Positions 1 through 24,083 of a DNA stretch of 24,083 nt are shown here, piece by piece. A program made the position numbers and the translations under genes. Under the pieces are notes generated by a model. That model did not search any database, was not told the DNA's origin, and saw nothing but the letters and a program-made list of their open reading frames with translations. The DNA comes from a virus (lineage: Duplodnaviria > Caudoviricetes). How positions within the stretch are numbered: the stretch's first letter is position 1; each line of letters opens with the position of its first letter. Where the stretch lies: IMG/VR virus record IMGVR_UViG_3300032305_001759, positions 1 through 24,083 of that record, one strand, 5' to 3'.

Positions 1-872
1 CTTGTAGCACTTGGCGGATTTGCTTCATGAGTATGATTTGCACTATTATTGGATGTTGTATTTCCAGCACTTGCACCACCTGTGGTATTTCCAGCACTTG
101 CACCACCTGTGGTATTTCCATCACTTGCACCACCCGTAGTGTTTCCTGTACTTGCACCAGATGTTGTTGGAGTAGAATCTCCACTATTTGAGGAAGAATG
201 TTGATGCGTCATTGCACCGCCAGTTTCACCACGGGTATCAAATTCAGCTTGAGCTGCATCAATTCCAACTACAACCTTTCCTTTTAAGTTTGGAACATTA
301 AAGTTTGCACCAGATCCACCAAATGTATATCCAATAACACCATAAAGATTTGCATAAGTTGTTGTGGAATAGGAAGTACCATCACAAAGCAACCATCCTG
401 TTGGAGCAGAAGATCCAGCATGTATTGAAATCATTCCAGTTGGTGTGTTTGTGTTAATTTGAGTTTGAATAGGTGAAGTTACACCATCTACATAATTAAG
501 TTCAGTTGAAGTAGCAACAAGATCAACATTTTCATTAATTTTTGGAGAAGTTAAAGTTTTATTTGTTAAAGTTTGAATAGTACCAGTTCCAACAACTGAA
601 TTTCCTGCACCGACACCATGGACGTTTAAAGTTGCAGGAGCGTGACCCGTTATTGCTTCATCAGTTGATGTAATTCTAGTATCAAAATCTAGTAAATGTC
701 CATAAAGACTTACGTCTCCTGTTGTAGTTCCAACTGTGGAATCGCCAAAATAAAATAATTCAAATGCATTTTGAATATCTGCATTGTCTGATAATTCTGG
801 AACATATGTATTAAATAGAACACTATTAACTAGAGTACCAAAACCTTTAGTTTTTCCAATATACTCTGCCAT
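1..872 (-). CDS. Tail fibre protein with phage tail-collar domain (3' end runs off the window)
   Basis: Not in the ORF track. ATG at 872, manual translation MAEYIGKTKGFG...PTGMISIHAGSSAPTGWLLCDGTSYSTTTYANLYGVIGYTFGGSGANFNVPNLKGKVVVG, a canonical collar motif, followed by HxH motifs and GGASAGNTT repeats. Confidence 0.85.
   Translation of the reverse strand, partial: MAEYIGKTKGFGTLVNSVLFNTYVPELSDNADIQNAFELFYFGDSTVGTTTGDVSLYGHLLDFDTRITSTDEAITGHAPATLNVHGVGAGNSVVGTGTIQTLTNKTLTSPKINENVDLVATSTELNYVDGVTSPIQTQINTNTPTGMISIHAGSSAPTGWLLCDGTSYSTTTYANLYGVIGYTFGGSGANFNVPNLKGKVVVGIDAAQAEFDTRGETGGAMTHQHSSSNSGDSTPTTSGASTGNTTGGASDGNTTGGASAGNTTGGASAGNTTSNNSANHTHEANPPSAT
54..160 (-). repeat. 27-bp coding tandem repeat (GGASxGNTT, about 4 copies)
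   Basis: GTATTTCCAGCACTTGCACCACCTGTG units repeated in tandem, with degenerate copies towards 160. Confidence 0.85.
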
Positions 873-873
873 T

Positions 874-1467
874 TTATGCACCTACTCCAGCAGTTATATA
901 AAGATTAACAGGAACTGCAGATGAAGAAATTAAAGATATAGATCCTGAAGAAAATTGTGCACCTTTTAATTCTGCAATAAAAGTTTTAACGCTAGATACT
1001 GTTTGAATATCTTTATTTGAAATAGATATAAAAGCTGGATTACTCAATTCTGATATTGCTTGAACAAGAATTGTATCTGGATTAAGATTTTCTGGAGCAT
1101 TAGAATAAAAATCTGCCAAAGGTATTGAAATAGATCCAGTTCCAGATATGAAATCAACTGGTTCTTGAATGCTGTGGGATAGTGGTTGAAACTTTAAAAC
1201 TTCTTGCCAAGTAGCCCCTCCAGGAACTGCATTATAAATATAAACAACTCCATACTTTCCACCGTCAAGTTTTTGATTTATATACAAATCTTTTACTTTT
1301 ACATTTGTTAAGATAGAGGCGTTTTCAGGTGCAGTTGGAGGTCCTAATCCAAAAAAGAATTGAGAACCTCTTTCTCCTTGTGGACCAATGTCAACACTTA
1401 CAGATACTGAAGCAGGTGGTCCAACTACAACTAATTCATCATTAGATATAATAGTATCTATTGCCAT
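874..1467 (-). CDS. Putative virion structural protein with short collagen-like GPQGERG motif; paralog of 11829-12302
   Basis: 197-aa ORF in the tail operon; VDIGPQGERGS..G.GPP...DLYIN parallels the 157-aa ORF. Confidence 0.6.
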   Translation of the reverse strand: MAIDTIISNDELVVVGPPASVSVSVDIGPQGERGSQFFFGLGPPTAPENASILTNVKVKDLYINQKLDGGKYGVVYIYNAVPGGATWQEVLKFQPLSHSIQEPVDFISGTGSISIPLADFYSNAPENLNPDTILVQAISELSNPAFISISNKDIQTVSSVKTFIAELKGAQFSSGSISLISSSAVPVNLYITAGVGA

Positions 1468-1468
1468 A

Positions 1469-1855
1469 CTAAGTTACCGCCACATCTTGTGTAACACTTA
1501 TCGTTCCAGTTAAAAGTGTAAATACTTTTCCAAAGGAAGAAGAGGATGCACTTGTGTTTTGAATTTGAAGATCATAAAAATATGCTGGGGCTGTTAATTT
1601 TCTACCACCAGCTGGTTTGATTGTGCAGGAAACATGATCTCCATCTTGAACAGTCGCTGAAGCGTCTGTTGAAGCAGTAACAGAATTTATAGCAGCTGCA
1701 GATGCGGATACGCCTCTGGCTGTAGAAACTAAGAAAAGTGCGGTGTAATTAGAAAGATCATCAAATACTCCACCAGTAGAATTTTTTGGGTATACAAAAA
1801 ACTCAAAAGTGTCACCAGCATAGTAGTTAAAGTTATATGTTCCTGGAAATGCCAT
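1469..1855 (-). CDS. Putative baseplate/tail adaptor protein (BppU-N-like beta-sandwich); paralog of 12302-12655
   Basis: 128 aa; PGTYNF..GDTF...YDLQI...LLTGTISVTQDV pattern shared with the 117-aa ORF; AAGGTGA SD upstream. Confidence 0.6.
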   Translation of the reverse strand: MAFPGTYNFNYYAGDTFEFFVYPKNSTGGVFDDLSNYTALFLVSTARGVSASAAAINSVTASTDASATVQDGDHVSCTIKPAGGRKLTAPAYFYDLQIQNTSASSSSFGKVFTLLTGTISVTQDVAVT

Positions 1856-1873
1856 AGTTAATCACCTTAAATT

Positions 1874-1882
1874 ATTATACCA
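1874..1882 (-). promoter_or_regulatory. Extended -10 promoter TGGTATAAT (putative late promoter)
   Basis: Intergenic; the same TGnTATAAT motif recurs at 12683, 13051, 14367 and 17636 upstream of minus-strand genes. Confidence 0.55.
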
Positions 1883-1890
1883 TGTTTGAT

Positions 1891-2526
1891 TTATAGTTCA
1901 AGTTCTAGCTGGTCTTTTATTGGAATACTAAATCTTGGATTTGGATCTTCCCATCCAAAACCGCTTGCTCTTTCATATCTTCTTAAAGACAAAATACAGT
2001 CTATTACTCCAAGACGGTATTCATCAGACATTCTATCTGGATCATCAATTCTATTAGCATATCTTACATCTAATAAATCATATAGAGGTCTGTAGACATT
2101 TCTAAAATTAAATAAAGAGTTTATAAACATGTTTGATACTGGCTCAGCAACACTAGCCTTTTTTAGTTCTTGAACAGCTATTTCTGCCATATACATCATT
2201 TCTGCTTCAACCATATTATTTACACAATAAGTTAAAACTGAGTAAATAATCAATGCTCTAACTTGATCTTCTGTTAAACCATTTATATCTTTACCAGCAA
2301 TTAATTCTTCTGCTTTTTCATATGTCAAATCTTTCCAAATCCACTCTTTTTCATGAGACAAAACTTCATCTAAATACTTTTCAATATTTGTTTGATGAAA
2401 CTTTTCATGTTCATGTATTTTATTTTCAGGATCCATTACATGAGTATGTCTATAACTAAATTTTCCAACATGCTCATGATTTTCTGCATCTTCATGAGTA
2501 TGATCATGTTCTGGCATGACCGTCAT
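1891..2526 (-). CDS. Hypothetical protein with His-rich N-terminus
   Basis: 211-aa ORF; HDHTHE..HEH..HTH..HEH N-terminus and helical acidic body. Confidence 0.7.
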   Translation of the reverse strand: MTVMPEHDHTHEDAENHEHVGKFSYRHTHVMDPENKIHEHEKFHQTNIEKYLDEVLSHEKEWIWKDLTYEKAEELIAGKDINGLTEDQVRALIIYSVLTYCVNNMVEAEMMYMAEIAVQELKKASVAEPVSNMFINSLFNFRNVYRPLYDLLDVRYANRIDDPDRMSDEYRLGVIDCILSLRRYERASGFGWEDPNPRFSIPIKDQLELEL

Positions 2527-2529
2527 ATA

Positions 2530-3240
2530 TTATTCCCAATCCTTCAACACTCTAAAATTATCTTTATATCTATTCTTCATATGCCTTTCAGCTTTTCTCC
2601 AAATCTTATTAAACTCTGCATTATATTTATTTACTTTTGATCCCCAGGATTCTCTTTTAAAAGGAATAATTTGAATCATTGGAGTTCCTGCTGGAATAAG
2701 TCCTTCAAAATCTTTTCTTAAAAAGAATGGAAAGTTTACTGGCGTAGGATGATTATCCGTATCTACAATTGCTGGTAGACATTGGAATGGCAAATCATCT
2801 CTTAAAATTGGTGACATAAAAATTGAAGAATATCCCTTTGGAGTTTGAGTTATCCAAGGGTTTATAAACTTATATCCTATTGGATGAAATTCTTTAGGAA
2901 TGTTAAAACTGTCATACTGCATTTGTCCATGACTTTCAATGCAAGTATAATCATTTATAGCCCATGAAAAGTTTGGAAGCCCATCTTCTTTTATAGAAAT
3001 ATGAATATCTGCAGGAGTTTTAATAATATACCCAGCAGAAATTAAATCAAAAACTGGCATACAGGCTTTTATTGTTGTATTATATGTTCCAGTTTCTGGA
3101 CTTAGTATTTTTTCTCCGCCAGTATATCTATTTTGCTTTTTATACCATTCAGGAATGCTATCCTTAGCTGGGATTGGATTATCAAAAATGCCATCATAAG
3201 ATTCTCTTGATGGATAAAAATTAATAATACTATTTTTCAT
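2530..3240 (-). CDS. Conserved phage protein (DUF6065-like / dUTPase-like beta fold)
   Basis: 236 aa; TIKACMP..D....GY, NPW...TPKGYS, P.IVDTD and IPAGTPMIQIIPFKRE motifs that I recall from a family common in freshwater phage tail regions. Confidence 0.55.
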   Translation of the reverse strand: MKNSIINFYPSRESYDGIFDNPIPAKDSIPEWYKKQNRYTGGEKILSPETGTYNTTIKACMPVFDLISAGYIIKTPADIHISIKEDGLPNFSWAINDYTCIESHGQMQYDSFNIPKEFHPIGYKFINPWITQTPKGYSSIFMSPILRDDLPFQCLPAIVDTDNHPTPVNFPFFLRKDFEGLIPAGTPMIQIIPFKRESWGSKVNKYNAEFNKIWRKAERHMKNRYKDNFRVLKDWE

Positions 3241-3253
3241 TATTTTCTTTCTA

Positions 3254-4021
3254 TTAGGCTTTTATAAAGTATAACACATTTGCATAAGGAACTGAAATTG
3301 GATTAGAAGCTGTTCCATCTACTGTACTTCCTGAACTATTTCCAGCAGAAGTTGCAGATGAAGAGTGCGTATGACCTGCATCACCAGCATTTCCTGAGTT
3401 TCCATTAATACCCCCTGCATGTGTATGATCTGCTCCACCAACAGCAGCAAAATTATTTCCATTAACACCGAAACTATGAGTATGATTTCCTAAGAGTCCT
3501 CCACCCGCAGTTCCTGCTGGTCCATTTTTCTGGCTTGCACCCATTGTTCCAGCAGCCAATGTTCTATTGTGTGCATGATTCGCATCAGAAATATTTCCAA
3601 TAGCATTAAAATTATAGTTATGCGAGTGTGTTACATTTGCTGCATTCATAGAAAAGTCATTATTTGACATTGATACAGGATGTGAATGATTATACGATGT
3701 TAATTTTGTTCCAACAGTATTTGTATTATAAAAAGTACTAGATGTTCCAACAATTGTCATTTTATTATCTTTAAGATTTGGAACATTAAAGGATGTTACT
3801 CCACTTCCGCCATAAAGTACTCCAATTACAGAAAATAAAGATGCGTACTCAGGACTTGCAGAGGCATTTAAAGATCTACCATCACAAGGTATCAATCCAA
3901 TTGTGACATATGATGTATCACTATATTCTGAAAATGGACCTGCAATAGTAACTATTCCACCTGTTGGAATATAAGAGTAAGATGATTCTGCATCTATTGA
4001 GTCTGATTTAAAGTCTGCCAT
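3254..4021 (-). CDS. Tail-collar domain short-fibre protein
   Basis: PTGGIV..AG...CDGRSL...Y.SLFSVIG..YGGSG..FNVPNL collar motif; multiple HxH motifs; C-terminal PY.NVLYFIKA. Confidence 0.85.
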   Translation of the reverse strand: MADFKSDSIDAESSYSYIPTGGIVTIAGPFSEYSDTSYVTIGLIPCDGRSLNASASPEYASLFSVIGVLYGGSGVTSFNVPNLKDNKMTIVGTSSTFYNTNTVGTKLTSYNHSHPVSMSNNDFSMNAANVTHSHNYNFNAIGNISDANHAHNRTLAAGTMGASQKNGPAGTAGGGLLGNHTHSFGVNGNNFAAVGGADHTHAGGINGNSGNAGDAGHTHSSSATSAGNSSGSTVDGTASNPISVPYANVLYFIKA

Positions 4022-4030
4022 AATTTTCTC

Positions 4031-5953
4031 CTATGTTTTTATAAGGAAATACACCTGCTTACTTAATGGAGTCATATTTGAAGTATTAACCGAGTGAGAA
4101 GAACTCCCTATATTAGTATTATGATTGTGATTATGATTTGTTGCATTATGTATTGTAATGTTGTGTGTATGAGCATATGCATAATTATTTGATCCTGCTG
4201 ACCATGCTGCACCACCATGAGTGTGGTTAGTTCCTCCAGATGGACCTGAAGCATAAGGTCCTGCAGGACCAGCAGCTCTTGTTCCAGAACTTCCAGATCC
4301 AGCTCCAGATGTATTTGTATTTCCACTAACACTTCCATGATTATGACTATGTGTATCGGCATTTGTACCTGATGTATTTGAATTATGATTGTGATAATGA
4401 TTATAAACAGAAAAACTTGTTGAATTTATTCCAACAGTATGACCGTGTGTAAATGAGGCTGGGTACGATGCTTCACTTGATATTGTTGAAAAAGGAATTC
4501 TTTCAGTAGGATTATTTGTTGCATTGTAAACAAGTGGTGGTAAATTAAATGTTGAAGAAGATCCTCCATATGGTAGTGATGATCCTAAATCAAAAACATA
4601 TACTGCACCATTGTTTGAATTAGGAGATGTGTCTACAAAGGGGGAAGATATCATAACCCTTGCCCCATCTGGAGATATTTGGTTCCAATACCCAAAGGTA
4701 TCTTCACTCTGCACGTCTGGTGCAAAAAATTTACGCTGCTGTGTCCATACGCCACCTGATCTAGTAAATAAGTAAGCTGCACCAGTACTATTACCAATAG
4801 AGGAACCCTCATTCTCTGCACCAATTATTGCCATATTGCCATCTGAGGATATTGACAAAGATGCTCCAAAATAATGATAATTTATTTTGTCAGATGCGAG
4901 AATTTTTGCTTCTTGTGTCCATACGCCACCTGACCTAGTAAAACAATAAACTGCACCGTTATTCGTATTTGGAGATGTGCTTTCTTGATAAGCACCAATG
5001 AGTGCTGTATTACCGTCTGAAGAAAGTGCAACCGTTGTTCCAAAGTAATCATTAGACGCTGCATCACTTGCTAAAAGTTTTTGTTGCTCGGTCCACACGC
5101 TACCTGATCTAGTAAAATAATAAACTGCACCGTTATTCGTATTTGGAGATGTGTCTTCTACATAAGCACCGATTAGTGCAACAGTTGCATCTGAAGAAAG
5201 TGCAACTGATAATCCAAAAAATTCTGAGCCTGAACGGTCAGATGCTAAAAGTTTTTGTTGCTGGGTCCACACGCTACCTGATCTAGTAAAATAATAAACT
5301 GCACCATTGCTTGAAGTTGGAGATGTGTCTTCTTGATAAGCACCAATGAGTGCTGTATTACCGTCTGAAGAAAGTGCAACTGAAATACCAAAAGCGTCTA
5401 AACTTAAACGATCAGATGCTACGAGTTTTTGTTGCTGAGTCCATACGCCACCTGATCTAGTAAAAACATAGGCAGCACCTTGGAATGAAGCACCTTCACT
5501 ATATGCCCCAATTATTGCTGTATTTCCATCTGATGATAATGCTAATGAACTTCCAAATGAATCACCAGACGTTGCATCACTTGCTAAAAGTTTTTGTTGC
5601 TCGGTCCACACTCCACCTGAAAAAACAAAAACATATACTGCACCATTTTGAGAATTAGGAGAGGTGCTTTCTGAAGGAGATGAAATTAAAGCAGTATTTC
5701 CATCTAAAGATACGGCTATACTTTTTCCAAAGTAATCATTAGACGCTGCATCAGAAGCACTAAGTTTTGCTTTATAAGATAAATGATTTACTAGTTCAGG
5801 ATAGTCAGCATTGTTAACAGGTCTTCCATCACACAAAAGCCATCCATCATCTATAGTTGAATTTGCTCTTATGATAATGCTTCCAACTGGATAATTTTGA
5901 ATAAATCCATTTTTATCTAAAGCTGCACCTGATCCTAGTTTTAAATTTGCCAT
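4031..5953 (-). CDS. Tail-collar protein with inserted 7-bladed FG-GAP beta-propeller
   Basis: PVGSII...GWLLCDG...YPEL, then 7 FG-GAP repeats (KLxASD...FG.SVALSSDG..A.IGA...GAVYxF), then YGGS...FNLP, HxH motifs and a YFLIKT end. Confidence 0.85.
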   Translation of the reverse strand: MANLKLGSGAALDKNGFIQNYPVGSIIIRANSTIDDGWLLCDGRPVNNADYPELVNHLSYKAKLSASDAASNDYFGKSIAVSLDGNTALISSPSESTSPNSQNGAVYVFVFSGGVWTEQQKLLASDATSGDSFGSSLALSSDGNTAIIGAYSEGASFQGAAYVFTRSGGVWTQQQKLVASDRLSLDAFGISVALSSDGNTALIGAYQEDTSPTSSNGAVYYFTRSGSVWTQQQKLLASDRSGSEFFGLSVALSSDATVALIGAYVEDTSPNTNNGAVYYFTRSGSVWTEQQKLLASDAASNDYFGTTVALSSDGNTALIGAYQESTSPNTNNGAVYCFTRSGGVWTQEAKILASDKINYHYFGASLSISSDGNMAIIGAENEGSSIGNSTGAAYLFTRSGGVWTQQRKFFAPDVQSEDTFGYWNQISPDGARVMISSPFVDTSPNSNNGAVYVFDLGSSLPYGGSSSTFNLPPLVYNATNNPTERIPFSTISSEASYPASFTHGHTVGINSTSFSVYNHYHNHNSNTSGTNADTHSHNHGSVSGNTNTSGAGSGSSGTRAAGPAGPYASGPSGGTNHTHGGAAWSAGSNNYAYAHTHNITIHNATNHNHNHNTNIGSSSHSVNTSNMTPLSKQVYFLIKT

Positions 5954-5963
5954 ATTAAAATCC

Positions 5964-6614
5964 TCATATCTTCATTATATAATTCATTATAATAAATGGT
6001 TGATATTGTTTTCCTGGATCTGTTAAATTTCCAGAAAGTCCTCCTATAGAATGACCTGCACTATGACTTCCACCTGTACTCATATTTACAGTAGTTCCAT
6101 TGTGTACATGATTAGAAGTATCTGTTGCATCTGCAGAAGCATTTTGATTTTGTGTATGTGAATGAGGTCTTGGAACAAAAGAAATTGGACCTCCTGCATT
6201 AGTGCTATTTGCAATAAGATTGTTTGAAGCTGCAGCAGAAGTAGTAGTAAAGTTAGCATTGTGCCCATGCGATGGACCAGTAGCTCCAGCAGCCTGTCCA
6301 GAGCTTATTGCATTATATCCATGAGTTTCTGAAGCAATTGCATTATCTATTCCATAACCTGCTACGGAAGTTGTATGAGTATGATTTGTATTTCCATAAG
6401 TAACTCCAATATTTCCTGAAGAAGAGGCTCCTACAATAAAAAATCCTCTTAGGTCAGGAGTTCCATTTGCTCCATCACAAATTGCCCATCCAGTTGGTGC
6501 TACAGTTCCAGCAAATGGAATAATATCTCCAGTTTTTGGAAGACCATTTGTTCCAGATGTTGAGACTCCAGTACTTTTAATATCTAAATTTTCTTTTAAT
6601 TTTAGATTAGCCAT
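5964..6614 (-). CDS. Tail-collar domain short-fibre protein
   Basis: GDIIPFAGTVAPTGWAICDGANGTPDLRGFFIVGA motif, HxH motifs, QPFIIMNYIMKI end. Confidence 0.85.
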   Translation of the reverse strand: MANLKLKENLDIKSTGVSTSGTNGLPKTGDIIPFAGTVAPTGWAICDGANGTPDLRGFFIVGASSSGNIGVTYGNTNHTHTTSVAGYGIDNAIASETHGYNAISSGQAAGATGPSHGHNANFTTTSAAASNNLIANSTNAGGPISFVPRPHSHTQNQNASADATDTSNHVHNGTTVNMSTGGSHSAGHSIGGLSGNLTDPGKQYQPFIIMNYIMKI

Positions 6615-9600
6615 TAGATAGATACCTCAGTTGCAATAATTTCAATATTAGTTCCCGATGTTACTGCTACAGTAAGGATTGCATTTGGTGCAGAATAAGA
6701 TGGGGTAATTGTAACTGTTGGAGCAGTTCCCTGTGTAAGAATTGCATACTCTGTAATAACTGGAGTTGCTGCTCCTCTTGCTAACATTAATACCTTAGAA
6801 ACATAGTTTCCATTAGAAGTAGATCCATATACAATAAATTCTGCAGAAGAATGAGTTGTTGTATCAAATGAAGATGTTGCAGAAGTTGTTCCAGTTGATG
6901 CTTCCATTATTGCTTGTCCATTAATATTTACAGAAGTAAATTTTCCAGTAGATGCAGTTGTTGCACCAATTGAAGCATTATCAATAGTTCCTCCAGAAAT
7001 TACTGGGGTAGTTAAAGTTGGGCTTATTGCAAATACTGCTGAACCAGAACCAGTTTCATCTGATAATAATGCTGCTAATTCTGAAGAGTTTGTAAATGAA
7101 GAGCCTCCACTTGCAGTTCCCCACTCAATGGCAGTTCCTCCTGCATTAACTTTAAGAACTTGACCAGCAGTTCCAAGTGTTGTAAGACCAGTTCCACCTT
7201 TTGTGTATCCAATTTCTGTTCCAGACCAGGTTCCAGAAGATATCGTTCCAACAGTTGTAATGCTATCATCACCAGTATAAGTTCCACCTGCCACTGCTGC
7301 TAAAGTTGAGCTATAAGCCTGAATGTCTGTTCCAATTGCAAGACCAAGATTGGTTCTTGTTGTAGATGCATTTGTGACTTCAAGAGCACCAATTTTTAAT
7401 GTGTCAAATATTGCACCTGTAAAATCAATAATATTACTTGTTGGATCTAAAAGATTAGAAGCTAGTTTCCATTTTCCAGAATCTGAAGCATCTCTGATTA
7501 AACCAGTGTGGTACTGTATTGAAGCACTATGATTATATGCACCAAATATACCAATATCTACCAGGTCATTTGGATTGCTATCTGCAAGGTATATCAAAGG
7601 GTCTGTTACAACTAAGTCTGTTACATTTATATAACTTATTGATCCACTAATAGACCCAGTAATATTAATATCTCCACCAATGTATACATTATTATTTACA
7701 TATAAATCTTCCCCGATTCCTACGCCACCTGTAACAATTAATGCTCCAGTGGACATTGAAGATGAAGGAGTTGCATTTGTAATTGAAATAGCATTTGAAG
7801 TTGTTGCTCCACGGCTTGTTACAGAGGATAGAGTATCTGATTCAGAAGTTAAATAACTTCCAGCAAGTTGATATGTAGTTGAAGCGGATGCCTTAGTTAA
7901 GTAATTTGTTGAAGCAGAAGACTCTGTTAAATATCCAGTAAAATCAACATTTTGCCAAGATACGCTTGCACCGTTTGTTTGTAAGAACTTTCCACTGTTT
8001 CCAGTTTGATCGGGATAAGATGCTCCACCACCAGAAACTGTTTCATTTACCCACCTTGAAGTAGTGGTATCCCAAACAATTGCTTGACCATCTGAAGGAG
8101 TTCCAGTAATTACAACATTTGAAAGACTATCTAGTGTGTGATTATGAGCACTTGTAGAATATGTAGCTGTGTCTACTGACCATGTTCCAGAACCATTTGT
8201 CTTTAAGAATCCAGAAGTTCCTGTTAATGCAGCAATTGAGGAAAGGTCTCCATCATATGCTTGTACTGTTGAACCAATGTCTGTGGTTACAACCAAAGTC
8301 TTAGAAGATGGAATGGTTGTTCCATTAATAGATGTTGCTGTTGCTACACCAATATTTGGAGTAACAAAAATTGGAGAATCTGGAACTCCAATAGTAACGT
8401 TTCCAGCTGAAGCACTTACAGAAATTTCATTTATTGTTCCATTTATACTAAGAACACCAGAGTTTGAAATAACTCCAGTAGGATCATCATAAAAAAGACC
8501 TGAACCTAAAATGTTTCCAACAGCATCTTGTGCTCTTTCATCTGTATAGTAAAGATTAGTTCCTTCAGATATATTAGTTGTGCTATATGAAGAGATTCCA
8601 AGAAATGCTGTTGATTGATTTGAGTTATCTGGAAAAGTAAGATCTCCATTATTTTTAAATACCCAAGCTTTAGCTGCCCCAGCTCCACCTGTGTCTATGG
8701 TAACTCCAGTAGCTTCTGCAACAATAACAGAATTATTTAAACTTTTTATAGAAGTTTGTATATCATTTGTAATTTGAAGAGATGCACCTACTGATCCAAT
8801 ATCTGTTCCAACGGTTACTGAACCAGTAAATGTTGGGGAATTTGATGTTGCAAGACCTGCTTCATCTGCTGTTTTATTTATCCATAAACCATTTGATAAA
8901 TTATATGCCAATAATTCATTATTTTGAACAGATCCAGAAATTAAAATGTCGTGAATATCTTCTAAATGACCTCCACTTGATGGTCTTACAAATAAAATGC
9001 CAGTTGTTTGATGACGAATTATAATAATTGCAACTACAACAGCATGTGTTGGCTTTACGTTTGTTAGTTTTCCTGGAACAGTTGGATGAACATACAAGAG
9101 ATCTCCAGCAGCCCAGGTTTCATCTCCAACGCTTATTGCAGTTGAAGAAGTTCCTCTTGTATCTAAGTCTCTAACATATCCAAAATGTTGAACAAATCCG
9201 TTAATGCCATTACTAATACTTTCTGTTGCAAGACCCATAAATCTTACTTCTCTTACAGATCCATCTGCTACATATGGAGTTACTTGTATTCTTCCACTTG
9301 GTTCAACTCCAGATGCATACAGGGCAGTTCCTTTTGATATTGTAGAACCAGTTGAATTTCTTACTCTGTATACTGACTCTTCTCCAAGGTGTATATGTTT
9401 TGTGGATGATAGTCCAAGATTTAATGTACCTTCAACACTGTCCCATCCAAGTAATCCAGTTACTGGAGTAATATTTGCAGTTGTATCAAATTGAATAAAA
9501 TCTGGGGATGAAATAGAATTAATAGATGTCAAAGATCCACTTGTATTTAAATTAATAACATTGTTTATATCGTCATAAACTGCTGTAATATTTGTAGTGC

Positions 9601-9934
9601 TGGCACTTGTAAACATTGGTGCAACATAATCTTGAACTTGTTCTTGAGTTAATGAAACAACTCCATTTACTTCTACCCAGTAAGTTCCATCATATACATA
9701 AAATTCACCAGTATCATTTTTATACCAGGCATCTCCAACTACTGGAGAAACTGGTTCTGTGGTAGAAACTGTTGTTTCTGAACCTCCACCTGCACCAAGT
9801 TCAGACCACGCACCACTTTTATAAATTTTTGCAACAGAAGCGGAGCTATTAAAATATAGTTCTCCCTCGGATCCAACTGAAGGATCTGAATTTAGATTAA
9901 CCAGCTTTAAACTAGTTAAAAACTTCTTTGCCAT
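6614..9934 (-). CDS. Large mosaic tail fibre / virion protein (about 1106 aa)
   Basis: Ser/Thr/Gly-rich modular fibre. Start reassigned to ATG 9934 (MAKKFLTS) because of an AAGGA SD, similarity to the N-terminus of the upstream gene (MSRKFLTS), and a terminator hairpin in the upstream 51 nt. Confidence 0.8.
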   Translation of the reverse strand: MAKKFLTSLKLVNLNSDPSVGSEGELYFNSSASVAKIYKSGAWSELGAGGGSETTVSTTEPVSPVVGDAWYKNDTGEFYVYDGTYWVEVNGVVSLTQEQVQDYVAPMFTSASTTNITAVYDDINNVINLNTSGSLTSINSISSPDFIQFDTTANITPVTGLLGWDSVEGTLNLGLSSTKHIHLGEESVYRVRNSTGSTISKGTALYASGVEPSGRIQVTPYVADGSVREVRFMGLATESISNGINGFVQHFGYVRDLDTRGTSSTAISVGDETWAAGDLLYVHPTVPGKLTNVKPTHAVVVAIIIIRHQTTGILFVRPSSGGHLEDIHDILISGSVQNNELLAYNLSNGLWINKTADEAGLATSNSPTFTGSVTVGTDIGSVGASLQITNDIQTSIKSLNNSVIVAEATGVTIDTGGAGAAKAWVFKNNGDLTFPDNSNQSTAFLGISSYSTTNISEGTNLYYTDERAQDAVGNILGSGLFYDDPTGVISNSGVLSINGTINEISVSASAGNVTIGVPDSPIFVTPNIGVATATSINGTTIPSSKTLVVTTDIGSTVQAYDGDLSSIAALTGTSGFLKTNGSGTWSVDTATYSTSAHNHTLDSLSNVVITGTPSDGQAIVWDTTTSRWVNETVSGGGASYPDQTGNSGKFLQTNGASVSWQNVDFTGYLTESSASTNYLTKASASTTYQLAGSYLTSESDTLSSVTSRGATTSNAISITNATPSSSMSTGALIVTGGVGIGEDLYVNNNVYIGGDINITGSISGSISYINVTDLVVTDPLIYLADSNPNDLVDIGIFGAYNHSASIQYHTGLIRDASDSGKWKLASNLLDPTSNIIDFTGAIFDTLKIGALEVTNASTTRTNLGLAIGTDIQAYSSTLAAVAGGTYTGDDSITTVGTISSGTWSGTEIGYTKGGTGLTTLGTAGQVLKVNAGGTAIEWGTASGGSSFTNSSELAALLSDETGSGSAVFAISPTLTTPVISGGTIDNASIGATTASTGKFTSVNINGQAIMEASTGTTSATSSFDTTTHSSAEFIVYGSTSNGNYVSKVLMLARGAATPVITEYAILTQGTAPTVTITPSYSAPNAILTVAVTSGTNIEIIATEVSI

Positions 9935-9950
9935 AATAATTCCTTTTTTT

Positions 9951-9984
9951 AAAATGAGGGGCTGGGGTTTATTCCAGCCCCCCA
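9951..9984 (-). terminator. Intrinsic terminator/attenuator hairpin between two fibre genes
   Basis: GGGGCTGG (9958-9965) pairs with CCAGCCCC (9974-9981); followed by UUUU on the minus strand. Confidence 0.6.
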
Positions 9985-9998
9985 CATTATATTATACT

Positions 9999-11810
9999 TT
10001 ATCCAATTACTACAACACGATAAGTGTCAGCAGCAATTGTTGTTGCACTATTAATTTTAATAGTTATAGCAGATGTTGATGTATGTTGTACATCCACTTC
10101 TACCTGATTATAATCAGCAGCAACTTCATATACTTGAACTGTTACATCCTTGGTTGCAAGGTTGTGTGTTACGGTCCATGTGCATACTCCAGAGGTTGAT
10201 GTTAGTGATGTATTGTTAACTGCATATTTCTTTGGGAATCCGTCAGTTATTAACTTTGATTCTACGGCAGAAATATCAACAGCAAGACCACTACCAGTTG
10301 TCAAATAGCTTGTTGAAGCTGTAATAATACCAGCAGTAAATGTTCCAGCACTTCCAGAATTATCTGAATATGTGAAATCAACTGTTGAAGAGTCTGTTAG
10401 CATTGTGCCAACTGTATCTTCAACATACTCCTGTAATCCAGTTATATCAGATGTTGCATGTGTATGACCTTCAAGAGAGATAGCAGTTTCACTACCTAGC
10501 AATCCAGCTGACCACTTATCTGATGATTCATTCCAAATTAAAGAAGCATTGGTTGAATCACCACGCTCAACTTCAATACCTGCATTTGCTGCAGGAACTC
10601 CAGTTACGTTGCTATTAAGGGTAATTTGATTATCCTCAACTAGCAAGGTTTCTGTATTTAAAGTTGTTACGCTTCCGCTTACAGTTAGATTACCAGTTAC
10701 ACCAAGATTTCCTCCGATTGTTACATCGTCTGGAAGACCAACTGTAATTGCTCCAGCAGATGCTGAAACAGTTACTTCATTAGCTGTTCCCAAAAGAGAT
10801 GTTACACCAGTGTTGGCAATAACTAGACCTGAACCTTCACCACCTGAACCAGTTACACTGATACCTGCACCAGATGCACTTGCACCTGCTACATAATCAC
10901 CAGTTGTGTCTGTACCAAGAGCAACAGAGTTTGCTGCAATAGTTGCTGCAATTGTTACGTCTTGACTTCCATTAAAGCTAACACTACCACTCAAGTCACC
11001 ACTAAGACCGATAGATCTTGCTGTTTGCAAAGTACTAGCAGTGCTTGCATTACCAGTTAAAGCACCAGTTACATCTACTGTAATAGAGTTTGGAAGACCA
11101 ATTGTTACTGCTCCAGCGGATGCTGAAACATTTACTTCATTAGTAGTTCCAGCAACAGATGTTACACCAGTGTTAGAAATAGTTAGAGTTGAACCTTCAC
11201 CACCTGAACCAGTTACACTGATACCTGCACCAGATGCATTTGCACCTGCTACATAATCACCAGTCGTATCTGCACCAAGAGCAACTGAATCTGCTACGAT
11301 ATCTGCTGTAATTGTTACGTTCTGACTTCCATCAAAACTAACACTACCACTTAAAGAACCACCAAGACCAATAGATCTAGGTGTCTGCAAAGTACTAGCA
11401 GTGCTTGCATTACCAGTTAAAGCACCAGTTACATCTACTGTAATAGAGTTTGGAAGACTTACCGTTACTGCACCAGCAGATCCACTTACAGATACTTCGT
11501 TAGCTGTACCAGCAATGCTAGTTACACCAGTATTTGCAATTGTAAGAGAGTTACCAGCATCATCATAATTTAATGAGATTCCAGTTCCGCTATCAAGCAG
11601 ATCATTTACTGCATCTCCAATAAATTCAACAGATCCAACGGCTTCCCATTGACTAGTTGTACCATTGTAGATTCTTAGTCCTTGATCAACGGTATTAAAA
11701 TAAATTTGACCAGCAACTCCAGTACCTGGATTTGTAGCCAGATTCTGGATAACACCATTTTGTAATTCATTACGATTTAAATCAATACTTGTTAAAAATT
11801 TTCTAGACAT
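9999..11810 (-). CDS. Tail fibre / virion protein with 120-aa internal duplication
   Basis: 603 aa; GAAGGAGGTGA SD; repeated TGALTGNASTASTLQTxRSIGL..GSVSFxGSQ; C-terminal VTHNL.TKDVTVQVY domain. Confidence 0.8.
   Translation of the reverse strand: MSRKFLTSIDLNRNELQNGVIQNLATNPGTGVAGQIYFNTVDQGLRIYNGTTSQWEAVGSVEFIGDAVNDLLDSGTGISLNYDDAGNSLTIANTGVTSIAGTANEVSVSGSAGAVTVSLPNSITVDVTGALTGNASTASTLQTPRSIGLGGSLSGSVSFDGSQNVTITADIVADSVALGADTTGDYVAGANASGAGISVTGSGGEGSTLTISNTGVTSVAGTTNEVNVSASAGAVTIGLPNSITVDVTGALTGNASTASTLQTARSIGLSGDLSGSVSFNGSQDVTIAATIAANSVALGTDTTGDYVAGASASGAGISVTGSGGEGSGLVIANTGVTSLLGTANEVTVSASAGAITVGLPDDVTIGGNLGVTGNLTVSGSVTTLNTETLLVEDNQITLNSNVTGVPAANAGIEVERGDSTNASLIWNESSDKWSAGLLGSETAISLEGHTHATSDITGLQEYVEDTVGTMLTDSSTVDFTYSDNSGSAGTFTAGIITASTSYLTTGSGLAVDISAVESKLITDGFPKKYAVNNTSLTSTSGVCTWTVTHNLATKDVTVQVYEVAADYNQVEVDVQHTSTSAITIKINSATTIAADTYRVVVIG
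10740..11535 (-). repeat. 360-bp-period intragenic duplication
   Basis: 11026-11098 and 11386-11458 are identical; flanking sequence aligns with a 360-nt offset. Confidence 0.85.
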
Positions 11811-11828
11811 ATATATTCACCTCCTTCA

Positions 11829-12302
11829 TTACGATAAATAAGCCTTTCCCGAAAATGCTCCGATAAAGGTTAAAACTACAGTACTTGAATTTGGATAGTT
11901 ATATGACCCCTCAACAACTGTTCCTGCTGTATCAACTACTGTAATATTAGGGGTAAACCCTAATCCATGTGTTATGTTCCATACTGAAGATGGTACTGAT
12001 TGAGTGTGAACATAACCAAGCTCTTGACTTCCAACTAAATCTGTTGGAGTTCCCCAACCAGAATTTGTTTTTGGACCATACAAATTCATATTTGAGGTAT
12101 TTAAATAAAAATCTCCATCTATACCAAGACCTGCTGAAGGAGCTACAACACCATTTAAGACACCAGTTCCTCTTGCACCTTGAGGACCAGAAGTTCCTAA
12201 ATCTACATTTACTATTTGTTCTGTTAAATTAACATCTACATTTGTTTCATTTACAGAAACATTATTATTTATTTGATTAAGTTCTATTTTAACTTCAGGC
12301 AT
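11829..12302 (-). CDS. Virion structural protein (GPQGARG motif; C-terminal WNITHGLG domain)
   Basis: 157 aa; G.DGDFYLN...LYGPK...W and HTQ..PS.VW.I.H.LG motifs typical of phage fibre-associated proteins; TAATG overlap with the upstream gene. Confidence 0.7.
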   Translation of the reverse strand: MPEVKIELNQINNNVSVNETNVDVNLTEQIVNVDLGTSGPQGARGTGVLNGVVAPSAGLGIDGDFYLNTSNMNLYGPKTNSGWGTPTDLVGSQELGYVHTQSVPSSVWNITHGLGFTPNITVVDTAGTVVEGSYNYPNSSTVVLTFIGAFSGKAYLS

Positions 12303-12655
12303 TATCTAGTTACCTCTGGAGTTACATTAAATGTACCTTCGATCAATCTATCAACAATATTAGATGGACTTACTATTTCTAGGTCATATACATGTGTTCC
12401 AGTAGGGAATTGAGAAGTTGCACTTGCTGAAATTAATATATCAATTGTTCCAGCAGATCCACCTAATGTGATTCCACTACCAGATACTAATGAAACTAAT
12501 GGATTGTCAGAATAATATGCTTCTCTTACTTGAAGTCTTGAGGAATACCCAGATAAATTTACTGGAACTTCATCCAGGGTGTATGTTAAAGTCCTTCTAA
12601 ACGTGCTTCCTTGTGGACAAACAAAGTTTACAAGCCCTGGGGTCATATTGGGCAC
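12302..12655 (-). CDS. Putative baseplate/tail adaptor protein (BppU-N-like)
   Basis: 117 aa; QGSTF...PVNLSGY..RLQVR...YDLEI...RLIEG.F.VTPEVTR; AGGA SD. The start may be GTG 12655 or ATG 12646. Confidence 0.65.
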   Translation of the reverse strand: MPNMTPGLVNFVCPQGSTFRRTLTYTLDEVPVNLSGYSSRLQVREAYYSDNPLVSLVSGSGITLGGSAGTIDILISASATSQFPTGTHVYDLEIVSPSNIVDRLIEGTFNVTPEVTR

Positions 12656-12682
12656 TCCTATTTAAATTTTCTTACTTTTCCT

Positions 12683-12691
12683 ATTATACCA
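12683..12691 (-). promoter_or_regulatory. Extended -10 promoter TGGTATAAT
   Basis: Intergenic motif upstream of the 12655 gene; member of the recurrent TGnTATAAT set. Confidence 0.55.
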
Positions 12692-12698
12692 AACTATT

Positions 12699-13013
12699 TT
12701 ATTTCTTATCTGCAATATATGCTACTAAAACATCATGAATTATTCTTAGTTCTCCACTTAATTGCTTAACATCTGATTTAATTTCATTTTGATTTGAGTC
12801 AAGATTATTTACCTTGTCTGCCATGCTAGATCCACCATTTGGAAATATTTGATGTTCTACACGATCAAGGCGATCTGCTATAGTTCTACCCTTTTCATCT
12901 TTACCAAGAATTCTTTCAAATTTTCTTACTGTTACATATCCAACGCTTAAAATAGCGGTAAGAGATAAAAACATCTGCCAGTTTTCGACAAACATAGATA
13001 TTGAATTATTCAT
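12699..13013 (-). CDS. Small membrane protein (N-terminal TM helix plus coiled coil), possibly lysis-associated
   Basis: Hydrophobic WQMFLSLTAILSVGYVTV; RLDRVEHQIFPNGGSSMADKVN motif that I recall from actinophage membrane proteins. Confidence 0.6.
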   Translation of the reverse strand: MNNSISMFVENWQMFLSLTAILSVGYVTVRKFERILGKDEKGRTIADRLDRVEHQIFPNGGSSMADKVNNLDSNQNEIKSDVKQLSGELRIIHDVLVAYIADKK

Positions 13014-13082
13014 TGTTTTATGGTATACTCCAAAGTAAGACTTAAAAACAATTATAACATATAAATAACATAGGAGTAATAA

Positions 13083-13304
13083 ATGCCTGATACTAAAGAA
13101 AAAGTAAAGAAAGTATTGAAAATTTCAGATCGTTGTGATAGATGTGGTGCTCAAGCTTTTGTACTTGCTACTGGAGTTTCAGGGGAATTAATGTTTTGTG
13201 GTCATCATTATCACAAATACGAATATGCAATTACTCAATGGGCTTATAAGATTGTTAATGAATTAGACACTATTAATGAAAAGTCTGCAAGTAGTAATAT
13301 TTAA
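13083..13304 (+). CDS. Small Zn-binding protein of actinobacterial type (DRCDRCGAQA...FCGHH; DUF7455-like)
   Basis: 73 aa; AGGAG SD; CxxC...CxxH; TGGTATACT promoter-like motif at 13021-13029; the only credible plus-strand gene in the late block. Confidence 0.75.
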   Translation: MPDTKEKVKKVLKISDRCDRCGAQAFVLATGVSGELMFCGHHYHKYEYAITQWAYKIVNELDTINEKSASSNI

Positions 13305-13408
13305 ACTGGAAGTACTGGACTATCTTTATTTATTTCTAAATATATAGCATATTCTTCATCCGTCATTTCACGAACTTCATCATCTACTTGTATTAGTGGC
13401 TTATCCAT
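13301..13408 (-). CDS. 35-aa acidic protein, probable fibre chaperone/partner
   Basis: Not in the ORF track. MDKPLIQVDDEVREMTDEEYAIYLEINKDSPVLPV; start overlaps the end of the upstream fibre gene; REMTxEE motif typical of such small genes. Confidence 0.65.
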   Translation of the reverse strand: MDKPLIQVDDEVREMTDEEYAIYLEINKDSPVLPV

Positions 13409-14357
13409 TATTATATCCATACACCCTTATTGTTCCACCTGACATTGTGCCAGTTCCAGAAACATTTACTGTAAATCCTGTATAAGAACTTGCAACGGCA
13501 TGATAGCCATTAGAATTACCAAGAAAAACGTTGTTCCAAGAGTTGTACGCATTGCTATCCATTCTTGTATGTATTGAAAGGTATGGAGAATATAGCTTTA
13601 TTTGCATAAGACCTGACTCTGTTGAACCGCCACCAATCCAGTTCCATTGAGTGGCATTTGACTGTGAAGCAACGGACATTGCCGAGCCATGGCTGTAACG
13701 GAGAATACTACTATATCCAGTGCTAGAACCATTAAGTGCAAAAGTTAGTTGACTATCACCAGATGATGAAGCCATAACTCCACCAGTCCAAAGTATTTCA
13801 TAATTATCATATGCTGCAGAAAATGCATCATTAACTACTACTGATGTAACTCCAGATCCAACTGTTTGTGTTTTTACCAAAACCATGCCAGGTGTTAGAT
13901 TAGTAGAAACACCATTTCCCAGTTTAGAAACATCTATATATCCACCTCTTGCATCCCCACCTTGTTCAAAAATTCTTAATCTATTTTGAAAAACATCTAT
14001 TGTTACGCCATCTCCAGTAAGGGTTGTATTTGTAGCAGCTTTTCCAAGAAGTACTTCTCCACCCTCATCTCCACCAACAGTTTGTGCAACTAGTTTTGTA
14101 CTAGCACGAACTTCTGGGGCAGTAATATTTCCAGAGAATGTTCCACCTGATTTTGTAGCATATGTAGTGCTGGCAGAAGTCTGTGTTAAATATGTAGAAG
14201 ATGCAGAAACTTTATTAAGATATATAGCACTTGCTGAGGATTCTTCAAGGTAATCAGCAGTTAAATCAATACCAATAATATCCCAAGCAGTTCCATTAAA
14301 TTCATATCCGTCAAAAATTTGTCCAACACTTGCGGATCCAGGAAATATTGTAGCCAT
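13401..14357 (-). CDS. Tail fibre / receptor-binding-like protein
   Basis: 318 aa; YLxxxSASxT repeats; C-terminal GMVLVKTQT...FSAAYDNYEI...YTGFT...GTIRVYGY domain. Confidence 0.75.
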   Translation of the reverse strand: MATIFPGSASVGQIFDGYEFNGTAWDIIGIDLTADYLEESSASAIYLNKVSASSTYLTQTSASTTYATKSGGTFSGNITAPEVRASTKLVAQTVGGDEGGEVLLGKAATNTTLTGDGVTIDVFQNRLRIFEQGGDARGGYIDVSKLGNGVSTNLTPGMVLVKTQTVGSGVTSVVVNDAFSAAYDNYEILWTGGVMASSSGDSQLTFALNGSSTGYSSILRYSHGSAMSVASQSNATQWNWIGGGSTESGLMQIKLYSPYLSIHTRMDSNAYNSWNNVFLGNSNGYHAVASSYTGFTVNVSGTGTMSGGTIRVYGYNNG

Positions 14358-14366
14358 AGTATTTTA

Positions 14367-14375
14367 ATTATATCA
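14367..14375 (-). promoter_or_regulatory. Extended -10 promoter TGATATAAT, near-leaderless
   Basis: 9 nt upstream of ATG 14357; no SD. Confidence 0.5.
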
Positions 14376-14387
14376 TTAGATAGATTG

Positions 14388-14591
14388 TTACCATTTACCA
14401 AGAGGGCATGAAGCAAATTCTAATTTTACTTTTGCTTTCATAAAACATCCACATTCTTTACATACCCCTGCAATAAGAGATGGACATCCTTCACAAATAG
14501 AAAATCTTTCTTCTTCTTTTGCTTCAGATGCTCTTGGATATTTTTCCTGATTTATTAAATGCCATGGTCTTGCATTATAGTTTTCACTCAT
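14388..14591 (-). CDS. Small Cys-rich protein (DUF6171-like)
   Basis: R..ICEGCP...CKECGCFM.AKV.L..ASCPLGKW; AAGGA SD. Confidence 0.75.
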   Translation of the reverse strand: MSENYNARPWHLINQEKYPRASEAKEEERFSICEGCPSLIAGVCKECGCFMKAKVKLEFASCPLGKW

Positions 14592-14599
14592 ATTATTCC

Positions 14600-15562
14600 T
14601 TAAATAGCATATCGGACTACTATTATACCAGTTCCGCCAATTCCACCATTTGCACCATTGTTTCCACCTTTACCGCCATTTCCAGTATTCGTAGATCCTG
14701 CAGATCCAGTGCCAGATCCATCAGTTCCACCATTTCCACCTACACCATAAGTTCCAAGCCAACTTGCATATCCAGCACCGCCAGTAGATCCAGAAGCGTT
14801 TGCGGTAGAACCAGCACCACCGCCTCCTGCAGCAGCAGAAGGTGCACCAGCACCAGAAAATGATGAGTTTGAACCTCCAGCACCAGAAGAAGAAAATGGT
14901 GCAGTTGCTCCACCACCATTGCCACCAGCAGCAGTATAAGCACCAAATGAAGACTGTCCACCATTACCACCAGCAGTACCAGCAGTGTCACCAGTATTTC
15001 CAGTTCCTGCAGTTCCTGAAGCTCCAATAGTTACGGCAGCACTAGCACCAGTAGTCAAAGTAATTCCAGTTTGAACATTTACAATGCCACCTGCTCCACC
15101 GCCTCCAGATCGTGTACCATTATCATAAGGATTACAGTTATAAGGATTACAGTTATATGGATTACAGTTATATGGATTACATTGTTAAGTTCCGCATGCG
15201 TAAGAACCACAGCCGCAACCGCCATCGCAATCAGTGCACTCATAATTCATATTGTCGTCATAACATCCACAGTTATACTCGCTCCAATATACAACATCGT
15301 TGCAGTACTGAGTACATGTTTGATAGCAAGTCTCGTAACATGTTTCATAACAAGTATTATAAGCTCTTGACTTTGAGCCACCTGCTCCACCGCCACCACC
15401 GCCAACTACAACAATGTCAACAATGGCTGGACCAGAAAGTATTGAAAATGTTCCATTAGAAGTAAATGTGTGATACTTGAATCCAGAAGATATGCTAGTT
15501 GTTCCACCAGTTGCATCAACTCCACCAACTCCAGAGGCAGTTATACCATAATTACTTAGCAT
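14600..15562 (-). pseudogene. Glycine-rich virion protein with Cys-rich insert, interrupted by a single in-frame TAA at 15185-15187
   Basis: Track ORFs 15185-15562 and 14600-15058 are in the same frame. Reading through TAA gives ...CGT*QCNPYNCNPYNCNPYNCNPYDNGTRSGGGGAGG...GIIVVRYAI, completing one glycine-rich domain (YHTFT.NGTF...VVVGGGGGG...GGGGAGG...GIIVVRY). Confidence 0.75.
15124..15183 (-). repeat. 15-bp tandem repeat encoding (CNPYN)n
   Basis: GGATTACA units begin at 15129, 15144, 15159 and 15174. Confidence 0.9.
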
Positions 15563-16120
15563 TTAAACATTACCAAGCCTATGTATGCTAATTTTAATTG
15601 GTCCTTCAATTAATGCATTTTCAATTTTAACATTGTATGCCATACTAAAAAAATTACTTTCTGAAGTATTTTCACTAATTTCTCTTTCACTGGATTCTGG
15701 ATTTAATACTTTATTAATTATCTTTTTTTGGATAACAAAAATTTTAAAATTTACTAAACTTGATTCTTGAAAATTTGAAAACATTATTGTTTCATTTAAT
15801 AAATTAACCATTGTAAAAGTTCCTGGATTTTCATCTAATGATTTAATTTTATTTGCTGTAAAATTAATATAATATAATTCTTCAGGCTTTCCTTCTTGAT
15901 AAAAAGGGGCTTCTTCAAAAACAATAGACTCTTCTTGGCTAACAAAATCTTCATTAATAACTGAATACGCAACTTCTTCAAAATTACCATACACTTCTTC
16001 ACAATCAACAAGAATACCATTTTGAACTACATTCATTTTATTTTCTGATGTAACTAAAACAAATTTTCCATCTTCTAAGTCATTAGAAAAATCTTCAATA
16101 TTTTCTATAATTTTAAACAT
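15563..16120 (-). CDS. Hypothetical acidic protein
   Basis: 185-aa ORF abutting neighbours in the operon; AGGA SD. Confidence 0.65.
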   Translation of the reverse strand: MFKIIENIEDFSNDLEDGKFVLVTSENKMNVVQNGILVDCEEVYGNFEEVAYSVINEDFVSQEESIVFEEAPFYQEGKPEELYYINFTANKIKSLDENPGTFTMVNLLNETIMFSNFQESSLVNFKIFVIQKKIINKVLNPESSEREISENTSESNFFSMAYNVKIENALIEGPIKISIHRLGNV

Positions 16121-16131
16121 TTATATCATCC

Positions 16132-16767
16132 TTAAGCTGCTAGGTCTCCTACAAGAGACCATAGATTTGTAGAAATTTTTACTAGAGTTGCACCAGAGTA
16201 TTGTGCACGAAATTTTGCTCCAGGTGTGGATCTTACAATAGAGGTTTGAGCACCATTTGTTTGACCAGCAACTGTTACTTGTCCAGCTCCTAGCTGAACC
16301 ATATCTATTCTTGTTCCAACTGGAAAGTCAACAGAATTATCTGCAGGAACTGTTATTGTAAATGGTGCAGAAGAGTTTAATGGAATAAAATCATTTGAAT
16401 CAGTAAGTGCTAAAGTGTAGTTAGAAGTTACTGCTGAAAGAACTACTTGTGGAGAGGTTGCAGTTAAGTAAGTTGTTGAAGCAGATGCTTGAGTTAGGTA
16501 GGTAGTTGAGGCAGATGCTTGAGTTAGGTAGGTAGTTGAGGCAGATGCTTGAGTTAGGTAGGTAGTTGAAGCAGAAGCCTGGGTAAGATATGCTGATAAA
16601 TCTGAACTATCTAAAAAGTAATCTAAAGCAGACCAGGCACTTGATCCATTTCCAATTTTAAACTTTCCAGTATTTGTTTCAAATCCAATTTCACCTGAAG
16701 AAAGGGTAGGATTTGTAGTAGTCCAATTTGCTGAGGTATCTCTTCTTACCTGAATTTTAGTTGCCAT
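16132..16767 (-). CDS. Fibre protein with major-tropism-determinant N-terminal (Mtd_N / hyaluronidase-N-like) domain
   Basis: IQVRRDT.ANW...NP.L..GEIGFETNTGKFKIGNG..AW..LDY; YLTQASASTT repeats; C-terminal FPVGTRI...Q.GAGQVTV...W.LVGDL domain. Confidence 0.8.
   Translation of the reverse strand: MATKIQVRRDTSANWTTTNPTLSSGEIGFETNTGKFKIGNGSSAWSALDYFLDSSDLSAYLTQASASTTYLTQASASTTYLTQASASTTYLTQASASTTYLTATSPQVVLSAVTSNYTLALTDSNDFIPLNSSAPFTITVPADNSVDFPVGTRIDMVQLGAGQVTVAGQTNGAQTSIVRSTPGAKFRAQYSGATLVKISTNLWSLVGDLAA
16463..16591 (-). repeat. 30-bp tandem repeat encoding YLTQASASTT x4
   Basis: GCAGATGCTTGAGTTAGGTAGGTAGTTGAG repeated almost perfectly. Confidence 0.9.
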
Positions 16768-16776
16768 AATAACTAA

Positions 16777-17037
16777 TTATATCATTTCATTAGTAAGATT
16801 ATCTTGTCTTTCTTTTGCAGATTGAATATCTGCTGCTAATACTACCGCTTCTCTATCTGCAGGAATTTCAGTAATAGAAGGATCCGCTAACATTCTAGCA
16901 ACTTCTAATTGAAATATTTCTTCCATTGCAATTCTTGCACGTTCTGAAGCGGCATTTTGAATCCATTCTTGTGTATCATAAGCTACATAAGAAAGTGCTT
17001 TATCTTGAGCTTCATTTAATTCAATTTCATATTTCAT
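16777..17037 (-). CDS. Small acidic helical protein, probable fibre partner
   Basis: 86-aa ORF immediately after the C1q gene. Confidence 0.65.
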   Translation of the reverse strand: MKYEIELNEAQDKALSYVAYDTQEWIQNAASERARIAMEEIFQLEVARMLADPSITEIPADREAVVLAADIQSAKERQDNLTNEMI

Positions 17038-17051
17038 ATTATTATTATATC

Positions 17052-17627
17052 CTATCCTATTAAAAATCCACTAAAAAATGAATTTTCATTTCCATGCATT
17101 CCTGCACCAGTAATTAAAACTCTAACGTTATCATTAACTGCTAAAGATATAACTGTTGAAATATTTATTACTGGTCCGTAAGAAGAGTCGTTAAAATCGT
17201 TGTACGCTCTTGAAGGTACTTGTGCTCCATTTTTTTGAAAAACTATTGTTGTATTTCCAGTCACCCCTTGTTCAACAAATCCATAATAATTAAAGTGATA
17301 TAGTCCAGCAACTGGGGCTGTAAAAAGTCCAGTACCTAAGTTAATATAGCTACCATTGTTAATATTTGTTGCATTATATGTAAGGTTTCCAGACTGAGTT
17401 GTCAGCGAAATGACATAAACACTAAAAGCTGGAACTGTTGGATTTGTAGCTATTCCAGTAAATATAGGAGAAGCTTTTGGTGCATAAGTACTTGAAGCAG
17501 AAGCCTGTGTTAAATATGTTGTAGAAGCAGAAACCTGCGTCAGGTATGTGGCTGAGGCAGAAGCCTGGGTAAGCAAGGATCCAATTTGAGATGAAGTAGC
17601 TGTTCTAACAACTGTTACATTTGCCAT
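17052..17627 (-). CDS. C1q-domain fibre protein
   Basis: PAFSVY...TG.FTAPVAGLYHF...L..ND.V.V...FSGFLIG is the C1q/TNF-like signature; N-terminal YLTQASAS repeats. Confidence 0.85.
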   Translation of the reverse strand: MANVTVVRTATSSQIGSLLTQASASATYLTQVSASTTYLTQASASSTYAPKASPIFTGIATNPTVPAFSVYVISLTTQSGNLTYNATNINNGSYINLGTGLFTAPVAGLYHFNYYGFVEQGVTGNTTIVFQKNGAQVPSRAYNDFNDSSYGPVINISTVISLAVNDNVRVLITGAGMHGNENSFFSGFLIG

Positions 17628-17635
17628 AATGCTTA

Positions 17636-17644
17636 ATTATACCA
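17636..17644 (-). promoter_or_regulatory. Extended -10 promoter TGGTATAAT heading the structural block
   Basis: 8 nt upstream of ATG 17627, no SD (leaderless-type). Confidence 0.6.
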
Positions 17645-17814
17645 TTTTTAAAAAACTCGCAAAAAATCCGCAAATTAAAAACGCAAAAATCGGCGAAATA
17701 GTATACCCCCATTCCCCTTATAACAACATACAACTACGTTGTTCTATATTTATATATGGAGGATTTTTCGGGGGGATTTATAAATATGCAGAAATATCCC
17801 TAGTATGAAGAATA

Positions 17815-18228
17815 TTAGATATATCCGCCATCTTTAAGACCTGCTTGTATTTCATATATATTACCTTGCCAATGATTTCTATATATGATAAAAGATTTAA
17901 TAGTGGCAAATAAATATAAAGCCAGAAATATGACTCCCCCGAATTTAGCAAATTGTTCACTATGCTTTAATTCATGTCTTAATATTCTATTTGCTAGATC
18001 ATGAGGAGTTCCTGATTTGCATTTATCACAATGCCTGTCTTGTTTGGCTAATATAACATCTCCTATTGTAATAGCCCAAGAAGAGTTGTATTTACCTTTT
18101 CTACCATAGTTAATATAAATACCATTGTTTAGTTGAATTGTCGTACCGCCAATTATTTTTGAAATTAATAAACCCAGAAATGTTGACAAATTAAGTCTAT
18201 TTAGCCTTTGCCTTTTAGAGTTATCCAT
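17815..18228 (-). CDS. Putative HExxH zincin-like protein (DUF4157-like)
   Basis: AITIGDVI...LRHELKHSEQF...YL...N.YE..A motif. Confidence 0.65.
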   Translation of the reverse strand: MDNSKRQRLNRLNLSTFLGLLISKIIGGTTIQLNNGIYINYGRKGKYNSSWAITIGDVILAKQDRHCDKCKSGTPHDLANRILRHELKHSEQFAKFGGVIFLALYLFATIKSFIIYRNHWQGNIYEIQAGLKDGGYI

Positions 18229-18230
18229 AA

Positions 18231-18311
18231 TTAACTACCAGTGATAGTAGACAGCATAATGACTGTTAACACAATCCAGAAGATGTATTTACCATATTCT
18301 CTGTTACTCAT
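18231..18311 (-). CDS. Possible 26-aa membrane peptide
   Basis: MSNREYGKYIFWIVLTVIMLSTITGS; AAGGA SD; ends 2 nt before the 18228 start. Confidence 0.4.
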   Translation of the reverse strand: MSNREYGKYIFWIVLTVIMLSTITGS

Positions 18312-18597
18312 TTTCCTTAATCCTTGTTTTTTCAATAATTTCATCCCCCTGCCCCCTGCAAATTTTTATATTTTTTCTAATTCACTACGTTCATATTGTA
18401 AAGACGTTTTTAATGCTTGTCAAATCGAGTGCCACAAAACATTGAACTTTGAAATTATTTGTAACACAATTGTAACATAATATCTCACATAATGAGATAT
18501 ATATTCACATCCCCCGATTTTCTGAAATTTTTATATTTGTAGCTAGATCCCATTTTGAAGAAAATCTGAATATTTTGTTAATGTGTATGATGCGTAA

Positions 18598-18632
18598 TTA
18601 AAAAGAATGGACTCACTTTTTTTAGTGAGCCC
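18598..18632 (-). terminator. Intrinsic terminator closing the leftward early genes
   Basis: Minus-strand RNA GGGCUCACU-loop-AGUGAGUCC followed by AUUCUUUUU, just after the stop at 18657. Confidence 0.65.
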
Positions 18633-18656
18633 AGACTTTATTTTTTAATTTTTAAT

Positions 18657-18893
18657 TTAGATTTCATCACACTCGAAACACATTCCAACGTAGCGTGGAA
18701 TTAGGTAAACCGTATCTTGCATAAAGTTGGCGATGTTGTCGCAGGTTGCACACTCAACTAGTGTAGTTAGGTGAATACAGTCCATACATACATCGTGAGT
18801 AGTATGCTCGAAGCCCTTAACGACTACGCTTGTTTCGGTGAAATTGGCTTCGCACCATTCGCACCATGTACTTGCTAACAGTAATTTATCCAT
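18657..18893 (-). CDS. Double Zn-finger microprotein
   Basis: 78 aa with four CxxC motifs; AAGAAAGGA SD. Confidence 0.75.
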   Translation of the reverse strand: MDKLLLASTWCEWCEANFTETSVVVKGFEHTTHDVCMDCIHLTTLVECATCDNIANFMQDTVYLIPRYVGMCFECDEI

Positions 18894-18985
18894 GAGATAA
18901 ATCCTTTCTTATTCATTAGTCAATTTGACTATGCCTAGAGACTACCCTATAAACGGCAACGCAAACGCCAAATAGCCAAATTACT

Positions 18986-19094
18986 AGATGAACAATAGGT
19001 AAACAATAATTCACAGGTTATACCCAAGTTATGCACAATTCACAGGTTATGCACAGGCTGTGGACAAAGTGTATCCAATAGAACATTTGTTCGA
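18986..19094. promoter_or_regulatory. Cluster of DnaA-like boxes plus LexA-type SOS box
   Basis: TTATACCCA 19018, TTATGCACA 19029 and 19047, TGTGGACAA 19059, TAGAACATTTGTTCGA 19079-19094. Confidence 0.7.
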
Positions 19095-19095
19095 G

Positions 19096-19182
19096 TGGCG
19101 CGATTTGCCCCAAAATTTAATTAAGATAGAGAGAAAATCGCCTTGAATACTTGGCGCGATTTGGTTGAAAATTAAATTAAGA
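19096..19182. repeat. 31-bp imperfect direct repeat TGGCGCGATTTG-N4-AAAATTwAATTAAGA
   Basis: Copies at 19096-19126 and 19152-19182. Confidence 0.8.
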
Positions 19183-19208
19183 CGAATTTAAAAATTGTCT
19201 GAAGCTTT

Positions 19209-19355
19209 TTAGAAATCATCATCATCATCAAAATAATTTTCTATTTCTTGGTCACTCTCGCACATAATGCAATAGTTAATTTCCCAAGCCGTTAATTTAT
19301 CATCACAAGTCAAGCACTTATTCTTGGTGATGTTTTCAAATGCTAGTTCAGTCAT
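19209..19355 (-). CDS. 48-aa Zn-finger microprotein with acidic tail (paralog of 19795-19920)
   Basis: Not in the ORF track. MTELAFENITKNKCLTCDDKLTAWEINYCIMCESDQEIENYFDDDDDF; GAGGGG SD. Confidence 0.8.
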   Translation of the reverse strand: MTELAFENITKNKCLTCDDKLTAWEINYCIMCESDQEIENYFDDDDDF

Positions 19356-19361
19356 TTTTTA

Positions 19362-19550
19362 TTACCCCTCAATCATTTCGCAAATCAATGCACCGATAGC
19401 AGATACTAAACCGATAACGGCGGTTACTATCATCACATTGACAGACATAAAATCAAATCCGATAACTAGTAGTTGTAATTCTAGTAGTAGTGCAGGTAAT
19501 GACATAACTGCAATAGTAACTAGTGGAGCGATTAGATTGTAAAGAAACAT
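19362..19550 (-). CDS. Small two-TM membrane protein
   Basis: 62 aa, hydrophobic; AGAAAGAG SD; downstream of a promoter and RNA element. Confidence 0.7.
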   Translation of the reverse strand: MFLYNLIAPLVTIAVMSLPALLLELQLLVIGFDFMSVNVMIVTAVIGLVSAIGALICEMIEG

Positions 19551-19569
19551 TTTTTCTCTTTCTGTTAGT

Positions 19570-19631
19570 GTTGAGATTTATTTGCTAGGCTCATTCGGTT
19601 TCCCGACTTATTTGCTAGGCTCACTCTCAAC
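19570..19631 (-). ncRNA. Candidate structured leader RNA, copy 1
   Basis: RNA GUUGAGA-G-UGAGCCUAGCAAAUAA-G-UCGG-GAAA-CCGA-A-UGAGCCUAGCAAAUAA-A-UCUCAAC between promoter and SD. Confidence 0.7.
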
Positions 19632-19646
19632 CTTTCTTATAGTCTT

Positions 19647-19668
19647 AACTTAGCATACCTGACTGACA
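19647..19668 (-). promoter_or_regulatory. TGTCAG-N10-TAnnnT promoter (leftward)
   Basis: TGTCAG-TCAGGTATGC-TAAGTT. Confidence 0.75.
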
Positions 19669-19680
19669 ATTTCTACCTGA

Positions 19681-19790
19681 ATCTCACTATTTGAGATGAA
19701 CAGTAGGTGAACAATAAATCACAGGTTATCCACAGCTGCCCGCGCCCACGCTGTCGGGCGTGTCGTTATGTGTGATCAAAAATGCCCTGG
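19681..19790. promoter_or_regulatory. Regulatory island 1 (GCCCGCGCCC core)
   Basis: ATCTCA-N5-TGAGAT 19681, 11-bp-period TGAAC repeat about 19697-19712, TTATCCACA 19726, GCCCGCGCCC 19738, GGGCGTGTCG 19756. Confidence 0.7.
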
Positions 19791-19794
19791 ACTT

Positions 19795-19920
19795 TTATTC
19801 GTATGTAGAATAATCGTCAGGCTCACACATAATGCAGTAGGTATTTTCCCACGATGTTAATTTGTCATCACACTCAATACATTTTGTATTGGTGATGTTT
19901 TCAATTAGTAATTCATTCAT
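19795..19920 (-). CDS. 41-aa Zn-finger microprotein
   Basis: Not in the ORF track. MNELLIENITNTKCIECDDKLTSWENTYCIMCEPDDYSTYE; GAAAGGA SD. Confidence 0.8.
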   Translation of the reverse strand: MNELLIENITNTKCIECDDKLTSWENTYCIMCEPDDYSTYE

Positions 19921-19939
19921 AATGAATCCTTTCGTTAGT

Positions 19940-19997
19940 GCTAAGACTTATTTGCTAGGCTCATCCGTTAGGCTTATTTGCTAGGCTCATTCTTAAC
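19940..19997 (-). ncRNA. Candidate structured leader RNA, copy 2
   Basis: RNA GUUAAGA-A-UGAGCCUAGCAAAUAA-G-CC-UAAC-GG-A-UGAGCCUAGCAAAUAA-G-UCUUAGC; stems covary with copy 1. Confidence 0.7.
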
Positions 19998-20008
19998 TAT
20001 TTAATTTT

Positions 20009-20030
20009 AATCTATCAGATAGGTCTGACA
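20009..20030 (-). promoter_or_regulatory. TGTCAG-N10-TAnnnT promoter (leftward)
   Basis: TGTCAG-ACCTATCTGA-TAGATT. Confidence 0.75.
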
Positions 20031-20034
20031 GTTT

Positions 20035-20169
20035 TTATCCGTAGTATTCATTGAATTCATCTACGGTCATTTTACCTTTGTAGGTATCACAGCAGAACAT
20101 CTGGTCAGCAGACATTTCACTTTCACAGAAGCAACAGATGTATTCTGTTTCATTTAGTAAGTTAAACAT
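20035..20169 (-). CDS. 44-aa Cys-rich microprotein
   Basis: Not in the ORF track. MFNLLNETEYICCFCESEMSADQMFCCDTYKGKMTVDEFNEYYG; AGAAAGGAG SD. Confidence 0.75.
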   Translation of the reverse strand: MFNLLNETEYICCFCESEMSADQMFCCDTYKGKMTVDEFNEYYG

Positions 20170-20199
20170 TCTTAACTCCTTTCTTTATCTTATGTCTTT

Positions 20200-20221
20200 A
20201 GACTAGCAGAGGGGTCTGACA
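20200..20221 (-). promoter_or_regulatory. TGTCAG-N10-TAnnnT promoter (leftward member of divergent pair)
   Basis: TGTCAG-ACCCCTCTGC-TAGTCT. Confidence 0.8.
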
Positions 20222-20237
20222 TTTTTACCCCTTTTTC

Positions 20238-20378
20238 GGGCGTGTCGCAAAACTATTTTTGTGATGTACATCATAGAACATCTGTTCGAATGCCCGCGCC
20301 CTTGTGGATAACCTGTGTATAAGATGGCTATAAAATGCCCCTGAAAAGTTTACCAAATGTTTACCTAAACACACCCCC
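20238..20378. promoter_or_regulatory. Regulatory island 2 between divergent promoters
   Basis: GGGCGTGTCG 20238, TGTGA-N6-TCATA 20260, TAGAACATCTGTTCGA 20274, GCCCGCGCCC 20292, TGTGGATAA 20303, TGTGTATAA 20314, GTTTAC-N5-GTTTAC 20348-20364. Confidence 0.75.
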
Positions 20379-20392
20379 TAAATGGCATAAAT

Positions 20393-20414
20393 TGTCAGAC
20401 CCCTAGTGTATGAT
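20393..20414 (+). promoter_or_regulatory. TGTCAG-N10-TAnnnT promoter (rightward)
   Basis: TGTCAG-ACCCCTAGTG-TATGAT. Confidence 0.8.
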
Positions 20415-20445
20415 GAAATCATAAGACAAAAAGAAAGAGGTCAAA

Positions 20446-20631
20446 ATGACTTACTTAGTAACAAACAAGAGAGACAACATCTCTAACGAATACATCTCTA
20501 TTCACTCTGCCTTGCAAATGGTTGCAAGTTGCTATGACGGTGCAGGTATCACTTGCGAAATCGTAGACACCCAAACGGGTGAACAGGTAGAAATCTATCG
20601 AGATACCCTAAGGGGCTGGCGTGTCGCTTAG
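20446..20631 (+). CDS. Hypothetical early protein
   Basis: 61 aa; AGAAAGAGG SD after promoter. Confidence 0.7.
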   Translation: MTYLVTNKRDNISNEYISIHSALQMVASCYDGAGITCEIVDTQTGEQVEIYRDTLRGWRVA

Positions 20632-20637
20632 CGAAAC

Positions 20638-20659
20638 TGTCAGACCTCTATGCTAAAGT
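20638..20659 (+). promoter_or_regulatory. TGTCAG-N10-TAnnnT promoter
   Basis: TGTCAG-ACCTCTATGC-TAAAGT. Confidence 0.8.
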
Positions 20660-20688
20660 AAAACTAACAAACAAAGAAAGGGCATCAA

Positions 20689-20856
20689 ATGTCACTAGCA
20701 CTAATCTCAATCACAATCCTACTATCTAGCCTATTTGCTGGATTCCTTGCTTATGCTGTAATAACTATCAGCGAACTAAAGAAAAATAAAAAGATGTGGG
20801 AACAAGCCTACACACAATTAGCCATTGAATTTATGGTACTAAAGGCAGGTAAGTAA
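20689..20856 (+). CDS. 55-aa membrane protein
   Basis: MSLALISITILLSSLFAGFLAYAVITISELKKNKKMWEQ...; AGAAAGGG SD. Confidence 0.7.
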   Translation: MSLALISITILLSSLFAGFLAYAVITISELKKNKKMWEQAYTQLAIEFMVLKAGK

Positions 20857-21023
20857 TGATGACACGCAAAGACTACATCAAAATTGCAGAAATTCTAAAT
20901 GCTTATCACTTAGACATTGACTCACAAGTATTTGAGGATTTGCTTTCAGACTTTCAAACATTTTTCAAAAGAGATAATTCAAACTTCGACTTAACACGAT
21001 TCAGAGATGCGGTAATTAAATAA
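20856..21023 (+). CDS. 55-aa phage protein (MTRKDY...DNxNFDxxRF type)
   Basis: MMTRKDYIKIAEILNAYHLDIDSQVFEDLLSDFQTFFKRDNSNFDLTRFRDAVIK; TAATG-coupled. Confidence 0.75.
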   Translation: MMTRKDYIKIAEILNAYHLDIDSQVFEDLLSDFQTFFKRDNSNFDLTRFRDAVIK

Positions 21024-21175
21024 TGAAAATACAACACAACAAAATTGACGGAACTTTCGTAATTGGAATTTCTTTCTCTAACTACTACAACAAAAAAACT
21101 TCAACCAAAAATACTTCCCTGATTTTTGATTTAGGTTCTCGCTCACTTGCATTTACATTTAGAGGTGACTACTAA
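21023..21175 (+). CDS. 50-aa hypothetical protein
   Basis: MKIQHNKIDGTFVIGISFSNYY...; TAATG-coupled at both ends. Confidence 0.65.
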   Translation: MKIQHNKIDGTFVIGISFSNYYNKKTSTKNTSLIFDLGSRSLAFTFRGDY

Positions 21176-21255
21176 TGAATAGTTTTTATTCTTGGGTTTT
21201 AATTTTATCCCTTGCAGGTTTTGTTTATTTGCTTGTAGATAATTTTACAGACTAA
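21175..21255 (+). CDS. 26-aa hydrophobic peptide
   Basis: MNSFYSWVLILSLAGFVYLLVDNFTD; GAGGTG SD, TAATG overlap. Confidence 0.55.
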   Translation: MNSFYSWVLILSLAGFVYLLVDNFTD

Positions 21256-21261
21256 CAAAAC

Positions 21262-21352
21262 GAGCTGATCGAACGCCTGTTCGAAAAGCCCGCGCCCCTG
21301 TGGATAACTATTGTTATGATAGTTAAGAAATAGCCTGGAATATTCTGGAAAA
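21262..21352. promoter_or_regulatory. Regulatory island 3 with perfect SOS box
   Basis: TCGAACGCCTGTTCGA 21269-21284, GCCCGCGCCC 21288, TGTGGATAA 21299. Confidence 0.75.
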
Positions 21353-21385
21353 TTTTTATAAATTATTTCTAATAAACCTATTTTT

Positions 21386-21407
21386 TGTCAGACCCTTGTG
21401 CTAGTAT
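21386..21407 (+). promoter_or_regulatory. TGTCAG-N10-TAnnnT promoter
   Basis: TGTCAG-ACCCTTGTGC-TAGTAT. Confidence 0.8.
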
Positions 21408-21437
21408 CAGAGATACCTACTAAGAAATGAGAACGAC

Positions 21438-21974
21438 ATGAGCTACGAAAACACCTACCGCCAAATTGTTGCACAGGCTAAGCCGTCACAGATTGAACAA
21501 GCCACACAATGGTATGCAGATGCTGAGGCAGTTGCTCATGAAGTAGTGTCTATCTATAAGTCAAGAGGCATGGATGTATCTTTAGAACAGGCTGCTTCGA
21601 TAATTTCAGCGTTCTCACCTCGTCAGCGTTGGTCAACCAATGTTCGTCAGGCACTTAGATTTGCTCATGGCGATGAGGAAATGCGTTGCCTACCTAACAA
21701 TCTTAAAATGGCTAAGAGTGCTTTAGAAAATGGTTTCAATGCACTTAATGGAAAGAAAACAAATTCATTTGCTCGTAACATTGCAGGTGATCAAAATGCA
21801 ATCACGATTGACATTTGGATGATGAGGTCAGCAGGTATTCCAAAAGATAGTCCTAGTAAAAAAGACTACACACAATTATCTGAGGCGATTGAAAAAATTG
21901 CAATGGAAACTGCAATGACACCTCGTACCGTTCAAGCATTGGTATGGATTGTGTATAGGGGTAGTGCTGCATGA
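21438..21974 (+). CDS. Phage protein of DUF7178-like family (possible helix-hairpin-helix DNA-glycosylase-related fold)
   Basis: WY...SP.Q.W..N...KT.SF..NI.G...TID.WM.R...Y..L...I......P..VQA..W motif pattern. Confidence 0.55.
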   Translation: MSYENTYRQIVAQAKPSQIEQATQWYADAEAVAHEVVSIYKSRGMDVSLEQAASIISAFSPRQRWSTNVRQALRFAHGDEEMRCLPNNLKMAKSALENGFNALNGKKTNSFARNIAGDQNAITIDIWMMRSAGIPKDSPSKKDYTQLSEAIEKIAMETAMTPRTVQALVWIVYRGSAA

Positions 21975-22068
21975 AAAAGCCCGCGCCCCGTTTTCCACAG
22001 GCTGTTAAGAAGTTGTGGATAAGTCCCTTGAAAAGTTTACCAAATGTTTACTTTAGACACGCCCTGAA
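21975..22068. promoter_or_regulatory. Regulatory island 4
   Basis: GCCCGCGCCC 21979, TTTTCCACA 21991, TGTGGATAA 22014, TGAAAAGTTTACCAAATGTTTAC 22029-22051 (identical to 20342-20364), GACACGCCC 22056. Confidence 0.75.
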
Positions 22069-22078
22069 ATACTAAAAT

Positions 22079-22100
22079 TGTCAGACCCCTATGGTAAAGT
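22079..22100 (+). promoter_or_regulatory. TGTCAG-N10-TAnnnT promoter
   Basis: TGTCAG-ACCCCTATGG-TAAAGT. Confidence 0.8.
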
Positions 22101-22127
22101 GAAACCATAATGAAAGGAAGTACCAAA

Positions 22128-22280
22128 ATGAATGGTAACTCAAAAGTCGTAATTCTACGCAAGGCTATGTCTGCCCTTGAACTTGCAGATAGTCACGCTA
22201 AGCACGGTGACACCCGTACAGAAAAAATCTGGCGTGATGAATACACACGCTTAATGAATCGTTACTTAGGAGTGAAATAA
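22128..22280 (+). CDS. 50-aa hypothetical protein
   Basis: MNGNSKVVILRKAMSALELADSHAKHGDTRTEKIWRDEYTRLMNRYLGVK; GAAAGGA SD. Confidence 0.7.
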   Translation: MNGNSKVVILRKAMSALELADSHAKHGDTRTEKIWRDEYTRLMNRYLGVK

Positions 22281-22471
22281 TGAGAGTCTATGAAATTGCT
22301 AAGGAACTTAGTATTCCTTCAAAAGATGTCAGAATGTATTTAGAATACATTGGGCAACCCGTAAAGTCTGCATCGTCAAGCGTTGAACCAATGTTTGCTG
22401 AAATAGTTATCAAAAGAATAAACAAGACCTATGAGGAATTTGTGCCTTGTTGGTCATTCCCACCATTCTAA
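22280..22471 (+). CDS. Stand-alone translation initiation factor IF2 N-terminal (IF2_N) domain protein
   Basis: MRVYEIAKELSIPSKDV...L..IG..VKSASSSVE matches the actinobacterial IF2 N-terminus pattern RVxELAKExGxxSKxV...L...GEFVxSASSTxE. Confidence 0.8.
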   Translation: MRVYEIAKELSIPSKDVRMYLEYIGQPVKSASSSVEPMFAEIVIKRINKTYEEFVPCWSFPPF

Positions 22472-22473
22472 AA

Positions 22474-22495
22474 TGTCACACCTCTATGCTAGAAT
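22474..22495 (+). promoter_or_regulatory. TGTCAC-N10-TAnnnT promoter (variant)
   Basis: TGTCAC-ACCTCTATGC-TAGAAT. Confidence 0.7.
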
Positions 22496-22527
22496 AAATA
22501 CCCTACCTACAAGAAATGAGAAATAAA

Positions 22528-22812
22528 ATGGGACTAAACTTCGCAACTGAATTATCCACTATGGATACAATGCCAATGGAGCAACAGATTAACTTGCACC
22601 TACAATACAATTTCTATCCACCCGTTCCATCGTCAATGGTACAGCCTTGCATAGATGCTATCAACGCAATTTGGAATGAGGACTACTTTGCAGAAATAGA
22701 ATTGCCTCAAGGCGTTCTATGGCGTGGTAGTAACTATGCACCTGCTCAAGCAATTGCAGACAATCATAGATTAGATGCTTGGCTAATGGTAGATGACTGG
22801 GAGGACGAATGA
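22528..22812 (+). CDS. Hypothetical phage protein (HLQYNFYPPVP motif)
   Basis: Track ORF 22516-22812; start moved to 22528 because the 22516 ATG lies inside the recurrent AGAAATGAGA leader motif. Confidence 0.75.
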   Translation: MGLNFATELSTMDTMPMEQQINLHLQYNFYPPVPSSMVQPCIDAINAIWNEDYFAEIELPQGVLWRGSNYAPAQAIADNHRLDAWLMVDDWEDE

Positions 22813-22940
22813 AATTTATAGCAAGCCCTGAGCAACTTAGGGCACGTCTTGAGTTGCGTAGAAGTAACGCCTCTGCTAAACACGTTAATAAAAAAAAGTA
22901 TTCCAGAAAACCAAAACACAAAAAGGAATTGTTTGACTAA
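22809..22940 (+). CDS. 43-aa highly basic peptide with ArfA-like tail
   Basis: MKFIASPEQLRARLELRRSNASAKHVNKKKYSRKPKHKKELFD; GGAGG SD; ATGA overlap. Confidence 0.7.
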   Translation: MKFIASPEQLRARLELRRSNASAKHVNKKKYSRKPKHKKELFD

Positions 22941-23071
22941 TGAAATTTATCTTTGCACTATTTGTAATTGCACTTCTTGTATTGCCTGTCATTGGTTTTG
23001 TTGATGGACTTGGTTATAAAAAAAATAATAATGAATTTTTAGATACTGCAAGATGGATAGATGGGAAGTAG
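22940..23071 (+). CDS. 43-aa membrane protein
   Basis: MKFIFALFVIALLVLPVIGFVDGLGYKKNNNEFLDTARWIDGK; TAATG-coupled. Confidence 0.6.
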   Translation: MKFIFALFVIALLVLPVIGFVDGLGYKKNNNEFLDTARWIDGK

Positions 23072-23072
23072 G

Positions 23073-23148
23073 CAGCTGAAAAAGCCCGCGCCCCCTGTGG
23101 ATAACTTTATTTAAGAAGTTAAGAAAAGATCCTGGACCCCCTGGAAAA
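23073..23148. promoter_or_regulatory. Regulatory island 5
   Basis: CAGCTG 23073, GCCCGCGCCC 23084, TGTGGATAA 23096, GATCCTGG and CCTGG 23128-23144. Confidence 0.75.
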
Positions 23149-23150
23149 AT

Positions 23151-23172
23151 TGTCAGACCCTTATGCTATGAT
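23151..23172 (+). promoter_or_regulatory. TGTCAG-N10-TAnnnT promoter
   Basis: TGTCAG-ACCCTTATGC-TATGAT. Confidence 0.8.
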
Positions 23173-23203
23173 GAAATCATACCTACTAAAGAAATGAGAT
23201 GTT

Positions 23204-23446
23204 ATGTTTACACTTAATAACATTCGTAAGAATGAAGAATTAAATTACTTAGTTTCTTCCCTGCCTTGTCCAAATTGTGATAGCACTCTATCTGTTGAAA
23301 TTACCCCTGACAAATTGTGGGCTTACAATCAAGGTGGCTATGCCCAAGATGTATTGTCTGCCTACGATGAGGGTGTTCGTGAGCGTTTCATTACTGGAAT
23401 GTGTGAAATTTGTTGGGCTCTAATGTTTGATTTTGATGATGAATAA
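23204..23446 (+). CDS. Zn-ribbon protein
   Basis: 80 aa; CPNC...Q.V......RE.FITG.C..CW..MF. Confidence 0.75.
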   Translation: MFTLNNIRKNEELNYLVSSLPCPNCDSTLSVEITPDKLWAYNQGGYAQDVLSAYDEGVRERFITGMCEICWALMFDFDDE

Positions 23447-23448
23447 AA

Positions 23449-23470
23449 TGTCAGACCCTTGTGATAAGAT
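23449..23470 (+). promoter_or_regulatory. TGTCAG-N10-TAnnnT promoter
   Basis: TGTCAG-ACCCTTGTGA-TAAGAT. Confidence 0.8.
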
Positions 23471-23498
23471 AAAACTACCTACTAAGAAATGAGATAAA

Positions 23499-23621
23499 AT
23501 GTCAGATACAGATTTGATTAAAGATTTATTCGAGGGTGTCATAGATGACAATGCCCTTGCAAAATTGTCTAAAGAAGAATTAGATGCAATTAACAAAATG
23601 CTAACGGAAGCAGGTTACTAA
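23499..23621 (+). CDS. 40-aa acidic protein
   Basis: MSDTDLIKDLFEGVIDDNALAKLSKEELDAINKMLTEAGY after the conserved leader motif. Confidence 0.7.
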   Translation: MSDTDLIKDLFEGVIDDNALAKLSKEELDAINKMLTEAGY

Positions 23622-23622
23622 A

Positions 23623-23964
23623 ATGGGTGCAAGAATTAATTTCGTATTTGATGACGGAACAGATAGTCTAGTTAATCTTTATTCACATTGGGGCGAGTCT
23701 AATTGGAAAGATGATTTAGTACACGCATTGGTACACGCACAACCACGAAAAGGTGATACCTCATACTTTACCCGTATGGTTATCTCACACCTAATGAAAG
23801 ACCAGATGTTAGATGAAACTGGTTTTGGTATCTATGCAATTAGCCGTTCAGAGATTGGTAACCAATTATTTGACAAGACAGTTGTATTAGATTTAGTAAA
23901 CAACCTACTTACTGATTTAGATAATGATTATTCGGTTGAATTGTATGGAGAGGTGTTTGCATAA
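23623..23964 (+). CDS. Hypothetical phage protein (MGAR...LYSHWG type)
   Basis: 113 aa; LYSHWG...A.PR.GD.SY.TR...ETGFGI motif. Confidence 0.75.
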   Translation: MGARINFVFDDGTDSLVNLYSHWGESNWKDDLVHALVHAQPRKGDTSYFTRMVISHLMKDQMLDETGFGIYAISRSEIGNQLFDKTVVLDLVNNLLTDLDNDYSVELYGEVFA

Positions 23965-24083
23965 TGAAAAGTTATTTTGCAATAGACGGTAGTTATGGTG
24001 ATGCAAATGAAATTGCAATCATTGACACAGATAAGTTTACTGAAGATGATTGGCAAGCCATTGAAGAAGAATTAGATTATTAC
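23964..24083 (+). CDS. Hypothetical protein (partial, runs off window)
   Basis: TAATG-coupled MKSYFAIDGSYGDANEIAIIDTDKFTEDDWQAIEEELDY...; GGAGAGG SD. Confidence 0.65.
   Translation, partial: MKSYFAIDGSYGDANEIAIIDTDKFTEDDWQAIEEELDYY

Follow-up and report, generated by a model that had tools for sequence, protein, structure and literature searches.

Results

Two Repeated Leader Structures in the Early Region

The window, by which we mean the whole stretch of 24,083 nt analysed here, is a 24-kb virus record in which minus-strand tail and structural genes are followed by a promoter-dense region; the small genes of this region are transcribed divergently, starting at ~20.3 kb. Two leader elements lie on the minus strand of this region (Table 1). 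The initial annotation had described four exact copies of a 16-mer arranged as two elements, and all four are present on the minus strand. There is no fifth copy in the window with up to three mismatches allowed, and shuffled versions of the window contain a mean of 0.42 matches at this threshold, never four. The outer stems (GUUGAGA:UCUCAAC and GUUAAGA:UCUUAGC) and the inner hairpins (UCGG-GAAA-CCGA and CC-UAAC-GG) pair as had been proposed. Both elements were also said to begin just after a predicted transcription start; indeed, a promoter-like TGTCAG-N10-(−10) box lies upstream of each, the start sites themselves being putative. ACUAAC with a purine-rich, SD-like run follows both window elements, although this arrangement is not general among the relatives. 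Compared with 200 shuffles, element 1 folds better (z −3.3), whereas element 2 does not (z +0.79). Single contigs from two independent DNA runs (X3 and X4) cover 19563-19998 and differ from the window there by one substitution and one gap apiece, and therefore the pair of elements is no assembly artefact.

Table 1. Positions in the window of the two elements, their 16-mers, promoters, leaders and genes
Feature	Position	Strand	Description	Score
Element 1	19570..19631	−	Outer stem of 7 bp; two loop modules, head to head, joined by a central helix of 4 bp; inner hairpin of 4 bp with GAAA loop	77.9 bits
Element 2	19940..19997	−	Outer stem of 7 bp; two loop modules, head to head; inner hairpin of 2 bp	71.9 bits
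Element 1, first 16-mer	19608..19623	−	Outer-module short strand, central helix, inner-module long strand	
Element 1, second 16-mer	19578..19593	−	Inner-module short strand, central helix, outer-module long strand	
Element 2, first 16-mer	19974..19989	−		
Element 2, second 16-mer	19948..19963	−		
Promoter-like box before element 1	19647..19668	−	Element begins at ~+10 of the putative start site	
Promoter-like box before element 2	20009..20030	−	Element begins at ~+5 of the putative start site	
Behind element 1: ACUAAC spacer, SD-like purine run	19556..19569	−	Stem-to-AUG 19 nt	
Behind element 2: ACUAAC spacer, SD-like run	19927..19939	−	Stem-to-AUG 19 nt	
62-aa hydrophobic ORF behind element 1	19362..19550	−	No Pfam or PHROG family; element-free in some relatives	
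48-aa ORF, second gene of the unit	19209..19355	−	Two CxxC pairs; no family	
41-aa CxxC ORF behind element 2	19795..19920	−	Paralogue of the 48-aa ORF; no family	

Promoter boxes of this kind number ten in the window (19647-23470), against 0.5 expected, and two of the ten carry an element. The TGTCAG box stands ten bases before the −10 and there is no −35 hexamer; related genomes contain 8-22 boxes each, mostly clustered. The TGTCAG box resembles an activator box centred near −30, where a putative activator might bind. Between the two elements, at the end of the 41-aa ORF, lies a terminator-like hairpin with a U-run (~19782-19822, minus strand).

The early region (19029-23679) also holds all 10 matches of the window to the DnaA-box consensus and three GACAC motifs, with LexA-type boxes at 19079, 20274 and 21269, and the same region of three relatives (G155, G156 and G158) contains 4-7 CRP-type palindromes; the DnaA, LexA and CRP consensuses used are those that we take to describe the host sites. 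These matches may be regulatory sites or DNA decoys, and they suggest a decoy-rich region. A GC-rich repeat, GCCCGCGCCC, occurs in intergenic stretches at 19738, 20292, 21288, 21979 and 23084, mostly beside DnaA-type boxes. On the plus strand, 22280-22471 encodes a protein that consists of an IF2 N-terminal domain on its own (above the Pfam cut-off for IF2_N) and is common in close relatives, and 22809-22940 a 43-aa basic early peptide shared by 4/5 related genomes. The Atlas neighbours of this peptide include L5 gp78, DUF7230 and ArfA clusters, and it is possibly a ribosome- or RNA-binding peptide.

The best genome matches of the DUF7455 and IF2_N-domain ORFs of the window are to Actinomycetota, and the related genome G154 encodes a WhiB. 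Together, IF2_N, DUF7455 and WhiB point to an actinobacterial host, an assignment made at the level of the phylum. G154 also encodes a phage FtsZ (L452:9229-10164) that has both domains and is ~60% identical to actinobacterial FtsZ; as to the host, it points no further than to Actinomycetota in general. A freshwater or lake label is attached to 11 of the 18 DNA runs that contain at least one third of the region's words. The relatives have genomes of ~100-119 kb, several of them with direct terminal repeats.

Covariation Points to a Small Asymmetric Loop as the Unit

The repeated unit is not the 16-mer; it is a small, asymmetric loop in which UGAG-C stands opposite C-RAN-UAA. Within an element, a short central helix forms between the two 16-mers and places two copies of the loop head to head. 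Across all search sets, the middle 4-5 letters that form this helix are exactly complementary in 193/193 distinct double elements, 168 of which contain self-complementary CUAG, the form selected by the searches, while the other 25 were found without requiring pairing. These 25 fall into six combinations, every one compensated: some exchange C-G for G-C, in either order, others have 1-bp insertions that match on the two strands, and there is a further A-U swap. The C-G swap fixes the register of the helix: of the two Cs that follow UGAG, the first is bulged out and the second is paired. The 16-mer, considered invariant in the initial annotation, is so within the window, but its middle 4-5 letters covary in relatives, and no double element keeps the 16-mers while losing their complementarity.

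The surrounding helices behave in the same way. Hairpins are formed by 88 of 90 distinct spacers (24.8 when shuffled), and the outer flanks pair over a mean run of 4.76 bp compared with 1.50 bp for exchanged partners (74 flanks). In an alignment of 55 elements, picked from 102, 85.6% of the cells assigned to pairs are paired, compared with 67.4% after shuffling (0/500 shuffles reached the observed value) and 24-42% when slid; kinship inflates such shuffle comparisons, and the anchored pairing counts are independent of them. Together, these results support the earlier proposal that 5′ leaders contain, on the transcribed strand, a pseudo-twofold RNA that is conserved and covaries.

Within the loop, 9 of the 12 letters never vary over 200 partner copies (up to three substitutions allowed), and position 3n is U in 199/200; of the variable positions, L1 is always a purine and L3 is free. 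A near-invariant loop with a free L3 fits a recognised surface from which L3 is flipped out. The non-canonical pairs are probably a sheared G2n-A2b and an A1n-U1b, and a G-C pair presumably closes the three-base loop; since these letters never vary, none of these pairs can covary.

Loops are combined freely, with one to four per element and stacking in either polarity. There are lone modules (L061, L066, L099, L267, L275 and L319), tandem-nested modules (L082, L276 and L553) and threes in which a module is wrapped round a double (L027, L037, L050 and others). These forms do not support the proposal of one large symmetric loop for a dimeric protein or a symmetric ligand; the symmetry of the element arises because two copies of an asymmetric loop join through a self-complementary helix.

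Two further observations concern the stems. In a subclass with a CCUAG stem (L018, L050, L060, L070, L093, L099, L241, L249, L267 and L319), the element is separated from the SD by an A-rich linker and one more hairpin that looks covarying. In some elements (L001, L002, L009, L045, L050 and others), the inner hairpin is a CRP-type (48/193) or LexA-type (5/193) palindrome, and such hairpins can, as far as their letters go, serve both as DNA site and as RNA stem.

Comparison with k-Turns and Ribosomal Protein Sites

The loop can be described in the notation of k-turns, such as HmKt-7, U4 and box C/D (PMC5061560, PMC8191799). In common with a standard k-turn, it has a three-base RAN loop between C(−1b):G(−1n) and U(1b), a covarying canonical helix on the other side, purines at L1 and L2, a free L3 and A1n; G2n and A2b are found in 200/200 copies, their geometry being presumed. 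It differs in that 1b is U in 200/200 copies instead of G and in having an invariant C that bulges out of the canonical helix. In standard k-turns, G1b defines the first G-A pair and is read by L7Ae-family proteins (PMC5061560). The phage loop would thus work like a k-turn without being a standard member, and a kink is predicted from this likeness. K-turns with a Watson-Crick 3b:3n pair are predicted, by published rules, to fold poorly in ions alone, as protein-bound k-turns do (PMC5061560, PMC8191799). The Watson-Crick 3b:3n pair of the phage loop therefore argues for protein binding, by rules that were derived from standard k-turns. An alternative geometry is a loop-E-type GA/UA stack without a kink.

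The nearest look-alike that we found, by sequence, is the H77/H78 junction of host 23S rRNA, which, with the rplA leader, is the binding site of L1 (PMC3616713, PMC10931766). In Nanopelagicaceae 23S rRNA this junction has a GA-G strand opposite C...AAA-UA, with a G-A pair and an unpaired A as in the phage loop, and position 1b is likewise not G in host rRNA or rplA leaders (U, A or C). In contrast, the host sites have C-G at 3b:3n (2 rRNA, 4 leaders), whereas the phage loop has A-U (199/200) and the additional bulged C, and the L1 leader precedes rplK/rplA, whereas small unrelated phage genes lie behind the phage element. Because of this difference at 3b:3n, L1 is only a candidate partner, and an improbable one. 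Identity of the loop with Kt-78 was rejected, as Kt-78 has A-G at 3b:3n and fits a standard k-turn inside H78 (PMC5061560). The L10(L12)4 leader, or Kt-42, is also a k-turn with a bulged cytosine; there, this C lies in the non-canonical stem and two adenosines are needed (PMC3616713), whereas the phage C lies in the canonical helix. There is no match to the Rfam L10 leader.

Occurrence in Phages and Searches in Hosts

The element had been considered to belong to no named family, and no Rfam 15 family exceeds its gathering threshold in the window. At E ≤ 10, Rfam returned nothing real (best E 0.45 locally), and in 9 related loci it returned tRNAs only. Against GenBank phages, blastn gave one 25-nt chance match for the element and none for the early region. 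Literature searches found no description of the motif. Fremin 2023 (PMC10690425) mined the same database; the tables drawn from that study give no match, and an anonymous candidate there may cover the element. The present analysis adds a k-turn-like register, in which 1b is U and a C is bulged, as well as a comparison with the L1 sites of the host, the either-arm, per-genome distribution and the absence from some relatives.

In IMG/VR, the exact 16-mer was found at 119 loci (~550 estimated), and the double pattern at 120 metagenome loci (~1,000 estimated). Among 80 loci chosen by a neighbouring protein, independently of the motif, 50 contain at least one paired module, compared with 2 in 485 kb of shuffled sequence; among loci with full flanks the count is 13/24. 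The remaining 30 of the 80 are element-free, as are the near-complete genomes G159, G160 and G162, and the element is thus common but dispensable. Five near-complete genomes have one strong double element each, inside the promoter cluster. A relaxed descriptor and the covariance model revealed no divergent form in the 30 negative loci, one of which (L506) contains a truncated true element. Matches in L520, L543 and G159 were rejected as coding or unpaired chance, and most of the 121 loci from a loose single-module scan were likewise unpaired chance matches.

A host copy of the loop was sought with the covariance model, which recovers the element in all 5 phage genomes, and none was found in 151 Nanopelagicales genomes; in 13 genomes, loop patterns occur at control level. 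In GTDB, a single 14-nt pattern gave scattered single matches in unrelated taxa, which we took as chance, and two of the best 80 of 120 matches are doubles, located on MAG contigs of 1.5-1.9 kb, one with a clear phage promoter context.

Position Relative to Promoters, Arms and Genes

In 111 of 120 contexts, a promoter-like site lies within 90 nt upstream of the element (59 box-type and 67 TTG-type, as patterns counted without a shuffle control). The downstream ORFs in these contexts encode many unrelated small proteins, which are not ribosomal and share no common function, and in 33/120 the next promoter box follows within 45 nt with no gene between. The AUG is never closer than 25 nt to the last UAA of the element, and the SD pairs with the element at a mean probability of 0.025 over 84 leaders, exceeding 0.3 in 1/84. 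No terminator tail follows the element; a T-rich run does so in 9/136 cases.

Counted from the divergence point, 31 of 40 elements belong to the first unit of their arm, and of 19 neighbouring pairs, 8 are divergent, with one element per arm, and 11 are co-directional. In a set of 27, made up of the window and the 26 relatives closest to it, 13 carry the element in the left arm only, 12 in the right arm only, 1 in both and 1 in neither. After four short-flank loci were dropped and identical gene orders merged, 16 distinct arrangements remain (8/6/1/1; Fisher p 0.006), the relatives not being independent. The 62-aa gene is present both with and without the element among close relatives. This either-arm pattern implies that neither arm nor gene needs the element in cis, and the element appears to be kept per genome, not per gene. 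Recombination between the repeated promoters, moving and not copying the element, could account for the arm exclusivity; selection would be unneeded.

In G154, the element lies ~180 nt from its promoter, behind another folded RNA. A multi-stem non-coding RNA of ~160 nt stands just upstream of the element in this genome (L448:9323-9482) and in L483 (1868-2027), two distinct contigs; together with the element it has a z of −4.9, and it has no Rfam match.

Discussion

We consider the element best explained as a protein-binding decoy RNA acting in trans, a reading that we favour tentatively and hold somewhat short of an even chance. The element would stand at the 5′ end of an early, presumably transcribed phage RNA, as a hairpin with two near-invariant asymmetric loops and a predicted k-turn-like kink, likely protein-bound, and in trans it would soak up a putative host RNA-binding protein early in infection. 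Both the trans role and a host rather than a phage partner are what we infer. We chose the decoy because the element is kept per genome, whatever its gene, arm, polarity or copy number, and because the earliest promoters carry it amid DNA matches that resemble host sites. Against the decoy, the absence of the loop from the host genomes searched leaves no natural ligand to mimic, some loci and near-complete relatives do without the element, and the divergent one-per-arm pairs (8/19) and first-unit placement (31/40) are as in nut and put sites. Two RNA runs (X19 and X20) were rejected as evidence of transcription, since their word shares are small and they consist of contigs only, which extend into the promoter region.

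Pseudo-ToxI repeats and RNA anti-CRISPRs likewise consist of repeated RNA units that bind protein; they have a promoter of their own, are expressed early and copy a host RNA. The phage loop differs from such decoys in that a host copy was not found. A related reading, rather unlikely in our estimation, is that of a stackable natural aptamer, a k-turn-like loop distinguished by U1b and the bulged C, that a large group of lake actinophages evolved without a host template and multiplied in nested and head-to-head arrays, and that titrates a core host RNA-binding protein. Its targets would be L1 or another translation or transcription factor in the first minutes of infection, and it would be the RNA counterpart of the DnaA-, LexA- and CRP-type sites.

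A possible, if somewhat unlikely, alternative is a cis-acting antitermination or processivity signal, in which the nascent loop binds RNA polymerase or a Nus-type or phage factor and would let transcription continue through the early arm. HK022 putL/putR and lambda nut (PMC9378689, PMC8632103) are likewise structured RNAs of ~60-70 nt soon after early promoters, sometimes one per divergent arm, as some of the phage elements are. Promoter-proximal position, placement in the first arm unit and independence of the downstream gene all agree with such a signal, as does the terminator-like hairpin after the 41-aa ORF near 19782, and, as for put (PMC9378689), a host counterpart would be unneeded. However, the phage element is a single rod of stacked loops, without the two-stem V shape or the boxA/boxB of those sites, and it usually occupies one arm only; its loops come in both polarities and in 1-4 copies, whereas put is a fixed two-stem structure. 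Furthermore, arms with identical genes occur with and without the element, most downstream genes have their own promoter box, and there is no carrier-specific N-like gene. Terminator-like sites are not clearly enriched in carrier arms (25 in 33 kb) relative to other arms (10 in 24.7 kb) or non-carriers (13 in 21 kb), all three counts being below those on the antisense strand.

It is unlikely that the element is a cis-acting 5′ stabiliser or translation enhancer, that is, a protein-bound folded leader that blocks 5′-to-3′ decay or aids ribosome loading. Its place near the presumed 5′ end and the distance of at least 25 nt from last UAA to AUG, with the SD left open, would suit this role, whereas just 2 of the 10 box promoters of the window carry an element, no gene precedes the next promoter in 33/120 contexts, and the same gene also occurs without it. 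In G154, moreover, the element is far from the promoter and lies behind another folded RNA, and a plain hairpin would need no nine invariant loop letters.

Less likely still, the element is bound by an RNA-binding protein that the phage itself encodes and that marks early transcripts or represses them. Such a site would explain why a host counterpart was not found, and the early region does encode small basic and IF2_N-domain proteins; on the other hand, no gene family is shared by all 6 carriers and missing from the 3 non-carriers (small proteins may escape BLAST in this comparison), and the element leaves the ribosome-binding site uncovered.

The initial annotation had raised a riboswitch and, as speculation, the binding of a cyclic dinucleotide; many invariant unpaired purines in a 5′-leader position would be in keeping with a riboswitch, or an aptamer, whose ligand is small and perhaps symmetric. 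We now regard this as highly improbable: the element has no expression platform, given the low SD pairing and the absence of a terminator, the downstream genes are unrelated or missing, the single-loop forms abolish the symmetry, and there is no Rfam match. Finally, a DNA operator of direct repeats, to which exact repeats near promoters, a region full of DNA sites and inner stems matching CRP- or LexA-type palindromes might point, is made very unlikely, to the point of being negligible, by the single, tandem-nested and triple loops, and is further opposed by the finding that all 252 matches (up to two mismatches) share the anchor orientation, by a spacing that is continuous from 24 to 36 bp without helical period, by changes in one copy that are compensated in the other, and by inserted hairpins that split the halves.

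Whichever of these readings holds, the element is a very common and well-supported structured RNA in freshwater Actinobacteria phages, whose host-takeover biology is, to our knowledge, nearly unknown. The loop is small enough for direct synthesis and testing. If the proposed structure is true, the rules of k-turns would extend to a natural U1b variant, and the element would be a natural double-kink rod. Once the partner is identified, the element would prove to be either part of a phage decoy strategy of a new kind or a put-like antiterminator; we know of no put-like antiterminator outside the lambdoid phages, and this one would be the first.

Follow-up and report, generated by a model that had tools for sequence, protein, structure and literature searches.

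An array of ten predicted promoters with the PafBC signature of actinobacterial DNA-damage genes in a freshwater phage group

Which factors would read a cluster of ten promoter-like sites that resemble the DNA-damage promoters of actinobacteria is the question raised by a tailed-phage sequence of 24,083 nucleotides (IMG/VR record IMGVR_UViG_3300032305_001759; the whole stretch is called the window here). The initial annotation had described ten copies of TGTCA(G/C)-N10-TAnnnT, and all ten lie at the coordinates and on the strands listed in Table 1, each intergenic and oriented into a small gene or ORF; they do diverge from about 20.3 kb, with three sites on the minus strand and seven on the plus strand. 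The sites match the motif tGTCgg(N10)tA(N3)T, placed at -28 to -23, that is given for PafBC in the available part of PMC8635444. A literature search returned no report of PafBC-type promoters in phages. The explanation that we favour, and consider reasonably probable, is that the ten sites are promoters read by the host SigA polymerase together with host PafBC activated by single-stranded DNA (ssDNA).

The array stands out clearly from chance. Ten matches to TGTCA(G/C)-N10-TAnnnT occur in the window against a shuffle mean of 0.77 and maximum of 4 (0/100 shuffles reach ten), and all are confined to 19647-23470; the other 19 kb hold a single match, intragenic, even to the looser TGTC-N12-TAnnnT. 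When spacing was scanned over 19000-24083, this looser form again gave ten sites and all other spacings from 8 to 19 gave 0-2 each. The hexamer is TGTCA(G/C) in 10/10 sites and TGTCAG in 9/10. The motif as first described is present but too short, the fuller consensus being AAA-N-TGTCAGACCyyTrTGnTAnnnT followed by a pyrimidine/A step at the predicted -1/+1. TGn directly precedes the -10 hexamer, forming an extended -10, in nine of the ten window sites and in 96/106 sites pooled from the phage group. No -35 consensus accompanies it: positions -40 to -33 are without conserved bases, TTG lies near -35 in 9/106 pooled sites, and none of the ten is among the canonical SigA matches with a TTGACA-like -35 16-18 nt before the -10. 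TTGTCA was also considered as a canonical -35 and rejected, as it stands just 11 nt from the -10 and no conserved -10 lies further downstream. Transcription is predicted to start 7 nt past the -10, because leaderless host genes and the Y/A signature point there (A at predicted +1 in 88/106 phage sites, Y/R at -1/+1 in 83/106). Eight leaders would then measure 21-26 nt, when the second in-frame ATG is used as the start of two genes, and at every site the gene downstream has a ribosome-binding leader.

Table 1. Predicted promoters, genes and other sequence elements in and around the array (window coordinates).
Feature	Position	Strand	Remarks
PafBC-type promoter	19647..19668	-	predicted start 19640; 90-nt leader, ORF 19362-19550
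PafBC-type promoter	20009..20030	-	predicted start 20002; 82-nt leader, ORF 19795-19920
PafBC-type promoter	20200..20221	-	predicted start 20193; ORF 20035-20169
PafBC-type promoter	20393..20414	+	predicted start 20421; ORF 20446-20631; sole window site without TG extended -10
PafBC-type promoter	20638..20659	+	predicted start 20666; three-gene run 20689-21175
PafBC-type promoter	21386..21407	+	predicted start 21414; DUF7178 gene
PafBC-type promoter	22079..22100	+	predicted start 22107; ORF 22128-22280 and IF2_N-like gene 22280-22471
PafBC-type promoter, TGTCAC variant	22474..22495	+	predicted start 22502; ORF 22528-22812
PafBC-type promoter	23151..23172	+	predicted start 23179; ORF 23204-23446
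PafBC-type promoter	23449..23470	+	predicted start 23477; ORFs 23499-23621 and 23623-23964
DUF7178 protein (PF23802), 178 aa	21438..21974	+	cultured-actinophage relatives sometimes annotated glycosylase
IF2_N-domain protein (PF04760, E 1e-8), 63 aa	22280..22471	+	G001 has one too
LexA (SOS)-type box GAAC-N4-GTTCGA	19081..19094	+	
LexA-type box	20276..20289	+	between two divergent promoters, over neither core
Palindromic LexA-type box	21269..21284		about 100 nt upstream of promoter 21386
DnaA-box-like 9-mers, nine	19029..23104		all within intergenic stretches of array
Perfect TTATCCACA DnaA-like boxes, five	19726, 20303, 21299, 22014, 23096		
GACACGCC, four copies	19757, 20239, 20618, 22056 (19757..22063)		WhiA motif GACAC inside
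GCCCGCGC, five copies	19738, 20292, 21288, 21979, 23084 (19738..23091)	+	usually adjoining DnaA-like box
GTTTAC-N5-GTTTAC direct repeats, two	20348-20364, 22035-22051	+	about -72 of promoters 20393 and 22079
Paired GAGCCTAGCAAAT repeats	19580-19622, 19950-19988	-	in the two long leaders
Canonical promoter TTGACA-17-TACAAT	18395..18423	-	faces tail-fibre genes; single canonical match in window

The same array recurs in nine related phage loci, at a density of 10-18 sites per 4-12 kb across the group. In contexts that were not selected on the full pattern, all 73 unique occurrences of TGTCAGACC are followed by a TAnnnT -10 at exactly N10, and 64 of 65 contexts anchored on the downstream part are preceded by TGTCA(G/C). 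An estimated 240 or so IMG/VR stretches carry the long consensus (at least 194 loci), and a control with the spacer lengthened by one gave 0. A BLAST comparison of one promoter with cultured phages produced chance matches only. The genes of the array had been called early, a label inferred from position only, because the replication genes of a complete relative (G001, 101.7 kb, which encodes WhiB) have ordinary -35/-10 promoters; canonical TTGACA-17/18-TAnnnT sites occur in both the replication and the structural regions of that genome. That the array commands most of the early programme is unproven. Small shares of the window from 19200 rightward are present in RNA runs X19 and X20, as contigs that are uninformative for starts, strand or level.

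The phage sites were compared with 40 sites fetched from candidate host genomes. When the window was scored with a matrix built from host sites, the ten array sites took the top ten places, a result that is partly circular as those host sites were chosen by the same core pattern. Outside the core the two sets part: ACC at -22 to -20 is found in 91/106 phage sites versus 1/40 host sites, most of which have TGG there, AAA at -32 to -30 in 82/106 versus 1/40, TnTG in 87/106 versus 0/40, and TG at -15/-14 in 96/106 versus 12/40. The host form TGTC(A/G)GTGG appears in 4/106 phage sites, and the full phage-type consensus in 5/401 genomes of the acI-like order. An equivalence of host TGG and phage ACC for a minor-groove reader (W-S-S in 29/40 host and 95/106 phage sites) was considered and rejected, the PafB wing binding polymerase instead.

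Extended -10 promoters work without a -35, and the sites might on that basis be strong, factor-independent SigA promoters for which TnTGn-TAnnnT and A-rich flanks suffice, TGTCAG being a minor booster or the relic of a cassette spread by recombination. The abundance of TG and TnTG relative to host sites suits this reading, as does the sharing of more sequence than PafBC requires, which copying would give; a virulent phage, moreover, should not wait on damage. We nonetheless regard it as unlikely: TGTCA is the least variable element, kept as TGTCA(G/C) in the downstream-anchored contexts while its neighbours vary, some phage sites do carry the host form, and the one window site that lacks TG still has TGTCAG.

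If a protein does read the box, it could be the phage's own. The initial annotation had allowed for a phage-encoded PafBC-like adaptor, an idea that was not borne out: WYL domains were found in 0/5 relatives, one of them a complete genome (the genome behind the window being represented by a 24-kb fragment), and PafB-HTH and PafC-HTH profiles matched nothing at E < 0.5 in the complete G001 or in the 90%-complete G002, although the PafB-HTH model recovers 11/11 held-out PafB proteins at E < 1e-12. Searches of the same two genomes for Pfam sigma r2/r4 domains and integrase gave none, and from the lack of integrase in these relatives the phage would appear to be virulent. An unrelated activator working like MotA/AsiA of T4 might still read TGTCAGACC and serve second-wave genes, after canonical promoters have fired; given such promoters on replication and other genes of G001, a phage activator could therefore be made first. 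The ACC and AAA extensions are specific to phage sites, the T4 parallel is itself made in the available text of PMC8635444, and candidates exist in a family-wide 174-aa HTH/ECF-like protein, WhiB, FmdB-like and IF2_N-like proteins and many uncharacterised small proteins of the phage group, none of them linked to the motif. This activator seems to us quite unlikely, as it would have had to reach the host's exact hexamer and spacing independently, no gene derived from PafB-HTH was detected, and the 174-aa protein also occurs in cultured relatives such as Wakanda, whose sampled regions are without the promoter class: GTC was found in 0/7, 0/12 and 0/7 TTG-type promoters in the regions sampled from Wakanda, Trina and Weasels2, respectively.

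A host-borne activator requires hosts that possess it. Infection of actinobacteria by this phage group is supported by gene content, namely WhiB, the best matches of FtsZ, and a capsid nearest to those of Streptomyces and Rhodococcus phages. Host assignment stops at the phylum: FtsZ is 55-59% identical to that of acI-like genomes versus up to 61% for other actinobacteria, comparisons of FtsZ, WhiB and DUF7455 did not resolve the host further, and no phage contigs were found in 401 acI-like genomes. The likely hosts are represented by 28 small rhodopsin-bearing Actinomycetes genomes that are probably acI. An adjacent WYL pair of the pafB-pafC type is present in 26/28; these pairs are PafB/PafC by Pfam and PDB match and retain the RMFER helix (R46/R50 of M. 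smegmatis). TGTC-N12-TAnnnT lies upstream of all 27 recA genes found in the 28 genomes (at other spacings, no more than one), and further sites stand before carD, ssb, a DnaQ-type exonuclease and a PD-(D/E)XK nuclease; in 11 of the 40 fetched sites the ORF begins 6-7 nt past the -10. Genome-wide, the core pattern shows no enrichment in these hosts (20-26 matches vs 23-30 in the control). In 30 other small Actinomycetota genomes that are not acI-like, the motif was present in 6/12 with a PafB match and 3/18 without, an imperfect co-occurrence. The earlier interpretation is supported for the PafBC motif, the actinobacterial phage, and the pafB-pafC pair and recA motif of candidate hosts, and is not supported for the adaptor.

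Other sites share the spacers of the array (Table 1). LexA-type boxes number three against 0 expected, in the same spacers as the promoters; one, read on the reverse strand (20276..20289), has 14 nt in common with the box at recA of acI-like genomes. Such host-type boxes show that the array borrows host damage-response sites. GACACGCC occurs four times against 0.08 expected, two copies lying 53 and 51 nt ahead of a predicted start. The 9-mers labelled here as DnaA-like boxes exceed chance only slightly when counted across the entire window (10 against 5.2 expected, 4/100 shuffles). All three kinds of site lie mostly 50-190 nt upstream, off the promoter cores, and the paired GAGCCTAGCAAAT repeats may be an operator or RNA element. 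A 2025 study by Rafique et al. reportedly dealt with pafBC and mycobacteriophage resistance. The clustering of these sites in promoter spacers, together with a link of pafBC to mycobacteriophage resistance made by a paper cited in the accessible text of PMC12848934, could suggest that the array is mainly a decoy whose PafBC, LexA, DnaA and WhiA sites on replicating DNA titrate host regulators, blunting damage response, replication and division. We judge this very improbable: a gene preceded by a ribosome-binding leader follows each PafBC-type site, PafBC binds solely with polymerase alongside at a promoter (PMC11804915, in the part available), LexA boxes are found in just 5/10 related phage loci, and the DnaA-like count barely exceeds chance.

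Under the favoured explanation, host PafBC activated by ssDNA would bind the TGTCAG box, with PafB R46/R50 presumably reading its GTC triplet, and would substitute there for the -35 contact of SigA polymerase, so that the two together would turn on a block of small phage genes. The ssDNA might arise, at a guess, when the phage's own DNA is processed or replicated, or from ambient damage; incoming DNA as the trigger is unproven. Dependence of promoter activity on damage is likewise unproven because the extended -10 is present, an element that could confer PafBC-independent activity; our guess is that TnTG probably permits some damage-free activity, boosted by PafBC. Cultured relatives have a terminal repeat to which the array is homologous, and a more specific scenario, which we put forward only tentatively, has a virulent phage using the host ssDNA alarm as its ignition. 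The entering genome end would be processed, or the phage replicated, to leave ssDNA beside the terminal array; PafBC would be activated locally and fire all promoters, the LexA, DnaA and WhiA sites would read or drain host regulators, and cultured Streptomyces phages, with -35 plus GTC, would be intermediates.

WYL proteins are ssDNA sensors that run host repair and anti-phage genes. If the favoured explanation is true, a host alarm has been inverted into a switch for a gene block in a freshwater phage group that is widespread, infection is coupled, in abundant lake bacteria, to the DNA-damage state of the cells, and loss of the host factor pafBC, or a change in it, would confer resistance.

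The nearest known systems are the PafBC-dependent (RecA-NDp) promoters of M. smegmatis and other actinobacteria, which, in the available parts of the papers that describe this 'sigma adaptation', have TGTC(A/G)G at -28 to -23, a ten-base gap, TAnnnT and no -35 (PMC8635444, PMC11804915, PMC8223512), with LexA-type boxes nearby at some host regulon genes. Unlike these, the phage sites have further elements (ACC, an A-tract upstream and the TnTG extended -10) and stand on a seemingly virulent phage before small genes mostly without known function. As at T4 middle promoters, read by 'sigma appropriation' through MotA/AsiA, an activator box replaces the -35 beside a housekeeping -10; the T4 adaptor is phage-encoded, whereas here none was found in relatives and the box is the host's (PMC8635444, available text). 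Temperate phage GIL01 is similarly wired to a host DNA-damage regulator, its promoter P1 having host LexA boxes, but there a repressor holds lysogeny, whereas in the present case many promoters, of a phage without integrase, would depend on an activator (PMC4551915, as far as available). Also comparable are the Stanwilliamsviridae Streptomyces phages (Coruscant, Jay2Jay, Mildred21, Karimac, LukeCage and Tomas), with a homologous terminal-repeat block of small genes, one promoter each; they share a DUF932 gene (50-53% identity; two places per record), and G001 resembles members of the family in capsid (37-40%), HTH protein (41-47%) and DUF932 (40-53%). Their promoters mostly have a TTG -35 at 17 nt and TAGACT/TAAGCT, in contrast to the freshwater block without a -35 consensus, yet GTC stands at -27 to -25 in 17/57 TTG-type promoters and five more are GTC-only. 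These newly recognised hybrid and GTC-only versions make the cultured Streptomyces phages a possible bench system, in which GTC-bearing promoters open a whole-phage test.

The ten TGTCAS-N10-TANNNT sites described in the initial annotation as promoters of the PafBC / RecA-NDp type were all recovered at exactly the coordinates it gave, against 0.77 expected in the window. All lie within 19647-23470, between genes and each facing an ORF, with leaders of 21-26 nt from eight of the predicted promoters and 82-90 nt from two; beside this layout, a role of the array as a decoy seems very improbable. Between 19000 and 24083, TGTC-N12-TAnnnT occurs at ten sites and every other spacing from 8 to 19 at 0-2. 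The left 18 kb of the window carries tail-fibre and other structural-type genes; as the record spans just 24 kb, its phage genome is incomplete. Amid the tail genes, on the opposite strand (13083-13304), lies a gene for a small DUF7455 protein; each of the five actinobacterial genomes tested has a counterpart with 43-50% identity.

Ten related loci, retrieved from IMG/VR via the DUF7178 gene, each hold 6-20 motif copies around that gene, and whole-record counts in five relatives were 17, 16, 18, 13, and 15 (reversed control 3, 3, 0, 0, and 1). In the complete relative genome G001 (101,664 bp), 14 of 17 motif sites are concentrated in 1.4-10.1 kb. L004, which duplicates L005, was set aside; pooling the window with the other nine loci yielded 121 sites, 106 of them unique. 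Motif contexts were anchored on one half only as a guard against circularity: with the upstream half as anchor, TAnnnT stands at N10 in 73/73 TGTCAGACC contexts, and with the downstream half, TGTCA(G/C) precedes 64 of 65 ACCYnTnTGnTAnnnT contexts. A long-consensus search of IMG/VR found at least 194 loci (an estimated 240 or so stretches) and no matches with the spacer extended by one base; public sequencing runs containing the region are mostly freshwater metagenomes, and the read data covering it consisted of contigs. Four predicted transcripts in the window (21416, 22506, 23182, 23478) have the leader CCTAC(T/A)AAGAAATGAG in common, and in 48 of the 121 pooled predicted transcripts CCTAC falls within the initial 12 nt.

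PafBC is described as recognizing tGTCgg(N10)tA(N3)T, its element at -23 to -28 and the -35 absent, with R46 and R50 of PafB reading the GTC (PMC8635444); it is activated by ssDNA, genome-bound sources of which are suggested to need to be local (PMC11804915). The candidate-host set comprised 28 rhodopsin-bearing genomes of at most 1.7 Mb, out of 401 sampled Actinomycetes genomes, and 22 of these fall in one large order (genome sizes 0.8-2.2 Mb), which we infer to be Nanopelagicales. recA was recovered from 27 of the 28, with TGTC-N12-TAnnnT upstream in every case and a LexA box close to the motif. In most of these acI-like genomes (compared loci L183-L201) a LexA box lies at the recA start site and directly overlaps the PafBC-type promoter; judged from the sequence, this is an AND-gate layout. 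An adjacent WYL gene pair is present in 26/28 genomes; the two pairs checked by Pfam were both PafB plus PafC, and one acI-like PafB, searched against the PDB, hit known PafB structures and has RMFER intact. In a further 30 small Actinomycetota genomes, a PafB match was present in 12, of which 6 have the motif at recA; of the 18 lacking such a match, 3 have it. Forty motif sites other than recA were drawn from three candidate-host genomes, and several precede genes for CarD, SSB, a DnaQ-type exonuclease, a PD-(D/E)XK nuclease, a LysM protein, and DUF6504, which we take to be mycobacterial regulon members. Across the whole genomes of five hosts, the core pattern was no more frequent than its control.

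The start-site position was placed by reference to the 11 of 40 host sites at which an ORF begins 6-7 nt past the -10. At this offset, phage sites carry A in 88/106 and pyrimidine-purine in 83/106. A matrix built from host sites alone places the ten window sites at ranks 1-10, a partly circular result in that the host sites had themselves been picked by this core pattern. By every sequence test the array works like a PafBC regulon, of which it is a candidate member. Phage and host sites differ in ACC at -22 to -20 (91/106 vs 1/40), TG at -15/-14 (96/106 vs 12/40), TnTG (87/106 vs 0/40), and AAA at -32 to -30 (82/106 vs 1/40); within the acI-like order, 5 of 401 genomes contain the full phage-type consensus. 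Because the phage sites carry an extended -10, activity independent of PafBC could occur, and that they are factor-independent extended -10 promoters appears rather unlikely. It is fairly probable that host SigA polymerase with ssDNA-activated PafBC reads the ten predicted promoters, PafBC activation probably adding to some basal promoter activity. One study reportedly links pafBC to mycobacteriophage resistance, and among the literature matches listed there was no report of PafBC-type promoters in a phage.

The further suggestion that the phage encodes its own PafBC-like adaptor was not supported: five relatives (two at least 90% complete) yielded no integrase, WYL, sigma r2, or sigma r4 domains, and profiles of the PafB/PafC N-terminal domains had no matches in 5,894 six-frame segments from the window and relatives. 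The control covered PafB only, a model from acI-like loci recovering 11/11 held-out PafB proteins. A phage-encoded activator of another kind would find a candidate in a 174-aa HTH/ECF-like protein present family-wide. Canonical TTGAC-N16/18-TAnnnT promoters are numerous in G001, ahead of genes for replication and other functions, and a single one in the window faces the tail genes; the array may therefore not be the block expressed first, and such an activator could come earlier. Reading of the promoters by a phage activator is judged distinctly unlikely.

G001 encodes WhiB, FtsZ, SSB, DnaE, a RecA-like protein, helicase, and primase. Its capsid is closest to Stanwilliamsviridae Streptomyces phages (37-40%) and Rhodococcus phages, the best FtsZ matches are mostly from Actinomycetota (up to 61%), and WhiB serves as an actinophage marker (PMC6802176, PMC10202952); FtsZ and other gene comparisons narrow the host of the group to phylum level only. 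The G001 FtsZ (L015, 8429-9364) has 311 aa, is shorter than host FtsZ, and is possibly a division inhibitor; at least 120 close relatives match it in length. A 63-aa IF2_N-domain protein (window 22280-22471), kept in G001, possibly binds ribosome or nucleic acid, and two paralogous small Cys-rich ORFs (19251-19355 and 19795-19920) share 76% DNA identity over 105 nt.

Other host-type sites and repeats of the array region, by window coordinates
Feature	Coordinates	Setting	Remarks
LexA-type boxes	19081-19094, 20276-20289, 21269-21284	array spacers	3 vs 0 expected
GACACGCC (WhiA-like)	22056-22063, 20239-20246	-51 and -53 relative to predicted starts	
DnaA-like boxes	19029-23104		nine, five perfect; often paired with GCCCGCGCCC
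GTTTAC-N5-GTTTAC direct repeat	20348-20364, 22035-22051	about -72	layout resembles a response-regulator site
Paired GAGCCTAGCAAAT repeats	19580-19622, 19950-19988	within two long 5' leaders	26-30 nt apart

The spacers hold further sites (table). LexA-type boxes (consensus tCGAAC-N4-GNNCGa) are absent elsewhere in the window, recur in 5/10 related loci, and lie 93-168 nt upstream of predicted starts, not over promoters. Simple repression by the spacer sites is unlikely because they lie upstream of the promoter cores, not over them. The nine boxes are DnaA-like by consensus; their density is still higher in compared loci L006-L010, and four perfect ones occur in Wakanda stretch L024. The GAGCCTAGCAAAT pair, kept in 6/9 relatives ahead of different genes, is possibly an operator or RNA element. 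Four copies of GACACGCC lie in spacers against 0.08 expected, and over all loci, position -51 is where 6 of the 15 copies near promoters begin; the GACAC within it is the WhiA motif (PMC10243135). G001 has its own WhiB.

The terminal-repeat promoters of six cultured Streptomyces phages mostly combine a TTG -35, a 17-nt spacing, and TAGACT/TAAGCT. GTC at -27 to -25 occurs in Coruscant (6/13), Jay2Jay (5/12), and Mildred21 (6/9) and in none from Karimac (0/5), LukeCage (0/6), or Tomas (0/12), promoters of one phage not being independent of each other; a second GTC peak lies at -18 (18/57). Five further promoters have GTC and no TTG at the 17-nt position, some with a TTG shifted one base or with a near-match to a -35. 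By annotation, these promoters are intergenic or at a gene border. Across the cultured-phage stretches L023, L474, L482, L475, L484, and L483, hybrid promoters that combine a -35 with GTC at -27 occur as well as ones with GTC alone, and promoters of the GTC class were absent from the Wakanda, Trina, and Weasels2 regions. According to PMC9380542, an initial search in S. venezuelae failed to show conservation of the motif known from M. smegmatis; the recA GTC triplet is described across actinobacteria, S. coelicolor included (PMC8635444). A DUF932 gene in the array shares 50-53% identity with one that occurs twice in BE-type Streptomyces phage records, so the array probably corresponds to the long terminal repeat of those phages.

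Follow-up and report, generated by a model that had tools for sequence, protein, structure and literature searches.

A free-standing, phage-borne IF2_N module with a conserved C-terminal tail in the terminal small-gene block of freshwater siphoviruses

The window, that is, the whole stretch of DNA analyzed here, is a 24,083-base virus record estimated to be 23% complete. An earlier note on this DNA had described a 63-aa ORF at 22280..22471 on the plus strand as a stand-alone mimic of the N-terminal domain of IF2, and both the coordinates and the sequence of this ORF are borne out. The encoded protein reads MRVYEIAKELSIPSKDV...VKSASSSVE...FPPF. The features at the locus are as follows.

22079..22100, plus strand: promoter-like box TGTCAGACCCCTATGGTAAAGT, located before a two-gene unit
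22110..22280, plus strand: preceding small ORF of 56 aa, or of 50 aa if read from the ATG at 22128
22268..22272, plus strand: Shine-Dalgarno sequence AGGAG, 7 nt 5' of the ATG, read from the sequence
22280..22471, plus strand: stand-alone IF2_N gene, stop codon included, with intact copies elsewhere and a Pfam match
22280..22414, plus strand: IF2_N module, residues 1-45, covering profile positions 4-48 of 53; a six-frame search gives the same match
22388..22456, plus strand: long third helix, residues 37-59 in the model, the middle of which is the most variable part of the family
22439..22468, plus strand: family-specific tail FVPCWSFPPF, residues 54-63
22474..22495, plus strand: next promoter-like box, 3 nt past the stop codon, which marks the end of the unit

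The ATG of the IF2_N gene shares bases with the stop codon of the preceding ORF (TAATG, 22278-22282). This small ORF has no family match, and other small ORFs take its place in relatives. Since the 5' neighbor is not the same in the window, L002 and L016, the gene has no fixed partner gene. The GTPase and C-terminal domains of IF2 are not joined to the phage module, which has its own Shine-Dalgarno sequence and its own stop codon.

The gene is real, conserved and stand-alone, and is more than a chance ORF. A word-indexed database search retrieved 56 relatives of the protein, 51 of which are exactly 63 aa long. All 56 are unnamed or annotated as 'hypothetical protein', the contigs that carry them reach 108 kb, and the gene family has no name in the databases examined. 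All 63 codons are intact in the 23 copies compared (the window copy and 22 viral loci). Pairwise comparison of 13 unique nucleotide versions of the gene (78 pairs, 76 of them usable) puts the median dN/dS ratio at 0.22 and the highest at 0.38. Searches of cultured phages by megablast with window positions 20000-24083, and by tblastn with the 63-aa protein and the proteins P0078 and P0120, gave no match, and a PHROGs search with the 63-aa protein gave nothing better than E 0.4. A description of stand-alone phage IF2_N proteins was not found in the literature searched.

The minus strand of the window up to about 19.5 kb is occupied by tail-fiber genes with Collar, FG-GAP, C1q and Mtd_N domains, and the remainder consists of small ORFs. 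The tail-fiber-like region (3-18228, minus strand) is unusually rich. It encodes four Collar-domain proteins, a 640-aa protein with seven FG-GAP repeats, two proteins that contain, respectively, a C1q domain (17052-17627) and the N-domain of the major tropism determinant (Mtd_N; 16132-16767), and a 1123-aa ORF that is almost without a family match. Three small minus-strand ORFs (19209-19355, 19795-19920 and 20035-20169; 48, 41 and 44 aa) carry paired CxxC-like motifs and look like tiny zinc-ribbon proteins; two of the three are clear paralogues. In L002, a similar small ORF lies 5' of the IF2_N gene. The gene at 21438-21974 (plus strand), the largest of the small-gene block, encodes a 178-aa DUF7178 protein (E 2.3e-32; phrog_3842) and is kept in L002.

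A complete relative of this phage, G001, has a genome of 101,664 bp with terminal repeats. Its IF2_N gene (7070..7261) belongs to a terminal block of small ORFs, and this block runs in the direction opposite to that of all remaining genes. The latter encode tail fibers, ribonucleotide reductase, portal, protease, capsid and a 2537-aa tape measure, as well as DnaB, primase, SSB, a DnaE-type polymerase, a recombinase and lysis functions. G001 encodes two SSB-like proteins (L031:5797-6207 and L030:9518-10168), whose C-termini, ...EEPDPWA and ...SVDW, are aromatic-residue endings and not the bacterial P-F tip. Each of the three relative genomes searched contains one IF2_N match. The family sits in the terminal small-gene block of freshwater siphoviruses of about 100 kb. 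By their core genes, these phages are nearest to Streptomyces phages of the Stanwilliamsviridae, with about 51% identity for the polymerase and about 40% for the capsid, and an actinobacterial host is likely. IF2_N was found in none of the three nearest cultured relatives by core genes, the Streptomyces phages Wakanda, Samisti12 and BillNye. The GC content is 33-39%. The stretch is present in 11 runs of 11 freshwater or lake water studies (word shares 0.26-0.40), a count that leaves out two runs that may be its source, and also in one run labeled as a fungus metagenome.

The small-gene block is studded with promoter-like boxes. A search for the pattern TGTCR, 11 bases, TANNNT found 10 boxes in the window against 2.5 expected, a number reached in none of 100 shuffles, and all of them are within 19647-23470. 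The boxes sit between ORFs, before small ORFs of both strands, and are oriented with the downstream genes. They are near-identical, with a consensus of about TGTCAGACCCcTaTGCTAnnnT; examples are those at 20393-20414 and 23449-23470. Of the 13 strict boxes in G001, 12 lie within 1481-10091, and the layout around the IF2_N gene is the same. In the more distant phage L117, there are 7 boxes against 0.45 expected, and its homologue of the gene has one box just upstream and the next just past its stop codon. We take these boxes to resemble the PafBC-dependent (RecA-NDp) promoters of Actinobacteria. A scan for sigma-70 promoters gave 13 sites, which is not above the 15.2 found in shuffles, and the same scan returned a single terminator-like site, which is weak and on the wrong strand. 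The early expression that had been proposed for the protein fits the location of its gene in the terminal small-gene block with promoter-like boxes of its own. In two of four lake metatranscriptomes, contigs from RNA libraries cover relatives of the gene, with DNA carry-over as a possible source. Among the RNA-library contigs, X15 spans the flanks and hardly the gene, and X17 covers only a stretch downstream of it; holes in these contigs prove nothing.

By sequence and by predicted fold, the 63-aa protein is a member of the IF2_N family. The HMMER search gives the Pfam IF2_N model (PF04760) at E 9.9e-09 and 35.3 bits, above the curated threshold of 25.3 bits. The next Pfam families, led by Sigma70_r3 (E 0.017), are far weaker, and up to E 10 the protein matches neither MerR nor excisionase models. 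Among 33 relatives, IF2_N matches 32, with a best E of 1.9e-15; MerR_1 matches two, at E 0.068 or worse, and HTH_17 and excisionase models are absent among the 25 families shown. When a profile of the family was compared with the sequences of solved structures, only the N-termini of Thermus IF2 were significant (E 4.7e-9 to 8.2e-9), residues 1-51 of the profile aligning to Thermus IF2 4-54, and no MerR-family chain appeared at E up to 10. Across the 33 relatives, R2, A7 and S14 are invariant, and E5, V17, G25, K29 and S30 are conserved in at least 90%. These positions carry the signature of IF2_N: an R-V strand, an alanine in helix 1, a serine at the start of helix 2, a glycine after helix 2 and a K-S wing. 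The earlier note had weighed a generic MerR or excisionase helix-turn-helix against the IF2_N module. The module is the better match, and Pfam, the family profile and the predicted fold agree on it.

An AlphaFold2 model of the protein was built from 33 sequences and has a pLDDT of 88.6. The model contains a one-residue strand bridge, helices at residues 3-10 and 14-23, the wing VKSASSSVE and the long helix 37-59. Over the last 13 residues, the confidence is about 70, and the tail is modeled as partly helical. The model was compared with 48,161 representative solved chains using VIA-align. The N-domain of Thermus IF2 (4b3x_A) is the only row with a Z score of 8 or more (Z 10.0, rmsd 1.7 Å, 63 of 63 residues, 24% identity), and the alignment reaches residue 67 of Thermus IF2. 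Foldseek places the model on Thermus IF2 with TMq 0.67-0.76 and on the 30S-bound N2 sub-domain of IF2 (7uiu) with an rmsd of 1.0 Å over 47 columns; none of the Foldseek matches attains E 0.001. The predicted fold is a winged helix akin to that of MerR.

The kinship with MerR in fold raises the alternative that the protein is a small MerR-like winged-helix DNA-binding regulator, which could act, for example, on the promoter-like boxes of the block and switch early transcription. Its tail would then contact RNA polymerase or mediate pairing. The structural matches that follow IF2 in the VIA-align comparison are of this kind, namely pSK1 Par (Z 6.3) and RacA (Z 6.1), followed by the regulatory domain of a mycobacterial cyclase (Z 5.8) and by classical MerR regulators (Z 3.6-4.8); all MerR-type scores are below the range that VIA-align counts as distinctive. 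Foldseek also returns RacA, BldC, Par, CueR and CadR. In BFVD, nothing reaches E 0.001, and the weak rows are small HTH, MerR-like and excisionase phage proteins. Further support comes from weak Pfam echoes of HTH families among the 33 relatives (Sigma70_r3 in 17 and PF0610-like_N in 18), from the 10 near-identical boxes of the block, which are available for a regulator to read, and from a pattern kept in helix 2 of the family, R/K-x-Y-x-x-x-x-G, which we take to be MerR-like. The sequence evidence points the other way, as set out above, with MerR_1 in only two of the 33 relatives, no HTH_17 or excisionase model among the families shown and no MerR chain in the sequence search of solved structures. 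In addition, 13 of 14 close family members are neutral to acidic (net charge 0 to -3). Small DNA binders with sequence specificity look different in this respect, and the charge argues weakly against this reading. We regard an ordinary regulator as somewhat unlikely, and it is a live alternative. If it were correct, the lesson would be not to infer mimicry from IF2_N matches in short phage proteins.

The IF2_N module occurs in many other settings. A profile search of 1.84 billion representative proteins gave 88 matches at E 0.001 or better. Five short proteins among them (P0071-P0074 and P0085) match the phage protein end to end with 37-57% identity. The contig of P0074 is a further viral one and belongs to the same broad lineage; for P0073 and P0072, a search of viral contigs gave no match. 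A metagenome scan yielded one partial locus, L116. The only longer form of the family that was found is P0157, located on a single 712-bp contig and probably the product of read-through or of an assembly error. In P0157, the gene is fused in frame to one that lies upstream and encodes a basic protein. The latter belongs to the DVNP family (PF19060, E 1.5e-15), which takes its name from dinoflagellate/viral nucleoproteins, and some relatives have a DVNP-like gene directly upstream.

Among 29 long matches scanned, 28 carry IF2_N and only three have the IF2 GTPase domain, one of them weakly. Three others are Ser/Thr kinases, one has weak AAA matches, and a KAP NTPase, a caspase-like peptidase, PLD, HhH, Sel1 and VKOR are found once each. 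A survey of diversity-generating retroelements (DGR) also lists a target protein that combines IF2_N with an FGE-sulfatase domain (PMC5758913). In the ESM Atlas, the cluster of the phage protein itself is viral, and other clusters of 60-65-aa IF2_N proteins exist. The fusions, the DGR target and the ESM clusters indicate that the module is widely shuffled and that short free forms are not unique. The description of the protein as a mimic of IF2 was therefore right about the module and too narrow about its model, because IF2_N is fused to many proteins other than IF2. RNase E, which the earlier note had named as a second carrier and possible competitor, is absent among the 29 long matches and among the 120 matches listed of 7009.

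Seven bacterial metagenome proteins (P0086, P0075, P0082, P0096, P0097, P0147 and P0117) carry N-terminal IF2_N repeats. The partners of these repeats include PLD domains like those of Mokosh MkoB and MkoC, a KAP NTPase, Ser/Thr kinases and a caspase-like domain. In P0117, IF2_N is accompanied by ...YTPPF... in the interior of the protein and by RNWIAH, a motif that we take to be HEPN-like, in its C-terminal part.

The partners of IF2_N include effector types that are common in phage defense. The protein might accordingly serve as an anti-defense decoy, in which the free module would titrate the ligand of host immune proteins that employ IF2_N for sensing or targeting, or would poison their assembly; a decoy for a defense system had also been among the earlier suggestions. 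P0086, with two IF2_N repeats and a PLD domain, matches Mokosh MkoB at E 1.3e-30 and MkoC at E 1.6e-17, the MkoB match beginning at residue 88, which we read as inside the second repeat. PD-T4-6 and Stk2 are the models matched by the kinase fusions; for the KAP NTPase fusion, the matches, to PifA and QatA, are weak. Between the window protein and the first repeat of this KAP NTPase protein, identity is 52% over 42 residues. These are likenesses at the level of domains, however, and any Ser/Thr kinase or PLD protein matches such models. PADLOC gave no match for five of ten fused or multi-repeat proteins, nor for the window protein. We consider a role as a decoy highly improbable.

A close bacterial relative of the phage protein was not found in 185,579 species genomes, in which the best matches have 34-60% identity over 25-61 residues. 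Of the 80 bacterial loci kept, 78 are long IF2-like ORFs, and the scan of bacterial genome contigs revealed neither a prophage nor a donor. Because the genome-scan matches are a pattern-biased set of true IF2 N-termini, their taxa give no host call. A phmmer ranking of IF2 N-termini against multi-domain proteins was uneven, since proteins with two repeats score double and the IF2 set was chosen by pattern, and it allows no statement on which group is closer. The wing VKSASSSVE is the actinobacterial IF2 form. P0111, which the family profile matches, is itself the N-terminus of an actinobacterial IF2 and shares 84-96% identity with the N-termini of named Bifidobacterium IF2 proteins. BLASTP aligns the window protein with Bifidobacterium IF2 at 23 of 55 identical positions (42%, E 1e-9), over residues 5-55 only. 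Among named bacterial proteins, the window protein thus comes closest to actinobacterial IF2, of which it resembles the module at the very N-terminus.

The reading of the protein as an IF2 module missed the C-terminal tail, which lies beyond the Pfam match, is invariant and has no equivalent in IF2. In the close family, the tail has the consensus [DE]-F-V-P-x-W-x-x-P-P-F, and all 21 members compared share F54, P56, W58, P61, P62 and F63, while the preceding helix is variable. The pattern DF-x3-[YW]-x3-PF-COOH is retained in all five distant full-length relatives, and in one of these the C-terminus reads EPPF. Among the real genes of the window and of G001, only the IF2_N gene has a PF ending. 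The module is a known one that is here free-standing and phage-borne, and the conserved tail is new.

Another alternative makes the tail the business end of the protein. The C-terminal tip of actinobacterial SSB is a documented protein-docking peptide (PMC7847540, PMC3616714). Mycobacterial SSB is reported to end in ...DDEPPF, with the last Phe needed for ClpX activation (PMC7847540), and for Streptomyces SsbA the terminal DEPPF is reported to be essential for its contacts with proteins (PMC3616714). The PPF-COOH end of the phage protein could copy this actinobacterial tip and plug the pockets of SSB clients, so that repair, restart and recombination enzymes and ClpX would be blocked or redirected, with the IF2_N fold as a scaffold or nucleic-acid anchor. 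P61, P62 and F63 are invariant in the close family, the terminal P-F is kept in the distant relatives, and the tail is as conserved as the core of the module, with a variable helix between them. The likely actinobacterial host also suits this reading. However, the acidic run of the SSB tip is missing, a single D/E being fixed 10-11 residues from the end, and the tail is modeled as partly helical and not on a long floppy linker. The SSB-like proteins of the phage itself end otherwise (...EEPDPWA and ...SVDW), and a likeness of three residues can be due to chance. We think it unlikely that the tail acts as an SSB tip. If it does copy the tip, the protein would physically link the hubs of gene expression and of DNA maintenance.

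The reading that we prefer, tentatively and as possible rather than probable, joins both parts of the protein. The IF2_N winged helix and a docking peptide in the tail would form a free 'address tag' that occupies the docking sites of the IF2 module in the host. The phage module would keep the docking surface of IF2, and the sites occupied could lie either at the RNA polymerase, on NusA, or at the 30S shoulder, on helix h16 of 16S rRNA. There, early in infection, it would compete with IF2 and with other module-bearing host proteins. The invariant aromatic/proline tail with its PPF-COOH end would provide a second handle, with which another protein would be held or blocked. As for the effect on the host, we conjecture that transcription-directed initiation would be loosened, or that NusA or ribosomes would be captured for phage messages.

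Both candidate sites are taken from recent studies of IF2. In E. coli, Domain I of IF2 (N1, residues 1-50, together with strands at 57-90) is reported to bind the C-terminal part of NusA, on the evidence of pull-down, of in-cell crosslinks at positions 13, 50 and 88 and of loss upon NusA truncation (PMC12297416). An AlphaFold 3 model described in the same report puts the contact on the KH2 and AR1 domains of NusA (PMC12297416). In Pseudomonas, N2 (residues 266-312) is placed on h16 of 16S rRNA, with Ser277-Val278-Lys279 and Arg259 as the main interface, and contacts h16 via the turn before its second helix (PMC9192638). Provided that the 47-column superposition starts at residue 2 of the phage protein and contains no gaps, Ser277-Val278-Lys279 would fall on the invariant P13-S14-K15, the register being good to about one residue. 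By analogy, the competition with IF2 for a partner that had been suggested earlier is plausible, and NusA and h16 are named candidates for this partner.

Several observations weigh against docking competition. IF2_N is not specific to IF2, as only 3 of the 29 long relatives have the IF2 GTPase, and the partner may thus be a generic one. The NusA contact in E. coli also uses IF2 residues 57-90, which the phage protein lacks, and the AR1 domain of NusA, which is missing in many bacteria, actinobacteria included. Deletion of the N-terminal region of E. coli IF2 is reported to cause no phenotype at 37 °C, so that the effect of simple competition might be small. Minimal MerR-type DNA binders share the fold as well (Z 6.1-6.3), and the 185,579 species genomes contain no close bacterial donor.

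A quite improbable extension of docking competition makes the protein a two-handed hijacker. Its IF2_N hand would hold a hub common to all IF2_N-tagged host proteins, namely IF2 and the kinase, PLD, KAP-NTPase and caspase-type proteins with a likeness to immune effectors. Its PPF tail, as a copy of the SSB tip, would bring or block an SSB client such as ClpX, thereby evicting IF2 as well as defense effectors targeted to the ribosome or to RNA polymerase. If this were true, IF2_N would be a general address tag for the transcription-translation machinery of Actinobacteria.

The N-terminal module of IF2 was long without a job, and its anchoring to the 30S shoulder and to NusA was shown only in 2022 and 2025, respectively; the docking hypothesis has been testable only since these findings. 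By making the module alone, from a gene that is under purifying selection and has a promoter-like unit to itself, the phage provides a natural experiment, which suggests that the docking site of the module is worth attacking during infection. At 63 residues, the protein can also be used to probe the binding partners of the module in Actinobacteria, in which many other proteins carry it.

Three known systems can be compared with the phage protein. With the bacterial IF2 module (the N/G1 domain of Thermus thermophilus in 4B3X and 4KJZ, N2 of Pseudomonas aeruginosa in 7UIU and N1 of E. coli), it shares both sequence family and fold. Unlike IF2, the phage module is phage-encoded, is free of the GTPase and the linker and has the invariant PPF tail, and it lacks the tail that wraps h16 in Pseudomonas N2. 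The minimal MerR-type domains (RacA 5I41/5I44, pSK1 Par 8CSH and BldC 6AMA) are similar in size and have a similar order of strand, two helices, wing and helix. The structural match to these domains is clearly weaker, however (Z 6.1-6.3 versus 10.0), there is no significant sequence match, and the close phage family is not basic. The third system is the C-terminal tip of actinobacterial SSB. The phage tail likewise ends in an invariant Pro-Pro-Phe with a free carboxylate, and the likeness is restricted to these last three residues. In contrast to SSB, the phage protein has neither an acidic run nor an OB fold nor a long disordered linker, and five residues before its C-terminus the tail has a fixed aromatic position, occupied by W or Y.
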